Below are positions 1 through 64,000 of a stretch of DNA of 64,000 nucleotides, in pieces. The position numbers were made by a program, and so were the translations under genes. Position 1 is the stretch's first letter. Every line of letters begins with the position of its first letter. The stretch is from the IMG/VR virus record IMGVR_UViG_3300043621_000137, positions 5,815 to 69,814 of that record, one strand, 5' to 3'. The DNA comes from a virus. The notes below the pieces were generated by a model. The model had not been told where the DNA came from. It saw nothing but the letters and a program-made list of their open reading frames with translations, and did not search any database.

Positions 1-2
1 TC

Positions 3-962
3 GACTGCAGCTGCGGGGCCCCCCCGCTCGATGCGGCCGAGCACCTCCGCCGCGGCTGCACGGGCAAGGCCATCATGCTGCGGACCGACCTGCTGGCGCG
101 GCGGCGCGGCGCCCAGACGCTCGCCTACTTCGAGTGCAAGACGACCGGCTGGGAGAGTGAGGCCTGGGCCGAGCAGTGGGAAACCGACGCGCAGCTGGCG
201 CTCGGCACGGTCGACGCCGCGGAGCTCTGGGGCGCCGAGGTCACCGAGCTGTACATCGTCGGCCTGAACAAAGGGCGGCGGATGCGCGACCGGTATGCGG
301 AGGCGGCCGACGACACGCGCAAGAAGCAGCAGTCGCCGCTCTGCTACGGGTACTGCCGGCCGGGCAATCCGCCGCTGGCGGCCGAGGACTGGCTCCCGAG
401 CTACGAGTGGGTCACCGACAACGGCGAGGTCAAGCGCGCGAGCCGGGCGCACCGGCGCCGCGGCGTCTGGACGCTCGGCGAGAGCGAGTGGCCCGTGTGG
501 CGCGCGTATCTGAACAGCAACCCGGGGCTCACGCCGGAGGAGTTCTGGGTCCGCTCGCTCCCGGCCTCGATCCTCGACAAGGTCTGCTTCATCCTCGGGC
601 CGATGAACCGGCAGGACCAGCAGCTGCAGGGCCTGCTGCGCGGGTTCCTGGGCGAAGAGCGCCGCTGGCAGGAGGCGTGCTGGTCGCTCTACGACCTGCA
701 GACGCAAGGCCACGGCTGGGCGAGCGAGACCTACCAGAACGCCCTCGATACGCTCATCCCCTGCAGCTGGGCGTGCCGCCCGTTCGGCAAAGAGCACCAG
801 TGCGAGTTCGTGCCCGTCTGCCACCGTCACCAGGGCTGGGATGACCCGGTCGGCAGTGGCGCCTATCAACCGCGCTTGCCACACCACGACCCCGAGCTGC
901 AGCAGGCGCAAGCCCGCGGCCTGCTCGTGGCCGAGGCCGACGCCCCCGACGACGAGGAGTAG
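3..962 (+). CDS. PD-(D/E)XK exonuclease, Cas4/RecB-like (5' truncated)
   Basis: Frame open from the window edge; RTDLL...FECKT motif, QLAL helix, C-terminal C-x8-C-x5-C cluster; precedes a Sak4-like ATPase. Confidence 0.75.
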   Translation, partial: DCSCGAPPLDAAEHLRRGCTGKAIMLRTDLLARRRGAQTLAYFECKTTGWESEAWAEQWETDAQLALGTVDAAELWGAEVTELYIVGLNKGRRMRDRYAEAADDTRKKQQSPLCYGYCRPGNPPLAAEDWLPSYEWVTDNGEVKRASRAHRRRGVWTLGESEWPVWRAYLNSNPGLTPEEFWVRSLPASILDKVCFILGPMNRQDQQLQGLLRGFLGEERRWQEACWSLYDLQTQGHGWASETYQNALDTLIPCSWACRPFGKEHQCEFVPVCHRHQGWDDPVGSGAYQPRLPHHDPELQQAQARGLLVAEADAPDDEE

Positions 963-967
963 CCCCC

Positions 968-1204
968 ATGTTGATCGCCCGCAGCAGCAGCAAGCTAAAC
1001 AAGAGTGTCCTCTTCGTCGGTCTGACCAAGGAGGAACGCAAACGCCTGGACGCCGGCGAGCCGCTGAGGCTCCCGCCCTGCCGGATGCCCGCCACCGAAA
1101 CGGCGCTGTGGCTCTTCGGCGGACGCGACGAAGACACGCTGATTGATGAACTGGAGCGCGTGCTCGGCGGCGAGGGCATCGAACTGGCGCTGGTGGTGCG
1201 CTGA
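968..1204 (+). CDS. Hypothetical protein
   Basis: 78-aa ORF with GGAG upstream, packed in the operon. Confidence 0.6.
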   Translation: MLIARSSSKLNKSVLFVGLTKEERKRLDAGEPLRLPPCRMPATETALWLFGGRDEDTLIDELERVLGGEGIELALVVR

Positions 1205-1205
1205 T

Positions 1206-1967
1206 GTGTTCACCACACGCGACGCGCACGCGCTCTATTGCTACGAGCGCCAGCGTTGGCAGCGGCTGCGGGCGCTGGACCACTGGCACCTGTGGTTTCG
1301 CGCCTGGCAGCAGAAACGTGGGCTGCGTTACTGGTACCGGGTCGACTGGCTCGCGAAGCGGCAGGCGCAGCGCGAGCGCATGGCCGAAGCCCGGCGATGC
1401 CGTCCAGGAGGGTATGTGAGCCCGGTCGGCGGCTCACGCCACTACCAGGGTGGCGGCCTGGGCGTCGAGGGCGGCTGGGGCTGCCCGAGCTGCGGGGCCG
1501 ACAACGCCGGGCCGATTGCCCAGGGCTGCAGCGTGTGTGGCGCCGGGCGGCCGGGGCGGCACATCGGGACCGAGCCGCCCGTGCCGCCAGCTGCGCCCCG
1601 AGCGGAGCTGCCCGAGACGCCGGAGGGGACACCTGATGACGTGCCGCGCGACACCCCGGCGCTGCGCTGGCTGGCCGAGCACCCCGAGGCCACGCTGGAG
1701 CAGGCCTTCATCGCCGGGTACGTCGAGGGCATGCGGGACATGCGGTATATGAGCCGGCGGCCCACCGACGCGCCCCCCGAGGCCGAGGCGGCGCTCCCGC
1801 CGGAAGCCAAGGTCGCGCGCACCATCGTCGCTGCGCTCACCTACTTCGCCGATCAGGTGCTGCCCGCCGCCTCGGCGGAGGTCGCGAGCGGCGAGTGGTG
1901 CAGCGTGGCGGAAGTCCGGCAGCTCATTCAGCAACTGACGACGACAGGAGAAGTGGCCCATGCCTAA
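1206..1967 (+). CDS. Hypothetical protein with RanBP2-like zinc finger (start uncertain: GTG 1206 or GTG 1416)
   Basis: WGCPSCGADN-x7-CSVC motif; stop overlaps the next gene. Confidence 0.6.
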   Translation: MFTTRDAHALYCYERQRWQRLRALDHWHLWFRAWQQKRGLRYWYRVDWLAKRQAQRERMAEARRCRPGGYVSPVGGSRHYQGGGLGVEGGWGCPSCGADNAGPIAQGCSVCGAGRPGRHIGTEPPVPPAAPRAELPETPEGTPDDVPRDTPALRWLAEHPEATLEQAFIAGYVEGMRDMRYMSRRPTDAPPEAEAALPPEAKVARTIVAALTYFADQVLPAASAEVASGEWCSVAEVRQLIQQLTTTGEVAHA

Positions 1968-3420
1968 CCCCTCGACCACCCCGCGGCGCATCTTCACCGC
2001 GACCCTCATCCTCGGCGTCCCGGGCGCCGGCAAGACCTCGCTCCTCGCGACCTTCGCCCGGTACCTCTGGGAGACCTACCAGAAGGTGCTGCTCCTCTAC
2101 AGCTGGGACGGCGGGGCGATCCCGACCGACCTCCAAAAGCTGATGCGCCAGGGGCTGATTCGCTTCTGGCGGGCCAGGACGCGCAGCGCCGAGGGGCTCG
2201 GCATCGAGACGCTGTACCAGGCGACCAAGGGCTACTGGCCGCGCGAGATCGACCCCGAGACGGGGGAGACGTCGCCGGGCGTGGACCTGGTGCCGCCGGT
2301 CACCACCCTCTACACGATCGCGTGCCGGAAGACTGGCGAGATCCTCGCGACGCTGCCGACGCGCGGGGTGATCACGCCGACCTACTGCGCCGGCTGCAAG
2401 ACGCTCCACCCGCAAGCGGAGCTGAACATCGCCGAGACGGTCAAGCGCACGCCCGGCTTCGAGATGGTGGGTGGGGTGGCCTACGACGGGCTGACCAGCA
2501 TGACCAACGAGGTGCTCAGCTTCATGGACCATGCGCGCGGCGCCGGCCAGGTGGGCGGCGAGAAGTCGGCCTTCGGCGGGGTGGTCGTGAGCGGGAGCAT
2601 CAAGCTCGGCGGCACCAACCGCGCCGACATCGGCCTGGGGCAGAGCCGGGGTAGGGAGTTCGTGAACAACTCCCTCAGTATCCCCTACCTTGTCGAGGGA
2701 CCTGTCTTCACGGCGCTCGCGATGGAAGCGACCGACGAAGGGGGGCTGCCGATTGTCGGCGCCAAGCTGCCGGGGCGGGCGGCGACCGACGAGGCGAGCA
2801 GCTGGTTTGGCAACGTCTTCGAGATGGGCAAGACGGCGGACGAGGCGGGCAAGGACCACTTCACCCTGTTCCTGCACCCCTTCACCGATGCGCAGAACCG
2901 CCGGCACCTGCTCAAGACGAGCAGCTCGCCGACCGGGCTCCCGGCCATGCTGATTGATCCGCTCGGCGCCCCGTGGGCGCAGGCGAACCTGGGGCGGGTG
3001 TTCCAGCTCCTCGATCAGGATCTGCAGCGCGCGCTTGCCGAACACGACATTCCCGGGGCGCCAGGGCTCGGGCAGACGCCGACCCACTACGGCGAGACGT
3101 TCTCGGTGACCCCCGCAGCGGTGCCGCCGCCAGGGGCGACGCTGCCCGCGCTCACGGCGCCCGTGCCGCCAGCCGCCGTGGTGACCCCGCCACCGGCGCC
3201 GGGGGGTGGGGCCCCGCCAGCCGTCACCGCACGACGACGCGCGCCGCAGACGCCCGCCGTCGCCGTGGTCGAGCCGCCCGCGGCTGAGCCCGCGTCTGAG
3301 CCCGCGTCTGCGTCGACGACTGAGCCCGCGCCGGTGTCGCTGCCAGGGCCGGTCGTGGCCGGCAGCGGGCCGCCTCCGCCGCCCGGGATGAAGCCCCCCG
3401 CGCGCCTCGCGACGAGCTGA
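1960..3420 (+). CDS. Sak4/AAA_24-like P-loop ATPase (annealing protein) with Pro/Ala-rich tail
   Basis: Walker A GVPGAGKTS, Walker B-like VAYDGLT; lies between the exonuclease and SSB-like genes. Confidence 0.75.
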   Translation: MPNPSTTPRRIFTATLILGVPGAGKTSLLATFARYLWETYQKVLLLYSWDGGAIPTDLQKLMRQGLIRFWRARTRSAEGLGIETLYQATKGYWPREIDPETGETSPGVDLVPPVTTLYTIACRKTGEILATLPTRGVITPTYCAGCKTLHPQAELNIAETVKRTPGFEMVGGVAYDGLTSMTNEVLSFMDHARGAGQVGGEKSAFGGVVVSGSIKLGGTNRADIGLGQSRGREFVNNSLSIPYLVEGPVFTALAMEATDEGGLPIVGAKLPGRAATDEASSWFGNVFEMGKTADEAGKDHFTLFLHPFTDAQNRRHLLKTSSSPTGLPAMLIDPLGAPWAQANLGRVFQLLDQDLQRALAEHDIPGAPGLGQTPTHYGETFSVTPAAVPPPGATLPALTAPVPPAAVVTPPPAPGGGAPPAVTARRRAPQTPAVAVVEPPAAEPASEPASASTTEPAPVSLPGPVVAGSGPPPPPGMKPPARLATS

Positions 3421-3425
3421 CGGCC

Positions 3426-3662
3426 ATGCTGCCCTCGCATCCGATCGCCACGCTGATGTTGGAGGATCTGCGCGCCGCCGCGCGCTATTTGGACCAGCTC
3501 ACCGACGAGCCGCCGCCGCACGATCGCCATGCCGCTCACATCCACGCCGTCCGCCTCTGGGCTGCGGTCGATGCGGTCGAACGGCTGGTGATCGGCATCG
3601 AAGCGCTGCTCGTGCAGGAGCACGCGGAGCGGCGGGAGCGCGAAGTTACGCCGAGGGTGTGA
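3426..3662 (+). CDS. Hypothetical protein
   Basis: 78-aa helical ORF directly after the ATPase. Confidence 0.55.
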   Translation: MLPSHPIATLMLEDLRAAARYLDQLTDEPPPHDRHAAHIHAVRLWAAVDAVERLVIGIEALLVQEHAERREREVTPRV

Positions 3663-3876
3663 CGCGCCGTGCGCGCATTGGCGTGGCTGCCGGGCGAACC
3701 CCTAAGCCCGGATCACCCATTCTCGCTACGGAAGGCCCAGGGACGTGGGGGGATGCGAGATCACCCCCGGGCGACGACGACGGCCAACGACGACAACGAC
3801 CACGACGACGACGCTGCTGATGCCGACGGAATGAGCCGCGGTCTCAGGATTCCCCATCGTCTGTTGGAGGTGCATC

Positions 3877-4542
3877 GTGGGCAGAAGTATGCAGGAACTC
3901 GCCAGTGAACTGAAAGATGATGTGTTGCCGACCAGCGGCCAGGAACTCGACGATCTCCCGACGTTCGGATCGTTCACCCCGCCGCCGCCCCCGGGCGCGT
4001 ACCGCTTCCAGCTGCCGGGGGATCTCTCGGCCATCTGGGATCTGTTCGACACGCCCGAGAAGACGCCGCCGCAGCGCGTGAAAGCGAGCTTCGATCGCGA
4101 CCACCCGCTGCTCATCCTGCAGAGCCCGCAGGGGAAATCGAACAACGAGCCGTTCGAGACCCGGCTCACCAACAACGAGCGCAAGCGCGGCAAGGGCGGC
4201 ACGGTCACCGCCAGCGACATGGACTACCTGCTGCGCGCGCTCGGCGAGACGCAGAAGCCGACGAGCAACCGCGGGTACATCCAGACGGTGCAGAAGTACG
4301 CGGGCAAGCAGTTCGGCGCCGACCTGCGCTACAGCTGGCGCTGCAGCAAGGACCGGGACATCCGGGCCCGCGACGGCCAGGGCCAGGTGCAGGTCATCGA
4401 GGGCAAGAAGGGCTGCGGCGAGGCCTACTACCAGGAGGACGTGCCGAAGGACGCGACCGGCGCGGTGCCGTATGAAATCCAGTGTGGCAACTGCGGCGCC
4501 TTGCTGCGGGCGTTCGCCAACCTCGACAACCTGCGGAGCTGA
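3877..4542 (+). CDS. Putative ssDNA-binding protein with C-terminal Cys4 finger
   Basis: GGAGG RBS; PPPGAYRF start typical of phage OB-fold SSBs; C...GCG...CGNCG; position in the recombination module. Confidence 0.55.
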   Translation: MGRSMQELASELKDDVLPTSGQELDDLPTFGSFTPPPPPGAYRFQLPGDLSAIWDLFDTPEKTPPQRVKASFDRDHPLLILQSPQGKSNNEPFETRLTNNERKRGKGGTVTASDMDYLLRALGETQKPTSNRGYIQTVQKYAGKQFGADLRYSWRCSKDRDIRARDGQGQVQVIEGKKGCGEAYYQEDVPKDATGAVPYEIQCGNCGALLRAFANLDNLRS

Positions 4543-4547
4543 CGGCC

Positions 4548-4829
4548 ATGAGCGAAGAACAGTTGCCGCTCGATGTTTGCGACCCGCCGGAGCCGCACGA
4601 TCGGCTGCTGCAGTTCTTCGCCTACAACCACCTGCCCGAGCCCTTGCAGGAAGCGACCGCGCCCTTCTGGGTGCTCGCGCAGGTGGTGGTCAACACCATG
4701 CCGCTGACCCCGGAGCGGACGGTGTGCCTGCGTAAGTTGCTTGAGGCGAGGGACGCGGCGGTGCGCGCGCGGTTGTGCCAAGCGGACGAACCGACGGAAA
4801 CCAACTACACGGACAAATGGAGCCGATGA
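4548..4829 (+). CDS. Conserved phage helical-hairpin protein, possibly Acb2/Tad1-like
   Basis: FFAYNHLP...ERTVCLRKLLEARDAAVRA motif; the CDS is well supported but the function is tentative. Confidence 0.65.
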   Translation: MSEEQLPLDVCDPPEPHDRLLQFFAYNHLPEPLQEATAPFWVLAQVVVNTMPLTPERTVCLRKLLEARDAAVRARLCQADEPTETNYTDKWSR

Positions 4830-5032
4830 TGTCGAAGAAACGTGATCCCGTAATTGCCGTCCTCAAGTACTTCCAGGAGGCCGAGCTGCCGCTGGCGCAC
4901 CAGGCGCTGGCGCTGGCGTCGCAGACGCTCAAGGCGCGGGAGTCGAGCCCGCGGCTGGTGACGAAGAAGGCGACGTCCGCGTCCGCGCCCGCCGGGCCGC
5001 CGCGTGTGGCGGCGGGCGACAAGAGCGCGTAG
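4826..5032 (+). CDS. Hypothetical protein
   Basis: ATGA overlap with the upstream gene; GGAG RBS. Confidence 0.6.
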   Translation: MMSKKRDPVIAVLKYFQEAELPLAHQALALASQTLKARESSPRLVTKKATSASAPAGPPRVAAGDKSA

Positions 5033-5106
5033 CGATGCATATGCAAGTGGTCCCCGCTCTCACTCTGGAGGGCGGGGACCTTCAGGCGACGACGAAGGAG
5101 GCGACC

Positions 5107-5388
5107 GTGAGCGGTAAGCAGCAGCAGCAGCACGACGCGCAGCAGGAGAGCCCCACCCCCGAGCGGGCCAAGGGCACCGTCCAACACACCTACCCCGAAC
5201 GCGGGTTCGGCTTCATCCGCTGTACGGAAGGGGCCCGCGACGACCTCGGACAGGACTTCTTCTTTCATGCGACCGGCCTGGACGACGGCTTGACGATGGC
5301 CGATCTGCTGCCGGGCAGCGTGGTCGACTTCGAGTGTCGCGACGTGCCGCGGGGCAAGCGCGCGGAGCACGTCTCGCTCGCGCGGTAG
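5107..5388 (+). CDS. Cold-shock domain protein
   Basis: KGTV, RNP1 RGFGFI, RNP2 FFHATGL, G-K-R-A-x-x-V end; AAGGAG RBS before GTG. Confidence 0.9.
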   Translation: MSGKQQQQHDAQQESPTPERAKGTVQHTYPERGFGFIRCTEGARDDLGQDFFFHATGLDDGLTMADLLPGSVVDFECRDVPRGKRAEHVSLAR

Positions 5389-5399
5389 GGGAGGGCAGG

Positions 5400-5867
5400 A
5401 TGGCGACCGCAGGGCGTTACGCCTCCGAGACCGAGGTGCCGATCGAGCGGAGCAAGCGGCAGATCGAGGTGCTGCTGCAGCAGCAGGGCGCCCAGGCCTA
5501 TCACGTCGGCTGGGACAGTGGCCGCGACATCATCGAGTTCGGCTGGCAGGGCAAGCAGATCCGCTTCGTGCTGCGGCGCTACGCGTTGAAGGACTTTGAG
5601 GTGAGCGAGCGCGGCCACTACCGGACGCAGCGCCAGCGCCAGCAGGCCTTCGAGCAGGCCGATCGCTCGCGCTGGCGAGCGCTCTACTTGGTGGTCCGCG
5701 CCAAGCTCGAAGCGGTCGAGCGCGGCATCGCCGTCTTCGAGGAGGAGTTCATGGCCTTCATCGTGGTGCCGGGGCGCAACCAAACGGTCGGTGAGATTCT
5801 CCTGCCGCGGATCGCCGAGGGGCGCTTCGATGTGGGGCGGGCGCTGCCGGAAGTGACGGAGGGCTGA
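5400..5867 (+). CDS. Conserved phage hypothetical protein
   Basis: YASETEVPIERSKRQIE...RWRALYLVVRAKLEAVE...FEEEFMAFIV pattern; GGAGG RBS. Confidence 0.75.
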   Translation: MATAGRYASETEVPIERSKRQIEVLLQQQGAQAYHVGWDSGRDIIEFGWQGKQIRFVLRRYALKDFEVSERGHYRTQRQRQQAFEQADRSRWRALYLVVRAKLEAVERGIAVFEEEFMAFIVVPGRNQTVGEILLPRIAEGRFDVGRALPEVTEG

Positions 5868-5869
5868 CC

Positions 5870-7462
5870 ATGCTCCGCCAGCACGCCCCGGTCGATCCGG
5901 CGCTCGCCTTCGGCGGCAGCGCCCCGCCGGCCCCGCCGGTCGTTCACGCACGGCCGCGGGTCGAGGAGCCGCCCCCCGAGCCGGCGGCGTTCATCCCGGT
6001 CGTGCGGAAGACGCCGGGGGACGGTGTCAACGGACGCCGAGAAAACGAGAGCGCCCGTTTTTCAGGAGCGTCCGTTGACAACGCGCCTCGCACCCCAGAG
6101 ACCCGCTCGGCGGCCGAGATCCGCGCCGCGCTCCGCCAGCCGTTCTCGGGCCTGTTCGGCGCGGCCGGCAGCGGCAAGACGTTCCTGACCAAGGCCTGGG
6201 CCGAGGAGGAGAAGGGACTCGTGCTGGCCGCCACGACCGGCATCGCCGCCATCAACCTCGGCGGCGAGACCATCAACTCGATCCTCGGCTACTTCGATAC
6301 CGCCAGCCTGCAGGAGAGCTACCTCAACGGGTTCCTCAGCGCCAAGCTCGGCAAGCTCTGGAAGTGCGGCGTGCGACGCCTGGTGCTCGACGAGGTGTCG
6401 ATGCTGGCCGGCGACCAGCTCGGCTTCCTGGTCAAGGCGATCGAGGAGGTCAACACGCGCGGCTATGTGCTGTCGACCAAGCAGGACGCCGACGAGGACA
6501 CCACCCCGCCGGCGATGGGCCTGACGGTGGTGGGCGACTTCTGCCAGCTCTCGCCGGTCAAGGCCACCTATGCCTTCGAAGCGCCCGAGTGGGATCGCTT
6601 CCAAGCGAGCACCGTGACGCTGACCGAGATTCGCCGGCAGGCCGACCCCGAGTTCATCCAGATGCTGCGCGACGCCCGGGCGGGGCGAGGGGCCGCGGTG
6701 GCGGCCTACTTCGAGAGCCGGGGCGCGATCCACGCCGAGACCGACGACCACTTCGCCGGGCCGACCATCCACGCGAAGAACGAGAGCGTCGACCGCTACA
6801 ACGCGCTGCGGTTGTCGCGGCTCGCGGGGGCGGAAGTGACGTTCGGGTCCGATCGCTGGGGCAAGCAGCGCAGCGAGTGGGGGAATCCGCTGAAGCCGCC
6901 CTCGACCTGGGGCATCCCCGAGACGCTCACGCTGAAGGAAGGCGCGCTCGTGATGATCCTCGCCAACCGCCGCGAGGGCGGGGCGCTCGCCTATGTGAAC
7001 GGCGACCTCGGTGTCCTAGAGGCGGTCGGCGACGAGTATGTCGTCGACGCCAAGGGCCGCGAGCGGCGGGTGCGGGGGGCCTACGTACGCCTGCAGCGCA
7101 CCGGCCAGGTCGCGTTTGTGATCCCGGTGACGCGCCGCGTGAAGCTGCCGGCCGATAGCGCGCGGCGGAAAGAGCTGCGCCTGCAGGGGCACGAGGACCA
7201 CATCGAGGAGCGGTGGGAGATTGCCGGGGAGATCACCTATCAGCCGTTGAGAGTTGCATATGCATCTACTGTTCACAAGTCGCAAGGGCTGAGTCTCGAC
7301 AGCGTCCAGGTCAACGTCAGGGATGCGTTTTTCAAGACGCCCGGCATGGCCTATGTCGCCTTGTCACGAGCGAGAACGGCGGCAGGGCTGCGGCTGGTCG
7401 GGAGCGCGGCGGCGCTCATCGAGCGGTGTACGACCGATCCGCGGCTGGGGGGGTGGCTGTGA
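5870..7462 (+). CDS. Pif1-family SF1B helicase
   Basis: GAAGSGKT, DEVSML, GDFCQLSPV, RRQ, PLRVAYASTVHKSQGLSLD, YVALSR. Confidence 0.92.
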   Translation: MLRQHAPVDPALAFGGSAPPAPPVVHARPRVEEPPPEPAAFIPVVRKTPGDGVNGRRENESARFSGASVDNAPRTPETRSAAEIRAALRQPFSGLFGAAGSGKTFLTKAWAEEEKGLVLAATTGIAAINLGGETINSILGYFDTASLQESYLNGFLSAKLGKLWKCGVRRLVLDEVSMLAGDQLGFLVKAIEEVNTRGYVLSTKQDADEDTTPPAMGLTVVGDFCQLSPVKATYAFEAPEWDRFQASTVTLTEIRRQADPEFIQMLRDARAGRGAAVAAYFESRGAIHAETDDHFAGPTIHAKNESVDRYNALRLSRLAGAEVTFGSDRWGKQRSEWGNPLKPPSTWGIPETLTLKEGALVMILANRREGGALAYVNGDLGVLEAVGDEYVVDAKGRERRVRGAYVRLQRTGQVAFVIPVTRRVKLPADSARRKELRLQGHEDHIEERWEIAGEITYQPLRVAYASTVHKSQGLSLDSVQVNVRDAFFKTPGMAYVALSRARTAAGLRLVGSAAALIERCTTDPRLGGWL

Positions 7463-8064
7463 GTGCGACTGAGGTGATCGTACGCAAGTTCCTGTGCTCC
7501 GGCGACCGCCTCTTCCTCAATCCGTTCGAGGAGGATCTCGGGCGGCGGATCGGTGAGGCACGCTTCGCCACCAATCGGCAGAACGGCTGCCGCCCGGCCG
7601 TCATCCAAGACCTCGACGCGGTTTGCGCTAACGACCGTTTCGGGGGCATGGCCGAAGTTGCGGTCGCGCGCTGGTTGAACGTCTGGCCGATGACGCAGTT
7701 CACCGAGTACCTCTACTACAACCTGAAGCTGCCCGGGGGCGACCTCATTGCCGTGCAGTGGAACGACCAGCGCAAAGCCGCCGTGCTCGACCAGGCGCGC
7801 GAGGTGCGGCGCGGGCAGAAGCACAAAGAGGCACCTGACTTGTACATCGTACTGACTGGAGGGATCACCAATAGTGGCCGGTCCCTGTTCGAGTTCGTCG
7901 GGTGGACGACGCACGCCGAGCTGCTCGTCTCGCCGGTAGAGACGCTGAAGCACTATGGCCCGCGCTGGGTCCAATGCGATCTGCACGAGCGCCTCGACGT
8001 CCTGACGTGTGCGCGGGGCCAGGGAGTCGGGCGCGGTCGTGGAACCAGCGAGACAACGACGTGA
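7459..8064 (+). CDS. Hypothetical protein, possibly a degenerate PD-(D/E)XK fold
   Basis: GTGA overlap; GGMAEVAVARWL helix; catalytic D/K residues not evident. Confidence 0.6.
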   Translation: MSATEVIVRKFLCSGDRLFLNPFEEDLGRRIGEARFATNRQNGCRPAVIQDLDAVCANDRFGGMAEVAVARWLNVWPMTQFTEYLYYNLKLPGGDLIAVQWNDQRKAAVLDQAREVRRGQKHKEAPDLYIVLTGGITNSGRSLFEFVGWTTHAELLVSPVETLKHYGPRWVQCDLHERLDVLTCARGQGVGRGRGTSETTT

Positions 8065-8067
8065 CCG

Positions 8068-8652
8068 ATGGCGGCCGCCCCCCTCGCCCCACTCGCGCTC
8101 TCCCGCACCTGCGCCCTCCAGGACTTCCCGGGCTGCCTCTCGGTCGCGACCTGGCAGCAGTGCCTGGCCGACGAGGCCTGGGCGCAGTGGACGGCCGCCG
8201 AGCACCTGCGGACGCGGCACGGCGGCCTGGTCGTGAACTACTCGGGCGTCGACTTCCGCGCGCCGGGGCCGACGGCCAGCGCCTGGCACTACGCCGAGAC
8301 GCCGGCCGCCCGGAACGGCGACGGCGCGGGGGAGGGGCCCGTGCCGGCGGTCTACGGGCTGTGCGTGCTCGATCGCATCGCGGCGCCGGTCGCGTTCCTG
8401 ACGCAGGCCGGAGCGCTGCTCGGGCCGCACGGGCTGCTGTTTTTGACGTTCGCCTACTGGGATGCGGAAGGGGAGGACACCGCCGCCGGCCACGACGAGC
8501 GGCGGCGGATCTACTCGGCGCACAGCGTGGTGCGGCTGATTCGCGAGGCGCGGCGGCTCGGGTTCGAGAACTTCGGCGGGACCGAGTGGACGTACCACGG
8601 GAACCTGCTGGAGGACCACTCGTTGGCCTCGCTGGTGATGGTGCGGCGATAG
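8068..8652 (+). CDS. Class I SAM methyltransferase-like protein (divergent)
   Basis: CVLDRIAAPVAFLTQAGALLGPHGLLFLTF resembles the C-terminal half of Methyltransf_11; no clear motif I. Confidence 0.55.
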   Translation: MAAAPLAPLALSRTCALQDFPGCLSVATWQQCLADEAWAQWTAAEHLRTRHGGLVVNYSGVDFRAPGPTASAWHYAETPAARNGDGAGEGPVPAVYGLCVLDRIAAPVAFLTQAGALLGPHGLLFLTFAYWDAEGEDTAAGHDERRRIYSAHSVVRLIREARRLGFENFGGTEWTYHGNLLEDHSLASLVMVRR

Positions 8653-8658
8653 GACTGT

Positions 8659-8739
8659 GGCAGGGCACGGCAGGGCCTGGCGCGGCAGGGTCTGGCTGGG
8701 GTTCGGTTCGGCAGGGTGTGGTGTGGTGAGGTGAGGTGA
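8659..8739 (+). repeat. Tandem degenerate pentamer repeat (GGYNN) x16
   Basis: ggcag ggcac ggcag ggcct ggcgc ggcag ggtct ggctg g ggttc ggttc ggcag ggtgt ggtgt ggtga ggtga ggtga. Confidence 0.9.
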
Positions 8740-8742
8740 TTT

Positions 8743-8850
8743 ATGGCAATGGAGATCGAGATCGGGACGCGGCTGATGACCGCGATCGCCGCGGTGCTGA
8801 TTGGCCTGCTGGTCGAGCGGTGGTGGAACTACGCGAGTCGGCGGCGGTAG
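8743..8850 (+). CDS. Small membrane peptide (35 aa)
   Basis: GAGGTGA RBS; MAMEIEIGTRLMTAIAAVLIGLLVERWWNYASRRR. Confidence 0.55.
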   Translation: MAMEIEIGTRLMTAIAAVLIGLLVERWWNYASRRR

Positions 8851-8884
8851 ACAGTTGAGGGTGTGCCGTGCTAGCCTATGCTGC

Positions 8885-9088
8885 ATGAACACACCACATA
8901 AGCGGAAACGACAACTGAACGTGTACGTCAACGAAGAGTCCAGGGCGATTCTCACGGCGCTCCTGGCGCGGGACGGCGTCCCGTTTAGCGCCCAGATCGA
9001 CCGGGCGCTCAAGCTCTGGGCCAAAGAGAAGGGCATCGAGGTGACACATGGCGCAGGACACGACACTCCCGAAGGAACGCAGCGATGA
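8885..9088 (+). CDS. Ribbon-helix-helix DNA-binding protein
   Basis: RQLNVYV strand followed by two helices (GVPFSAQIDRAL). Confidence 0.7.
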   Translation: MNTPHKRKRQLNVYVNEESRAILTALLARDGVPFSAQIDRALKLWAKEKGIEVTHGAGHDTPEGTQR

Positions 9089-9335
9089 CGGCGACCGCTG
9101 GTTCGATCTCGAAGAGCTCGCCAAGTACAGCAGCCTGTCGGTGCGAACGCTACAGCGCTGGATCAAGGATCCGGAGCGCCCGCTCCCACACCACCAGGTG
9201 CAACCAGCGGGGAAGGGCCGCGGGCGCACCGTCGTCAGCCGGCACGCGTTCGATGCCTGGATGGAGCAGTTCGCCGTCAAGGCGCCAGAGGTCGGCGACG
9301 CCGACTGGGTGCGCCGCGGATTCAAGAAGCAGTAG
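9048..9335 (+). CDS. xis: Excisionase / HTH_17 protein
   Basis: WFDLEELAKYSSLSVRTLQRWI; directly upstream of the integrase. Confidence 0.8.
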   Translation: MAQDTTLPKERSDDGDRWFDLEELAKYSSLSVRTLQRWIKDPERPLPHHQVQPAGKGRGRTVVSRHAFDAWMEQFAVKAPEVGDADWVRRGFKKQ

Positions 9336-9344
9336 GGGGGTGTC

Positions 9345-10637
9345 GTGAGCGCGCCGCGGGTACCCGGGATCACGCTCCGCTTCGATCCGAAGCGCGCCGC
9401 GACCGGCCTGGGCTGGGGCGTGTTCGTCGACATCCGGCTGAACGGCAAGCGGCACAGCCCGTCGAAGTTCTTCGCGACCGAAGAGGCGGCCGAACAAGCA
9501 TATGCAAGTGCGGTGACGACGGTCGCCGAGCTGCGGGCCGACGCGGCGCGGGAGGCGGCGCTGGACACAGCGCTCGCAATCCCGCCGCTCCCTCGGGCGC
9601 CGAAGGGCACACTGCTCTTCGAGACCCTCGCGCTGCGCTGGCTGGAGGAGGCCTGCAAGCCGCCGCAGAAGACCGCCGCGACCTACATGAACTACAAGGG
9701 GCTGCTCCAGCGTCACCTACTCCCGATCATGCGGACCTGGCCGGTCAGCGACGAGGTGCTCTCGAAGAAGCGGTTGAAGGACGTCCTGAAGATCGACCTG
9801 CACGCCAAGCGCGTCAGCCTCTCGACGCGCGTCGCGTGCCAGCGTTGCCTCAGCGCGCTGTTCACCTGGGCGCTCTCAGAGCTGCCGCCCAAGCAGCTGC
9901 AGATCAACCCGGCGCTCAAGCTCGGGAGCCGGCTGCTGCGCCAGGCCGACGAGATCGACGTGCGCCTGCGTCAGGAGCCCAACCCGATGACGCGCGTGCA
10001 GGTCGAGGCGTTCCTGGCGTGGCAGCGGACCGAGCGCCCCGAGCTGTATGAGTTCTTCCTGTGGCTCGCCGACGAGGGCTCGCGTGTCGGTGAGGTCAGC
10101 GCGCTACAGTGGGCGCACGTCGATCTGGCGCGCGGCAAGGCGCACATCCTCAAGTCCTTCTCGGCCGCGCAACGGAAGTTCGAGCGGCAACAGGGCGATG
10201 AGGACGGCTGCGGCGAGAAGGATACCAAGACGCACCGCAGCGACCAGTACGTCGATCTGAGCGACCGGGTCGTCGAGACGCTGACCGCGCTGAAGTCGGC
10301 GAACCTCGAACGGTGGATGCAGCGCGGGCGCTACGGCAAGCAGGCGACGCACGTCTTCCTGAACGGCGACCTCCAGCCACGCCGCCCCGACAAGTCCGTC
10401 TACAAGGCGTTCCGCGGCGCGTGCCACGCGCTGGATCTCAAGGGCCAGACCGGCAAGCCGTTCACGATCCATTGCCTGCGCGACACCTTCGCGACGCTCG
10501 CGATCTTGGAGGGCAAGCTGGATCTCGGCTGGGTCGCGATGATGCTCGGCCACGCGACCGAGGAGACGCTCAAGGCGCACTACTACAAGTGGGTGCGGCT
10601 GGTCGCGGACAACCCGCTGGCGGGGGTCAAGCGGTGA
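9345..10637 (+). CDS. int: Tyrosine integrase
   Basis: GSRVGE (R), TKT (K), HCLRDTFAT (HxxR), LGHA (H), HYYKW (Y). Confidence 0.95.
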   Translation: MSAPRVPGITLRFDPKRAATGLGWGVFVDIRLNGKRHSPSKFFATEEAAEQAYASAVTTVAELRADAAREAALDTALAIPPLPRAPKGTLLFETLALRWLEEACKPPQKTAATYMNYKGLLQRHLLPIMRTWPVSDEVLSKKRLKDVLKIDLHAKRVSLSTRVACQRCLSALFTWALSELPPKQLQINPALKLGSRLLRQADEIDVRLRQEPNPMTRVQVEAFLAWQRTERPELYEFFLWLADEGSRVGEVSALQWAHVDLARGKAHILKSFSAAQRKFERQQGDEDGCGEKDTKTHRSDQYVDLSDRVVETLTALKSANLERWMQRGRYGKQATHVFLNGDLQPRRPDKSVYKAFRGACHALDLKGQTGKPFTIHCLRDTFATLAILEGKLDLGWVAMMLGHATEETLKAHYYKWVRLVADNPLAGVKR

Positions 10638-10649
10638 CGATGCGGAGGC

Positions 10650-10726
10650 TGGAGCCGACGGTCGGAATCGAACCGACAACCCCCGCATTACGAATGCGGT
10701 GCTCTACCTGTTTGAGCTACGTCGGC
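10650..10726 (-). tRNA. tRNA-Thr(CGT), complete with encoded CCA; probable attP core
   Basis: Acceptor stem GCCGACG/CGTCGGC, anticodon arm CCGCA-TTCGTAA-TGCGG, T-arm GTCGG-TTCGATT-CCGAC, 3' TCCA. Confidence 0.95.
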
Positions 10727-10739
10727 CTGCGTGTGGCCC

Positions 10740-10812
10740 GATCTTCCAACTCGGTTCCAACTTCCCAACTGGAAACCGCTAACTCCTTGCTTATCAATGA
10801 CTTACAAAATCG
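10740..10812. promoter_or_regulatory. Probable integrase arm-type sites of attP
   Basis: TTCCAACT x2 and CCCAACT direct repeats, plus the AT-rich TAACTCCTTGCTTATCAATGACTTA segment beside the tRNA. Confidence 0.55.
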
Positions 10813-10940
10813 CCCAGATCATTACGAAAAGGCCGGCCGATCTCCACTTTTGCTGGCCTTTTTGACGAAACCGCCCCCGCTGTCCCTTCCTGCCTGTTCC
10901 TGGCACGACATGCTAACAGCCCATTGGAAGGGAGGCCGCG

Positions 10941-11222
10941 ATGGCCCGCATCGAGGATCTCCGGAAGCTCGACGACACGCCGATCGAGCGCCAGGTGGAA
11001 GCCCTGGACGAGCCCTGCCGCACGCTGCTCGACACCATCGAGGAGCTGCTCGCAAGCGACGATCACCTCTGGGCCTACGGCACCCTCACCGGGATCCGCG
11101 AGACGGTGCGGACGACGCGCCGCGTCAGCCTCGGCCAAGAGCGCGCGATCAAGCACATCGCGCAGCGCGGGTATGCCGATGCGCGGCGGCGGTACGAGGG
11201 CTATCGGGGGCGGGGGCGCTGA
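10941..11222 (+). CDS. Hypothetical protein
   Basis: GGAGG RBS; 93 aa. Confidence 0.7.
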   Translation: MARIEDLRKLDDTPIERQVEALDEPCRTLLDTIEELLASDDHLWAYGTLTGIRETVRTTRRVSLGQERAIKHIAQRGYADARRRYEGYRGRGR

Positions 11223-11368
11223 TGGCGCGCGCCACGAAGAAGACGCCGGAGGCGCCTGAAGCGCCGCCCCCGCTCGTCTGCGCCTTCGGCACCCCGTGGC
11301 TCGATCACTTCAAGCCGCCCGTCGGCACCGGCCAGGGCTGCCCGCACTGCGACGGCTACCGGTGCTGA
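11222..11368 (+). CDS. Small Cys-containing protein
   Basis: TGATG coupling; ends CPHCDGYRC. Confidence 0.5.
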   Translation: MARATKKTPEAPEAPPPLVCAFGTPWLDHFKPPVGTGQGCPHCDGYRC

Positions 11369-11369
11369 G

Positions 11370-11843
11370 ATGACGCTCACCATCATCTCGGGCGGACAGA
11401 CTGGGGCGGACCGCACGGCGCTGGAGGTGGCGCGCGAGCTCGGGCTGCCGACCGGCGGGTGGGCGCCGCACGGCTGGCGCACCGACGCGGGCGCCGACCC
11501 GTCGCTGGCGGACTTCGGGCTGCGGGAGTGTGCCCTGCACAACTACCGCGTACGCACCCGCTGGAATGTCCGCGACGCCACGGCGACCGTGTGGTTCGGG
11601 CACATCGACACGCCCGGCGCGAGCTGCACGATCCGCGCCTGCCTCGACTACGACCGGATCCATCGCTGCAACCCCGACGCGGACGGCCTCGTCGCGTGGC
11701 TCGTCGAGCACCAGCCCCTGATCCTCAACGTCGCGGGCAACCGGCGGCGCACGAACCCCGGCATCGTCCAGCAGGTGCGCGACGTGCTGGCGCCCGCGCT
11801 CGCCCGCTACGTCGCGCTGGAGCAGGCGGGACGCTCATGCTGA
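11370..11843 (+). CDS. Circularly permuted YpsA SLOG protein ('molybdenum carrier'-like family)
   Basis: IISGGQTGADRTAL, GGWAP, YRVRTRWNVRD, LNVAGNR. Confidence 0.88.
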   Translation: MTLTIISGGQTGADRTALEVARELGLPTGGWAPHGWRTDAGADPSLADFGLRECALHNYRVRTRWNVRDATATVWFGHIDTPGASCTIRACLDYDRIHRCNPDADGLVAWLVEHQPLILNVAGNRRRTNPGIVQQVRDVLAPALARYVALEQAGRSC

Positions 11844-14800
11844 CCAAGCCTGCCGGCTGCCAGGGCTGCGCGCTACAAGAGAAGGGCCAGGGCTTCGCGC
11901 CGGCCGACGGCCCGGCCGGCAGCTGGCTCCTGCTCGTCGGCGAGGCGCTCGGCTACACCGAGGCGCTGACCGGCCGGCCGTTCATGGGCGACGCGGGCGG
12001 GATGCTGCAGCGCCTGCTCAACCTGCTCGGCTGGTCGCGGGACGCGATCCGCATCCACAACACGATCTCATGCTTCCCTGGTGACACGATCGTCGAGGCG
12101 GCTGGAGTCCAGCGTGGGTATCGGCGTTGGTATGAAGGGGACGTCGTAACGATCGAAACGCGGGCGGGCGTTCTCACCGGTACCCCGAATCACCCAGTAC
12201 TGACCCAGCAGGGCTGGATCGCGCTGGGCGAGCTGCACGGCGGTGACTATCTGGTCCGCGGTGCCCTCAGCCAGGGGATGCAGCGGAGTGATCCACACGT
12301 AGAGTACCGACCAGCCCCGTTCGCGCAGGTGTACGAGGCGTTGGCGATGGCGGGGGTCACTCGACGGGTGGTTGGCCGCACAGTGGACTTCCACGGCGAC
12401 GGGGGCAACGGCGATGTCGATGTTGTAGCCCTCCACCGGGTACTGCACGCGAGCACCGTCGATCCGAGCGACGAGTTGGCGGAAGAGCTCGTTCTCGACG
12501 CGCCCGACCGCCCACCCGTAGCACTCCTGGCTGATCGCGCGTCGTTCGACACGGTGGCGGATCTGCTCCGCGCTCTGGACGAGCCCACGCGCCGCCTCGT
12601 GGGCGGACGTTACGAGGGCCGCACGGCCCTCCACATCGAGGCGCTGCCAGCGGCTAGCCTGCGCGTCGGAGCGATTGCGGAGCTTGACCCCGGCGGCGAG
12701 CAACGTCGCGCGCAAACGCGCTTGACCTACGCCCCGCTCGACCGCGAGCGCCGCCACGCTCTCCCCCGCCCGATAGCGGCGGATCAGGTCATCAAGATCA
12801 AACGCACGCGCTACTCGGGCCACGTCTACAACCTCCAGACGACGTCGGCACAGTACCTCGCCAACGGCTTCATCGTCCATAACTGCCATCCGCCTGGCGA
12901 CTGGTTCGACGAGCGCGCGCCGTGGTACTACCGCGCGATGGCCCATTGCCCGTACCTCGAAGCGACGCTGGCCGAGCGGCACCCGGTCGTCGTGCCGATG
13001 GGCCTGACCGCGATCCGGCGCGTGCTGCACCTCGAACACAAGAAGAAGGTGCGCGTGCAGGACTTTCATGGGAGTGTGCTCCGCGACCCGACCGATCGCT
13101 TCTGGGTGGTACCGACGTATCACCCGAGCTTCCTGCAGCGCGGGGCGACCAACCTGATCGGCACGGTGCTCTGGGACCTGAAGCGGGCGGAGCAGGCGCG
13201 GGAGAGCGGCCGGCCGGCGAGTACGCACACGCTGGTGATCGACCCGCCGGTCGCCTGGTTCAAGCAGTGGGTCGATCAGGTCATCGCCGCCCGCACGCAG
13301 GACCCGGGCGCCTACCCGCTCAGCAGCGACATCGAAACGCCCGACAAGGCCGGCGGCCAGGACGAGGGCGAGATCACCGCCGACGATGTGAGCTACCAGC
13401 TCCTGCGGCATAACCTCGCGTGCCACCCGGACGAGGGCGTGACCGTGCCGCACGCGGGCCCGTACCTCGACGAGCTGAAGCGGCTGTACGCCTCGCCCGG
13501 ATGCATATGGATGTGGAACCGGGAGTACGACTTCGCGCGCCAGGTCCACGCGGGCCTGCTGCGGGAGGAGGACTCGGGCAAGGTCGTCGACCTGATGTGG
13601 CTCGCGCACTTTCTGCAGAGCGACCTGCCGCGGGGCCTGGGGTTCTGGGCGCCGTTTTATAGCGACTACGGCCCGTGGAAGCACACCGCGTCGGACGAGC
13701 CGGCGAAGTACGGCGCGGTCGACGGCTTGCAGACGCACCGAGTCGGGTTCGGCGTGGTCGGGGATCTCGTGCAGCAGGGGCAGTACTCGATGGCGCTGCG
13801 CCACACGCACACGCTGCTGAGCGAGGTGCTGCGGCCGGCGCAGCTGGTGGGGCTGAAGGTCGACCGCGCGCGGCTGATCGTGTTCAAGGACGAGCTGGCC
13901 GAGAAGGCGCGGGCGCGGCTCCAGGCGCTCCAGGCGGCCGTGCCCGAGGCGCTGCAGCCGCTCACGCCGAAGCCGGGGATGACGCGCCGGCCGGCCGCCT
14001 CGGTGCTGCATGTGAAGGCGACCGCGTTCACCCAGAAGGGCACCCTGCGGAAGGGCAAGCCCACCGCTGAGATCAAACAGGAGCTCTATGCCAAAGCCGT
14101 CGTCGTCGAACAGCTCGTCCTCCGGGAAGTCCTCGTCTGCCGTGATTGCGGCGCTGTTGAAGTGCAGCGACGACATCGATGCGCTGATCCTGCCACTGCA
14201 GCTCGTGCGGCTCACGCTCCTCGACTTGATGTCGACGTTGCGACGGTCCGCCGCTGGTTCTGGCAGGAGCCCTTCAACCCCGACTCCGTCCCCCAGGTCC
14301 TCGCCTACCTCAAGTACCGCAAGCACACGCCCGGGCGGGCGAAGAAGAGCCAGAGCGACGCCTCCACCAACCGCGAAACCCTCGAACGGCTGAGCCGCAC
14401 GACCCAGGATCCGTTCTACCAGGCGCTGCTCGACTACCGCGCCATCGGCAAGGTGAAGGGGACGTATGTGGAAGGGACCGAGAGAAGGCTGGACAGCGAG
14501 GATCGCCTGCACCCAGTGCCGACGTTCAAGCCGAGCACGATGAGGCTCTCGTACGTGAATCCAAATATTACGAACGTCGTCGCCGACAAAGGCGGTTCGG
14601 CAGGGCTGGCGGCCGGCTTCCGGAGCTGCATTGTCGCGTCGCCCGGGTGCCGGCTCCTGGAGGTGGATTTTTCGGCCATCGAAGCCGTCGAGACCGGCTG
14701 GTGCGCGCGCGATGCGGAGTACTACCGGCTAGCGAAGCTCGGCGTCCACGCCGCGCTCGTCACCCATGCGATCGGTCAGCCCTACGATCCGCAGGCGAGC

Positions 14801-15643
14801 GACGCGGAGCTGCGCGCGCTCTTCACGGCGGTGAAGAAGCGCCACCCGCAGGTCTATGAGCCGGCCAAGCGCTACATCCACGGGCGGAGCTACGGCCTGA
14901 CGGTCGCCGGGATGGTGCTGCAGTTCCCGCATCTGTTTCCGACCCAGGCGAGCGCCGAGAAGTTCGCGCGGGTGTTCGAGAAGATGGCGCCGGGCGTGGC
15001 GGCCTGGCAGACCGCGACGCAGGTGAAGGCGAGCCGCCAGCACTACCTGGGTGGGGAAGATCACCCGTTCAAGTACAAGCACTGGTTCTGGAGCGTGTAC
15101 AGCTACAAGCGGCTGACGGCCACGCAGTACTACCGGCTGGTGAAGAAGTACGCCGGGACGGGGGAGCCCCCGTGCGTGCAGATCAACGGGCAGTGGTTCC
15201 GGGTGAGCCTGGGGGAGGATGGGAAGCGGGTGCTCGCGTTCTACCCGCAGAGCATTGCGTCGGGCATTCTGAAGGAAGCGATGCTGCGGCTCTTCGCCGA
15301 CCGAGAGTCGCCGAGCTACCTCGGCGAGGTCTACTTCGGCAAGACGCCGCTCCGCGCCCCGATCCACGACTCGCTGCTCCTGGAGATTCCCGACCGGGCC
15401 TGGGACCGGACGGTCGAGATCGTGTGTCGGGAGATGCAGCGCCCGGTCATCGAGCAGCCGCTGCCGGCCAGCTGGGGGCGGGGCGACGGGGCGTGCGTGG
15501 CGATCGGCGTCGCGGCGAAGGCGGGGCACGACTGGGCGGCGATGGAAGAAATCGCCGTGCCGGGGTACGAGAGCGAGTGGGCGGCCGAAGCGGTGGAGCA
15601 CGACGATGCAGAAGATTGGGCGCATCTCCAACGCGTTATCTAA
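11837..15643 (+). CDS. polA: Family A DNA polymerase with N-terminal family-4 uracil-DNA glycosylase domain, intein-containing
   Basis: UDG: CxxC, VGEALG..E..G.PF.G.AG, TYHPSFL; exonuclease: DIET, NREYD, YGAVD; polymerase motifs DFSAIE, AKRYIHGRSYG, IHDSL. Confidence 0.93.
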   Translation: MLTKPAGCQGCALQEKGQGFAPADGPAGSWLLLVGEALGYTEALTGRPFMGDAGGMLQRLLNLLGWSRDAIRIHNTISCFPGDTIVEAAGVQRGYRRWYEGDVVTIETRAGVLTGTPNHPVLTQQGWIALGELHGGDYLVRGALSQGMQRSDPHVEYRPAPFAQVYEALAMAGVTRRVVGRTVDFHGDGGNGDVDVVALHRVLHASTVDPSDELAEELVLDAPDRPPVALLADRASFDTVADLLRALDEPTRRLVGGRYEGRTALHIEALPAASLRVGAIAELDPGGEQRRAQTRLTYAPLDRERRHALPRPIAADQVIKIKRTRYSGHVYNLQTTSAQYLANGFIVHNCHPPGDWFDERAPWYYRAMAHCPYLEATLAERHPVVVPMGLTAIRRVLHLEHKKKVRVQDFHGSVLRDPTDRFWVVPTYHPSFLQRGATNLIGTVLWDLKRAEQARESGRPASTHTLVIDPPVAWFKQWVDQVIAARTQDPGAYPLSSDIETPDKAGGQDEGEITADDVSYQLLRHNLACHPDEGVTVPHAGPYLDELKRLYASPGCIWMWNREYDFARQVHAGLLREEDSGKVVDLMWLAHFLQSDLPRGLGFWAPFYSDYGPWKHTASDEPAKYGAVDGLQTHRVGFGVVGDLVQQGQYSMALRHTHTLLSEVLRPAQLVGLKVDRARLIVFKDELAEKARARLQALQAAVPEALQPLTPKPGMTRRPAASVLHVKATAFTQKGTLRKGKPTAEIKQELYAKAVVVEQLVLREVLVCRDCGAVEVQRRHRCADPATAARAAHAPRLDVDVATVRRWFWQEPFNPDSVPQVLAYLKYRKHTPGRAKKSQSDASTNRETLERLSRTTQDPFYQALLDYRAIGKVKGTYVEGTERRLDSEDRLHPVPTFKPSTMRLSYVNPNITNVVADKGGSAGLAAGFRSCIVASPGCRLLEVDFSAIEAVETGWCARDAEYYRLAKLGVHAALVTHAIGQPYDPQASDAELRALFTAVKKRHPQVYEPAKRYIHGRSYGLTVAGMVLQFPHLFPTQASAEKFARVFEKMAPGVAAWQTATQVKASRQHYLGGEDHPFKYKHWFWSVYSYKRLTATQYYRLVKKYAGTGEPPCVQINGQWFRVSLGEDGKRVLAFYPQSIASGILKEAMLRLFADRESPSYLGEVYFGKTPLRAPIHDSLLLEIPDRAWDRTVEIVCREMQRPVIEQPLPASWGRGDGACVAIGVAAKAGHDWAAMEEIAVPGYESEWAAEAVEHDDAEDWAHLQRVI
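12068..12823 (-). CDS. Antisense intein-encoded HTH + Vsr/DUF559-like PD-(D/E)XK endonuclease (251 aa)
   Basis: GGAGG-8nt-GTG start; HTH (LIRRYRAGESVAALAVERGV); ENEL...QYPVEGYNIDIA...VAVEVH...H...LRERGWSVLYVW. Confidence 0.8.
   Translation of the reverse strand: MARVARAFDLDDLIRRYRAGESVAALAVERGVGQARLRATLLAAGVKLRNRSDAQASRWQRLDVEGRAALVTSAHEAARGLVQSAEQIRHRVERRAISQECYGWAVGRVENELFRQLVARIDGARVQYPVEGYNIDIAVAPVAVEVHCAANHPSSDPRHRQRLVHLRERGWSVLYVWITPLHPLAEGTADQIVTAVQLAQRDPALLGQYWVIRGTGENARPRFDRYDVPFIPTPIPTLDSSRLDDRVTREA
12071..12883 (+). mobile_element. Intein (271 aa) in the UDG domain
   Basis: Starts CFPGDT, block B TPNHPVLT, block F HVYNLQT, block G NGFIVHN followed by +1 Cys; removal restores NTIS-CHPP. 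Confidence 0.95.
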
Positions 15644-15842
15644 GTGGCGCGTCGGGGTGCGCGACTGGGGGCCGCGCACCTGGACCCGCCTCCGGCAGGC
15701 GTGCTGCCCCCACGCCCATCTCTACCGGGTGACGGAAGGCGGCATGCGGTACTTCCGCTGCTGCGCGTGCGGCTATCAGGTCCCCCAGCTCCGGCGCAGC
15801 CCGGAGGAGCGCGCCCAGCTGCGTGCGCGGTGGCCGCGATGA
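15606..15842 (+). CDS. Small zinc-ribbon protein (start uncertain)
   Basis: CPH...FRCCACG; ATGA overlap with the next gene. Confidence 0.45.
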   Translation: MQKIGRISNALSKWRVGVRDWGPRTWTRLRQACCPHAHLYRVTEGGMRYFRCCACGYQVPQLRRSPEERAQLRARWPR

Positions 15843-16090
15843 CGCCCGCCTGCTGCGCGTGCCTGCACTGGAAGCATCGCTACGACGACCAGTACGGCCG
15901 CGGCCGTGGGACCTGCTGGCACGAGGTGCCGTGTGTGATGACGCACGAGGACGACGACTGCGAGGCCTTTGTCGATCGGCTGGCGAACCGGGCGGAGTTC
16001 GAGGCCAGCCACGCGCGTGCTGCGCGTGATGCGCGTGATGCATATGCAACTATGCTAGGATGCTTGGATGGCAAGCAACGCACACATTGA
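15839..16090 (+). CDS. Small Cys-rich protein
   Basis: CCACLHW...GTC...DDCEAF pattern. Confidence 0.55.
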   Translation: MTPACCACLHWKHRYDDQYGRGRGTCWHEVPCVMTHEDDDCEAFVDRLANRAEFEASHARAARDARDAYATMLGCLDGKQRTH

Positions 16091-16310
16091 TACGGTCCTG
16101 AAGGAACTGGTGGAAACAGCCAACTATCTGCGCGAGACCGGCCGCCTGATGCGGGCGGCGGTCGATCACCTGATCGCAGTCGAGGAGCACTTCGAGAAGA
16201 GCAACCGCTACCTGATCCTGGTGGCTGAGCACGCCGACAAGGCGATCAACGCGGCACTGCGGGCGCAGGAGCGGGCCGAGGACGCTAGCGGGGACGCCGG
16301 TGGCCAGTAA
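16068..16310 (+). CDS. Hypothetical coiled-coil protein
   Basis: AGGA RBS; heptad-like helix. Confidence 0.6.
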   Translation: MASNAHIDTVLKELVETANYLRETGRLMRAAVDHLIAVEEHFEKSNRYLILVAEHADKAINAALRAQERAEDASGDAGGQ

Positions 16311-16488
16311 GCCGAAGGGCCGCCCCTACTCGATGGCCTACACCGCGGCCGGGACGCCGCGGCGGTATCTGCTCAGCGGCATCCCGGCGTCGCTGTGGAT
16401 CTCGTTCAGCGCGCGCGCCAAGCGCGAGCACATCGCCAAGCGGCAGGTGATCCTGCAGCTGGTGGAGGACTGGACCCGCCGGGCCTAG
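16300..16488 (+). CDS. RHH/Arc-like DNA-binding protein
   Basis: RYLLSGIPASLWISFSARAKREHIAKRQVILQLVEDW. Confidence 0.65.
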   Translation: MASKPKGRPYSMAYTAAGTPRRYLLSGIPASLWISFSARAKREHIAKRQVILQLVEDWTRRA

Positions 16489-16667
16489 CGCGACATGACG
16501 TTCGGTAGGTTGCCCGCGAAGCGCGAGAGCAGGTAGAGGACGACCACGATCAGGGCGAGCACCTGGAGGGCGGTCGCCCAGTAGGGCGGCATCGGGATCT
16601 TCGTGGTGATGAGGTAGATGAGGAAGCCGATGAGCGCGATGACGAGGACGAGGATGACCAGATCCAT
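16485..16667 (-). CDS. Two-TM small membrane protein (holin candidate)
   Basis: Two hydrophobic helices with an IPMPP turn; AAGGAG RBS; last gene of the late operon. Confidence 0.7.
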   Translation of the reverse strand: MDLVILVLVIALIGFLIYLITTKIPMPPYWATALQVLALIVVVLYLLSRFAGNLPNVMSR

Positions 16668-16684
16668 ATGCGTCTCCTTCTGAG

Positions 16685-19681
16685 CTAACTGCCGGGGCGG
16701 GGAAGAAAACTCGCGCCGAGCCAGTGCTGCGGGCGGCCCGGTGCGGTGGGTGAATCGTCCTCGCCCCCGCCCGCCAGCTGCGAGGCCGCCGCCGCGCCGC
16801 CGAGGAGCGCCGGCGGCAGGAACGACATCAGCGAGAAGCCCTGCTGGCGGATGCGCGCCTTCATCTGGGGGGAGAGGCGGGCGATCCAGGCAGGCTCGTG
16901 GACAGTGGCGTCGACTTCACCCATCGTCTGGTACGGTTCGACGACCGCCCAGGGATTGCCCGCGTAACCGATATTGAGGGTACCGGCTGCGCGCTCCGCC
17001 TCCCGCTGACTCATGTTCTGGTAGGACGCCAGGCCCCGCTGCCCAGATCGGTCGATGACCCGATAGCGCGTCACCGGCCCTGGGGCCTTGCCGGGGACCG
17101 GGACGGTGCCCTGCTCGACCTGGCCGCCGAAGGGCTTGAGCAGCTTGTTCAGGCGCGCCGGGAGGAGCTGGTCGTAGAAGGACGTCATGCCCTCGCCGCC
17201 GACCTGGAGGTCGAGGCCGGAGAGCGTCGGGAGGTACGGGTCGCCGTCGCGCGCGGCGGATCGCCGCGTCGCCTCGTGGCTCTCGTTGAGTAGCTCGTCG
17301 ATGCGCTCCTGGGCCGCCTCCTCCGACTTGAACCATTCCAGGGCGCCGTCGTAGGTGTGGAGCGGCTCCCCATTGGGATCGTAGATGTGAAAGTACTCGG
17401 GGGTCGTCTCGTGACCGACGCTCCACTGATCGCGCTCCCACTTCCTCCCTGCTTCGTGGCGCTGGATCTGCTCGGTGAGTTTCGCCGCTGGCCCCTCGCC
17501 GATGTGCTCAGCGATCTCCTCCGGCTCGACACCCTCATCGATCACCCGCGCGCCGTCATGATCGTAGGCCAGCAGCCGTCGCTCGACGGGGTCGTACTCG
17601 ATCTTGCTGACCTGCTTGGCCAGGTCGTACCGCTCATTCTGCGTGCCGCCGCTCGTGAAGCCGAGCCAGGACAGGTCGCGGCGGTGGGCGACGTCGAGGA
17701 GCTGCTGCTTGAGGGCCAGATCGGGCCAGGTCTCCTTGAAGGGGGCGTCGGGGATGCCCTTGGGCGATTCGAGCGCGCGGAGCTGCGTGTTGAGGTGGTT
17801 GTACTGGTCGGAGGCACGGTCAAACTCCGCATTGGCGACCTGCGACGCCCGCTGCGCGGCGCGGGCCTCGGGCGTCGCAGCGGCCCTGTCGCGTGCGGTT
17901 CGCCACGCCTCGATGGGGTCTGATTCCCACCCACCTCCAGAGGGCGCCCGGTACGCCTGGGTCGCCTCGTCGAAACTCTTCAGATGCTGCCACTCGGGCG
18001 GCAGGTACTGGGGCAGGTGCTCGCGCTGCCGATTGATGTGCGCCTGGGTCGCGGCGTCGCGGGCGACGGCCTTCTCATGGAGCGCGGCGTCGGCTGCCGC
18101 CAGCTGAGGGCGCAGCTCCGCCGCTCGGGCCTGCATCTCGGGCGTGACCTGCGCGTAGCCCGACCGCTTGCCCGCCTGGTGCCAGTCGGACTGGATCTCT
18201 TCGAGGAAGCGCCCGCGCTCGCCAGGATCGTGCGGGTAGTTGGTAAACCCACGCGACTGCCCGTACAGCGCCGCCTCGTCGTGCGAGATGAGGCCCTGAC
18301 TCACCGCGCGCTGCGGTGCCCCCGAGGCCAGGTGCTCGGGGCGCGTCACCCCGGCGACGTCTTGAATGATCTGCTCGATTTCGGGGAGCGAGCGCATCCC
18401 CTCGATTGGGAGCGCCCGCTCGGTGGTGCGCGCGTGGGCAAGGATGTTGGGCTGATCGAAGTGGCCGGAGCGGTACTGCGCGTTCGGCAGCGCATTGATC
18501 TGCTGCTGGAGGCGATTGAACTTCTCGACGAGTTCGGGGGGATGTGGCGCAAACCGATCCTCGCCGCGCGCCTGATGGAACGCGGCGATCTCGGCATCGA
18601 CCGCATCCCGCTGGGCGACGAGCTTCTGCATGCCCGCCTCATCCGCGCCCGCTAGCTGCGTGAGCGACTCGCGGTAGTTCTCGCCGCCGGGGAGGGTGTA
18701 GCTCTGGTACTTCGGGGCGGCCGTACCCGACTCGGCAATCGCCCGCGCTTCATCCTCGCGCGCCACCGTCCGCGTCGACCCGTCGGAATACTGCACCACC
18801 CACTGATTGCCCCGTTGTTCCACCGGCAGCGCGCCCCCGAGCACCGTCCGCGTGATCTCGGGCGGCGGGTGCGCCTCCAGATGCTGCGCCAGCTCCTCCT
18901 TCGAGATGAGCTGGTTCCCCTTGCGGGTGATCAGGTCGGGCAGGTTGCGGTAGGCGACCTCCTCCTGGCTCGCGCCCGACTTCAGGAGCGAGGCGAGCTT
19001 GTTCGGATGGATGCCCTTCTTGCCGACTTGCTCAGCGACCCGATCGACGCGCGAGAAGAAGCCCGGCGGCAGCACGGCGGCCAGGTGCGCGGCGGCCCCA
19101 CCGACAAACGGCGCGGCGGCCTTGAGCGCCGGGCCGATGGGCAGGTCGAGATTCGTCGCGATGCCGAGCGGCGTCGAGTTTTGGACGCCCTGGTCGATGA
19201 GCTGGTGGGGGATCCAGTCGTTGGGCGCGTTGAGGATGTCACCGACCACCGCGGGGATGCCCGCCCGGGCCATCGCCTCACGCGCCGGGGCGTTGCGCTC
19301 ATCGAGGGCCTGGTGACCCAGCTGAGCGAGCGCCTCGGTCGAGGGGGCCGTCTCCCAAAGCGGGGCGTAGTCCTCCTTGAACTGGTGCGCGATCCCCTGC
19401 ACGGGTGCTGAGCCAAGGATGCGCTTGACGGGGTCGATGACCGACGAGTTGATGAACGCCTGGGTCTGCTGCCCGCGCTTCGCCCGCCAGGCTTCCATCC
19501 CGGCGTCGAACGTCTTCGCGCGCGCCTGCTGCTCGGGCGTGGCGGCGGGCAGCTTCGCGTTGACCCAGTCGCGGGCGCGCGTGATCTTGTCGGTGACCGC
19601 GTCGACCTCGTCGTCGACGCCGACAAGCTCCATGAGCCGGCGCCAGAAGGAGGGAGGGGTGGGATCGTCGGCGGCAGCCAT
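16685..19681 (-). CDS. Large internal virion / ejected protein with EEIQSD domain
   Basis: FFSR...YTLPGGENYRE...HFDQPNILAHAR...FLEEIQSDWHQ...PDAPFK...GMTSFYD; follows the ejection genes. Confidence 0.75.
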   Translation of the reverse strand: MAAADDPTPPSFWRRLMELVGVDDEVDAVTDKITRARDWVNAKLPAATPEQQARAKTFDAGMEAWRAKRGQQTQAFINSSVIDPVKRILGSAPVQGIAHQFKEDYAPLWETAPSTEALAQLGHQALDERNAPAREAMARAGIPAVVGDILNAPNDWIPHQLIDQGVQNSTPLGIATNLDLPIGPALKAAAPFVGGAAAHLAAVLPPGFFSRVDRVAEQVGKKGIHPNKLASLLKSGASQEEVAYRNLPDLITRKGNQLISKEELAQHLEAHPPPEITRTVLGGALPVEQRGNQWVVQYSDGSTRTVAREDEARAIAESGTAAPKYQSYTLPGGENYRESLTQLAGADEAGMQKLVAQRDAVDAEIAAFHQARGEDRFAPHPPELVEKFNRLQQQINALPNAQYRSGHFDQPNILAHARTTERALPIEGMRSLPEIEQIIQDVAGVTRPEHLASGAPQRAVSQGLISHDEAALYGQSRGFTNYPHDPGERGRFLEEIQSDWHQAGKRSGYAQVTPEMQARAAELRPQLAAADAALHEKAVARDAATQAHINRQREHLPQYLPPEWQHLKSFDEATQAYRAPSGGGWESDPIEAWRTARDRAAATPEARAAQRASQVANAEFDRASDQYNHLNTQLRALESPKGIPDAPFKETWPDLALKQQLLDVAHRRDLSWLGFTSGGTQNERYDLAKQVSKIEYDPVERRLLAYDHDGARVIDEGVEPEEIAEHIGEGPAAKLTEQIQRHEAGRKWERDQWSVGHETTPEYFHIYDPNGEPLHTYDGALEWFKSEEAAQERIDELLNESHEATRRSAARDGDPYLPTLSGLDLQVGGEGMTSFYDQLLPARLNKLLKPFGGQVEQGTVPVPGKAPGPVTRYRVIDRSGQRGLASYQNMSQREAERAAGTLNIGYAGNPWAVVEPYQTMGEVDATVHEPAWIARLSPQMKARIRQQGFSLMSFLPPALLGGAAAASQLAGGGEDDSPTAPGRPQHWLGASFLPRPGS

Positions 19682-19690
19682 GTCTGAGGC

Positions 19691-22168
19691 CTAGCGACGG
19701 GGCGTGGTCGCCCGAGCGGGCGGCATCGGCGGCGGAGGCGGTGGGGCGTGCTTGTCGTCCTTCAGGAGCGCGTGCGCCTGCTGCAGCCACTGCGCGGCGG
19801 CCGGCGTGCCGCCGGGGATGGTCAGCCCCTGGGTGAGCAGCCGCACGCCGGTCGGGTGGTTCATCAAGATCGCCATCGCGCCTGTCCCCAGCGTCTCCCC
19901 GACCCCCCACACGGGATTCTTCGCGGCCAAGAACACCTGCCCCACCGCGTGCGCGAAGGTGCCCGACCCCGAGGGGTTCGGGTGCTCGGCGAGCATCCGC
20001 CCCAGCCGGAAGAAATTGTCGAGGTCGGCAATGTGCTGCGGGCTGTAGAGGAGCTGCTTGGTCTGGTCGCCGAGCGCGTTCCACTTGTTCGCGACCGCAG
20101 CGGCCTTCTTGTAGCCGCCTTCTTCGGTCGCCGTCGTCAGCAAGTTCTGGAGGTACCCCCGGCCGAGCTTCCGCATCTCGGGCTGGCCGACTTCCTTGGC
20201 GAGCTTTGTGAGGTACTCGATGTTGACGTCGTCGGCGCGGGTGGCGAGGTCGAAGCCGCGCATCGGCTCGGCGCCACGGGTCTGCACCTCGTGCGCGGTA
20301 CCCGAGAACTTGGTCCGCAGGTCGTCGACCATGTGCTTGAGTGCGGTCTCCCGTCGGCCCTTCTGCAGGCCGGCGAGGATGGCCGGGTCGGCCTGCGTCG
20401 CCGCGTGGTCGACCGCGTCCTGGAGCACCCGGACGCCCTGGGCCGCGATCCCCTGGCTGCGGTTGCGGAGGCCGCCGCTCGCATCGGCGAGCCCCTTGAG
20501 CGCGCCCAGGTCTTTCTCCAGGGCGAGGAGCTCGTGGTAGTCGCCGCCGCCCATGATCCGGCGGAGCGCGGGGAGGGCAGGCGAGGCCTCTTGGACCGCG
20601 ATCGTCGCCCCCTCCAGCTCCTTGAGGAGCGGACGCAGCGCCTGGCGGATCGGCCCCATCGCGACCGGCGCCTGCATCGTGGTCATGATCGGCGCGCCGG
20701 TGTGGGTGCTGATCTGGCCGGTCGTCACCTGTTGGGCCGGCAGCCCCGCGACGGCCTGCTCGGCGGCGTCGTAGCCGACACTCGCCTCGCGCCCCAGGGT
20801 GCCGACGCGGGTATCGAGCGCCTGACCGACGGACTTACCCGCTTGCGAGGGCGTCAGGGGGACGGGATGGATCTTGTCGGCAAGGTCCTCCCCCAGCGCG
20901 GTCAGTCGCTTGCCGCGGAGGTACTCGACCGCCTGGCGCACGGGCGCGCCGAGGAGGGAGTTTTCGGCCCCGACCTGGAGCCGCTTCATAAACAGGTTGG
21001 CGGTGGACGTCGCCAGGTCGATGGGGATGCCGTGGGCGCGCCCGAAGTCGACCGCTGCCTGCCCGACCGCCGGGAGCTTCGAGGCGAAGAGCGCGCGCCC
21101 GGCCTCCCCGAGGACGGGGATACTCCCCGCAATGCCCGCCGCCCAGCCGGGGTCTTGGCCCTGCGCCTTGGCGATGCCCGCCGCGCCGGCTCCTTCAATC
21201 GCCGCGCGGGGGAGGAGGCGTGCGGCCGTCTTGCCGACGATGGGCGCCAGGCGCGGGGCGGTAGCGGCCGTTACGCCGCGCGCCAGGCCGGCGACCTTGC
21301 TCGCCGGGACCAGCGCTTCGGCCACCTGCTCGCCGAACTTGCCGACCTTCTGGGCCGTGTCGCTCGGCGCGAGGACCTGGTCCGCCTGGCGGAAGGCCTC
21401 GGCTGAGAGCCCCGGGCGCCCGTAGAGCGCGTCGACGGCGCTGCTGACGCCCGGGATCTTATGCACGAGGCCCCCGAGGTTGGCCGCCGTCTGCCCCGCC
21501 CCCTTGGCCGCCCCGAGGGCGAGATCCTCGCCCGTCGCCAAGAGCGCCGAGGGGCTGTACCACGGGGGCGCCGAGGGCGTCGCCGGGGTGGTGGGGGTCG
21601 TGCGCTGCTTGAGCTCCTCGGCGGTCGGGACGTGAATGTCGCCGGGGCGCTCCGGGCGCCGCCCCGGCGGGTCCGGCCGGGACGTGGCCCCTGGCGCCGC
21701 CGCCCCCCGCTCGCGCGCCTCCACCCGCTGCCGGAAGTCGGCGAGCGCCTCCTTCACGTACTGAGCGGTCACCGGCCCGTGCTGCGCCAGGTCGGGGCCG
21801 CCGTGGTAGTAGCCGAAGATGGCCGCCGGGTTCGGGTCGTGGTCGCTGGCCTCCCGGATGTTGCGGATGCCTGCCTCGATGTTCTGGAAGGGGTCGGCCG
21901 GGTCGAGGTTGTACGCCTTGGCGGTCGCCGGCATGAGCTGAAAGAAGCCGACCGCGTGGCCCCCGGGCGTCGGCGCGCCGGTCGTGATCGATCCGTCGGC
22001 CGCCTGATGGACGCCCCGCGACTCGCGGTCGAGGATCGTGAAGGCCAGCTCCGGGTCGACCTGGTACTTCTTCGCCGTCTCGCGCACGTAGTCGCGCAGC
22101 GTCGACGGCTGGGTGGCCTGCGGCGGTGGCGGTGGGGGCGGCGCGGCGGCCGAGGCCTGGGGGTCCAT
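19691..22168 (-). CDS. Ejection protein with N-terminal lytic transglycosylase (SLT) domain
   Basis: AKKYQVDPELAFTILDRES, GFFQLMPATA, DPFQNIEAG, YHGGP. Confidence 0.85.
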   Translation of the reverse strand: MDPQASAAAPPPPPPPQATQPSTLRDYVRETAKKYQVDPELAFTILDRESRGVHQAADGSITTGAPTPGGHAVGFFQLMPATAKAYNLDPADPFQNIEAGIRNIREASDHDPNPAAIFGYYHGGPDLAQHGPVTAQYVKEALADFRQRVEARERGAAAPGATSRPDPPGRRPERPGDIHVPTAEELKQRTTPTTPATPSAPPWYSPSALLATGEDLALGAAKGAGQTAANLGGLVHKIPGVSSAVDALYGRPGLSAEAFRQADQVLAPSDTAQKVGKFGEQVAEALVPASKVAGLARGVTAATAPRLAPIVGKTAARLLPRAAIEGAGAAGIAKAQGQDPGWAAGIAGSIPVLGEAGRALFASKLPAVGQAAVDFGRAHGIPIDLATSTANLFMKRLQVGAENSLLGAPVRQAVEYLRGKRLTALGEDLADKIHPVPLTPSQAGKSVGQALDTRVGTLGREASVGYDAAEQAVAGLPAQQVTTGQISTHTGAPIMTTMQAPVAMGPIRQALRPLLKELEGATIAVQEASPALPALRRIMGGGDYHELLALEKDLGALKGLADASGGLRNRSQGIAAQGVRVLQDAVDHAATQADPAILAGLQKGRRETALKHMVDDLRTKFSGTAHEVQTRGAEPMRGFDLATRADDVNIEYLTKLAKEVGQPEMRKLGRGYLQNLLTTATEEGGYKKAAAVANKWNALGDQTKQLLYSPQHIADLDNFFRLGRMLAEHPNPSGSGTFAHAVGQVFLAAKNPVWGVGETLGTGAMAILMNHPTGVRLLTQGLTIPGGTPAAAQWLQQAHALLKDDKHAPPPPPPMPPARATTPRR

Positions 22169-22169
22169 G

Positions 22170-24080
22170 CTACGGCCTCTTGATGCGGTAGGTGCCGTCG
22201 GGGAGCTTCTCGTACTCCGAGTCGAGCGAGACACCCCCGGTCACGGGTTTGCCGCCACCGCCAGCCGCCGGCGGCGGGGTGACCGGGGCTTTCACGCCGC
22301 CGCCGAAGATGAAGCCGGGGTCGATCCCGTGCGCGTTGGCCCGATCCTCGATGCGCCCCCGCTCGTTGTCGTTCCAGCCCTTCATGTTCTCCAGGAACTG
22401 GCGCGAGGTTTCGACCATCGCGGCCATATCCTCGACCGGGACGCCCGCCCCGCCCGCCTTGAGCTTCTCCCAGCCGCCTTCGAGCCGTTGGATGAGCCCG
22501 AGCCCCTCGGCGGTCCGCGCGTACTCGCTTTCGCGGACGACGGAGGTCGGGTCGAGCATCTTCTGGAAGGTGATGAGGATGTCCTGCGCGCCGCCGATGC
22601 GGTCGCCTTCCTGGAAGCGCTTCAGTCCGGTTTGCATGAGGGTGAACTGCCGCGCCATCTCGCGGAGCGGCTGCTGGAGGCGCAGCCACTTCGTGTTGAG
22701 GACTTCGATGAGCTGCGACGTGGCCTGCGCCGTGAGCGGGGCGTCGTGGAGCGCTTCGGCTCGCGCGAGGGCGACCTCGGCTGCTTGGAGCGCCTGCCGA
22801 TGGCGCAGTTCCTCGTTGACGCGCGCCACCTGGACGGGCGCGATCCGGCGCATCGTCTCCCGGGGATCCTCACCCTGCTTGCCGTACATCTCGTAGGCGA
22901 CGCTGTCCCGGTTCCCCACGGTGCCGCCCGCGAGCGGGCCCAGGCTCGGGATCGAGTTGACGACCTTGCCGGTCTGCGCGTCGTAGAGATCCTGCACCCA
23001 GGTGCCATCCGGGAGCGGCCGGCTGTTGCCCTCCCGCAAGGTCGCCGCCGCGCCCGCACGCGTGCGCATCTGCGCCTCGGCCCACATCCGCAGGCCGTCG
23101 GCCTGGGGATTGGGGCTGCCCTGCGCCTCGGCGACCCGGATCCAGCTCTGCTGCTCCCCCTCGTCCGCGCCGGCCGACCGCGCCACGGCCTCCTGCCGCG
23201 CGAGGTCGCTCGACGACGGGAAGATCGGGCGCAGGGTCGTCCGCTGCGGGGGCACGGGGACACCCCGCCCGACCTGGCCGGTCGTGGCGCCCGATTGCCC
23301 GTCGGCGATGAGGCCGGGGGGACGGGGCGGCGCGGCGGACACCGGCAGCGGCGGCCCCGCGGGCGGCTGGGGCGGCGGCATGAACGAGACGCCCGACGAC
23401 GGTGGCCCCCCCGTGGGCGCCGCCGCGCCTGGGGCTTGGGCCTGGGCCTCCGGCGGCGGCGCGAAGGAGGCACGCGGATCCGCCCCGAACGCGGACGGCG
23501 CGCCTGGGATGGGCGCCCCGCCTGGCCCGGGGAAGGCCGGCATCGGCGGCCGCGCGGGGGGCGGCGTCCCGAAGGTGGCGCCGGGCGGCGGGCCACCGAG
23601 CACCGAGGGGGGCTGGGGCGGCGGCGCGCTGGGCTGAGGCGTGCCGGGCTGGGTCGTCGGCGCGGGCGTCGCCGGCGTGACCGGCCCGCCCTCGACCGCA
23701 CTGGTCGACGGCTGCGCGAGCGACCCAGTCGCGGGGGCGGCGACCGAGCCGGCGGGCGTCGGGATCGACGGGGTCGCGGGCGGGGTGCCCCCACGCGCGT
23801 CACCCGGCCGCTGCTGCGCCCGCCGAATGATGTCCAGGTAGGGCGTCTGCTCGATCTCGCCCATCCAGCCGGCGAGGCCCCCCTTGCGTTTGCGGGGGTT
23901 CGCCAAGTCGAGGATGCCGGCGCCCGCGTAGGCCTGCATCTCCTCGTCGTCTGAGTTGAGCAGCGCCTGGAAGGCGCGCCCCTGCCGGTCGGCGGCCTTC
24001 TCGGCCTCGTCCCGCTTCTGTTTCTCGATCTCGTAGTGTCGATCGGCGTAGCCGGTGAGCACGCCCTCAAGCCATCCGAT
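22170..24080 (-). CDS. Ejection / internal virion protein, Pro-rich (start unresolved, no ATG at the expected position)
   Basis: Protein-like from IGWLEGVLTGY; C-terminal KMLDPTSVVRESEY motif seen in podoviral ejection proteins. Confidence 0.75.
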   Translation of the reverse strand: MGWLEGVLTGYADRHYEIEKQKRDEAEKAADRQGRAFQALLNSDDEEMQAYAGAGILDLANPRKRKGGLAGWMGEIEQTPYLDIIRRAQQRPGDARGGTPPATPSIPTPAGSVAAPATGSLAQPSTSAVEGGPVTPATPAPTTQPGTPQPSAPPPQPPSVLGGPPPGATFGTPPPARPPMPAFPGPGGAPIPGAPSAFGADPRASFAPPPEAQAQAPGAAAPTGGPPSSGVSFMPPPQPPAGPPLPVSAAPPRPPGLIADGQSGATTGQVGRGVPVPPQRTTLRPIFPSSSDLARQEAVARSAGADEGEQQSWIRVAEAQGSPNPQADGLRMWAEAQMRTRAGAAATLREGNSRPLPDGTWVQDLYDAQTGKVVNSIPSLGPLAGGTVGNRDSVAYEMYGKQGEDPRETMRRIAPVQVARVNEELRHRQALQAAEVALARAEALHDAPLTAQATSQLIEVLNTKWLRLQQPLREMARQFTLMQTGLKRFQEGDRIGGAQDILITFQKMLDPTSVVRESEYARTAEGLGLIQRLEGGWEKLKAGGAGVPVEDMAAMVETSRQFLENMKGWNDNERGRIEDRANAHGIDPGFIFGGGVKAPVTPPPAAGGGGKPVTGGVSLDSEYEKLPDGTYRIKRP

Positions 24081-24084
24081 ATGG

Positions 24085-24543
24085 CTACCCGCCCTTCTGT
24101 TCGTGTGCAGCCTGATCCACAGGAGGTTGCCGAGGCACGACCCAAACGTAGCGCGGTTCACGTCCCTTGCGCCTCGCCCAGGTGTCGCGCATCCAGTACG
24201 GCGCCTGCCGTCGATGTTTCGGGCGCGGCCGCGTGTTGGCGTGCTGTTCCTTCGGCGTCGCCCAGCGGACGTTCCCCGGCTCGTAGTCTCCCGCGTTGTT
24301 GATGCGATCGAGCGTGTGCTGAGGAGAGGGTCGACGCCCCACGTCGGCGAGAAACGCCACGTAGGAGGCCTGCCAGCGCGCGCAGACCGTGATACCCCGC
24401 CCCCCGTAGTTGTGGTAGTCCTTCGCCGCCGGATTGCGGCAACGGCGCCGCATGTTCTTCCAGCAGGTGTACTCAGGCGGGCGTGGGGCCCCACGGGACA
24501 CCCCACGCAGATCGCCATGCGGTTCTCGCTGCTCCCATCCCAT
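24085..24543 (-). CDS. HNH homing endonuclease
   Basis: WKNMRRRC, YGGRGITVC, TLDRINNAGDYEPGNVRWAT...HAN; GGAGG RBS. Confidence 0.9.
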   Translation of the reverse strand: MGWEQREPHGDLRGVSRGAPRPPEYTCWKNMRRRCRNPAAKDYHNYGGRGITVCARWQASYVAFLADVGRRPSPQHTLDRINNAGDYEPGNVRWATPKEQHANTRPRPKHRRQAPYWMRDTWARRKGREPRYVWVVPRQPPVDQAAHEQKGG

Positions 24544-24555
24544 CGCCCGCCTCCC

Positions 24556-26259
24556 TCAGTACTGGCCCAGGCCGAAGTCGACCGGCGGGCGATACGACGC
24601 GGCCGGCTTGCGCACCCCGGTGCGGAAGTCGACGCCCAGGTTGCCCGGCGTCGAGAAGGGGAGCTGGCCCGCGCCAGGCGTCGGGGCGGGCGGCGGCTGG
24701 AGCGTCCCGCCCTGCGGCGCGGTTGGGGCCGGAGCCGGGGACGGCGGTCCCTGGACCCGACCGTTGTCTTGCGTCGTGCCGGTCGTCGGCTTCGCGCCCT
24801 TCTTGAACGCCACCTCGCCCACGTCGCGCGCCAGGCCCCCGATCGCCGCGCCGGTCTCGCCGCCTTCCTTGCGGGCGTACGTGCGGTTGGCCGCCCCCTG
24901 GGTGAGCAGGTTGCCGTAGACGTTCCCCGCGTTGCCGAGCATGGCAGTCCCCTGCCCGAGCGCGTTGTTGCCGAGGCTCGCGAGCTGCTCAGCGGCGTAG
25001 GGCTGCACGCCGGTCGTCAAGCCCGCGATCTTGCTCGCGCGGTCCCGGTTGAGGTCGGTCGCCGCCAGGTCGCGCGCCGCGCCGCGGATGCCCTGCTGGT
25101 TGAGGTTGCGCTCGGCGCCGCGGTAGACCCCCGTGAGCTGCGCCGTCGGCCCGGCGACCGCCTGGGCCATCGCCGCGCGGTTGCCGCCGAGCAGCGTCTG
25201 GTAGTAGGCCGCCGGGTCGGCCAGGTAGTTCTGCCCCTGGCGGGCGAGTGACCCACCCAGCTGGCCCATCTGGCCGGCGGCGCCTTGGGCGCCCCCGAGG
25301 GCGGCCAGCTCCTCGGGCGAGCGCTTTTGCGCCATCTTGGTCGCTTGTTGGCCGGCGAGCATGCCGCCGACGACCCCGCCGCCCTGCGCGATGAGGGGGC
25401 CGTACTTCTCCCAGAAGCCGGGGGGCTGGTCGCCGGGGGGCTGCTGTTGCTGCTGCTGCCCGCCGGTCTGGCCGCCGGTCGGCGCCGCGCCGCCGCGACC
25501 CCAGCCCAGGCCGGTCGACGGCGAGCCCCCCGGGTAGGTCGGCTGCGCGCTGCCGCCCTGCTGTGAGGCCGCTAGGCCGCCCTGCACGGCGCCAGTCAGC
25601 AGGCTCCGCCAGTCGACGCCCGGCGCGCTCGCCTGCCCCTGGGGCGCGACCACGCGCTGCCCCGACGAGGCGAAGTTGTTGCCCGAGGGCGCGCGCCCGT
25701 TGAACTGCTTGCCCAGATAGTTGCTGAACACGTTGCCCCCTTGTGCCGCCAGTCCCCCGGGGACGCCAGCCTGCTGCAGCCCCTTGCTGGCGTACTGGCT
25801 GCCGACGTTCAGCGCGACGTTCTTGCCGATCTGCTGAGCCGCCTGCTTGACCCCGCCCGCCCCGCCGGTCGTCCCGATCCCGGAGAGCGCCCCTGACCCG
25901 CCCGCCTGGAGCGAGTTCTTGAGCCCCTGGCCGGTCGCCAGGCTCGTCCCCGTCCCGGTGGCGAAGTTGGTCGCCGCGCCCTTGGCGACGCCCTTGGCGA
26001 CCTCCTTCAACCCGACCTTGGTCGCCCCGCTGGCCACCGCCCCGCCCGCCCCGGGGACGGGGATGGCCCCCAGGCCGCCGCCAAGGAGCGCGCCCTTCCA
26101 GCCGCCGCCATCGAGCGCGCCGCTGAGCGCCCCGGCGCCGGCGCCGAGCGCGAGGAGCGAGGCGCCGCCGGTGAAGGGCGCGGCGACGAGCGGCGCCGCC
26201 TTCAGCGCGATCTTGCCGACCTGCTTCCACCGCTTGCCGGAGATGCCGAGAAAGCCCAT
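24556..26259 (-). CDS. Gly/Ala-rich pilot / DNA-transfer protein
   Basis: N-terminal hydrophobic glycine-zipper (APFTGGASLLALGAG); first of the ejection genes. Confidence 0.7.
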   Translation of the reverse strand: MGFLGISGKRWKQVGKIALKAAPLVAAPFTGGASLLALGAGAGALSGALDGGGWKGALLGGGLGAIPVPGAGGAVASGATKVGLKEVAKGVAKGAATNFATGTGTSLATGQGLKNSLQAGGSGALSGIGTTGGAGGVKQAAQQIGKNVALNVGSQYASKGLQQAGVPGGLAAQGGNVFSNYLGKQFNGRAPSGNNFASSGQRVVAPQGQASAPGVDWRSLLTGAVQGGLAASQQGGSAQPTYPGGSPSTGLGWGRGGAAPTGGQTGGQQQQQQPPGDQPPGFWEKYGPLIAQGGGVVGGMLAGQQATKMAQKRSPEELAALGGAQGAAGQMGQLGGSLARQGQNYLADPAAYYQTLLGGNRAAMAQAVAGPTAQLTGVYRGAERNLNQQGIRGAARDLAATDLNRDRASKIAGLTTGVQPYAAEQLASLGNNALGQGTAMLGNAGNVYGNLLTQGAANRTYARKEGGETGAAIGGLARDVGEVAFKKGAKPTTGTTQDNGRVQGPPSPAPAPTAPQGGTLQPPPAPTPGAGQLPFSTPGNLGVDFRTGVRKPAASYRPPVDFGLGQY

Positions 26260-26280
26260 GGTCGCTTACCCTCGCGTCAG

Positions 26281-26317
26281 ATCATCGGCCGTCGGGCCGG
26301 GTTGACAAGATCCCCCC
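26281..26317 (-). promoter_or_regulatory. Late promoter motif, copy A
   Basis: GGGGGATC-TTGTCA-N16-GATGAT. Confidence 0.6.
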
Positions 26318-27802
26318 TCAGCGCCGCCGCGTGGTCGCGCGGTACACCGCGGGGAGCGCGCCCCCGGCCGGATCGGCCGAGCTCGGGAAGCCCGGATTGT
26401 GGCAGTCCATCCGGTCCTCCCAGTACTTGTTGTGCCCGAGGTACCACTTGCCGTCGCTAAACTGCCCGACGCTGCTCGCCTGCCCCACCCAGTAGCTCAG
26501 ATCGCCAATGCCCCCGGGGAGACCGCATTCGGCGATGGCGATGGGGTTGAAGTGGTTGTAGCTCGCTTCCACATCGATCGCGATCTGCGCCGGGTCCGCA
26601 CTCATCGCCACGATCGGATCCCCGGGCGCGGTCCCGGACCCCGTGAGCTTCGCCGCGGCCTGCTGCGCGACCGCGAGCGCTTCCCCTACGGCGCGGCGCA
26701 GCGCGGCGACGTCGTCCTGGGTCGCCGCCGTCGCGGCGAGATCGGCGAGCGTCGCCTGGGTCGCTTGGAGCTGCGTCGTGTGATCGGCGGCCTGGTCCCA
26801 CAAGAGGCGCACCGACTGCTGCGCGCGCCAGTCGGCGATGCCATCGACGTGCGGGTAGCGGCGGCCTGGCGTGTGAGGCGTGGGCTCCACGCGCACGGGG
26901 ATGATCGTGCCGCCGCCACCGCCTCCACCCCCACCGCCCCCGCCACCGCCGGGGCCGGGGGGCGGGTCGATGATGGGCCCGGCGGGCACGCCCGCGACCG
27001 TGACGGTGAGCGCGGTCATATCGCCGGCCTGCTCGCCGATCGTCGCGGCCCAGACGACGCGGAAGCTGTTGTTGGTGAGCGCGCGGAAGGACGGCCAGGC
27101 ATCCACGCCCGCCGCGACATACGGGCCGTAGAGCGGCGTCGTCGCCCCGATGGGGTGGACGACCAGGCCCGAGATCGACGAGTAGTAGCCGAGCCACCAG
27201 GCCCCGTTGATCGGGAAGGCGACCGGGAAGTAGACGTCGCCCGGGAGCGTGACCGGGGTGGGCAGGCCAATGACCGAGAGCACCAGGCCGACCGAATCCT
27301 TCCAGAGCGCGCGGTGCTTGCCGAGCAGACACAGGTCGTAGGCGTGGTTCGGGGTGAGCGTCCACTGTGTGCCGTTCAGCTCGCGCACCTTGGAGGGGCC
27401 GGTCGCGTTGTAGTCGGGTTTGAAGCCGATCTCGGCCTCCGGCCCCATGCCGAGGAGGCCCGCGACGGTCGAGCGGAAGCCGGTCGTGGAGTTGAGCCGG
27501 CGATAGGGCGAGGTCGCGTGCCCCCACCACCAGGCCGCGTGCCCCCCGCCGGCGAAGCCGAAGTTGGCCGCCGAGGGGGTGGCGGGGTTCAGGCGCGCGG
27601 TCGCGCCGGTCGAGACGTTGTAGGTGCTCGCGGTCCACTCGTCGCCGGGCAGCGGGTCGACGCCCGAGGCGAAGGCGATCGTGTCGTCGTCGATCCAGCC
27701 CAGGTTCCCGCCGGCCGGGACGATGACGGCGTTGTTCAGGTTGAGAGCGTAGCCGCCGACCCCGTGGCTGTAGCTGCCGACGCTGTTGATGGTGGGCGGC
27801 AT
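26318..27802 (-). CDS. Putative virion protein (beta-rich N-terminus, poly-Gly linker, coiled coil)
   Basis: 494-aa ORF packed in the tail module. Confidence 0.65.
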   Translation of the reverse strand: MPPTINSVGSYSHGVGGYALNLNNAVIVPAGGNLGWIDDDTIAFASGVDPLPGDEWTASTYNVSTGATARLNPATPSAANFGFAGGGHAAWWWGHATSPYRRLNSTTGFRSTVAGLLGMGPEAEIGFKPDYNATGPSKVRELNGTQWTLTPNHAYDLCLLGKHRALWKDSVGLVLSVIGLPTPVTLPGDVYFPVAFPINGAWWLGYYSSISGLVVHPIGATTPLYGPYVAAGVDAWPSFRALTNNSFRVVWAATIGEQAGDMTALTVTVAGVPAGPIIDPPPGPGGGGGGGGGGGGGGTIIPVRVEPTPHTPGRRYPHVDGIADWRAQQSVRLLWDQAADHTTQLQATQATLADLAATAATQDDVAALRRAVGEALAVAQQAAAKLTGSGTAPGDPIVAMSADPAQIAIDVEASYNHFNPIAIAECGLPGGIGDLSYWVGQASSVGQFSDGKWYLGHNKYWEDRMDCHNPGFPSSADPAGGALPAVYRATTRRR

Positions 27803-27808
27803 CGGGGG

Positions 27809-30800
27809 TTAGGCGGGCGCCTCGGCCGCGGCGCCGCCGCTGGCTTGCGCGGCGAGCACCGCATGGGTCATCGGACGGCTCGGGTCGAGGTCGTCGTTGC
27901 CGAAGGGTTGGACGGTGATCGCGCGGGCCGCGCCCCAGGGCTGAATGACGATCGTCGTCTCGTCGCGATAGAGCCAGAAGGGCGCCGCGCTCGTGAGCAC
28001 GTACTTGATCAGCACACCCTTGCCGGCCTGGAAGCCGTTCAGGAAGCGGCGCTGCTTCTGGCCGCCGGTCGAGGGAATTGCATATGCATGTGTCGTCGTG
28101 TCGCCGACCTGGTTGTGCTGCACGTAGGTCGTGAGCGTGACGTCGGCGGTGGACTTCAAGGTGATGTGGCCGTAGAGCGGATAGAACCAGCCGGGCAGGC
28201 CGTGGTTGGTTTCTTGGGTCTCCCAGCGGTCGAGCGCGAACGGCTCCTCGTCAAAGAGCGGCTCGGCCGAGTAGAGCCGGCCGGGATGACTGTCGACGGG
28301 GAAGAGGCGCCACACGCGGCCGAGCGCCTGTTGGTTGAGCGCCAGCTGCACGACCTTCCGGCCGTTCGTGTTCACCGTGAGCGTCTCGACGACCGTGCCG
28401 TCGACTTCGACCTGGACCTGCTTGTCGACCCCGTAGGTGTCGCATTCGAAGATCACCGCCTTGAGCCACTTGTCGGCGCGCGTGCCGAGGATCGAGAAGT
28501 TCTGGTTCCAGTTGGTCTGCTCGGAGGGCTCGGGTTGGAGCTGCCAGCGGTGCGTGTAGAGGAGGCCCGGCGCCTCGTCGATCGCGACGAAGCGGAAGAC
28601 GTGGCCGCGGCCCCAGGGCAGCGTCAGATGCACGGTCTGCCGGCCGGTGGTCTGGACGCGCCAGAAGGGCTCGCTCGTCGCCGGATGGGCCAGGCGGACG
28701 CCGTCGACGTAGACCTCGATGCGCTTCTCGGCGCCCGCCGTGTCGCAGTAGAGATCGAGCCCCGTGTAGTACTGGTCCCACTGGTTTTCGAAGTGGATGT
28801 CCCAGGCGGCGATCCGCGGCGGCTCCTGGACGTAGATCCAGTCGGCGCGGTAGAGGATCCAGGTGACGCAGTCGAGCGCCTCGGGGCGCAAGCGCACGAG
28901 GTTGGCCGGGACGGCGGGCCAGGAGAACTTGATCTTGTGCCGGTTCGCGGCGGTGACCGTGAGCGTGTCGACCAAGGACCGCGTGCCGTCGAAGTCGCGC
29001 TCGACGAGCACCGTCTTGGTCTGCCCGCCGGTGTCGCAGTCGAGGGTGACGCCGGTGAGCCAGACTTCGTCGGGCGAGTTGAGGTCGTCCCAGTTGGTGA
29101 CGCGCTTGTTGGTGATGTCGGGCTGGAGCGTGATCGCATAGCCGAGCTGATAGAGCGTGGGCGGCGTGCCGGCGGTCGCCCAGCGGAGCTCGCAGGCGAT
29201 CGAGTGCGCCTTCTGCGGGCTCGGCCCGAACGGATCGAGGATGAAGCGCTGCCGCCCGGCGACACCGGTCGTGACCGGGATCGGGAGATCGATATGCGTC
29301 TCCTCGTTCAGGTACACCTGGACGTCGATCTGGGTGCCCGCCGGATCGGCGTCGAGGAAGAGGTCGCCGAAGAGCTTCTCTTCGCGCCGTTCGCCCGAGG
29401 CCGAGCCCGTGCGGATCGTGCAGGCGATCGCCGCCCCATCGTCGCTGGTCCCGCTGTGGCTGTAGCTCACGCCGGTGCCCAGGCCGCCCATGAGGAGGAC
29501 GTCCTCGTCGACGCCCTGGAGCACAGCGGGCGCTTTGCCGAAGCGGTAGTGCCGCCAGAACTTCTGCAGGATGGAGAAGACGAGCACCTGGCGCACACCC
29601 GAGGTGTCCTGGTACTGGAAGTAGAGATCGTTCTCCCACACGGTGAGGCGCAGCGCGGCCGTCTGCGTCTTGTCGATCGGCTGATAGCCGTTGACGGCGG
29701 TGCCGTAGAAGAGCGGGTTGATCTTTTCGCTGAGCCAGTCCTCGGGCCCGCCGTCGGTCGCAAAGACGCCATCCTCGGCAACGAAGAAGATCAGGCCGCC
29801 CGGCCCGGTGCAGAACGACCAGCGGCCGAGCAGCCCGCGCGTGCAGAGGGACGGCGCGGCGGTCACGCCCTGCCCGCCCGAGAGGTTCGGGTAGAGGAAG
29901 TACATCCGCGCGCGGCTGAAGACGAACGCCTGGTGGCCGGCGATGCCGCCGTTGAGCAATTCTTCGGAGGGCGCGCACACTTCGACGTTACCGGTCGCCG
30001 ACCAGTGATCGGGCTGGCCGGCGACGCAGTAGTAGGCGTGCCCGGGGCGGTACGGATCGCCGCAGGCGAAGAGCATCCCCTCGACCGGGCCCCAGAGCGC
30101 TGAGACCGGCTGCGCGAGCACCGTGTCGCCGTCCTCGGTGACGGTGGGCACCGGCTGGTAGTGATCGGACGGGAGCGTGCCCGCGCCGACAATCTCGGCG
30201 TCGCTGAACTCATCGGTAAAGGGCCCGCCGTCGGCCGCGTTCTCCCCGCAAAAGTACCAGTCGTCGATGAGCGAGCCGCCCCGCCGGTAGATGCGTTGGC
30301 GCACGGCCGCGTCGCCGTAGGCCGGCGGGGTGACGATGACGCGGCGGCGCGCCGGATCGATCACGGCCGTCTCGGGGGCGAGCGGGTCGACGCGCAGGTC
30401 GATCTGTTCGTCCGAGCCATTCGACTCGGCCCCCGTGCGCGGATCGTAGTGGGTGACCCGGTAGTCGTAGGGCTGGGCGCCCGGTTCAGAAGTATCGGGG
30501 CCCCAGCCGCCGGTCAGGTACACGCCGTCAACGCCGATCGCGAGCGGGTCGGCGTAGTCGTCGACGGTGCGGACGTAGATGATCAGGCCGGTGACCGTCG
30601 CCCAGTTGCGCCCTGCGGTGGAGCCGATGCGCTGGAAGTCGCCGCGCCGGAAGGGCGCGCCGGTGAGGCCGTAGGTGTACCACTGCTGCGAGGCCAGGCC
30701 GATCTGGAAGGAGCGCGCGCGGCCGGGGTCCGATTGCTCGCGACCGGCCTGCCAGCTGGGGCGGGTGTCGTCGTAGCGGCGCGTCTCGCTGTCCTTGTCG

Positions 30801-31861
30801 CGGAGCGCGTGGATGCGCGCGTCCTCGGCCGCATCGATCTGCGCGCGGACCGCCTGGACGAACTCCACGTAGTCGTTCGGGCGGAAGGCTTTCACGTAGG
30901 CGTCGCTGTTCTTGCCGGCGTCGTCCTTGACCCCCGGGAGCACCAGCGGATCGAACAGCTCGCTGACGACGACGTACAGGCGAATCTCGGCGAGCTTGTC
31001 CGGGTGCGACGTCTTCAGCGAGAGGCGAATGAGGTCGTCGTCGCTCGCGTCGTGGACCGCCCCGCCGTCGATGTCGGTGAGGTGGGTCAGATCGAGATCG
31101 AGCGGCAGGCCCCACCAGGAGTCGTAGCCCCCTTTCACGACCGGGGCCGGATCGTCGAACGGCACGACGACGGTGGCCGGGGCGGTGACGCAGTAGATCC
31201 CTTCGCCGCCAAACGTCGGGCTGAAATCCGGGACGGGCGCCGCGGGCACCCCGGTCACCGTGCCGGCGCCATCGTGACCGGGCGCGGGCGTCCAGGCCGA
31301 GGCCTGGGTGCCGTCGGAGGGGTCGCACTGGGCGATCGCGCGCGAGCACTCGGACGCCAGGTGCGTCGCGGCCGGGGTGGCCGGGGCCGGCAGCCCAATC
31401 GGGAGCGCCAGGCCGTCGGCGCGCACCTTCGCCATCTTGCTCGCGTCGCCGACAAACATCCAGGGGACGCCCGAGAGCGGCGGGCGGTGGGGGAGGAGCG
31501 CGAGCGGCTGGCCGCTGTAGCCGGAGGAGACGGGGGCGGTCGCCCCGCTGAGCCCCCGATGAAGCGCGCTACCGACGCCCCAGAAGCGCGTGTCGGGGCC
31601 GCCCGGGTCATGGAGCTTGCGAATCGAGTGACAGATCGTTTCCCCGCCGTGGGTCGCGACGACCGTCTGGCCCGGGCGGGCGGTCGCTTCGCCTTCCGAC
31701 TGGTGCCAGAGGTTGGTGTGGCGCGCCCAGCCCTCCATCGCATCGAGCGAGTCCTTGAGGTTGAGCGTACCCGAGCCGAAGCGCACGCGGTGGTTCTCGA
31801 ACGCGCCCTCGAACTGGCTGTTCGTGACGTTCTGCGCGCGGCGGCTGATCTGTTCGGCCAT
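27809..31861 (-). CDS. Tail nozzle / tubular protein B-like (P22 gp10 position) with repeated C-terminal domains
   Basis: 1350 aa, beta-propeller-like middle, position after the adaptors; repeated x-CDT-G..K...V.VDG units. Confidence 0.65.
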   Translation of the reverse strand: MAEQISRRAQNVTNSQFEGAFENHRVRFGSGTLNLKDSLDAMEGWARHTNLWHQSEGEATARPGQTVVATHGGETICHSIRKLHDPGGPDTRFWGVGSALHRGLSGATAPVSSGYSGQPLALLPHRPPLSGVPWMFVGDASKMAKVRADGLALPIGLPAPATPAATHLASECSRAIAQCDPSDGTQASAWTPAPGHDGAGTVTGVPAAPVPDFSPTFGGEGIYCVTAPATVVVPFDDPAPVVKGGYDSWWGLPLDLDLTHLTDIDGGAVHDASDDDLIRLSLKTSHPDKLAEIRLYVVVSELFDPLVLPGVKDDAGKNSDAYVKAFRPNDYVEFVQAVRAQIDAAEDARIHALRDKDSETRRYDDTRPSWQAGREQSDPGRARSFQIGLASQQWYTYGLTGAPFRRGDFQRIGSTAGRNWATVTGLIIYVRTVDDYADPLAIGVDGVYLTGGWGPDTSEPGAQPYDYRVTHYDPRTGAESNGSDEQIDLRVDPLAPETAVIDPARRRVIVTPPAYGDAAVRQRIYRRGGSLIDDWYFCGENAADGGPFTDEFSDAEIVGAGTLPSDHYQPVPTVTEDGDTVLAQPVSALWGPVEGMLFACGDPYRPGHAYYCVAGQPDHWSATGNVEVCAPSEELLNGGIAGHQAFVFSRARMYFLYPNLSGGQGVTAAPSLCTRGLLGRWSFCTGPGGLIFFVAEDGVFATDGGPEDWLSEKINPLFYGTAVNGYQPIDKTQTAALRLTVWENDLYFQYQDTSGVRQVLVFSILQKFWRHYRFGKAPAVLQGVDEDVLLMGGLGTGVSYSHSGTSDDGAAIACTIRTGSASGERREEKLFGDLFLDADPAGTQIDVQVYLNEETHIDLPIPVTTGVAGRQRFILDPFGPSPQKAHSIACELRWATAGTPPTLYQLGYAITLQPDITNKRVTNWDDLNSPDEVWLTGVTLDCDTGGQTKTVLVERDFDGTRSLVDTLTVTAANRHKIKFSWPAVPANLVRLRPEALDCVTWILYRADWIYVQEPPRIAAWDIHFENQWDQYYTGLDLYCDTAGAEKRIEVYVDGVRLAHPATSEPFWRVQTTGRQTVHLTLPWGRGHVFRFVAIDEAPGLLYTHRWQLQPEPSEQTNWNQNFSILGTRADKWLKAVIFECDTYGVDKQVQVEVDGTVVETLTVNTNGRKVVQLALNQQALGRVWRLFPVDSHPGRLYSAEPLFDEEPFALDRWETQETNHGLPGWFYPLYGHITLKSTADVTLTTYVQHNQVGDTTTHAYAIPSTGGQKQRRFLNGFQAGKGVLIKYVLTSAAPFWLYRDETTIVIQPWGAARAITVQPFGNDDLDPSRPMTHAVLAAQASGGAAAEAPA

Positions 31862-31952
31862 CGGGAGGCGTCCTCCTGCTCGTCCCGCACCGACGCGCCG
31901 ACCCCGGAGTCGATGGACTCACGAGGCCCGGCGCGTCCCGCGAGGCGTGTGC

Positions 31953-32468
31953 CTACACCTTGGGCGTCGGCTTACCGCTGTCGGGCAGCGTGTTGTCCGG
32001 CTTGCCCGGTCGTCCGCCCGGCAGCGTGTGGTCCGGATGACCCCCGCCGCCTGGCAGGGAATGGTCGGGATGGCCGCCACCACCTGGCAGCGTGTGGTCA
32101 GGATGGCCCATGTCGCCCGGCAGCGTGTGGTCGGGCACCAGAATCAGCCCGAGGCACGCGAGCCACTTCACGATGTATTTCCGGCCCGGGACAATCGGCA
32201 ACTGTGCCGCGTACGGCGGCAAACTGTTGTCGGGCTTCTCGGTCGGGTCGAACGGGAACACCGGGAGCTGGACCGCTTGCCCTGGGGGCGGCAGGTAGAT
32301 CGGCTGCGACGGATGCCCGCCGCCGCCATACGAGGGCAACTGCCCCGCATTGGGCGGCGGCGGCAGGTAAATCGGCGGCGACGGATACGGGCCGCCGCCC
32401 GGGAGCGTGTTATCGACCCCCTGGCCCCCATCCAAGAACGTGATCAGCGCAAGACGTTGTGATGCCAT
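31953..32468 (-). CDS. Pro/Gly-rich repeat protein (PDHTLPG and PIYLPP repeats)
   Basis: GAGGAGG RBS; about seven D[NH][TS]LP units. Confidence 0.75.
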   Translation of the reverse strand: MASQRLALITFLDGGQGVDNTLPGGGPYPSPPIYLPPPPNAGQLPSYGGGGHPSQPIYLPPPGQAVQLPVFPFDPTEKPDNSLPPYAAQLPIVPGRKYIVKWLACLGLILVPDHTLPGDMGHPDHTLPGGGGHPDHSLPGGGGHPDHTLPGGRPGKPDNTLPDSGKPTPKV

Positions 32469-32553
32469 GCTTCCTCCTCGGGTAACGGATTGTTGATTGA
32501 CGGACTCGCTAGCACTCGACTCGCCACATCCACACATCGGGTGTGCCTTCCTT

Positions 32554-33195
32554 TCACGCAAAGCCGCCCAGCAGGATGCTGGCGGCGGTCTCGGTGAGCT
32601 GGTACCGCCGCTCGGCGTACTGGGCCCGCTCGTCATCGAGCAGCCGGCCGACCTTGCGGAGCAGCGTGCCGAGCGCGGCGTACTTGAGCGCCGAGGCGAA
32701 CTCGGGCGCGAGCGGCAGCGGAGCGGCGACCCCGCCGACCGCGGGCGCGACGTTCGGGGGTTTGGCGATGTACAGCAGTTCGATCGTGCCCGCCACGTGC
32801 GGCGTCGGGACCAGGCGCAGGGTGAGGGTCGGCCCATCGAGATCGGCGTAGCCGAGCGGCAGGCCGGGGGCGGTCTCCCAGCCCGGGACGGCCAGGTCGC
32901 CCTCGAAGGCGTCGACCGGGCCGAGCGGCGTACGCGTGTCGTCGTCGGCGCGCCAGACCAGGTGGGCGGTCGCCAGCCAGTCGGGGGGCAGATCGATCTG
33001 CGTGGTGGCGGCCGGGACGGCGATCTCGACCCGCGTCACGGTTTGGTGCGTGTCGCGGACGAGCGCGCGGACGCCGGCGTTGATCGCGTCGAGCACCTCG
33101 CCCCGCGTCCAGATGAGCGACGGGAAGCTGTCGCCGCCGTCGGGCGGTTCGATGAGCACGTACTGGAGCTCTTCCAACAGCTCGCGGTCAGTCAT
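32554..33195 (-). CDS. Head-tail adaptor / tubular protein A-like
   Basis: WTRGEVLDAINAG...LVPTP...ALKYAAL adaptor pattern. Confidence 0.7.
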   Translation of the reverse strand: MTDRELLEELQYVLIEPPDGGDSFPSLIWTRGEVLDAINAGVRALVRDTHQTVTRVEIAVPAATTQIDLPPDWLATAHLVWRADDDTRTPLGPVDAFEGDLAVPGWETAPGLPLGYADLDGPTLTLRLVPTPHVAGTIELLYIAKPPNVAPAVGGVAAPLPLAPEFASALKYAALGTLLRKVGRLLDDERAQYAERRYQLTETAASILLGGFA

Positions 33196-33919
33196 TGGCG
33201 GTCTCCGCCTGGTCGTGCCGACTGAACTGCGCGACCACGCCCTGCAGCTGGTTCGGCGCGCCGGTCGAGGGTTGGAGATCGCGCCGGCGATCGAGCCCGG
33301 CCCAGCGACGGTACTGCTGGTTGGTCTTGAGTAGCGCGTTCTCGTCGGCCGCCGCCTGGAGGAACGCCTCGAAGTACGGCCGGGTCGCCCGCCAGCGATC
33401 GCCCGCTTCCTTGTAGGCGGCGACGTGGAGCGCCATGTCGGCGATGACGTCGATGATCTCCTCGCCGAGGTCGACCCGGTCCAGCGGGTCCACCAGCACC
33501 GGCGTCGCCATGACGCCGTCGCAGACGAGCGCGGCGGGCGCGACGGTGGGGAAGGCCGGCCAGATGGCGATCTGGGTGAGTGAGACGGGCGCCCAGAGCT
33601 GCGGCACGGCGGCGGTGTCCAGACGCCACTGCGGCGCGGCGAGATCGAGTTCGAGGATCGAGGTCGGGTGGAGCGGGGCGCCCGCGGCGGTGGTCACCCG
33701 CATCGCGTAGGTGAGCAGGCCCGGGAGCGTGATCTCCGGCGTGCCGGCGGTGGCGGAGAGGAACACCCGCGTGCGCCAGCGGCCGGTCAGCAGGTTCCAC
33801 TCGCGGAGCGCTTCGTTCAACGCGAGGCGCGCTTCTTCGGCCGTCCAGAAGACGACCGTGTCCCAGCGCTGGATCATCCGCAGCTGGAGGCCCGCGAGGG
33901 TGGTGTGGGTGTAGGGCAC
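33188..33919 (-). CDS. Head-tail adaptor paralogue
   Basis: FWTAEEARLALNEALREW...IWPA...ALHVAAYKE. Confidence 0.7.
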   Translation of the reverse strand: MPYTHTTLAGLQLRMIQRWDTVVFWTAEEARLALNEALREWNLLTGRWRTRVFLSATAGTPEITLPGLLTYAMRVTTAAGAPLHPTSILELDLAAPQWRLDTAAVPQLWAPVSLTQIAIWPAFPTVAPAALVCDGVMATPVLVDPLDRVDLGEEIIDVIADMALHVAAYKEAGDRWRATRPYFEAFLQAAADENALLKTNQQYRRWAGLDRRRDLQPSTGAPNQLQGVVAQFSRHDQAETAND

Positions 33920-33934
33920 GGGGGCTCGGGCTCC

Positions 33935-33971
33935 AGTGTTACGGCAGGGGGCGGGCGGGGCAAGATCCCCC
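33935..33971 (-). promoter_or_regulatory. Late promoter motif, copy B
   Basis: GGGGGATC-TTGCCC-N17-AACACT. Confidence 0.55.
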
Positions 33972-35294
33972 GGCGGCGGCGTCGTCGACCGGGAACGCCC
34001 CCGTGATGCAGACCAGCGGGCGGAGGAAGACCTCGACGACCAGCTGCGTGGCGCGCGCGCGACCCGGGACCTGCGTGAAGGCCTCGACCGCCGCCTGCGT
34101 GAGGCGCGCCGAGACGGCGGGCGCCGGGAGGAAGACGTCGACGGCCAGCTGGGTGAGCCGGACCGGGATCGCGTCGACCGGGGTGAGCAGTTCGAGGAGC
34201 GCCTGGGTGACGGCCGTCGACGTCGCCCGCGTCAGCAGTTCCGTGACCGCTTGCGTGACGCGCGTGTCGGGCGGCGGGGGGATCAGCTGCAGGATCTCGA
34301 TGACCGCCTGGGTGACGCGCGCGGCCGGGAGGACCGGGCGGCTGAGGGTTTCGCTGACGGCCTGCGTGACGCGCGCGACGGCGGGCGTGGAGACGACCGC
34401 CACCAGGAACTCGACTTCGAGTTCCCAGGGCGAGGTACTCCGGCTGCCCGAGACGCCGAGCAGCCGGTAGTAGCGGTAGGCGGTCGCGTTGCTCTCGCCG
34501 CCGCCGAAGCAGGTGACAAACGGGCCCAGCGCGACCGTGTTGCCGAGGGTGACGACGGCGCTGAGGTCCGTCCACGCGCTGCCGTCGGGACTGCCTTGGA
34601 GTTTCCAGTCGCCCTGCGCGAGCGTCCGATCCAACCAGAAGCGTGCCTGCTGCACCACGACGGGGGTGCCGAGATCGAACCGCACCCAGTGCCCCGCGAC
34701 GGCGACCGCGTCCCAAAACAGCTCACTCAGGGCGAAGGATCCATTCACCAGGGTCGCGGGCGTCCCCGGCGTCCCGAACCAGCTGATGCCGCTACTGGTG
34801 ACGGTGATCGCGCCCGTGCGGTTGCCACTGCCGAGCGGATTGAGGTACGAGGTCGTGCCCGCCTCGTCGACCTTGAACGCGATCTCGTAGATCCACGGGC
34901 TGGTGCTGGCCGCCCCGCTGACTTGGAACAGGCGGTAGAAGACGTAGCCGGTGGTGTTGCCGGCGAGGGAGGTGAGCGTCTGGGTCGCAACCCCGCCGAG
35001 CGTGAACGAGCCGCCGATGTCGGTCCAGGTCGTGCGGTCGTGGCTGCCCTGCCACTTCCAGGTGCCGTGGGCGGCCGTGTTCTGCTGGTACCACGTGGCC
35101 TCGTCGATGACCTTCTTCGACGGGAACCAGAACTCCAGGACGTTGCCGGTCGCGGTGTTGAAGAACCACGCATTCGTCGTCGTGTTGCCGTCGAGGCAGG
35201 CGGTCAACGTGCCCGCGTAGGACACGGCCGACGTGACGAGCACCAGCGTCCGGCGGTCGCCCGACCCGCACGGATTGGTGTAGGAGGTCGCCAT
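33939..35294 (-). CDS. Tail protein with two discoidin/F5-8-like domains and seven RVTQ repeats
   Basis: Duplicated TSYxNPxGSGxR...WKxQGSxD...WTD...YR; C-terminal xRVTQAVxE repeats. Confidence 0.75.
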   Translation of the reverse strand: MATSYTNPCGSGDRRTLVLVTSAVSYAGTLTACLDGNTTTNAWFFNTATGNVLEFWFPSKKVIDEATWYQQNTAAHGTWKWQGSHDRTTWTDIGGSFTLGGVATQTLTSLAGNTTGYVFYRLFQVSGAASTSPWIYEIAFKVDEAGTTSYLNPLGSGNRTGAITVTSSGISWFGTPGTPATLVNGSFALSELFWDAVAVAGHWVRFDLGTPVVVQQARFWLDRTLAQGDWKLQGSPDGSAWTDLSAVVTLGNTVALGPFVTCFGGGESNATAYRYYRLLGVSGSRSTSPWELEVEFLVAVVSTPAVARVTQAVSETLSRPVLPAARVTQAVIEILQLIPPPPDTRVTQAVTELLTRATSTAVTQALLELLTPVDAIPVRLTQLAVDVFLPAPAVSARLTQAAVEAFTQVPGRARATQLVVEVFLRPLVCITGAFPVDDAAAGGSCPARPLP

Positions 35295-35309
35295 CGGCAG
35301 GCTCGCCGA

Positions 35310-36362
35310 TCAGGCGGTACGCTTGTAGCCGAACTCGGCCGCGTTGAAGTCGGCTTCGGTCCACGCCGCGCCGGTGCCTGGGTTGGTGGCGGCGACGGCC
35401 AGGCCGTAGGCGTAGGTCGTGCCAGGCGCGATCGCCGCGCCCGGGTAGTCGATGCCGCTGTGGCGGATGACGGGCGCGACCGTGCAGGTGCCCGCGTCCA
35501 TCTTCTTCAGGTTGAGGCACTGCTGGACGCCGTAGATGGTCGCGCCCGGGACCGGGGCGTCCTGGGTCACGAAGGTGTCGGTCGCGTTGACGGTGGACGT
35601 CGAGACGTAGGTGGTGTCGTCGTCGGGGGCGGCGTCATTCACCGCATCCCAGTTGGCGCCCGCAAGCGGCGTCCAGCCCGTGGTGGCGCCCGCGGCGGTC
35701 GGCAAGCGCGCGTCGACGCGGCAGTCGCCCAGGAAGTCGTTCCAGGGGGCGCTCCCGGATCGGTCGCACACATACAGATCATCGAAGTCCAGCGTGAGCG
35801 CCCCGCCCACGATGCCCGCCGGGTTACACCCCAGCGCGAGCGCGGTCCACGCGCTGTTGGCGGTCTGTCGTGTGTTGCCACTGAAGGTCAGCACGCCCAC
35901 CCCGTTGACGCGCACGTCGAGGGTGCCCACGCTAGGATCGATCAGTCCCCGGAACTCCACGTAGCTCATCGTCGCAGTCGAGAGCGGGCTCGCGGAGGTG
36001 GCGACGGCCGTCCCGCCCCGCAACGCCGACAGCGTCAGGTCTTGATTCAGGCGCAACGCGACTTGCACGGTCGCCCCCTCCTGGATCGTCAGGAAGGTCA
36101 CCGCGGCGGAGCCGGGGGCCGCGCTGGGTTTACACGCCACGCCAACGACGAACCCCGCGCCCGTGGGGGCCAGCCCCTTCTGCACGTAGCACCCGCTCGC
36201 CCCACCCGTGAATGCCGACTGCACGCAGCGATAGCCGCCCGAGCCACGCCGACCGAAGGCGCCAATCGTGTTGCTCCCGGAGACCGCGGACAGGCTCGTC
36301 CACTTGTCCGCGAGATCGGCGGTCGCGTAGTGATCGAACGAGTCCATGAAGAGGAGCGCCAT
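35310..36362 (-). CDS. Lectin/LamG-like tail protein (paralogue A)
   Basis: LLFMDSFDHY...FDDLYV...FLGD...NPGTGAAWT. Confidence 0.75.
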   Translation of the reverse strand: MALLFMDSFDHYATADLADKWTSLSAVSGSNTIGAFGRRGSGGYRCVQSAFTGGASGCYVQKGLAPTGAGFVVGVACKPSAAPGSAAVTFLTIQEGATVQVALRLNQDLTLSALRGGTAVATSASPLSTATMSYVEFRGLIDPSVGTLDVRVNGVGVLTFSGNTRQTANSAWTALALGCNPAGIVGGALTLDFDDLYVCDRSGSAPWNDFLGDCRVDARLPTAAGATTGWTPLAGANWDAVNDAAPDDDTTYVSTSTVNATDTFVTQDAPVPGATIYGVQQCLNLKKMDAGTCTVAPVIRHSGIDYPGAAIAPGTTYAYGLAVAATNPGTGAAWTEADFNAAEFGYKRTA

Positions 36363-36363
36363 C

Positions 36364-37506
36364 TCAGGTCACCTTCAGGAGGCCCCACTGCCCCGCGTTG
36401 ATCTCGGCGGCCGTCCACGCCGCCCCGGTCGCCGGGTTCACGTCGTAGGGCTGGGTGAGATAGCGGTCGTAAGCGGTCGTCGCGACGCCCTGGGTCGGCC
36501 CGTCGTACTGGACGCCACCCTGGCCGACGACCGGCTTGACCGTGACCGTCCCGTCGGCCTCCTTGCGGAGCAGCAGGTTGGCGTGGACGGCGAGGACGGT
36601 CGCGCCCGCCGGGATGTCTTCGAACTGGTGACAGTCCCGGGTACCCGGCGCGGTCGCGTGGACGTAGGTCGCGTCGCCATCGGGCGCGGGTTTGTCGTTC
36701 ACCTGATCCCAGTTGGGGGTCGCGTCGACCGGCGTCCAGTCGGCGGCGAGCCCGGGACCGTTCGGGAAGATCGTCTTGATGATGCCGTCGCCGAGGAAGT
36801 CGCGCACCTCGGCCCCCCCGCCCCCAAGATCAGCCAGGTAGAGATCGGACATCCGCATGACCAAAAACGGCGCCGTGGTCGACGCGACGGTGAAGAGCTT
36901 CACGCTGTTCCAGGTGCCGAAGTTGGCGACGTCGCTCACCCGCGTGTCGCCCGTGTAGGTCAGGACCGGGATCGTGTTGAGGCGGATCTCGAAGAACCCG
37001 GCCGTGTCATCGATCCGCCACTTGAACTCCAGGTACGCCCAGGCCCCGCTCTGCAGCCCTTCGATGCTATTGCCGAGGTTGACATCGCCCCCGATGCTGA
37101 TGCCGCGCCGGTAGAGGGTGAAGGTGCCGTCGGGGTGGAGTTGCACGCGGAGATGAAAGGGCCCGGCGCCGATGCCCGAGCCCAGGCCCGACTCCTGGAT
37201 CACGAGGAGGCCAAAGGCGGTGAGCTGCGCCTCGGGGCTGCCGATCCGCGTCAGATCGTCGACTTTGATCGCGAACCCGCAGACCCCGCCCGTCTGGGGC
37301 GTCCACAGCCCCGTGCGCGTGGCGAAGGGCGCGATCCCGAGATAGCCGCTCCCGCCGGTGTTATTCGTCGAGACGCGCTTCAGGCAGGGGCCGGTCCGGC
37401 CTTCCGAGACGATCGACCAGGTGACGGCGGCGTCGCTGCGCGTGGTGTACTTGGCCGCGAGGTCGGCGGTGCCGTAGTGCGCCATCCCGTCCATGAAGAG
37501 CAGCAT
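36364..37506 (-). CDS. Lectin/LamG-like tail protein (paralogue B)
   Basis: MLLFMDGMAHY...SDLYL...FLGD...NPATGAAWT. Confidence 0.75.
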   Translation of the reverse strand: MLLFMDGMAHYGTADLAAKYTTRSDAAVTWSIVSEGRTGPCLKRVSTNNTGGSGYLGIAPFATRTGLWTPQTGGVCGFAIKVDDLTRIGSPEAQLTAFGLLVIQESGLGSGIGAGPFHLRVQLHPDGTFTLYRRGISIGGDVNLGNSIEGLQSGAWAYLEFKWRIDDTAGFFEIRLNTIPVLTYTGDTRVSDVANFGTWNSVKLFTVASTTAPFLVMRMSDLYLADLGGGGAEVRDFLGDGIIKTIFPNGPGLAADWTPVDATPNWDQVNDKPAPDGDATYVHATAPGTRDCHQFEDIPAGATVLAVHANLLLRKEADGTVTVKPVVGQGGVQYDGPTQGVATTAYDRYLTQPYDVNPATGAAWTAAEINAGQWGLLKVT

Positions 37507-37528
37507 CGCCGGTCGCGCCTCTCGCCCC

Positions 37529-37783
37529 TCAGCGGGTCCGACCGGGTTTGGTCGTGGCGGGCGGCGTCGCCGGGACTTGGACGGCCTCCGGCCAGATGCT
37601 GTTGGCGACATCCTGCACCAGCTGCGGCCGGCTGGAGACGTCGTCCCCCGGGGTCAGCACGTACCGGAGAAAGGTGCGGGAGATTTCGACGCCGTCTTCG
37701 TCGACGACGGTGTCTTCCCGGACCTGCATCCGCAGGTCTTCGAGGATCTCGATCGAGCCGACGACGATCGTTTTGGTCAGCAT
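37529..37783 (-). CDS. Putative tail-fibre chaperone
   Basis: IEILED..MQVRE...DGVEISRTFLRYVLTPGDDVS; family that follows YEEGTW-type fibres. Confidence 0.65.
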   Translation of the reverse strand: MLTKTIVVGSIEILEDLRMQVREDTVVDEDGVEISRTFLRYVLTPGDDVSSRPQLVQDVANSIWPEAVQVPATPPATTKPGRTR

Positions 37784-39102
37784 TAGGTGTTCGTCCTGTA
37801 GGTCATGGAGCCGCGGAAGCTCGTGCCCGGTGTGACGTACGTCGTGTCGATGGGGCCATCGTGGCCGAGCGCGCTCGCCGCATTCTTGTACACGAGGTAG
37901 GCCTGGGCGGCGCTCGGTTGGAAGTGCAGCTTGACGTCGATCACGTTGCCCGTAATCACCCAGTAGTCGAGTTTCCCCACCCCGTACGAGCCGGGTTCGT
38001 TCACATAGGGCAAGCCGGCCAGGAGGATGTCGCCGGTCGACCAGGTCGCCGCCTGGATTTCCACGAAGAACGTCACGAACACCAGATTGCCGAGGCGGGT
38101 GTACGTCCCGTCTTGCGTGGTGTAGCCGCTCCCCGCGCCGCCCGCCAGACTCACGAGCGTGGGGATCCAGGTGCCTTCTTCGTAGTGGTCGAGGAGTAGG
38201 GGGTTGGAGGAGGTGAGCGGGCAATACACTCCGCCGCTGTGTGTGGTGTAGCGCACCGGAAACGTGACGCCCCCGAACGTGGACTCCACCTGGATCGCTT
38301 GCGTCTTGACGACCGACGCATCGGTCAAGGCCTCAAGAAAGAGGTCGCCCCCGGATTGCAGGAAGCGCCAGGTGCGGCTGTCGACCACGCCCGCCGCGTC
38401 CTGCAGGAGGAGGACGCTCTGGTTGCCAATCGACGCGACGCCCCCACGAGCGGCGACCGCTCCGGCCCCGACGACATCCCCGGTGACATCCAGGTCACTC
38501 TGGAGGGTCGCCGTGCCGACGACCGTCAGCCCTTGCTGCAACCCAGCGTCGCCCCGGACGACGAGCGCCCCTTCGAGGTCTGTCAGGCCCGCCACCTGCA
38601 GGAGCGTCAGGGCGGCCAGGTTGTTGACGTCGAGCCGCGCGTCGAGGATCTGGCGCTGCGTGAACGTGTTCACCTGGTCCGTCCAGGCGGCGTGCACGAG
38701 CGCGTCCGATCCCCCCGGTTCATGGGTCGCGTGGTGCGGCTCGGGCAGCGCGGCGGCCAGCGGGTCGACGCCAATCGCCCCGGTCACGCCGGTGATCCGC
38801 ACCACGCCCAGGCCTGAGCCGTAGAGATCGCCCAGCTTGAGGGGCGAGCTGCCAAACGGACCGAGGGTCAGCCGGCCGACGCCGCCTGGCCCGAGGGTGA
38901 TCCCCGGGCCCCCGGGCGTGCTGCTGACGACGACCGGGCTGGTGTTGAAGACGTCGGCCTGGAGATCGATCTGCTGGAAGGCCAGGCCGGCGACCGAGGC
39001 GCGATCCGGCACGGCCGCCCCCTCGCGGTGGATCGCGTCGAGGAAGTTGACCGACTGGCCCGCCCGGGTGTTGATGCTGACGGCGAAGGCGAGATAGGCC
39101 AT
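37783..39102 (-). CDS. Tail fibre protein
   Basis: HHATHEPGGSD knot, beta-repeat shaft, LDHYEEGTWIPTL...GTYTRLGNLVFV tip. Confidence 0.8.
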   Translation of the reverse strand: MAYLAFAVSINTRAGQSVNFLDAIHREGAAVPDRASVAGLAFQQIDLQADVFNTSPVVVSSTPGGPGITLGPGGVGRLTLGPFGSSPLKLGDLYGSGLGVVRITGVTGAIGVDPLAAALPEPHHATHEPGGSDALVHAAWTDQVNTFTQRQILDARLDVNNLAALTLLQVAGLTDLEGALVVRGDAGLQQGLTVVGTATLQSDLDVTGDVVGAGAVAARGGVASIGNQSVLLLQDAAGVVDSRTWRFLQSGGDLFLEALTDASVVKTQAIQVESTFGGVTFPVRYTTHSGGVYCPLTSSNPLLLDHYEEGTWIPTLVSLAGGAGSGYTTQDGTYTRLGNLVFVTFFVEIQAATWSTGDILLAGLPYVNEPGSYGVGKLDYWVITGNVIDVKLHFQPSAAQAYLVYKNAASALGHDGPIDTTYVTPGTSFRGSMTYRTNT

Positions 39103-39407
39103 TAGAACGGCACTCCCAAGACCGAGAGCGTCGCGCCGGCGCCGATCGCGTAGAAGTCCGAGAGCTTCACCGGCCCGGTGTCAAACGGGCCGATGGGGAC
39201 GACCGCGCCGACCGCCAGCTGCGTGCCCGTGCCGAGCGTGACGGTGGGGTCGCCGCCGATCGCCGCCGAGGCGCCCGTCGCCTGGAACAGCAGCTGGCGG
39301 AACGGGACGTTGTGGTCCGCGCGGACCACGCCCGTCCCGTCCCCGAGCGCGTCGCTCACGCGCTTGGCGGTCCCGGCCAGCGGCAGGGAGTAGGAGTTGG
39401 CGGCCAT
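39102..39407 (-). CDS. Small virion protein, paralogous to the fibre N-terminus
   Basis: IGPFDTGPVKLSDFY versus LGPFGSSPLKLGDLY in the fibre. Confidence 0.65.
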   Translation of the reverse strand: MAANSYSLPLAGTAKRVSDALGDGTGVVRADHNVPFRQLLFQATGASAAIGGDPTVTLGTGTQLAVGAVVPIGPFDTGPVKLSDFYAIGAGATLSVLGVPF

Positions 39408-39421
39408 CCGAACCTCCGGGG

Positions 39422-39715
39422 TTAGCGCTCGTCGATCGTGCCGGGCCGGCGGTCCTGGAGCGTCGGCGGCGGCGGCGGCTGCTCGGCTGGCTGGTAGCGG
39501 TTCGGGAGCGACGGCAGGCCGGAGACCGAGTTTTCCGTCTCCTGGCCGCTGGTGAGGGTCGGCACCGGGTCGTTCGTCCAGATCGGCTGCAGCGCGTTCG
39601 GGCTGTCGATGGTGATGAGCGGCTCGGTCCCGCTCGACGTCACGCCGTCGCCACCGAGATCGGCGGACGACGTGGGCATCACGGGGTTGTCCCAGAAGGT
39701 TTTCAGATCAGCCAT
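39422..39715 (-). CDS. Hypothetical virion-module protein
   Basis: AGGAG RBS; 97 aa. Confidence 0.65.
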   Translation of the reverse strand: MADLKTFWDNPVMPTSSADLGGDGVTSSGTEPLITIDSPNALQPIWTNDPVPTLTSGQETENSVSGLPSLPNRYQPAEQPPPPPTLQDRRPGTIDER

Positions 39716-39733
39716 GGGGGTCTCCTGCTAAGG

Positions 39734-40450
39734 CTACGCACATGCACATGCATCGGTCGCGCGCGGGTCGCCGGTCGACGCGCCGCACGCCTCGGGCCAG
39801 CTGTCCCAGAGGTCGTCGGGGTACTGTTCGTCGTCGCGGAGCGAGAGCATCTGCACGCCGTACTTGAACTCGGCCGCTTTCGTTTGCGCGAGTCCCGCGT
39901 TGAAGTACGGGTTCGGCCGCTCGCCGGTGCCCGGCCAGAGCGCCGCTTGCGCGAGCGCCCCGGTGACGAGCACCTCGGCCCCGTCGCCGAGGACGCCGCT
40001 GAAGGTCTCGCCGTCGGTCAGCCGATCGCCCTGGCGGTGGTAGACCGCCGTGAGGGTCACCGGGCTGCCCGCCGGATACAGGCGATAGCGCGCCTGGCCG
40101 ACGGTCGGCGGCGTCGTCGAGGGCGAGGTCGCGATGAGCTGGGTGGGCGGACCCGTCGCACTGAGCGAGGGGTCCGCCGCCAGCAGCGTGTCAATCGAGC
40201 CCGTGAAGGGCAGCCGCACCTGGCGGGCTTGATCAACCACGACCTTGAAGCTCGCGAAGTCGGGCGGCAGCACGATCGCCGTGTCGCCGGGGAGCGTCGT
40301 GATCGACAGCTCCCCGCGCATGAAGCCCCAGCGGCGCGCCGCGAGGAGTTGCTTCCAGGCGGTCTGGACCCACTCGCGCGCGAGGAACGTCGGGGCGGAC
40401 GGGCAGTAGAGCCGCACCGTCCGCCACGCGAAGCCGAAGTCTTCCGCCAT
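39734..40450 (-). CDS. Adaptor / tubular protein A-like
   Basis: WGF...LPPDF...LYPA...LVTGALAQA adaptor pattern; downstream of the capsid genes. Confidence 0.65.
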   Translation of the reverse strand: MAEDFGFAWRTVRLYCPSAPTFLAREWVQTAWKQLLAARRWGFMRGELSITTLPGDTAIVLPPDFASFKVVVDQARQVRLPFTGSIDTLLAADPSLSATGPPTQLIATSPSTTPPTVGQARYRLYPAGSPVTLTAVYHRQGDRLTDGETFSGVLGDGAEVLVTGALAQAALWPGTGERPNPYFNAGLAQTKAAEFKYGVQMLSLRDDEQYPDDLWDSWPEACGASTGDPRATDACACA

Positions 40451-40466
40451 CGGGGGTGACGATCGG

Positions 40467-40784
40467 CTAGGTGCCGATCACCTCGATGGGCGCGCTGAAG
40501 GTCGAGAGGTTCACGCCGCCCGCGACCTCCACGAACCCGGCGGCCCCGTCCACATACCACATCATCTTGCCCGTGGTCGGGTTGTAGAGGGACAGGCGGA
40601 CGCCGCCCGCCGCGTCGAGCGCCTGGCCGCCGAGGATCACGATGATCTTCCCGAGCCCGAAGGTCGCCGCGCTGACCGGCTCGCCCCCGCTCACGTAGGG
40701 GTTCGGGCCGGTCCAGCGGGCGACCCGGCGGAGGAAGCTGCTCGACGCATCGAAGTAGTTGCCGACACTGCGATCAAGTGGCAT
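40467..40784 (-). CDS. Putative head decoration protein
   Basis: AAGGAGG RBS; GPNPYVSGGE...EVAGGVNLS...IEVIG. Confidence 0.6.
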   Translation of the reverse strand: MPLDRSVGNYFDASSSFLRRVARWTGPNPYVSGGEPVSAATFGLGKIIVILGGQALDAAGGVRLSLYNPTTGKMMWYVDGAAGFVEVAGGVNLSTFSAPIEVIGT

Positions 40785-40795
40785 GGTCGGCCTCC

Positions 40796-41365
40796 TTAGA
40801 AGTTCTCGGTGCTGATGTCGAGGTCGCAGAGCACCTTCTGGTTGCCAGTGCCGCCGGTCACATCGGTCACCTTCGGCGACGAGATCGTCCCGAGCGCGGC
40901 CGTGCTGGGCGCCGTGCCCGCCGCGACGAGCACCGCCAGATCGGTCGCCCCGCCGACGAGCATGTCGGCGCCGGCGACCGCGGCGGTCACGTTCGCGTCC
41001 GAGGCACGCACCAGGCACGGCCCCCCGAGCTGGATGCAGGTGTAGTTGCCGCGGGTCGCCACGTTGTTGATGACGCCGGCCAGCTGGTTGAGCAGGGCGC
41101 CGCCGGCGGTCGTGACCTTGTAGGTGCCGCGGTCGGACCAGTAGACCGGCTGGCCGGCCTTGGGCGCGGCGGCCGCGGCCGCGTCCACCTGCACGATCTG
41201 GAAGCGGCGCGTGCGCGGGGGCGTGGCGGGCGTCGCGCGACTCTGCGGGTACTGCTGCGTGAACCGGGCGCCGAGGGTGCCGGGCTCCATCAGGGTCGCG
41301 GCGTTCTCGGCGAGCGGGTCGCCGCTCTGGATGTAGACGGCGTTTTGTTCGTAGACGCTGGGCAT
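40796..41365 (-). CDS. Capsid cement / decoration protein
   Basis: Directly after the major capsid gene; GNYTCIQLGG beta-rich pattern. Confidence 0.6.
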   Translation of the reverse strand: MPSVYEQNAVYIQSGDPLAENAATLMEPGTLGARFTQQYPQSRATPATPPRTRRFQIVQVDAAAAAAPKAGQPVYWSDRGTYKVTTAGGALLNQLAGVINNVATRGNYTCIQLGGPCLVRASDANVTAAVAGADMLVGGATDLAVLVAAGTAPSTAALGTISSPKVTDVTGGTGNQKVLCDLDISTENF

Positions 41366-41412
41366 GATGAACTCCTTCTCTGCTGTTGATGCCTATGCAT
41401 CTAGCCCAGCGG

Positions 41413-42465
41413 CTAGCTGCCGATCCCCGAGATCACGCGCGAGAGCCGGAGGGCTTTCACGGTGAGGTTGCCGGCGAACAGGATCTGCCCGGCGACCTGG
41501 TTGTCCTGCCGCGCGCCCTTGAAGCCGGTGAAGCCGAACGCGAACTTCCGGCTCTGCGCGATGTAGAGGCGGATGTAGGCGTCGTCACCCTGGGGGCCGA
41601 AGTTCAGCCACCAGAAGGTTTCGTTCGGCGCGTAGTAGCTGCCGAGGTCCACGTCGTTCACGCCGTCGGCCCCGGGGCAGTACTGGCTCATCGTGATCGT
41701 GGCCTTGTCGAACTTCATGCCCGGCCAGTTGATCTCGGGCTGGGTCGTGTCCACGATCTGGTGGGGCAGGAAGTTCTCCGCGATGTAGCCCATGCAGCGG
41801 TTGGTCGTGATGCCGATGGTGGGCGCTTCGTTCCCAATGATGCAGCTGAAGTAGCTATGCCGCAGCACGCGGTAGGAGATGGGTGCGCCGCCCAGGTCTT
41901 GGGCGATGAGGCCGGCGGGCGGGTCGAGCGCGGGGCTGACGTCGGTGCGCGTCTGGCCGCCGTAGGAGGGGAAGATGTTCCCGGCCCAGCTAGCCGTCGT
42001 GCCGTTATTGAGCGCCTCTTCGAGCCCGTTCATCTCCATCGAGCGATCGTCGCCGGCCAGGGCCTGGCCGTGGTGGAAGGCGGCGATTTCGAGGATCGCG
42101 CTCATCGTGAGCGAGGCCTGCGCCATGTCGGTGCGGATCACGCTGAAGGCCGCGCGCGGGCCCGCCAGCTCGACTTCCAGGTCTTCGAGGAACTCGGTGA
42201 TGCCGACCTGGTAGTAGCGCGGGCCGAAGAGCAGGCCCGTGCGGGTCTGCCGGCGGGTGATGTCGAACGAGCTGCCCTTCTTGTACGCGCCGCCCTTCAT
42301 CGGCTTGTACATGAAGTTCTCTTGAATCTGCGGCCCGATCCACTTGCGGTTGAATCGGGACTTCGCCATCGCGATGAACGGGCCGGCTTTGAAATAGCCG
42401 TCGACCACCCCAGGCTCGATCTCCTTGGTGACGGTCGTGTTGACTTCGTCGAGCTGAATTGCCAC
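41413..42465 (-). CDS. Major capsid protein
   Basis: 350 aa, AGGAGG RBS, follows the scaffold; HK97-like features (MNGLEEAL, terminal GNLTV..LR....I.G). Confidence 0.8.
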   Translation of the reverse strand: MAIQLDEVNTTVTKEIEPGVVDGYFKAGPFIAMAKSRFNRKWIGPQIQENFMYKPMKGGAYKKGSSFDITRRQTRTGLLFGPRYYQVGITEFLEDLEVELAGPRAAFSVIRTDMAQASLTMSAILEIAAFHHGQALAGDDRSMEMNGLEEALNNGTTASWAGNIFPSYGGQTRTDVSPALDPPAGLIAQDLGGAPISYRVLRHSYFSCIIGNEAPTIGITTNRCMGYIAENFLPHQIVDTTQPEINWPGMKFDKATITMSQYCPGADGVNDVDLGSYYAPNETFWWLNFGPQGDDAYIRLYIAQSRKFAFGFTGFKGARQDNQVAGQILFAGNLTVKALRLSRVISGIGS

Positions 42466-42541
42466 GGGAGCCTCCTAAGTGCGGATGCGCTCGACGAGGT
42501 CGACAGCGCGCCTGCGCGCCATGCGTGCGGTCTGCCGCACG

Positions 42542-43330
42542 CTAGCCCTGCTTGGCCGAGACCAGCCGCTCGTACTCCGCGACCGCCGAGTCCAGCGTGT
42601 GGACGGCGGGCCCCTCTTTGGTCTGGAGCACATCGAGCGGCGAGGACTCTTGCCGCAGCGGGAACGGATGGCTGCTGCTGGTTTGCTTGAGGCGATCGCC
42701 CAGGCGCTTGTCGACTTCGTCGTTGATCCGCTTGTCCTCTGCCTCTTGTTGTTTCTTCTGGATCCGCTCGCCGTAGCGTTCGAGATACGCGTCCTGCAGC
42801 GAGTAGACCCGCCCGGGTTGGCCGTAGACGGGTTTGCCGAGTTTCGGGTTGGCGACCAGCTCGGTCATGTCGAGTGGTTCGTTGAAGAGGTGCGAGTGCC
42901 GCGCGCCTTGCGTCGCCAGGAACGCACTGACCGCGATGTAGTCGCGGCCCGCCTCGTTGACCGCGTCATTGGCGATCCGGCGGATGTCGTCCTGGGTCAG
43001 CGCGAGGTTGCCGCCGGCGGCCGGCGCGGCCGGGTGGGCGGGCGCGGGGGCCGGATCGCCCTGCCCCGGCCGCCCGTCGAGCACCGCCTTGTTCTCGGCG
43101 TACCAGCCATCGAGCCGCGTGTAGTACTCGTTCAGCACTTGTTCCTTTTCCCGAATCCCGTCCATCGAGCGGCTGTAGTCGCTGCGGGCGAGCGCGCCGT
43201 CGCCGAGCAAGGTGACGGCCTCTTTGGCCTCCGCGGCGTTGAAGATCGCCTTCGCCTGTGCCTGCTGCTCCGCGGGGAGCTTGGCGAGCACGCCAGCGAG
43301 GAATGATTGGCCCGACTCGAAGGCACCCAT
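42542..43330 (-). CDS. Capsid scaffolding protein
   Basis: Helical, DYSRSMD motif, upstream of the capsid gene; AAGGAG RBS. Confidence 0.7.
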   Translation of the reverse strand: MGAFESGQSFLAGVLAKLPAEQQAQAKAIFNAAEAKEAVTLLGDGALARSDYSRSMDGIREKEQVLNEYYTRLDGWYAENKAVLDGRPGQGDPAPAPAHPAAPAAGGNLALTQDDIRRIANDAVNEAGRDYIAVSAFLATQGARHSHLFNEPLDMTELVANPKLGKPVYGQPGRVYSLQDAYLERYGERIQKKQQEAEDKRINDEVDKRLGDRLKQTSSSHPFPLRQESSPLDVLQTKEGPAVHTLDSAVAEYERLVSAKQG

Positions 43331-43504
43331 CGTTCGTTCTCCTTCCCCGGTTGAGGCAAGAGCCCGCGCGGCCCTCCGCCGGGATGGCGGGCGAGGCGAC
43401 GCGAGGAAAGCTCCTCTCGTTCAGGGCGTGGTGGTCGTCGTGGTCGTCGGCGGGGTCGTCGGAGGCGTCGTCGTCGGCAGCCGCGAGCGCGGGCGGCGCG
43501 TCGG

Positions 43505-43912
43505 CTAAATCTGGGCCATCAGGGGCGACGGTTTGCTGGGGGCCGCCGGGTCGAGCGGCACCGCGCGCGGCGGCTGCAGGTCGAAGGTCAGCGTGTTGCT
43601 CTCCTGGCCGTCGGGGTTCCGCACGAGGCACGCGAGCGTGTCCGGGCCCTGCCAGAGCGGCATGTGCATGCCGGTGACGAGCTCCCCCTCGGAGAAGTAG
43701 GCGGTCGGCTCGTCCTGCCCCGCAAACACGATGACGGCGTTCGCGTCGAACCCGGCCCCGAGCACCCGCAGCGAGAAGGACGGGTCGCCGACGGCGGCCG
43801 AGGCCGGGGCGAGCGCCATGACGACAGGCGCGAGCGGCCCGTCGGCGTTCCGGGCCACGGGGGTGAGGGGATGCGCGTGGACGACGGGCGTGGGCATTCT
43901 CTCGTAGGCCAT
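43505..43912 (-). CDS. IPT/TIG Ig-like domain protein
   Basis: LAPASAAVGDPSFSLRVLGAGF...VRNPDGQESNTLTF. Confidence 0.75.
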   Translation of the reverse strand: MAYERMPTPVVHAHPLTPVARNADGPLAPVVMALAPASAAVGDPSFSLRVLGAGFDANAVIVFAGQDEPTAYFSEGELVTGMHMPLWQGPDTLACLVRNPDGQESNTLTFDLQPPRAVPLDPAAPSKPSPLMAQI

Positions 43913-43925
43913 GTGTCAGGTCTCC

Positions 43926-44351
43926 TTACACGGTGCCCGGGCCGGCGATGCCGCGGTCCATGCCCCCGCCGGGGAAGGCCGACCCGGCGGCCGTCGGGGA
44001 CGCCGCGCCCGCGCCGGCGCCCATGAGCCCAGCGAGATACTGCTGCACCATGTCCTTGATGAGCGAGAGCTGCGGGCCCTGGTCGGGGGTAATCTGCGCC
44101 CAGCTGTCGATCAGATCCGACATCGCCTGCGCCGATTGCGTGATGCCGGTCAGGACTTCGGGCGGCATCCCTTGGCTCGGAATCCCGCCGCCCCCGCCCG
44201 GACCGCCGGGCCCGGGGCCCGCGATGCCGCGCATGGAAAAGCCGGAGCCGGCGTCCCCCATCGGGGTGGGCGAGGGCGGCGGGGAATCAAGCGCGGGCGC
44301 CCCAGGCGACGGGCCCAGGCCGGGGAAGCCGCCGCCGCTTGGAAAAGGCAT
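43926..44351 (-). CDS. Gly/Pro-rich head-module protein
   Basis: GGAGG RBS, TAATG coupling. Confidence 0.65.
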   Translation of the reverse strand: MPFPSGGGFPGLGPSPGAPALDSPPPSPTPMGDAGSGFSMRGIAGPGPGGPGGGGGIPSQGMPPEVLTGITQSAQAMSDLIDSWAQITPDQGPQLSLIKDMVQQYLAGLMGAGAGAASPTAAGSAFPGGGMDRGIAGPGTV

Positions 44352-44683
44352 TAGCGTCTCCCTCCGCGCATCGTGCGCGAGAACGTGCGTTTCGCCATGA
44401 CCGCCGGCTTGGCGAGGTCAGCGTCACTGCCCATCGGGCCCTCGGCCGAGACCATCGGCTTGGCGGCGAGTGTGGGCGCCGCCGCGATCGGCGCCGCCTG
44501 GCCGAGGCCGCCAGGGGCGCCCGCCAGCGACTTGGCCGCCAGCGCCGCCCCCGCCATCCCGCCAGGCGGCGCCCCCGGGGCCGCGGGCTTCGCCGCCATC
44601 CCCGGGAGGCCGATCGCCCCGCCGACCTTGGCGACGCCGGGGACCTTCCCGAGCGCCCCGCCGATCGCGCCCATGATGCCCAT
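44351..44683 (-). CDS. Small basic Ala/Gly protein ending MRGGRR
   Basis: TAATG coupling. Confidence 0.65.
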   Translation of the reverse strand: MGIMGAIGGALGKVPGVAKVGGAIGLPGMAAKPAAPGAPPGGMAGAALAAKSLAGAPGGLGQAAPIAAAPTLAAKPMVSAEGPMGSDADLAKPAVMAKRTFSRTMRGGRR

Positions 44684-44850
44684 TAGCGCCTCCCGCGGCC
44701 CGTGAGCGACCGCCCGCCGCGCATCGGCTTGGTCGCGGTCGTCCGCTTGTTGAAGTCCTGCGCGGCCATCGACCCCTTTTGGAGCGACGGGTCGGCGTTC
44801 TTGCTGAAGACGACCGCGCGCTCGGGGCTCGGCGCCTTGCTGACCGTCAT
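44683..44850 (-). CDS. Small basic protein ending MRGGRSLTGRGRR
   Basis: 55 aa, packed between neighbours. Confidence 0.6.
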   Translation of the reverse strand: MTVSKAPSPERAVVFSKNADPSLQKGSMAAQDFNKRTTATKPMRGGRSLTGRGRR

Positions 44851-44858
44851 CCGCGCGC

Positions 44859-45047
44859 TCACCGGCCGCCGCCGCTCATCGAGCGGCCTCCAGGGTTCAT
44901 GAGCTTCTTCTGCGCGGGGGCCACGCGGCCGGTTTTGCGCTTGCCCTTGCGCCCGAACGACTGCTTGCTGAAGCTCGGCGCGGCGTGCGCGTCTGGGACG
45001 TCGGCGTCGCGCGGGCCGGATTTCTTCTGGAAGGGGACAAAGGGCAT
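44859..45047 (-). CDS. Small basic protein ending GGRSMSGGGR
   Basis: AGGAG RBS; 62 aa. Confidence 0.6.
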   Translation of the reverse strand: MPFVPFQKKSGPRDADVPDAHAAPSFSKQSFGRKGKRKTGRVAPAQKKLMNPGGRSMSGGGR

Positions 45048-45056
45048 GGTTGGCTC

Positions 45057-45233
45057 CTAGCGCTTCAGGCCCGTCGACGGCACCGTCACCGGCGACGGCG
45101 AGAGCTTGGGCGGGGGCGGCGGGCCACCCCGCGTGGCGCTCGGGCCCGGGCTCGGGACGCGTGGGGCGGCCGGCGCGCTCGATCGCTTGGCGCTCACCCG
45201 CGCGATCATCTGCTCGAAGGATTCTTTGCTCAT
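45057..45233 (-). CDS. Small basic Pro-rich protein
   Basis: ATGA overlap; MSKESFEQMIARV... Confidence 0.55.
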   Translation of the reverse strand: MSKESFEQMIARVSAKRSSAPAAPRVPSPGPSATRGGPPPPPKLSPSPVTVPSTGLKR

Positions 45234-45397
45234 CGCTTCGACAGGCTCCGGGGCGCGGACGCGGACACGCCATGCCACTTCTTCCCGAGTGCGGGCTTCT
45301 TGTTCGCGGTGGCGTAGAAGATCGACTCGCCCTTGCCGGGGCCGTACTCGGTCTGCATCGATCGCAGCACTTTGGTGCCCGAGGGGGTGAGCGGCAT
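45230..45397 (-). CDS. Conserved small basic phage protein (55 aa; not in the ORF track)
   Basis: MPLTPSGTKVLRSMQTEYGPGKGESIFYATANKK matches the MPLT..G......M...YG..KG...FYA..NK pattern. Confidence 0.7.
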   Translation of the reverse strand: MPLTPSGTKVLRSMQTEYGPGKGESIFYATANKKPALGKKWHGVSASAPRSLSKR

Positions 45398-45408
45398 GGC
45401 TGAGCGTT

Positions 45409-45445
45409 AGGCTCCGATGAGAATGCGGGGGCGTCAAGATCCCCC
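45409..45445 (-). promoter_or_regulatory. Late promoter motif, copy C
   Basis: GGGGGATC-TTGACG-N17-GAGCCT. Confidence 0.6.
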
Positions 45446-45543
45446 TCGGCGGCGGGGTGGGGTGGACGCGCCACGTGACGCCAGCACGGCAGGCAGGGCA
45501 GCCCGCCGCTCCCAGGCCGGCGCCCGCGCGGGCGCGTCCACGT

Positions 45544-45999
45544 CTAGCGGCGGTAGGTGCCGCTGGCCTCGGCGTTGAGCGCGAAGCCCTGCGAGAAGCC
45601 GTCGCGGAAGAGCCGGCCGTCGACGTAAATCTGCACCTGGAGCGTGCTGGTCGAGGTCTGGCCGATGGCGGAGGCTTCGATGTAGAGGAACACGGTCGGG
45701 TCGGGGACTTTCATCGACGCGAAGTAGGGCACGCCGCCCGTGTAGAGGGTCGTGCCGTTGACCGCATCGGTGTGGCGGACGATGACCTGGCTGCCGCCGG
45801 CCAGGCTCGCCCCGAGCACGCGGAACTCGACCTGGCTCGTGACCGGGGTCGGGGTCGGGGTGGGCGTGGGGGTCGGCGTGACGAGCGTCGTCGGGCCGGT
45901 CGGCCCGCTATTGTTCCCGGTGTAGATGCGCGTGCAGCTCCCGGCGGCGAGGAGCCCGGTCGAGAGCAGGAGTGTGGCGGCGAACCAGCGGCGTCGCAT
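45544..45999 (-). CDS. Lipoprotein with PT linker
   Basis: MRRR + hydrophobic stretch + LAAGSC lipobox-like site; (PT)n linker; beta domain. Confidence 0.7.
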   Translation of the reverse strand: MRRRWFAATLLLSTGLLAAGSCTRIYTGNNSGPTGPTTLVTPTPTPTPTPTPVTSQVEFRVLGASLAGGSQVIVRHTDAVNGTTLYTGGVPYFASMKVPDPTVFLYIEASAIGQTSTSTLQVQIYVDGRLFRDGFSQGFALNAEASGTYRR

Positions 46000-46044
46000 G
46001 CGGGGCCTCCCTGGATGGGCGTACGGGTTATCGGGCGATCGGCG

Positions 46045-48198
46045 CTACTTCTTCGACTCGGTAATCGTCTGGCGTCCCCCCGGCTCGTCGTCTTTCGTTT
46101 CGGCCGACGGCGGCGCCTGCCCCGAGGCTTTCCGGCCGGCGGGGTTGACCGTTTGCCCGATGCCGAGCGACGACTGGGCCTGGAGCCGTTCGGTGACCGT
46201 GACCGGCACGCGCACTTCGAGGATCTGGCCGGAGGCCTGGTCCATCGTGAAGGTGCGCTGGGTCGACGGGTCGGTGTACTGCGGCAGGCCCATCGCGCCG
46301 GTCGCCATCACGCCGAGCGCGCCGGGGGTTTGCTGCACCTGCGCGAGGATCTGCTGGAAGACGTCGGCCGGCGGCGGCGAGAGCGGCGGCAGGGGGATCG
46401 CCGGCGGCGCGCCGACGTTGGGCGTCTCCAGCGTCTCGTGCAGCGACCAGAAGTCGTAGTAGCCCATCCGCGCCAGCTGCACGCGCATCATCTTCCGCTC
46501 GGTCGCATCCATCGCGAGGACGCTGTTCGGCTGCACGATAAACACAAACTGCTTGTGCATGAACTGCGCGCGCTGGTCGCGGGTCGTGAGCTGGCCATCG
46601 AGCTCGGGCGTGTAGCCGGGCGCGCCGGGGCGGAGCGAGGGGACGAACTGCTCGGGGTCGAAGTCGAACTCGTTGAGCATCTGCCCGCCCTGGCCGAGGA
46701 CTTGGACGCGCTTCGATTGGGAGAGGAACTGGAAGTAGTTGATCTTGACCATCTCGCTGAAGTCGCGCAGGAAGAGTTCGACCTGGCGGGCCTCGGAGCG
46801 GATCTCGGGCGTGAGCGCTTCGTAGTACTTCTGGATCGTGTCGGCACTGGGCATCTGGCGGAGTTGCAGGAGCGCTTGCAGGTTGGCCGTGCCCGAGAGG
46901 TCGGCGAACTTCTGCGTGAGCTTCTCCCACAGCTCGATGCCCATCTGGATGATCTGGGGGGCCGGGCCGTCTTCCTTCTTCCACGGGTCGCCAAAGCCCG
47001 GCATGACCTTCACGCGCTTGCCGGGGCGCCGCGGGTCCATCAGCTTCATCGTCGCTTCGCTGACCGCGGTGCGGTTGTAGGTGATGTCGGGGTTGGTCCA
47101 CTGGCGCATCGCCAGGCGCACGTCCTGCATCGTGTCGTTGATGGCGTCCTGGAGGGGGAGCAGGTCGTTGAAGAGTGGCACGCCGAGGAACTGCCAGGGC
47201 ACGCTCCACAATTTCAACCGGCAGAACGGGAACATCCCGTGCCAATAGGTGTTCGGCCCGTCGTAGATGATCGTGTCCTCGGTCGCGACGATCAGGCGCC
47301 CGCGGGGGTAGAGCGGCTGCTGCGGCTGCGCGAGGTACGCCCAGTTGGCCCCGGGCGTGCCCATCGCGATCGGCTTGGTGGTCAGGTTGCGCGTGCGGTC
47401 GCGGAAGTAGGCGCGGTAGATCACGATCGATCCGGCGCGCGCCCGGCGACTGGTCGCGGCCGACCCCGGCCAGGCGATGGAATCCAGCGGGTCGGCCGGC
47501 GAGATGAGCCGCGAGAGCCCGGTGCGGAAGCGGCCCATCACCTGGCCGAGGAGCGTGTCGGGCGAGGCGTGGAAGAGATGCGCCTTCGTCGGGTACATGC
47601 CGCGCAGCACGTTGACCGTATGCTCTTCGCGGAAGCAGGCGCCTTCCCAGAGCTGCGACGATCGGCCGAAGGACGGGCGGAGCGGCAGGGTATCCCGCGG
47701 GTCGCGCGCGGTCAGCTGATGCGCGCCGCCGAGGGGGGCGTGCGGATCCCAGTCGATGACCAGATCGCCCGTGCCGCCAGCGAGCGAGTACTTCACGCAG
47801 TCGCCGAGATCGAGGTCCATCATGGTCGTCATCCACTCGGCCAGGAGGTACTGGTTGAGCATGTTGGCCTGGACCTGGTACTCGGGATTGGTCTTCCAGC
47901 CGGCGACCGGCTTGAGGTCGGTGATGGCCGAGACGTGGGCCTGCATGGCCTTGCGCGTCTCGTTGATCACGACCTGCGGCAGGTACTTGTGCTTGCAGGC
48001 GTCGGCCGAGAGCTGGTTGCCGACGATGTAGTCCTGCGCCTTGCCGATGAGATCGTAGGACGGGTCCTGGCGGTTGATGAGGTCGCCCTCTTGGACCCAC
48101 TCGCGCAGCCAGCCGAGGACGCGCGGGTCGCCGTGCTGGAGCTGCTCGGCGGAGGTCCGCGGGAGGCTGAGGACGCCACTGGGAGAGAAGTCGGCCAT
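46045..48198 (-). CDS. Portal protein (P22-like)
   Basis: 717 aa, downstream of terL; helical/stem pattern (PLQDAIN, DLSG) and size typical of podoviral portals. Confidence 0.8.
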   Translation of the reverse strand: MADFSPSGVLSLPRTSAEQLQHGDPRVLGWLREWVQEGDLINRQDPSYDLIGKAQDYIVGNQLSADACKHKYLPQVVINETRKAMQAHVSAITDLKPVAGWKTNPEYQVQANMLNQYLLAEWMTTMMDLDLGDCVKYSLAGGTGDLVIDWDPHAPLGGAHQLTARDPRDTLPLRPSFGRSSQLWEGACFREEHTVNVLRGMYPTKAHLFHASPDTLLGQVMGRFRTGLSRLISPADPLDSIAWPGSAATSRRARAGSIVIYRAYFRDRTRNLTTKPIAMGTPGANWAYLAQPQQPLYPRGRLIVATEDTIIYDGPNTYWHGMFPFCRLKLWSVPWQFLGVPLFNDLLPLQDAINDTMQDVRLAMRQWTNPDITYNRTAVSEATMKLMDPRRPGKRVKVMPGFGDPWKKEDGPAPQIIQMGIELWEKLTQKFADLSGTANLQALLQLRQMPSADTIQKYYEALTPEIRSEARQVELFLRDFSEMVKINYFQFLSQSKRVQVLGQGGQMLNEFDFDPEQFVPSLRPGAPGYTPELDGQLTTRDQRAQFMHKQFVFIVQPNSVLAMDATERKMMRVQLARMGYYDFWSLHETLETPNVGAPPAIPLPPLSPPPADVFQQILAQVQQTPGALGVMATGAMGLPQYTDPSTQRTFTMDQASGQILEVRVPVTVTERLQAQSSLGIGQTVNPAGRKASGQAPPSAETKDDEPGGRQTITESKK

Positions 48199-48204
48199 AG
48201 ATGC

Positions 48205-48432
48205 CTATGTATCCTTGTCGGGGCCGCCGAGGATCTCGAAGCCCTCGACCTCGTTGATCCAGAAGTGCAGCGTCTGCCCGTTGTCGAAGTGCAGGAAGAC
48301 CTCGGCGTCCGGGGAGGCCGCGTCGCGCGCGTAGTCGCGGTCGTGCTGGGTGACGTCGACCAGGCGCGCGCCGATGAAGCCGCCGAGCAGCTCGCGGATG
48401 TTTTTGACGATCTCGGGGTCGCGGTCAGCCAT
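48205..48432 (-). CDS. Hypothetical protein
   Basis: 75-aa ORF packed in the operon. Confidence 0.65.
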   Translation of the reverse strand: MADRDPEIVKNIRELLGGFIGARLVDVTQHDRDYARDAASPDAEVFLHFDNGQTLHFWINEVEGFEILGGPDKDT

Positions 48433-48441
48433 CAGGGATAC

Positions 48442-49053
48442 CTATGCATCCCTTCTCGGGCGCCCGCGCTTGGCGTGGGGGGCCTCGGGCACGTCGGGCG
48501 CCTGCTGCGCCTCGTACCCCTCGTACCCCTCGGGCGCCTGCGGCGCCGCGTCACCCTGGGGCGTCGCGACCGGGTCGAGGCGCATGCCCGCCTCGGTCAG
48601 CGCGAACGTGAGCGTGTTGCTCAGTCCGCCCAGGCCGTTCCGCACCTGGATCGGGATCGGCATCGCGACCGACGCGGTCGCCAGGTTGACCTCGGTCGTG
48701 ACCTCGGTCGCCGACACCACGGTGGTCGGTTCGGCGCCGCCGTTCCAGAGGATGACCGCGTTCGGGACGAAGCCCTCGCCGGTCACACGGAGCGTGAAGC
48801 TCGGGTCGCCGAGCGCGGCGGTCATCGGGTCGAGCGCGGTGAGCAGGGGCGGCGGGCCCCCCGCCGCGTCGGCCGGCACCGGATCGGGCAGCGGTTGCCA
48901 GTGCGTGGGCGCGATCACCTGCGCGTCGCCGGCGACCCAGCTCTGGTGCTCGGGGCTCCAGCGGGCGACGAGCTGCCGGCCGCCCGGCGCCACGGAGACG
49001 AGGAGGTCCTGCGCGTCGGTGGGGGCGGTGTCGATTCGTTGCCAGTCAGCCAT
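48442..49053 (-). CDS. DUF551-like N-terminus fused to an IPT/TIG domain
   Basis: WQRIDTAP...PTHWQPLP followed by a TIG domain paralogous to 43505-43912. Confidence 0.75.
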   Translation of the reverse strand: MADWQRIDTAPTDAQDLLVSVAPGGRQLVARWSPEHQSWVAGDAQVIAPTHWQPLPDPVPADAAGGPPPLLTALDPMTAALGDPSFTLRVTGEGFVPNAVILWNGGAEPTTVVSATEVTTEVNLATASVAMPIPIQVRNGLGGLSNTLTFALTEAGMRLDPVATPQGDAAPQAPEGYEGYEAQQAPDVPEAPHAKRGRPRRDA

Positions 49054-49063
49054 GTTCGGTCTC

Positions 49064-49549
49064 CTATCGGATGAGCGCATCGAGCGCGGAGGGGGTGGCG
49101 TCGCTGACGCCGGGGCCGTACTCGGCCGCCTCGGCGACGCCCGTGCCTTTGCGGAGCTGGGCGCCATGCTTTTTGACGAACGCCGGGTCGGGCGCTTCGC
49201 CGCCGTGCCAGGTCGGGTGGAGCGCGTGGACGTCGCGGTTCGAACGGTCGTTGCTGTAGTGGCGCCAGACGAGCGGCTGGCCTTCGCCGTTGCGGTACTG
49301 CTGCTCGCTTTCGCGCTCGACCTGGCGGAGCTTGGCGAGCGAGTCGATCGTGACGCGGGTGTTTTGCCCATCGCGAGCCTCAAACCGCTGAAAGGGTTCG
49401 TACGCATCCATCCGACCGACCTGCGGGATCCAGGCGGCGGGGCGGTCGCAATGGAGCGGGGCGCCCTTCATCGCGCCGATGTCGATCGGCACGTTCACAT
49501 CGAGGAGCACCTCGCCGCAGACCTGACACCAGAAGTCATGAAGACTCAG
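49064..49549 (-). CDS. FmdB-like zinc-ribbon protein (apparent CTG start)
   Basis: LHDFWCQVCGE...LHCD; no in-frame ATG/GTG just before the CxxC. Confidence 0.7.
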   Translation of the reverse strand: MSLHDFWCQVCGEVLLDVNVPIDIGAMKGAPLHCDRPAAWIPQVGRMDAYEPFQRFEARDGQNTRVTIDSLAKLRQVERESEQQYRNGEGQPLVWRHYSNDRSNRDVHALHPTWHGGEAPDPAFVKKHGAQLRKGTGVAEAAEYGPGVSDATPSALDALIR

Positions 49550-50061
49550 ACAGCTACCCTCTCGATCTCCTCGGCGAGCGCCAGCTCGTGCGGGCAATAG
49601 CCTCGGTTCCCTCGCGCGCAGTTGCAGTTGAAGCAGAGCACCCGGAAGCCGGGCGGGAAGTTCATGCGGATCAGCCACGCGTAGAGGTTCTGCCCCACCC
49701 GATCCCCGCCGACACGCACCCCGCTGTCCCGGCGGCGATCGTCGAGATGATCGAGCGTCAGGAACTCCAGCGTCTCCTCCCGGCAGCAGGTGCAGCACGG
49801 GGTGTTCCCGCTGTAGGCCCGCAGACAGCGCAGGCGCGTCTGCCAGCACTTCTCGCGCATCGCCTCGATGCGCGTCGCGCGGTGCTTGGCGTACTGCTGC
49901 CGCACCGTGTCGCGGCACTTCGCGAGGTAGGCCACGTCCGTTCGCCGCCGGTGCTCCATGCGGAGGCGCGTGTCCTCCATCACCTTTGCGCGCTGCGCCG
50001 GGGTGAGACGCTCGTAGCGCCGCTTCTCCCGCGCCAGCTTTTCCGGGGAACTCGTCGCCAT
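49546..50061 (-). CDS. HNH endonuclease with zinc finger
   Basis: CTCC, LTLDH, VLCFNCN..RG..GYCPH; GGAGG RBS. Confidence 0.85.
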   Translation of the reverse strand: MATSSPEKLAREKRRYERLTPAQRAKVMEDTRLRMEHRRRTDVAYLAKCRDTVRQQYAKHRATRIEAMREKCWQTRLRCLRAYSGNTPCCTCCREETLEFLTLDHLDDRRRDSGVRVGGDRVGQNLYAWLIRMNFPPGFRVLCFNCNCARGNRGYCPHELALAEEIERVAV

Positions 50062-50156
50062 CAGCGGCCTCCCCGCTCGGCCCACAGCCGCGTGGCGACA
50101 TACCCCAGCCAGGCGCACAGGAGCGCGACGATCAGAAGCACGGTCCAGTCCACCAT
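50061..50156 (-). CDS. Small TM peptide (31 aa)
   Basis: GGAGG RBS; MVDWTVLLIVALLCAWLGYVATRLWAERGGR. Confidence 0.55.
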   Translation of the reverse strand: MVDWTVLLIVALLCAWLGYVATRLWAERGGR

Positions 50157-50158
50157 CG

Positions 50159-50554
50159 CTAGCCTCCCTTGTAGAAGAGTTCCTCTTCCACCCGCGCGAC
50201 CACCGCGCGCATCTCGGCCTCGACCGTCCGCCCGCGCTTGCCGGCGCGGTGCTGGAGCTCGGCCAGCTGCCCGGGCGTGAATGGGATCCGGATGTCGCCG
50301 ATGTGCAGCGCGGCGAGCCGTTCGACGGCCGTGAGGATCGACGCGGCGGTCGGGCGTGAGCCCAAGCCGAGGGCGGTGGCGATCTGGTCGCACTCGACCG
50401 GCGTGAGCGTCAGCCCGGGCGTCGGCCAGGGGGTCAGGATCTGCATCCGCACGTCGGCGAGCAGCCCCTCCAGCGTCTCAACCGACGCCAGGCGCTCGCC
50501 CGGCGACCGGAGGGACGCGCGCGCAGACGCGGGCTCAGGCGCGGGTGCGGTCAT
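50159..50554 (-). CDS. Hypothetical protein with RHH-like C-terminus
   Basis: IRIPFTPGQLAELQHRAGKRGRTVEAEMRAVV. Confidence 0.6.
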   Translation of the reverse strand: MTAPAPEPASARASLRSPGERLASVETLEGLLADVRMQILTPWPTPGLTLTPVECDQIATALGLGSRPTAASILTAVERLAALHIGDIRIPFTPGQLAELQHRAGKRGRTVEAEMRAVVARVEEELFYKGG

Positions 50555-52826
50555 CGAAGTAGATCCCGGCCGTCTCGTCGCTGAGCTGGTAGTACTCGTC
50601 AGGGCTGGCGCGTTCTTCATGGTCAGGCTCCAGGTCGTCGGCCTCGTCGATCGTGGCCGGGCTGTTGCGGTAATCGGGGCGCACGATCTGCTGCTCCTTG
50701 GCGAGCGCGTCAAAGGCCACCTTGCGACGGCGCCGTTCGGCGACCGGCTCGACTTCGCCGCCGGCCATGCGCCAGGCGACGTAGTGGCCGATGGCGGCGG
50801 CCATGACCCCATCGTCGTGCTGGCCGCGGGCGGCCTCGGCTTCGCCGATGGTCGTCGCGGTGATGAAGTGCCGGAGCTCGCCGCGGGTGATGGGGCTGTT
50901 CAGGATGAAGTCAGGCTGGGACGTGACCGGGTCGATCGCGGTCACCGCGCCGTAGAAGCTCGCCAGGAGCAACGGGCGCGTCCGCGGGCTAGTCAGCCAG
51001 CCGATGCGGGTGGAGTACCGCCGGGCCGGCGAGGCCGCATCGGCATACTCCCAGACGTAGAAGTGACTGTAGCCCAGGTGGAGCTGCAAGGTGTCCTGGG
51101 TCGCCAGCCCGTGGTTGTTGGTTTCGATCGCCGCGAGCGCCTCGATCTGGTCGGCGTCCTGGTAGTAGCGGCCGACCGCGTCACAGACAAACGCCAAGGC
51201 CTTCGGGTCAAGCACGTTGGTCACATACTGGGCGACCTGCTCGGCCGGCTCCTCGATCGTCGGCTGGCGGATGACATCGATCACGCTGTAGTCCTGGCCC
51301 AGGCCGTCGCTCACATCGACGCCGAGGATGTAGCGGCGGGGCCCGCGGGTGCGCGGGTACTCCCAGATGGCGAGCACGCCCTGGCGGAGGTTCGGGAGCG
51401 CCGCCAGCTGCGGGGGCGTCAGCCGGCGGAAGCCATAGCCCGGCGGCACCGGCTCGGTCTCGTGCGCGATGGGCGAGCTTTTCGGTGAGAGGTGCGGCGC
51501 GAGCGGCGGCACCACGCGCTTGGCCTGGAGATCCGCCGAGGGCGTCGACGGGTCGCGGCGCAGCTGCGCGATCTCAATCGCCGGCTCGACCGCCCAGACG
51601 TCGAGCAGCTTCCGGCTGCCGGCCTGGTCGATCGCTTCGAGCTGTTCGAGCGTGAACACCGACCGGCCCGCGTACTGGAAGCACTCCAGGTCGTCGGCCG
51701 GGTATTCCTTCAGGAACTTGTAGAGCTGGCCCTTGCTCTCGTAGAAGCCGCGGGTCTTCTCGTACCAGTAGCACTGGTCGCGGGTGAGCGTGACCGTCCG
51801 GCCGGCGAACCACTTGGGGCTGTCGCGCGCGCACTTCTCGGCGTGCGCGGTCGTCGAGACTTTCGGCGTCCAGTCGACCGGGGCGGGCAGGCTGTACTTC
51901 TCGGGCTCGGCGCACCAGGGGATGAAGATATTGCGGAAGCGGCCCTCGCCCGCCCCCGAGGCCAGCCAGTGCTTGTGCCACCAGTCGCCGGCAAACTCGG
52001 CGGTCGCTTCGTAGAGGACGAGCGTGTCGGAGGCGTAGGGGATGGCAGGCAGGAGCGCCGTGTCGAGCTGCTCGGGGTTCTCCCAGGTTGGGAGCTCCGA
52101 GATGTGGACGACCGAGTAGGTCTGGCCGCGGCCGATCGAGCCCTTGCTGCCTTCGGCGCCCGAGACGGTCTGGAGCGCACCGCGGGTCGACTTGCCCCAG
52201 GCGGTTTTCAGAAACGATTGGTTGGCGAGGGAGAGCTCGCGGTTCTTGTTGAAGTAGACCTTCCCGGGCTTGAGAAACCAGGGCAGCTGGTCGTAGATCC
52301 GCACGACCATGCGGAACAGGTAGCCGGCCTGGTCCTCGACGTCTGCGCCGCTGAGCGCGCGGATGTGCGCGCGGGTGACCAGGCGATGGGCGACCAGGGC
52401 CTCGCTGAACGTCGAGACGCCCAGCTGGCGCGCCTTGAGGATGTTCAGGAGCAGCCCGTCAGGGGAGCCCGCGGCCTGGTTGGCCTGTTCGATCCGGCCG
52501 AGCTGATCGAGCACCAGCTGCTGCGACTCCCAGAAGGGGGAGAGCCGCCGCAGCCCGTGGCCTTCCATGTCGATCCAGCAGAAGCGCTCGGCGAAGTAGG
52601 GGAAGTCGAACATCACCCGCAGGCGGCTCGCGCCGATGAAGTCCTGCTCCTCCTCGACGAGCGCGCGGGTGGGCGTGCCGTGCTCGTCGGCCGCGGCCAT
52701 GACCTGGGCGGTGAGCGCGGCGCTGTCCCGCACGGAGTACCACGGGATCTGGCGGTTCGGGAACAGGTGCCCGAACTGGCGGGTCGCGACCGCCGCGCGC
52801 GCCGCAATCACGTCGGGGTGGTACAT
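50535..52826 (-). CDS. terL: Terminase large subunit
   Basis: LKARQLGVST, VHISE, YEAT, nuclease GVDVSDGLGQDYS, HDDGVMA. Confidence 0.93.
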   Translation of the reverse strand: MYHPDVIAARAAVATRQFGHLFPNRQIPWYSVRDSAALTAQVMAAADEHGTPTRALVEEEQDFIGASRLRVMFDFPYFAERFCWIDMEGHGLRRLSPFWESQQLVLDQLGRIEQANQAAGSPDGLLLNILKARQLGVSTFSEALVAHRLVTRAHIRALSGADVEDQAGYLFRMVVRIYDQLPWFLKPGKVYFNKNRELSLANQSFLKTAWGKSTRGALQTVSGAEGSKGSIGRGQTYSVVHISELPTWENPEQLDTALLPAIPYASDTLVLYEATAEFAGDWWHKHWLASGAGEGRFRNIFIPWCAEPEKYSLPAPVDWTPKVSTTAHAEKCARDSPKWFAGRTVTLTRDQCYWYEKTRGFYESKGQLYKFLKEYPADDLECFQYAGRSVFTLEQLEAIDQAGSRKLLDVWAVEPAIEIAQLRRDPSTPSADLQAKRVVPPLAPHLSPKSSPIAHETEPVPPGYGFRRLTPPQLAALPNLRQGVLAIWEYPRTRGPRRYILGVDVSDGLGQDYSVIDVIRQPTIEEPAEQVAQYVTNVLDPKALAFVCDAVGRYYQDADQIEALAAIETNNHGLATQDTLQLHLGYSHFYVWEYADAASPARRYSTRIGWLTSPRTRPLLLASFYGAVTAIDPVTSQPDFILNSPITRGELRHFITATTIGEAEAARGQHDDGVMAAAIGHYVAWRMAGGEVEPVAERRRRKVAFDALAKEQQIVRPDYRNSPATIDEADDLEPDHEERASPDEYYQLSDETAGIYFDDRTRA

Positions 52827-52829
52827 GGC

Positions 52830-53681
52830 TCAGGGCTCAGTCGACGTGGCGCGCGGGGCCTCGGGCCGGGGCGGGGCCGGGGGCACCCGCGGGGGTGGCG
52901 CGTCGCGCGCGTCGTCGTCAAACGGCAGGTCCGGCTCCTCCTCGGTCGACTCCTCGTCGTCGGCGGCGGCGGGGAGGTCCGCCGGCGGCGTCTCCCGCTC
53001 GACGTCCACATCACGGTGCCGCGGGCCCCCGAAGAGCAGGTCGCCGACCGCCTGCTGCAGCGTTTCGAGCGAGCCGGGCGCAGTGGCGCCGAGCGTGGTC
53101 TGGGCCAGGTTGTTCTGCTGCACGATGAGCCCGCCTTTCTTTTCGAGCAGGTGGCCGAGTTCGAGCGCCAGCTTTTGCCGATCCAGCTCGGGCTCGGTGA
53201 GCACATACCCGCGGCCCCCGCAGGCGGCACAGGCCCCGGCCGCCCCGGCCGCCCCGGCGCAGGTCGGGCAGACCACTCGCTGGGGCGCCGCGCGGGTCAT
53301 CACGTCGTCGACCACCGCCGGGAGCTTGCCCGCGATGAGGTGGGTGCTCTCGATGTGCGAGCGGGCGACCGCGGCCTTCCGGTAGGCCGCAAACAGATCC
53401 GCCACCGTGAGGCCGACCGTCCGGCAGAGGCGCGCCAGGCCCCACTGCGCGTACCGCGGGTCGAGGAGCAAGGTCGTCATGCGCTCGACCTCACTGCCGC
53501 TCCCGGCGACCGCGAGGGCATCGGCCAGCTTCTCGCGGCCCCCGAGCGCCTGGGCAAACAGCTCAATCGCCTCGCTATTGAGCACCGATTCGACCTCGGT
53601 GAGCACGGCGGGCTCGACGCGCGACGCCGCCGGGACCAGCGCACTGGTCGCGGTCGCGGGGCGTCCGCGGGGCCGGCTCAC
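52830..53681 (-). CDS. Terminase small subunit candidate with zinc-finger insert
   Basis: Directly upstream of terL; HTH-like segment; CPTC...CAACGGRG. Confidence 0.6.
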   Translation of the reverse strand: MSRPRGRPATATSALVPAASRVEPAVLTEVESVLNSEAIELFAQALGGREKLADALAVAGSGSEVERMTTLLLDPRYAQWGLARLCRTVGLTVADLFAAYRKAAVARSHIESTHLIAGKLPAVVDDVMTRAAPQRVVCPTCAGAAGAAGACAACGGRGYVLTEPELDRQKLALELGHLLEKKGGLIVQQNNLAQTTLGATAPGSLETLQQAVGDLLFGGPRHRDVDVERETPPADLPAAADDEESTEEEPDLPFDDDARDAPPPRVPPAPPRPEAPRATSTEP

Positions 53682-53851
53682 TTGATCACCTGGGCGCCGA
53701 GGAGCGTGTAGGCCAGCCGGCCGTCGGGCGGCCGCACGACCCCCGAGGGGGCCCGCGGGGGAATGGCCGCGGGGGGCTGCGGCTTGGCGAGTCGGTCGCG
53801 CTCACTGGTCGAGGGCGGCGCCCCCGACCGCGGGGTCTCGCGCTTCACCAT
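53678..53851 (-). CDS. Hypothetical protein
   Basis: Overlaps both neighbours. Confidence 0.45.
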   Translation of the reverse strand: MVKRETPRSGAPPSTSERDRLAKPQPPAAIPPRAPSGVVRPPDGRLAYTLLGAQVIK

Positions 53852-54207
53852 GCGCGACTCGCCCGCAGGCGCTCCAGGTCGGCCTCGCGCGCCACCAGGC
53901 GGCTGTGTAGGTCGACCGTCTTCTCGTCGGCCAGGTGAATCGCCACCTCCTCGTCGTCGGGGGTGTGGCCGGTGTCCTGCTCGGTCCGGGCGATGTAGGC
54001 GTCGGCCAGCTGCCCGTCGATCGGGTCGAAGTGGTCGACGCCCGTGTCGGCGTAGACGACCCGGCGTTCGGGGGCCGGGGCGACGGGGGCGACATGGTCG
54101 ACCAGGCGAGCGAGCAGCCCGTTCTGCGCGTGCAGCGCCTCGACCATCGCGTGGAGGTCGCGGGTGACCTTGCGGAGGACGAGGGCAGCGGCCAGGCGGC
54201 GGAACAT
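53845..54207 (-). CDS. Hypothetical protein, first late gene
   Basis: MFRRLAAALVLRKV...; follows the late promoter motif. Confidence 0.6.
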   Translation of the reverse strand: MFRRLAAALVLRKVTRDLHAMVEALHAQNGLLARLVDHVAPVAPAPERRVVYADTGVDHFDPIDGQLADAYIARTEQDTGHTPDDEEVAIHLADEKTVDLHSRLVAREADLERLRASRAW

Positions 54208-54218
54208 GCTCGCGTGCG

Positions 54219-54256
54219 AGGATGCGACGAGGCCCGCGGGAAAGTCTAGATCCCCC
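54219..54256 (-). promoter_or_regulatory. Late promoter motif, copy D
   Basis: GGGGGATC-TAGACT-N18-CATCCT. Confidence 0.55.
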
Positions 54257-54359
54257 GGCCCGAGGCGGGGCGGGGTGACCGGGGCGGTCACCGGGCCAGG
54301 GGGCCCGTGCCCCCGATCCCCATGCCCCCGATCTGGGCCGGCCGGACACGCCCGCCCCA

Positions 54360-54570
54360 CGCCCCGCTCGATTTCGCCGATTTTTCAAAAATTTATCTGA
54401 GGTCGGGCGCGTGCGCGCGCGCTCCCCCCTCCCCTAGCCTCCCGGACAATGCACCCTGCCTGCACGCTGGCGCGCTGCCCGTACCGCGCTGGCGCGCTGG
54501 CCTAGCCGCTGGCGCGCTGCTCACCTTGCGCGCTGGCGGGTAGGGCTGGCGACTGGCGCGCACGTCGGCA
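54360..54570. repeat. Non-coding divergence region with an A/T tract and CGCTGGCGCGCTG repeats; packaging-site candidate
   Basis: GATTTTTCAAAAATTTAT; three exact copies plus partial copies of the repeat; upstream of the terminase operon. Confidence 0.5.
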
Positions 54571-54783
54571 AGGGCGGATCGGGGGCTCAGTTGGAAGGTT
54601 ACGCGGCACGGCTGGCCCGTGGACGGGCTAACCGCTGGCCCTAGCACGGGTTAGCGGATCGGACTACATGATCCCCAAGTAGGCAGTCTTCCAACCGGGA
54701 GCACCCGCAGCGGGGCAAGGCTAGCCGCTAGCGGGCAAGATGTGACGATTATGTGACAAGCTAGTGTATGCTGTCTTTAGATG

Positions 54784-54813
54784 TTGACAGCTACTAGGCG
54801 CTTGCCTCATAGT
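54784..54813 (+). promoter_or_regulatory. Sigma70-like early promoter
   Basis: TTGACA-N18-CATAGT. Confidence 0.55.
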
Positions 54814-54911
54814 TGACATTCCCCCGCATGGTGCGGGGGCGGCGGCGATTCTCTAGGGGCTGAGCCCCCCTGCTATCCGCGCCACACACAACCGAAAGGC
54901 ACGATCGCATC

Positions 54912-56009
54912 ATGGGAAACATCTCGACTGCACAATCCGAGTACTACCGTCGTCCAGCCGACCAGCGCATGGAGTCACCTGAAGCGCTGGTACAGGCAGC
55001 CATCGATCGCAAGGCCAACTGTCGCGAGATGAACTACAACGCCAAAGACCTGCAAGTGATCCCGCAAGACGGCGGGATCGGCCGTGTGGCGCTGGCCAGC
55101 CCGCGCGGCCAAGCCGAGCTGACGCCGTGGTCACATGGCCAGCTGTGCAAGCTCGTGGGCGCGCCAGCGGCGTATGTGCGGTCATTGCCGTCCGACGTCG
55201 CCGCGAGCGCGCTGAACTACGGGCTACAGTCCACCTTGACGGGCACGACAGCGGTAGTCCTGGCGCAACGGGCACTCGAGACCGGCAACGTCACGGCGCG
55301 AGCCATCACAAGCGACACGTACGGCCGTCTGTGGGATGCCGACTATTACTCGCCTGTCGTCGATACGCTGTGCGCGCAAGGCTGGAACACTCCGCCGACG
55401 TGGGATGGCAAGCCAGCGGGGGCGTACCTCAGTGACCGGGACAGTTTCGTGCTCCTCGTGAACGGCGGATCGATCGTCAACGATCCGAGCGCGCGCGACG
55501 ACAACGGGCCGATGTACCGGGGAGTCATGCTGCGGAATTCCGAGGTCGGGCTGACCTCGGTGTGGCTCGATGAGGTCATGTTCCGCTTCGTGTGCGGAAA
55601 CCACATGCTCTGGGGCGCGGTCTACGGCGCGCAATACAAGCGGCGGCATGTCGGATCGGCGGTCCTGCGGGACACCTTGCGTGAAGTCGGGCAACTGGTA
55701 CGGCGAGTGGTGAACCGTCCCGCCAGTGCCGACGAAAGCCTGATCAAGTCGCTGATCTCGCTGGAGCTAGCCAGCACGGAGCAAGGCTTGATCGATGAAC
55801 TCCGCAAGATGGGCGCGACCGTGAGCGATGCGACAGCCGCGTACAAGGCCGCCGTCCAGACCGAGAACGCAAGCCCGCGTAGCTTCTGGGGTATCGCACA
55901 GGGGTTGACGCGCGTGTCACAGGACAGCGGATATCAGGACGACAGGCTAACCCTTGACCACCTGGCAGCGACGGTGCTAGCGCGCGGCCGTGCCCGGGTG
56001 GCAGCGTAG
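54912..56009 (+). CDS. DUF932-family protein
   Basis: WSHGQLC...PAAY, SDRDSF, RNSEVG, RFVCGNH, RRHVG. Confidence 0.8.
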   Translation: MGNISTAQSEYYRRPADQRMESPEALVQAAIDRKANCREMNYNAKDLQVIPQDGGIGRVALASPRGQAELTPWSHGQLCKLVGAPAAYVRSLPSDVAASALNYGLQSTLTGTTAVVLAQRALETGNVTARAITSDTYGRLWDADYYSPVVDTLCAQGWNTPPTWDGKPAGAYLSDRDSFVLLVNGGSIVNDPSARDDNGPMYRGVMLRNSEVGLTSVWLDEVMFRFVCGNHMLWGAVYGAQYKRRHVGSAVLRDTLREVGQLVRRVVNRPASADESLIKSLISLELASTEQGLIDELRKMGATVSDATAAYKAAVQTENASPRSFWGIAQGLTRVSQDSGYQDDRLTLDHLAATVLARGRARVAA

Positions 56010-56139
56010 CAAGCGGAGCAGCGGAGCGCGCTAGGGGCTGGCCCTAGCGCGTTCCAGCGTTGCAACCTGCTATTGGGTGACCGCTGGCAGATTGGAACGC
56101 TCCCGTTCCCCCCTACCGACCGACAGAGGATACCGACCG

Positions 56140-56682
56140 ATGACGACGACGATCACAACGTATGAACCGTTCCCCGAGCTGGCCCCACGCACGGCTAGCG
56201 AGACTCCGGAGCAGTACGGCCTACGCGCGCTACTCTTTTGCACAGCACAGCGACAGACCGTAACCGTTGACGACGACGGGCTGCAGCTGGCCGATCACTA
56301 CTACGGCGTTGCCGTCGGAGGTCGCGACCTATCGCCCGCAGCGGCGGAAAAGCTGGCAGGCATCCGCGAGATGATCCAAGCGGCCATCGCGCGCCGTGCG
56401 GCAAGCGACAGCGCGCGGCTGGCCACGCTAGCGGCTAGCGCGGCGTCGACGCCTGCAGGCGAGGACAAGCCCAATCTTGGCCCGATGGCTCCGCTCTCGC
56501 CTGTGCCCGTGGCTCCCGTGGCTCCCACGGCGGTACAGCCTGTGCCCGTGGCTGTGCCTGTGCCTGTGCCCGTGCCTGTCACGGGTCCCGCAGCCATTCC
56601 CGCGCGCTACACGGCGATCAGCCCGGCAATCGCGGCACGCGCGACGGTACCGCAGGTACCGGCGGATCGGTGGGGGTTTTGA
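56140..56682 (+). CDS. Hypothetical early protein with PV repeats
   Basis: GAGGA RBS. Confidence 0.6.
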   Translation: MTTTITTYEPFPELAPRTASETPEQYGLRALLFCTAQRQTVTVDDDGLQLADHYYGVAVGGRDLSPAAAEKLAGIREMIQAAIARRAASDSARLATLAASAASTPAGEDKPNLGPMAPLSPVPVAPVAPTAVQPVPVAVPVPVPVPVTGPAAIPARYTAISPAIAARATVPQVPADRWGF

Positions 56683-56933
56683 TGACGACGAACACTCGCA
56701 TCTACACGGTAAACCGGCCGTACGTGCTCACGTTCGCCGCAACCGGGCAGGCGTACCCGCTGACTAGCGAAGACGCGCAACGGCTGATCGAGGAGTACCC
56801 CGCGATCACGGCCACGCGGTACCGCGTGGTCCTGCAGGGCCATAACAGCGCGCGCGCCAGTGACCGGACGACGATCACGCCTGCCACGCGTGGCGGGGGA
56901 CCTGCCTTCGTGATTGACCGGGGGCAGGCCTAA
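56682..56933 (+). CDS. Hypothetical early protein
   Basis: TGATG coupling. Confidence 0.55.
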   Translation: MTTNTRIYTVNRPYVLTFAATGQAYPLTSEDAQRLIEEYPAITATRYRVVLQGHNSARASDRTTITPATRGGGPAFVIDRGQA

Positions 56934-57127
56934 TGGATCCGAACGCAAACCTCCGAGAACAAGACGCGCTCACCCGCAGCCGTACCGATCTGGCCCGGCT
57001 GCGAGACCTACGACAGGCGCTCGCCGGCTGGCTGGCCGCTGGCGGCGTTGCGCCCGATTGGGGCAGCTACCTGTACGCCACGGACGCGTACCGCCGGTGG
57101 GCACGGCGGTACGACGTGACGCGCTAG
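56933..57127 (+). CDS. Hypothetical early protein
   Basis: TAATG coupling; MDPNANL...L..WL..GG..PDW phage pattern. Confidence 0.65.
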   Translation: MDPNANLREQDALTRSRTDLARLRDLRQALAGWLAAGGVAPDWGSYLYATDAYRRWARRYDVTR

Positions 57128-57300
57128 CGCGCTAGACGGTGAGTCAGGCGGGGAACCGTTCCCCGTCCGTAACCCGCAAGGCCCGGTGACAAGCCCGGGC
57201 ACGGCAAGCAAGGCGCGCGCGTGGCCGAGTACCACGCTGGCGCGCTGAGTCCGGGGAGAGACGATAACCGACCGACACAGGACCGAGGAGCAACCGAGCC

Positions 57301-57561
57301 ATGACCGACCAGACACCGACCGCACCGATCGCCCGATGGATCGCTCTCACAGAACCGTACGAACTGCTAGACCGCCCGCTCTGGTGGCAGCTGGCGGGAC
57401 GACAGGAAATCGCGAGCGGGTACGGCCGACGTCTCACGTCCAGCCGCAAGGTACGCATCTTGGCGACAGGCCGTGAGTACCGCGTCTACGTGACCTGCTA
57501 CAGCAATGCGGGGACCGCATGGATCCGCAAGGGCGGACAGACGTACATCGTCCGGGATTAG
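57301..57561 (+). CDS. Hypothetical early protein
   Basis: GAGGAG RBS; ASGYG...YRVYVTCYSNAGTAWI. Confidence 0.7.
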   Translation: MTDQTPTAPIARWIALTEPYELLDRPLWWQLAGRQEIASGYGRRLTSSRKVRILATGREYRVYVTCYSNAGTAWIRKGGQTYIVRD

Positions 57562-57673
57562 GCAAGGCCACGGCGCTAGCGTGGCCTGAGTACCACGCTA
57601 GCGCGCTGCAGGGGCGAACAACCCGACACAAACGACCGAACAACCAACCAACAGGACACAGGAGCAACCGAGC

Positions 57674-58264
57674 ATGACCGACACGACGACGACTGACACG
57701 ACACCGACCGAACCGACCGAACCGATGACACTCACGGCAGAGGACATTACCGCCATGCGTGCCGCTACGAGCTGGGCCGTACGCCTGGACGGCGGGATCG
57801 CTACCCTCCGGCTCACCAAGCGACTGCCCGAGCGGACGCGCGACGGGTTTACCGCGCGTACCAGTAGCGAGCCAGAACGCACGATCACCGGGACGGCTCC
57901 CACCATCGTCAAGGCGTGGTTCTCCGAGGCGTACTTGGAGGGCAACTTCGCCGCGCTGCGGCAGCTGGTACGAGCGGGCGACCAACTCCGCTGGTACGCG
58001 GATCAGGGCGCGGAAAACAGCTATCTGCGCGCGGCCGTGATTCCGCCCGGGGCGCTGCAGGACAGCCACTACCACGCGGGCGGGTACGACCGGCTGTACT
58101 GCGACAGCCTGTGTGTGGATGTCGTCCGCAAGGGCAAGCGGATTATCGAGCGGATGACGATCACCTTCAGCCTGTGCCCGCAGAACTCCGCACGGGCGTA
58201 CGAGGGCAGCGGGCAGCGGGCGCGACGGGCGGAGTACACGCTGACGGCGGGAGCGGGCGAATGA
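57674..58264 (+). CDS. Hypothetical early protein
   Basis: AGGAG RBS; 196 aa. Confidence 0.7.
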   Translation: MTDTTTTDTTPTEPTEPMTLTAEDITAMRAATSWAVRLDGGIATLRLTKRLPERTRDGFTARTSSEPERTITGTAPTIVKAWFSEAYLEGNFAALRQLVRAGDQLRWYADQGAENSYLRAAVIPPGALQDSHYHAGGYDRLYCDSLCVDVVRKGKRIIERMTITFSLCPQNSARAYEGSGQRARRAEYTLTAGAGE

Positions 58265-58476
58265 GGGCGCACGATGGCCCGACGTTCCACTATGCGGCGC
58301 ACCCGGGCGCGCCCGATCAGATCCACATGGGCGCGGCGCTATGCGGCGCGGGGCGCGCGGCGCGGACCGAGGGTGAGCAGTACGTCACGGGCGAATGGAC
58401 GTACGTGACCTGCCGCAACTGTGAGCGGCGGCAGCGCGCGGCAGCGGCGCGCGACCGACAGCGCGCGGGCGAGTAG
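58261..58476 (+). CDS. Small zinc-binding protein
   Basis: ATGA overlap; H...ALCG...VTCRNC. Confidence 0.6.
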   Translation: MRAHDGPTFHYAAHPGAPDQIHMGAALCGAGRAARTEGEQYVTGEWTYVTCRNCERRQRAAAARDRQRAGE

Positions 58477-58527
58477 GCACACGGGCGTACGGGCTGGCCC
58501 GGGGACACGCGCACTCCCGGGCCAGCC

Positions 58528-58558
58528 TTGACAGATGCATATGCATCTATGCTACAGT
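58528..58558 (+). promoter_or_regulatory. Promoter with a perfect 16-bp palindromic operator in the spacer
   Basis: TTGACA, AGATGCATATGCATCT, extended -10 TGcTACAGT. Confidence 0.7.
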
Positions 58559-58619
58559 GCGCGGGTACGAGCACCACGAACAACCGACCGACTAACCGAG
58601 AGAGAGAGAGTAGGACAGC

Positions 58620-58979
58620 ATGAACACGACAGACACACGCACGAGCACCACCACGCCTGAGACGAGCACGGTCAACGTCCGCACCCTCGCGGCGTTCAAG
58701 CGTTTTCTGGCCACCCCTGACGCGACGGTGCAAGTCATCCGCAACGATTGGGCGGACCCGGCGAAGACGTCCCACCCGATCACCCCCAAAGCGGGCTACT
58801 GGGACGCGAAGCGGGTCCAGACCCTGCAATCGAACGCGGTGCAGTTCACGACCGGCGGCTGGCTGCACTTTCCGAAAGCGGCGCACGCACGGTATGAGGG
58901 CGATACGGCGACCTTCTGCATGGAGGAGAACGGGACGTTTGCGACGGTGCTGGTCTACCGGCTCACCCTTGAGCCCTGA
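58620..58979 (+). CDS. Hypothetical early protein
   Basis: QSNAVQF...WLHFPKA; repeated leader upstream. Confidence 0.7.
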   Translation: MNTTDTRTSTTTPETSTVNVRTLAAFKRFLATPDATVQVIRNDWADPAKTSHPITPKAGYWDAKRVQTLQSNAVQFTTGGWLHFPKAAHARYEGDTATFCMEENGTFATVLVYRLTLEP

Positions 58980-59046
58980 GCATTGCGCGTGCGACACCAC
59001 GAACACCACAACCGACTAACCGAACCGAGAGAGAGAGTAAAACAGC

Positions 59047-59574
59047 ATGAGCGCCTTTATGTGTGATGACGATACCTTCGACTACTTGGCGGGGCTGATG
59101 CGGACGTGTCAGCCCCGGTATGACGCGGGCTTTACCTTCTACCTGCCCGAGGCCGACCGGGCCGCGCTGGTCGACGCGGGCGTACTCGACACGCCGATCG
59201 TACGCCTGGACGGTCGGACGGACACGGCGGCCTTGATCACGATCTTGCGACGGGAAAACCTGACGTCCCTGGTCGCACGGTACGGCGAGAAGGCGTTAGG
59301 GGACGCGGGCGAATACACCCTGCGCCCGGTCCCGAGTGCCGAGGTCGATCCCGTGGTCGCGCTGAAATCGCTCGCGTGCCTGGACTATCAGTCCTGCGAG
59401 CACGAGGGGTACGAGCGGTCGGTCGGCAAGCGGCTGATCGGGGCGCTGACCGACTACGCGGTGAGTCTCCTGCCCGGGTACGAGGCCGCGCCCTGGGGCT
59501 GGACGCGCGCGGATGCGGCGACAGCGGCGAAGGCAGCAGCGGCGCCGACAGCGGCGGCTGACTGGAACTTCTGA
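59047..59574 (+). CDS. Conserved phage/plasmid hypothetical protein
   Basis: MSAF...ENLTSLVARY...LKSLACLDYQSCEH...APWG. Confidence 0.75.
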   Translation: MSAFMCDDDTFDYLAGLMRTCQPRYDAGFTFYLPEADRAALVDAGVLDTPIVRLDGRTDTAALITILRRENLTSLVARYGEKALGDAGEYTLRPVPSAEVDPVVALKSLACLDYQSCEHEGYERSVGKRLIGALTDYAVSLLPGYEAAPWGWTRADAATAAKAAAAPTAAADWNF

Positions 59575-59686
59575 GGCCTGAGCCTTGCGCGTGCGCCACG
59601 CCCGCACGGCTACACGGGCACGATCTATTCGGCGGCGCACGTCGCCCACCTACCCGCCGAGCGGCGGCACGACTGAGGCGAAGCAT

Positions 59687-60181
59687 ATGCAACCGACCAC
59701 CACCACGACGACGACGACGGAGGACCGACCGATGATGATGTCTGCGTACGAACGACTGAACCAACTGGCCAGCGAGCTGGTGGGCGATGGCAAGTCCCCG
59801 AACCTGTACTTCGTGACCGACGGCGGATCGGTCCTCACCGTCACGCTCGACGGGCGGCTGGCGTACCAGCACTGGCGCGCGCTGGCCGCGCGTCGGCCGC
59901 GTGTCGACTGCGCCCTGGAGGACCGCGAGACCGGCGTCCTGTGCAGCGTGGAGCCCGCCGAGGACAGCGGCGGGCGGCGCGTGGTCCACGACGACTATGC
60001 GCGGCTGACCGGCGACCAGGGCGACCCGGATGAACCGGTCACCGTGCGGCAGACCGCCTGTCGGCACTGCGGGCTGGACATCGAAGGCTTCGCGCCGTAC
60101 GCACGCGGGCAGTGGCAGGACCGAGGCGGCAATCGGACGTGCAACGACGGCAAGCACGCGCACGCGCCCGTGCCGGAGTAG
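59687..60181 (+). CDS. Hypothetical early protein with C-terminal zinc finger
   Basis: GAGG RBS; CRHCG...C...H; alternative start near 59732. Confidence 0.6.
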   Translation: MQPTTTTTTTTEDRPMMMSAYERLNQLASELVGDGKSPNLYFVTDGGSVLTVTLDGRLAYQHWRALAARRPRVDCALEDRETGVLCSVEPAEDSGGRRVVHDDYARLTGDQGDPDEPVTVRQTACRHCGLDIEGFAPYARGQWQDRGGNRTCNDGKHAHAPVPE

Positions 60182-60205
60182 ACTAGTGATGACTAGGAGT
60201 GATGT

Positions 60206-60445
60206 ATGTCGGTGATGGTGAGCGAACTGTACACGGCGCTGCGCGCGGCGGGCGTCGAGGAGACGCAAGCGCGCGCGGCGGCGGAGTCGGTCCTGTCGGA
60301 GGTGGCGACGAAGGCCGACCTGCAGGTGCTGCAGCTGAGTATCAAGGCGGATCTGTCCGACCTGAAGGCCGAGCTGATCAAGTGGAACGTGGGCACGCTG
60401 CTCGCCCTCTCGGCGATCTTCGGGGCGCTCAAGGTGCTGGGCTGA
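60206..60445 (+). CDS. DUF1640/CCDC90-like coiled-coil membrane protein
   Basis: LRAAGV...A.A.AE...ATKADL...LIKW + TM. Confidence 0.75.
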   Translation: MSVMVSELYTALRAAGVEETQARAAAESVLSEVATKADLQVLQLSIKADLSDLKAELIKWNVGTLLALSAIFGALKVLG

Positions 60446-60585
60446 TGGCGACCGTCCTGGTCATGGCGCACCAGGCGCGGGCGCACCCGGATCTGGCCGA
60501 GACCCAGCGCGAGCGGGCGCAGCTGGAGGCGGCGCTCGCGGCCAAGCTGGCGGCAGCGCGCGAGCCGGGCGGCCGCCCGGCATGA
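60445..60585 (+). CDS. Hypothetical protein
   Basis: Coupled to both neighbours. Confidence 0.45.
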   Translation: MATVLVMAHQARAHPDLAETQRERAQLEAALAAKLAAAREPGGRPA

Positions 60586-60842
60586 GCTCGCGCATCCCGC
60601 TGGCGGGCGAGGAGCCGCCGCGCCAGCAGGTCACGCCGTGCCCCGAGTGCGGCCAGCCCCGCTGGACGCCCAACGGCGCGTGGCTACGCTGGCGGCGGCA
60701 GACGGCCGGCCTGGACCAGCGCACGCTCGCGAGGCGGCTGCACGTCAGCGGGCCGTACCTGAGCGACCTGGAGCGCAACCGGCGCACGGTCCCGACGTCG
60801 GTGCTGCGCGTCTACGCCACCCTGAAACGAAGGCCCCGATGA
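60582..60842 (+). CDS. Cro/C1-type HTH regulator
   Basis: LRWRRQTAGLDQRTLARRLHVSGPYLSDLERNRR. Confidence 0.85.
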   Translation: MSSRIPLAGEEPPRQQVTPCPECGQPRWTPNGAWLRWRRQTAGLDQRTLARRLHVSGPYLSDLERNRRTVPTSVLRVYATLKRRPR

Positions 60843-61402
60843 TCACCGACGACACGCCTCCCCACGACAGCGCGCGCGACTACTGCCTGGACGCGATCGG
60901 CCACGGCTGCTTCGCCTGTGACCTGGACGGCCACGTCCACGGCTTCGTCCCGTCCGTGCGCGATCGGCTGATCGAGCGCGGCGTCCTCCAGCAGCGAGCC
61001 GATACCCGCTGGTACCTGTCCTGGCGTGGCTTCGACCTGGACCGGGAGAAGGCGGCCGATATGGCCTGCTGTGACTTCTGCAGCGCGCGGCCGGTGTGCT
61101 GGCTCGTCCCGTGTGTGAGTTTCACGCTGCCCCCCGGCCCCGGCCCCGGCCCCACGTCGGTCAGCGAGGGCGACTGGGCGGCCTGTGCGGCGTGTGGGGC
61201 GACCATTGCGGCCGAGGACCGCGCCGCGCTCCTCGCGCGTGCCCTGGCGGCGCCCACGCCGCCGAACGTGCCCCCGGCGCTCCGGACCGACCCGCGCCTC
61301 CGGCGGGTGCTCGCCGAGACCAAGCGCGCCCTGCAGCAGGCCTTCTGGCAGCACTACCGCGGCGGCGCGGTACGCATTCCGTCGCACCCGTACGGGCACT
61401 GA
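60839..61402 (+). CDS. Hypothetical zinc-finger protein
   Basis: CDFCS...WAACAAC. Confidence 0.65.
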   Translation: MITDDTPPHDSARDYCLDAIGHGCFACDLDGHVHGFVPSVRDRLIERGVLQQRADTRWYLSWRGFDLDREKAADMACCDFCSARPVCWLVPCVSFTLPPGPGPGPTSVSEGDWAACAACGATIAAEDRAALLARALAAPTPPNVPPALRTDPRLRRVLAETKRALQQAFWQHYRGGAVRIPSHPYGH

Positions 61403-61405
61403 GCC

Positions 61406-61657
61406 ATGCCTGACTCGACTCGGCCCTTCCAGCGCGGCGACTTCGTGATCCTCCGCGCCCACGGCACGCAGAAGGCGGCGATGGTCACGCTGGCGAGCGA
61501 GAACGGCCGCTCGCTGATGGTGATGTTCGACGGCGGGTTGTTCTGGCCCGGCGAGGCGGGCGGCTACGTCGGCATGATGCCGCTCCTCCAGCTGGACGAC
61601 GGCACCTACGTCGAGTTGATCAATCACCGCCCGGTCGGGATCGTGCGGCGGCCGTGA
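61406..61657 (+). CDS. Hypothetical protein
   Basis: 83 aa, beta-rich. Confidence 0.65.
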   Translation: MPDSTRPFQRGDFVILRAHGTQKAAMVTLASENGRSLMVMFDGGLFWPGEAGGYVGMMPLLQLDDGTYVELINHRPVGIVRRP

Positions 61658-61995
61658 CACCGATCCCGATGCCGGGCCTGTACATCCTCGATGCCGACGG
61701 CATCCCGCAGCCCTGCGCGGACGTGCTGACCTGGGGCGACTGGATGGAGACGCACCACCCGGTGCATGTGGTCGACGACACCGGTACGGGCGCCGACGGC
61801 CGTCTGGCGCGCGTCTCCACCGTCTTCCTCGGTCTCGATCACAATCACGCCGACAGCGGGCCGCCCGTCCTCTGGGAGACGATGGTCTTCGGCGGGGCGC
61901 TCGACGGGGCGCAGGTGCGCTACACGAGCCACGACGAGGCGCGCGACGGCCATCTGGCGATGTGCCAGCGCGTGTACGGGCGGCACGAGGCGTGA
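61654..61995 (+). CDS. Conserved phage hypothetical protein
   Basis: VSTVFLGLDH...PVLWETMVFGG...RY...EA..GH. Confidence 0.75.
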   Translation: MTPIPMPGLYILDADGIPQPCADVLTWGDWMETHHPVHVVDDTGTGADGRLARVSTVFLGLDHNHADSGPPVLWETMVFGGALDGAQVRYTSHDEARDGHLAMCQRVYGRHEA

Positions 61996-62537
61996 GCGCG
62001 ATCACCCGGCTCCCGCCCCAGCCCTGCCCGATCTGCGGCACGCCCCTCGACGCGGCCGGCCCGGTCGACGTCGACGGCCCGCCGGCCACCCCCGCCCCCG
62101 GCGACTGGACCTGCTGTGCCTACTGCCTGCAGTGGCTGGTCTTCCTGCCTGGCGGCGGGCTGCGGCCGGTGACCGACCGCGAGTGGCTGGCCCTCTCTGA
62201 CGACGAGCGCGTGCAGCTGACCGCCCAGCGCGAGCGCGTCCGCCGCGCCTTGGGCGACGAGGCCGCCGACGTGAGCGCGCGGTGGGCGGGCGCGCGTGAG
62301 GCGGTCGGGGCGATCTATCGCCAGCTCGTCACGTCCGCCGATACGCTCCGCCCGGACGACCAGCAGCGCCTCCTCGCCTTGTGGACGCTCGACGACCCGC
62401 GCCAGTTGGCCGTCGCGCTGCACGCCTACTACCGCGACCTGGACCGGGCGGATCGGACGCCCCGGTCGCTGCTGTACCTCCATCTCGGCTGGCTGGCGGG
62501 CTTGGTCCCTGAGCCCGACGAGGCGCCCCCGGCGTGA
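61992..62537 (+). CDS. Hypothetical zinc-finger protein
   Basis: CPICG...PAPGD...CAYC. Confidence 0.65.
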   Translation: MSAITRLPPQPCPICGTPLDAAGPVDVDGPPATPAPGDWTCCAYCLQWLVFLPGGGLRPVTDREWLALSDDERVQLTAQRERVRRALGDEAADVSARWAGAREAVGAIYRQLVTSADTLRPDDQQRLLALWTLDDPRQLAVALHAYYRDLDRADRTPRSLLYLHLGWLAGLVPEPDEAPPA

Positions 62538-62743
62538 CGCCGACTGTCCTGCAGCACGGCAGCGGCTACGATCTGGTGGTCCGGCACGCGCCTGCGCGGG
62601 CGGAGCGGCACGCGCGGCTCACGCTCGGCCTCCGCTGCCACACCTGCCAGCGGATCTCGTTTCACCCGAAGGACATCCAGGAGCGGTACTGCGCGGCCTG
62701 CCATGTGTTCCACGAGGACCAGCGGCTCGACCCTCAGGGCTGA
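62534..62743 (+). CDS. Small zinc-finger protein
   Basis: CHTC..ISFHPKDI..RYCAACHVFH. Confidence 0.65.
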   Translation: MTPTVLQHGSGYDLVVRHAPARAERHARLTLGLRCHTCQRISFHPKDIQERYCAACHVFHEDQRLDPQG

Positions 62744-62747
62744 GGCT

Positions 62748-62954
62748 ATGCCGCAGCGGTACCTCTTCGCCGAGGGCGAGCTAGAGACGCTCGTCTGCCC
62801 CTGCGGCAGCCCCGTCGTCGCCTCCGACCCGGTCGTGAACGACGACGGCGACCTCGTGCAGTTTGGCTTCTGCCCCGTCTGTGGCATCGCCCCGCCGGCG
62901 CCCGACGAGCCGTGGCTCTGGTGGCTCCCGAAGGCGCTGGGGCGGCGGCACTAG
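62748..62954 (+). CDS. Small zinc-finger protein
   Basis: CPCG...CPVCG; GAGG RBS. Confidence 0.55.
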   Translation: MPQRYLFAEGELETLVCPCGSPVVASDPVVNDDGDLVQFGFCPVCGIAPPAPDEPWLWWLPKALGRRH

Positions 62955-63218
62955 CCCGCCTGAGGCCCAGGGCCGACGGCAGGCCCCCGGCGCGGCGGTC
63001 GCCCTGGGCGGCGCTCGCTGATCTGCCGCGTGACCGCCCGGCCCGCTGCGCCGACGGCGACTCCCGCGAGCGCCAGCGAGCGGGGGAGTCGAGGCGTGCT
63101 ACGCTCCCCGCCGTCCCCGCCGTACGATCGTACGAGTAGCTGTACAGGGTCTCGGGACAGTCCGCCAGCCAGCCACGCGGCTCGTGCGGCGGGCCAGCCT
63201 GTACGAGGAGTCCCTGCC

Positions 63219-63776
63219 ATGCCTGAGATCCCCCGGATGCCCCCGGGCCGTCGTTGCTTCGCCCGCATTGATCGCTTCGAGTGCGAGTGTCCGCACTGCG
63301 GCCGGCTGATCTTCGCCGGCATCGACAAGCGCTTCCTGCCGAGCCGGCTGGCCGACACCGCGCGAGCCCGCGCCGCGGCCAAGCAGCGCCCCAAGGCCGA
63401 GTCGATCCTGCGCCTGTTCTGGAACCCGTACACCCAGCGGCTCTGCTGCCCGTGGTGCGACCACGTCTACACGCTCGGCGTGGTGTTCTATCCAGCGCGG
63501 AGGCGCGGGCGGCGCATCACCCAGCCGGCGCCCGACACCGAGCCGACCCCGGCGGAGGTGGCCGAGATGCGGCGGCTGGCGGGCGGCTGGTTTGTGCAGG
63601 GCGGCAAGACGTCGCGGCTCGCCCACCTCGCCCACGCCAACCTGCTCGTCACGGCCGAGTGCAGCTGCGTCTCGGGGGGGACCGACCCGGCCTGCCTGCT
63701 GCACGGCGCGGCGCTGATCGGGGTGAACGCGGCACCGCGATCGGAGGCGCCGGAGGGGGGCGAAAGTCCGAAATAA
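63219..63776 (+). CDS. Hypothetical Cys-rich protein
   Basis: GAGGAG RBS; CPHCG, CPWC, C-x-C...C..HG. Confidence 0.65.
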   Translation: MPEIPRMPPGRRCFARIDRFECECPHCGRLIFAGIDKRFLPSRLADTARARAAAKQRPKAESILRLFWNPYTQRLCCPWCDHVYTLGVVFYPARRRGRRITQPAPDTEPTPAEVAEMRRLAGGWFVQGGKTSRLAHLAHANLLVTAECSCVSGGTDPACLLHGAALIGVNAAPRSEAPEGGESPK

Positions 63777-64000
63777 TGGATGAGCGTAGGTCGCTCAGAT
63801 ATTGAGCGACCCCCGCACACCCCCCTTTTTTGTGTCCATTCGCCAGTAAGCCCTGCGGGGCCAAGAGGTTATAAACGGACATGAGTCTGGACAGCAGGCC
63901 GAACTACGTCCTGAAGTCGCCAGAAATCGTACGCACTCTGGACAACCAGACAGGACATGTCCAGATTTTTGTCCTCTTATAACTGTATATGTACATAGGG

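What the first reader, a model, noticed from the sequence alone, without database searches (positions are those of the whole stretch)
12068..12886. Intein whose homing endonuclease is encoded on the opposite strand
Seen: the intein (12071-12883) has intact splicing blocks, but its roughly 175-aa middle has no LAGLIDADG or HNH motif and reads like antisense filler (DFHGDG is the reverse complement of PVAVEV). The minus strand, codon-aligned, encodes a 251-aa protein: N-terminal HTH, then E...QYPVEGYNIDIA..VAVEVH...H...LRERGWSVLYVW, a Vsr/DUF559-type nuclease pattern. Its GGAGG RBS (12832-12836) and GTG (12823) are the reverse complement of the intein block F codons HVYNLQ. Its TGA is the TCA codon of the -1 extein Ser, so the gene fits the intein boundaries almost exactly and both strands stay stop-free for 750 nt. 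Known: intein endonucleases are normally in-frame domains, and Vsr-like (EDxHD) enzymes act as homing endonucleases. Inference: a dual-strand mobile element that separates nuclease expression from host-protein expression, perhaps timed by late minus-strand transcription. I know of no description of this architecture.
Basis: partly seen in the sequence, partly recalled or inferred. Interest (0 to 1): 0.93.

Follow-up and report, generated by a model that had tools for sequence, protein, structure and literature searches.

The report
Intein with antisense-encoded homing nuclease gene
A self-splicing protein insert (intein) in a phage DNA-polymerase gene carries, on the opposite DNA strand and codon against codon, a conserved gene for a DNA-cutting enzyme that probably spreads the insert; the layout is real and widespread, but a 2025 preprint already described it.

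Summary
Window 12071-12883 (+) is a class-1 intein in the UDG domain of a UDG-PolA phage gene. Window 12823-12068 (-) is a 251-aa ORF in exact antiparallel codon register.

In this 70% GC window alone the open antisense frame is unremarkable (P about 0.24). Relatives settle it:
- The antisense profile hit the opposite strand in 80 of 80 IMG/VR loci found with the sense intein, always in the same register.
- 62 of 63 unique inteins have no antisense stop in the middle, against about 202 expected.
- 117 GenBank phage records hold the protein. In 7 of 7 fetched, the annotated host gene lies on the other strand.
- Constraint switches strand at intein codons ~60 and ~240.

The antisense protein folds confidently and resembles Vsr, a DUF559-like protein and I-Bth0305I. 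The sense middle is predicted disordered and the ends form a HINT fold.

Contigs in two metagenome runs lack exactly the 813 intein bases.

Expression, cleavage and splicing are untested.

Not new: bioRxiv 10.1101/2025.01.02.630785 reports anti-sense VSR-like endonucleases in full inteins. This scan also noted the layout on other DNA before. This is a new member, in a new host gene.

The parts
11837..15643 (+). Host gene: UDG (family-4-like) domain fused to a family A DNA polymerase, 1268 aa including the intein
   Evidence: Pfam DNA_pol_A 1.4e-23, UDG 5.5e-15, Intein_splicing 2.5e-8; translation
12071..12883 (+). Intein, 271 codons, class-1 features (Cys1, block B TPNHP, His-Asn end, Cys+1)
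   Evidence: AF2 model matches the Mtu RecA intein splicing domain: Z 12.5, rmsd 1.6 A, 105 aligned. Exactly these 813 bases are missing from contigs in runs X4 and X5
12071..12268 (+). N-terminal HINT lobe (codons 1-66). The sense frame dominates the constraint up to about codon 60
   Evidence: pLDDT 84-98 over these blocks; sense BLOSUM exceeds antisense and sense position 3 is the most variable
12182..12196 (.). Doubly read core: sense block B T-P-N-H-P equals antisense W-V-I-R-G, a strand of the nuclease domain
   Evidence: T38, P39, N40, H41 and P42 are invariant in 62 inteins. YRVIRGxGE is conserved in the antisense family. Both frames score high in bin 31-45
12443..12745 (+). Sense-frame filler or linker (codons ~125-225), predicted disordered, with no sense-frame conservation
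   Evidence: pLDDT below 50 for 125-161, 167-205 and 210-218; mean sense BLOSUM about 0 over codons 121-225
12758..12883 (+). C-terminal HINT lobe (codons ~230-271, blocks F and G)
   Evidence: pLDDT 90-98; sense-constrained from about codon 241
12068..12823 (-). Antisense ORF, 251 aa plus TGA: HTH plus Vsr/DUF559-like nuclease, the putative homing endonuclease
   Evidence: 18 homologues at E 7e-47 to 1.7e-16; 1,898 cluster representatives at E <= 1e-30; AF2 mean pLDDT 85.4
12821..12823 (-). GTG start codon, the reverse complement of the His codon of block F
   Evidence: A start codon sits at the same aligned codon in 48 of 63 unique relatives, and 2-3 codons away (again on a His codon) in 10 more
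12832..12836 (-). GGAGG Shine-Dalgarno-like site, the reverse complement of the Asn-Leu-Gln codons of block F
   Evidence: SD-like site in 43 of 58 relatives. The block F Leu codon is CTC in 41 of 54, against 31.8% in exteins (P 3.5e-11)
12674..12796 (-). N-terminal helix-turn-helix DNA-binding region (antisense residues ~10-50)
   Evidence: Pfam HTH_58 0.004. The model matches GcrA DBD (Z 6.8), a phage repressor and resolvase HTH. The family profile hits 2lvs at 8e-6
12164..12511 (-). Nuclease catalytic domain (antisense residues ~105-220)
   Evidence: Vsr 1cw0 Z 10.4 (rmsd 2.6, 108 aligned), 3hrl Z 9.8, I-Bth0305I 3r3p Z 9.3. Foldseek top hit is 3r3p, prob 0.98. The profile hits 3hrl at 6e-4
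12389..12424 (-). Invariant core YNIDIA..PVAVEV (N134, D136, V142-E145), the candidate active site. On the sense strand it reads DFHGDG..VDVV
   Evidence: Invariant columns in A1. D and E align with the YIVDF and IVEADG motifs of 3hrl. All three codon positions show low diversity in bin 106-120
12070..12884 (.). Homing-site junction (HNTIS|CHPPG): the empty allele joins 12070 to 12884
   Evidence: The joint skips 813 bases in X4 (side 185, depth 14.7) and X5 (side 42). X3 has a more diverged empty allele

Best explanation
This is a contiguous, splicing-type (class 1, HINT) intein. It sits before the Cys of the C(H/R)PP motif in the UDG domain of a phage UDG-PolA gene. Its homing endonuclease is a separate gene on the opposite strand rather than an in-frame domain.

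That gene encodes a 251-aa protein with an HTH region and a Vsr/DUF559-like nuclease domain, read in exact antiparallel codon register.

Shown here:
- Both frames are open, and the arrangement is conserved in every relative examined.
- Purifying selection acts on the sense frame at the two ends (codons 1-60 and 241-271) and on the antisense frame in between (61-240). Two short stretches, block B and the nuclease core, are conserved in both frames.
- The nuclease start codon and SD lie in the codons of intein block F.
- An allele lacking exactly the intein circulates in the same environments.

Inferred:
- The host mRNA is translated straight through a roughly 100-residue disordered filler, and the HINT halves splice it out to restore UDG-PolA.
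- A minus-strand transcript, of unknown promoter, is translated into the nuclease.
- The nuclease binds through its HTH region and cuts the intein-less HNTIS|CHPPG allele in co-infecting phages, and repair copies the whole two-strand cassette in.
For: - Sequence facts.
- Host domains.
- The antisense protein is a real family: 18 homologues of 30-51% identity, with invariant E110, N134, D136 and VAVE, and 1,898 cluster representatives at E <= 1e-30.
- Same layout in relatives: 80 of 80 IMG/VR loci retrieved with the sense intein, register identical in 80 of 80. This holds across 11 extein clusters, including MuF (42) and UDG (5).
- GenBank: 117 phage records hold the protein (Salmonella, Gordonia, Pseudomonas, Klebsiella, Aaphi23 and others). 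In 7 of 7 fetched, the annotated gene is on the other strand and nothing is annotated for the nuclease.
- Stops: 62 of 63 unique inteins have none in the middle. About 202 are expected and 6 observed, all in L091, whose sense frame is still open.
- Strand switch in constraint: independent of which protein was aligned (10-locus pilot).
- Translation signals: start codon at the aligned His codon in 48 of 63, plus 10 nearby. SD-like site in 43 of 58, with a synonymous CTC bias at P 3.5e-11.
- Folds: antisense pLDDT 85.4, with Vsr Z 10.4, 3hrl Z 9.8 and I-Bth0305I Z 9.3. Sense ends match HINT at Z 12.5, and the middle has pLDDT below 50.
- Empty allele: the joint 12070->12884 skips 813 bases in two runs from two studies. 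The X4 contig differs from the window at 12 of 671 upstream positions. Intein-bearing pieces are also present in those runs.
Against: - There is no evidence of transcription or translation of the minus strand. No sigma-70-like promoter was found at 11800-17000 of the window, and none on the nuclease strand in the Klebsiella phage locus. Only the Aaphi23 locus has a good one.
- In this window alone the open frame is not statistically unusual.
- Pfam hits of the window protein to nuclease families fall below the curated cut-offs. Foldseek E-values to 3r3p are only 9e-3.
- H147 of the window's VAVEVH is not conserved in the family, so the literal EDxHD motif is not established.
- The 80 loci were retrieved with a query that includes the intein middle. 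The sample therefore cannot reveal relatives of this intein that lack the nuclease.
- Presence/absence polymorphism is also compatible with precise loss.
Confidence: 0.8

Rival explanations
1. The antisense ORF is a chance by-product of a GC-rich gene. In the codon-aligned antisense frame, stops arise only from the rare sense codons TTA, CTA and TCA, so long shadow ORFs are common and mean nothing.
For: In the window, 1.4 stops are expected and none seen (P about 0.24). The same antisense frame stays open for 814 aa, far beyond the intein.
Against: - The frame is equally open in carriers of 39-52% GC. For extein GC below 0.5, n=6, 39.3 stops are expected and 0 seen. For 0.5-0.6, n=13, 77.6 are expected and 0 seen.
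- The translation is a conserved family with Pfam HTH and DUF559 annotations on homologues.
- It folds with pLDDT 85 into a Vsr-like domain.
- Antisense position 3 is the most variable position in the middle.
Confidence: 0.01
2. The nuclease gene is real but, in this phage, is a silent relic. A free-standing or inverted endonuclease gene once invaded the intein. The intein is now inherited vertically and the antisense ORF is no longer expressed or active.
For: No promoter or RNA evidence was found. One relative, L091, shows exactly this fate: six antisense stops with the sense frame intact. The preprint notes vertical-looking inheritance for some VSR-like cases.
Against: - The ORF is intact, with all family-invariant residues, a start codon and GGAGG in place.
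- An identical copy occurs on a second IMG/VR contig.
- Empty and filled alleles co-occur in the same metagenomes on nearly identical flanks, which fits ongoing gain or loss.
Confidence: 0.12
3. The antisense protein is expressed but is not a homing endonuclease. It could be an HTH regulator or general nuclease serving the phage, or its antisense transcript could regulate the host gene. In that case the intein is merely a tolerant landing pad.
For: It has an HTH domain or domains. The literal EDxHD motif is not shown. Antisense transcription across an essential gene would be expected to affect it (inference).
Against: - In every case seen, the family sits inside this intein type and travels with it across at least 11 unrelated extein clusters.
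- The C-terminal motif that mirrors block B is present in 138 of 160 family members, with near variants in the rest.
- Its closest solved folds include a proven homing endonuclease.
- Presence/absence polymorphism falls exactly at the intein borders.
Confidence: 0.06

Closest known systems
Full inteins with an anti-sense VSR-like homing endonuclease in actinobacteriophages (Gosselin, Arsenault and Gogarten, bioRxiv 10.1101/2025.01.02.630785; passages and outline read)
   Same: - A contiguous intein with intact splicing blocks.
- The in-frame middle has no recognisable structure.
[quoted passage not shown]
- The best GenBank matches of the window's protein are Gordonia phage minor capsid (MuF-like) genes.
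   Different: - The host gene here is a UDG-PolA fusion; the word 'uracil' does not occur in the preprint's main text.
- The carrier is an uncultured soil or sediment phage of unknown host.
- Relatives found here reach phages of Salmonella, Klebsiella, Pseudomonas and Aggregatibacter.
[quoted passage not shown] Here the ORF overlaps block B and block F, and its start and SD are block F codons.
- The main text has no 'start codon' or 'promoter'.
- Its supplementary tables could not be opened and may list more.
Fractured genes: split inteins with a free-standing Vsr-like homing endonuclease gene between the halves (Dassa et al. 2009, PMC2677866; passages read)
   Same: - A Vsr-like putative homing endonuclease associated with an intein at the usual endonuclease insertion region.
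- Mainly in phage DNA-metabolism genes.
- The nuclease is a separate gene with its own expression signals.
   Different: There the host gene is broken into two ORFs and the intein is split. Here the host ORF and intein are continuous, and the nuclease is on the other strand and overlaps the intein codons.
I-Bth0305I / EDxHD homing endonucleases (Taylor et al. 2011, PMC3239194; search listing and abstract only) and Vsr, DUF559
   Same: The catalytic domain fold matches: 3r3p Z 9.3, 1cw0 Z 10.4, 3hrl Z 9.8. Acidic residues align with 3hrl. DNA binding and catalysis appear modular.
   Different: I-Bth0305I is encoded in a group I intron on the sense strand. Identity is about 19%. The literal EDxHD motif is not demonstrated here, and the DNA-binding part is an HTH.
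[quoted passage not shown] 2025, PMC11855218; abstract and outline read)
   Same: A homing nuclease ORF is hidden in another reading frame of an insertion that stays open in the host frame, in phages, and is unannotated.
   Different: That ORF is on the same strand, is an HNH nuclease, and the insertion has no splicing domain.
Inteins with anti-sense LAGLIDADG endonucleases (Gorbalenya 1998; Gogarten et al. 2002; known to me only as cited in the preprint; neither paper seen)
   Same: The endonuclease gene lies on the strand opposite a contiguous intein.
   Different: A different nuclease family; details not checked.

Membership tests
Class 1 (HINT) intein | N-terminal Cys/Ser nucleophile, block B T-x-x-H, C-terminal His-Asn, and a +1 Cys/Ser/Thr | tested here: met
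   Cys1, T38-P-N-H41, H270-N271 and Cys+1. C1, T38, H41 and N271 are invariant in 62 relatives.
Class 1 (HINT) intein | HINT fold | tested here: met
   Pfam Intein_splicing 7.8e-10. The AF2 model matches the Mtu RecA intein at Z 12.5, rmsd 1.6 A, 105 aligned.
Class 1 (HINT) intein | In-frame insertion whose removal restores a continuous host gene | tested here: met
   UDG and PolA domains flank it in one ORF. Natural contigs join 12070 to 12884, skipping 813 bases.
Class 1 (HINT) intein | Protein splicing activity | not testable with these tools
   Needs an expression and splicing assay.
Full intein with an anti-sense VSR-like homing endonuclease (2025 preprint) | [quoted passage not shown] | tested here: met
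   Same register in 80 of 80 relatives.
Full intein with an anti-sense VSR-like homing endonuclease (2025 preprint) | Anti-sense product has a Vsr-like fold (1CW0, 3R3P) | tested here: met
   1cw0 Z 10.4, 3r3p Z 9.3; Foldseek top hit is 3r3p.
Full intein with an anti-sense VSR-like homing endonuclease (2025 preprint) | Carrier is an actinobacteriophage, and the host protein is one of those reported | tested here: inconclusive
   The carrier is an uncultured IMG/VR phage of 70% GC with unknown host. The preprint lists 'DNA polymerase' among hosts of non-canonical HENs without saying which type. Its supplements are closed.
Vsr-like / EDxHD homing endonucleases (I-Bth0305I family) | Vsr-type alpha/beta nuclease fold | tested here: met
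   (Z 9.3-10.4, 87-108 residues aligned).
Vsr-like / EDxHD homing endonucleases (I-Bth0305I family) | Conserved E, D, H, D catalytic motif | tested here: inconclusive
   E110, D136 and E145 are invariant, but H147 is variable. No residue-level alignment to I-Bth0305I was made. The motif definition is recalled from the preprint's wording, not checked in the 2011 paper.
Vsr-like / EDxHD homing endonucleases (I-Bth0305I family) | Site-specific cleavage of the element-less allele | not testable with these tools
   Needs an in vitro cleavage assay on the 12070|12884 junction sequence.
Pfam DUF559 (PF04480) / MTES_1575 (PF18741) | Score at or above the curated gathering threshold | tested here: not met
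   The window protein scores 15.4 bits against a 20.6 cut-off (DUF559) and 21.5 against 38.2 (MTES_1575). Some homologues carry precomputed PF04480 or PF18741 hits. The family profile hits the DUF559-like 3hrl at 6e-4. It is a distant relative, not a member by Pfam's rule.
[quoted passage not shown] | Host gene and intein broken into two ORFs with the nuclease gene between them | tested here: not met
   A single uninterrupted sense ORF runs from 11837 to 15643. The sense frame stays open across the intein in all 70 inteins whose borders could be set.

The most novel reading that the evidence does not exclude
The intein and nuclease are an obligate two-strand unit rather than a nuclease gene parked in a linker.
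- The nuclease family may exist only inside this intein type.
- Its start codon and ribosome-binding site are written in the codons of splicing block F.
- A strand of its catalytic domain (RVIRG) is written in the codons of splicing block B (TPNHP).
- About 35 or more codons therefore specify folded parts of two proteins on opposite strands.
- The cassette has moved among at least 11 host-gene clusters in phages of several bacterial phyla.

This goes beyond, and partly against, the preprint's statement that such ORFs lie outside the splicing domain. Antisense transcription of the nuclease might also throttle the host gene.
Probability: 0.35. Interest if true: 0.65.

Novelty: new member of a known kind. 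Interest (0 to 1): 0.5.

Why it matters
- Hundreds of phage genomes, including well-studied Salmonella, Klebsiella, Pseudomonas, Aggregatibacter and Gordonia phages, carry an unannotated nuclease gene inside an annotated head or replication gene. Gene callers and curators miss it by design.
- It is a large, natural and statistically clean example of long antisense dual coding in prokaryotic viruses, with a visible hand-over of selective constraint between strands.
- It shows how a free-standing homing endonuclease and an intein can fuse into one mobile unit without the nuclease being translated as part of the host protein. This bears on models of how inteins acquire endonucleases.
- For this window, it adds a new host gene (UDG-PolA), an insertion site at a conserved Cys, and a naturally occurring empty allele. 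Together these make a homing test straightforward.

Tried and rejected
- **Chance ORF.** Considered first and rejected (see rivals).
- **The look-up of encoding contigs.** Closed, so the contexts of the 18 first homologues could not be read. I used the search for related loci and the phage collection instead.
- **The search for related loci with alignment A1.** Failed twice because no stretch was conserved enough. The single protein found only 3 loci. The sense-intein alignment A2 then gave 80.
- **Promoters and terminators.**
  - None were found in window 11800-13600 or 13600-17000, apart from one plus-strand terminator-like site at 13635 at chance level.
  - None on the nuclease strand in L008.
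  - One good site in L005.
  - So a conserved promoter is not shown.
- **RNA evidence.** No RNA holder was listed for the window stretch, so nothing can be said on expression.
- **Within-intein differences.** Read laying did not show enough rows to tell whether the intein is less diverged than its flanks in the intein-bearing X2 contig.
- **Foldseek.** No PDB match reached E <= 0.001 for the antisense model; the VIA search was needed.
- **Rows dropped.**
  - 10 of the 80 loci were dropped before the start-codon and stop counts, because my automatic borders failed: L015, L024, L031, L050, L055, L057, L058, L074, L089, L090.
  - 7 duplicates were collapsed.
  - L091 was left out of the selection scan.
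- **Literature.**
  - Five of my own searches missed the prior art. It was found only after earlier scan notes pointed to a 2025 preprint.
  - Gorbalenya 1998 and Gogarten 2002 were not found in the library and were not read.
  - The preprint's supplementary tables are closed. They may list the hosts of its VSR-like inteins.
- **Tree.** A quick FastTree of the nucleases was made without checking support values, so no claim about the order of host switches is made.
Full report
**What is in the window**

The record is a complete IMG/VR virus contig of 69.8 kb and about 70% GC. The ORF at 11837-15643 (+) encodes a 1268-aa protein with a uracil-DNA-glycosylase domain (Pfam UDG 5.5e-15), a family A DNA polymerase domain (1.4e-23) and an intein.

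The intein spans 12071-12883 (271 codons). It has Cys1, block B T-P-N-H-P (12182-12196), a C-terminal His-Asn and a +1 Cys. It interrupts HNTIS|CHPPG. From my own recollection, not from a call, this Cys is one of the Fe-S ligands of family 4 UDGs.

On the minus strand, codon against codon, a 251-aa ORF runs from GTG 12823 to TGA 12068.

**Is it more than chance?**

In this window alone, no. Stops in this antisense register need the sense codons TTA, CTA or TCA. These are rare at 70% GC, so only 1.4 are expected (P of none about 0.24). The frame also stays open for 814 aa. GC by codon position tilts only slightly towards the antisense frame in the middle. The case rests on relatives.

**Relatives**

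- The antisense protein has 18 homologues at E 7e-47 to 1.7e-16 in the clustered protein collection. Some are named very-short-patch-repair endonuclease or carry HTH, DUF559 or MTES_1575 Pfam hits.
- Their alignment has invariant E110, N134, D136 and V142-A-V-E145.
- A profile search of 1.84 billion representatives gave 1,898 proteins at E <= 1e-30, 9,907 at <= 1e-10 and 36,134 at <= 1e-3.
- tblastn against 50,697 GenBank phage records found 117 records, 109 of them covering at least 80% of the query. By host genus: Salmonella 62, Gordonia 15, Pseudomonas 15, Klebsiella 8, plus Aaphi23 and others.
- In 7 of 7 records fetched, the annotated gene under the match (MuF-like minor capsid, head protein or hypothetical) is on the opposite strand. 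No feature is annotated for the nuclease.
- Searching IMG/VR with an alignment of three sense inteins gave 138 relatives, of which the best 80 were kept.
- In 80 of 80, the antisense-family profile hit the strand opposite the intein, at E 2.6e-32 or better. Coverage was near full length in all but L091.
- In 80 of 80, the register is the same codon-aligned one.

Caveat: the query included the intein middle. This sample therefore cannot show whether nuclease-free relatives of this intein exist.

**Open frames and decay**

Automatic borders were clean for 70 of the 80 loci, giving 63 unique inteins. Between codon 30 and 30 codons from the end, 62 of 63 have no antisense stop. At the extein rates of TTA, CTA and TCA, about 202 stops are expected (a rough, pseudocount-inflated estimate).

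| Extein GC | n | Stops expected | Stops observed |
|---|---|---|---|
| below 0.5 | 6 | 39.3 | 0 |
| 0.5-0.6 | 13 | 77.6 | 0 |
| 0.6 and above | 44 | 84.7 | 6 |

The 6 observed stops are all in L091. There the nuclease reading is riddled with stops while the sense frame is intact: a decayed nuclease in a retained intein. The named low-GC phages gave P of none of about 5e-6, 5e-6 and 9e-4.

**Which strand is selected where**

I used codon alignments of 62 unique inteins, built on either the sense or the antisense protein. The two gave the same result.

| Intein codons | Dominant constraint | Detail |
|---|---|---|
| 1-60 and 241-271 | Sense | Sense BLOSUM 1.7-3.8 against antisense 0.2-2.2; sense position 3 most variable |
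| 61-240 | Antisense | Sense BLOSUM about 0 in most bins, antisense 0.2-3.0; sense position 1 (antisense position 3) most variable |
| 31-45 (block B / RVIRG) and 106-120 (DFHGDG..VDVV / YNID..PVAVEV) | Both frames | Conserved in both readings |

A pilot on ten loci gave the same picture.

**Translation signals**

- A start codon sits at the antisense codon that complements the block F His in 48 of 63 unique inteins. It sits 2-3 codons further on, again on a His codon of an FHG variant, in 10. It is elsewhere or unclear in 5. Among the ten first loci it was 8 ATG and 2 GTG.
- An SD-like site lies 3-12 nt upstream in 43 of 58.
- The Leu codon of block F that supplies the GAG of the SD is CTC in 41 of 54, against 31.8% of extein Leu codons (P 3.5e-11). 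CTG occurs in 1 of 54 against 39.4% (P 6.5e-11). This is a synonymous-site signal in the sense gene at a place where the antisense ORF has not yet begun.

**Folds**

With the 19-sequence alignment, the antisense protein gave mean pLDDT 85.4. Values are high from residue 10 to about 220 and low for the last 25 residues, which overlap the first 25 intein codons.
- Foldseek's best PDB hits are the I-Bth0305I catalytic domain (3r3p, E 9e-3, prob 0.98-0.99) and 3hrl.
- The exhaustive VIA search ranks Vsr 1cw0 first (Z 10.4, rmsd 2.6, 108 aligned), then 3hrl (Z 9.8) and 3r3p (Z 9.3). Residues 1-50 match HTH domains.
- The family profile hits 3hrl at 6e-4, with E110, Q127, D136 and E145 aligned to its conserved residues. 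It also hits a tandem-HTH protein, 2lvs, at 8e-6.

With 62 sequences, the sense intein gave pLDDT 84-98 for residues 1-70 and 90-98 for 230-271. It gave below 50 for 125-161, 167-205 and 210-218. The model matches the Mtu RecA intein splicing domain at Z 12.5, rmsd 1.6 A, 105 aligned (Foldseek 6e-4).

Antisense residue r pairs with sense codon 252-r. The folded nuclease domain (residues 105-220) therefore overlies sense codons 147-32, which include block B and the end of the N-terminal HINT lobe. About 35 codons (32-66) are predicted to be folded in both readings. Codons 81-120 are also confidently modelled in the sense frame, but their sense conservation is weak except at 106-120. I do not lean on that region.

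**Mobility**

Contigs of four public metagenome runs were laid on 11400-13900.
- In X4 (one contig, 185 bases beyond the joint, depth 14.7) and X5 (42 bases), a contig joins 12070 directly to 12884 and skips 813 bases, exactly the intein. The 3-base ambiguity is explained by TGC at both borders.
- The X4 contig differs from the window at only 12 of 671 upstream positions.
- Short intein-bearing contigs occur in the same runs. X2 holds an intein-bearing relative (41 differences in 1,889 bases).
- X3 has a more diverged empty allele: 826 bases skipped and 13 others inserted, a net loss of 813.

Filled and empty alleles therefore coexist on closely related genomes, as expected for a homing element. 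Precise loss is not excluded.

The exteins of the 63 unique inteins fall into 11 clusters (MuF-like 42, UDG 5, others of unknown family). In a quick tree of the nucleases, the UDG-borne copies do not group together (supports not examined).

**Expression is the open point**

No sigma-70-like promoter or terminator of note was found around the window's nuclease gene. No RNA run holds the sequence. From about 16.7 kb onward the window has a block of long minus-strand ORFs, one with an SLT domain, that converge on the polymerase gene.

In Aaphi23, a 10-of-12 promoter match with an extended -10 lies inside the intein's last codons, just upstream of the SD. The Klebsiella phage locus has none on that strand.

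**Comparison with what is known**

My first five literature searches found nothing on this layout. They did turn up the fractured-genes paper (split inteins with free-standing Vsr-like genes) and the ShiLan out-of-frame HNH insertion.

Earlier notes of this scan list 212 notes in at least 165 genomes. Three of them said a 2025 preprint had described the arrangement. I found and read passages of it. [quoted passage not shown] Their predicted structures match 1CW0 (Z 10.6) and 3R3P. They cite anti-sense LAGLIDADG inteins from 1998 and 2002; I have not seen those papers.

What this locus and the analysis add:
- a new host gene and insertion site;
- carriers far outside actinophages;
- the fixed codon register;
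- the strand switch in constraint;
- start and SD signals inside block F;
- overlap with the splicing domain, which the preprint says is atypical;
- a natural empty allele.

**Verdict**

This is a new member of a known but very recently described kind. Confidence that it is a real antisense-encoded nuclease gene acting as the intein's homing endonuclease: about 0.8. Interest: 0.5.

Noticed in passing
L091:2501-3550 (IMG/VR locus): A relative in which the antisense nuclease reading has six stops while the 350-codon sense intein frame stays open. It is a natural example of nuclease decay inside a retained intein.
   Followed up: partly
L031 (IMG/VR locus), about 1568-3769: The intein region is about 697 codons by my rough borders, with two separate antisense-profile hits (2807-3769 and 1568-2803). 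It may be a tandem or nested arrangement.
   Followed up: no
L005:2256-2283 (Aaphi23, NC_004827.1): A promoter-like site (CTTACA, 16 nt, TATAAT with TG; 10 of 12) on the nuclease strand, inside the last intein codons and just upstream of the SD and ATG. No equivalent was found in the window or in Klebsiella phage KpTDp1.
   Followed up: partly
window 9345-10726: A tyrosine integrase gene (Pfam Phage_integrase 1.9e-12) is followed directly by a tRNA-Thr(CGT) gene on the minus strand (10650-10726). This suggests an attachment-site region or a prophage border inside the record.
   Followed up: partly
window 11370-11843: A circularly permuted YpsA SLOG-family protein (Pfam cpYpsA 9.5e-32) is encoded immediately upstream of the UDG-PolA gene and overlaps its start.
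   Followed up: partly
window 16685-40450, minus strand: A long block of minus-strand ORFs (one with an SLT transglycosylase domain, 19691-22234) converges on the plus-strand polymerase gene. No terminator-like site was found on the minus strand between them.
   Followed up: partly
window 11403-13291, as covered by a contig of run X2: An intein-bearing relative differs at 41 of 1,889 positions. All 26 of its differences listed in the output lie in the exteins, but the list was truncated. Whether the intein is less diverged than its flanks, a sign of recent transfer, could not be decided.
   Followed up: no
L012, L014, L017, L035, L060 (UDG-borne inteins): In a quick tree of the antisense nucleases, the UDG-borne copies fall in three places among MuF-borne ones. 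This hints at repeated host-gene switching. Support values were not examined.
   Followed up: partly
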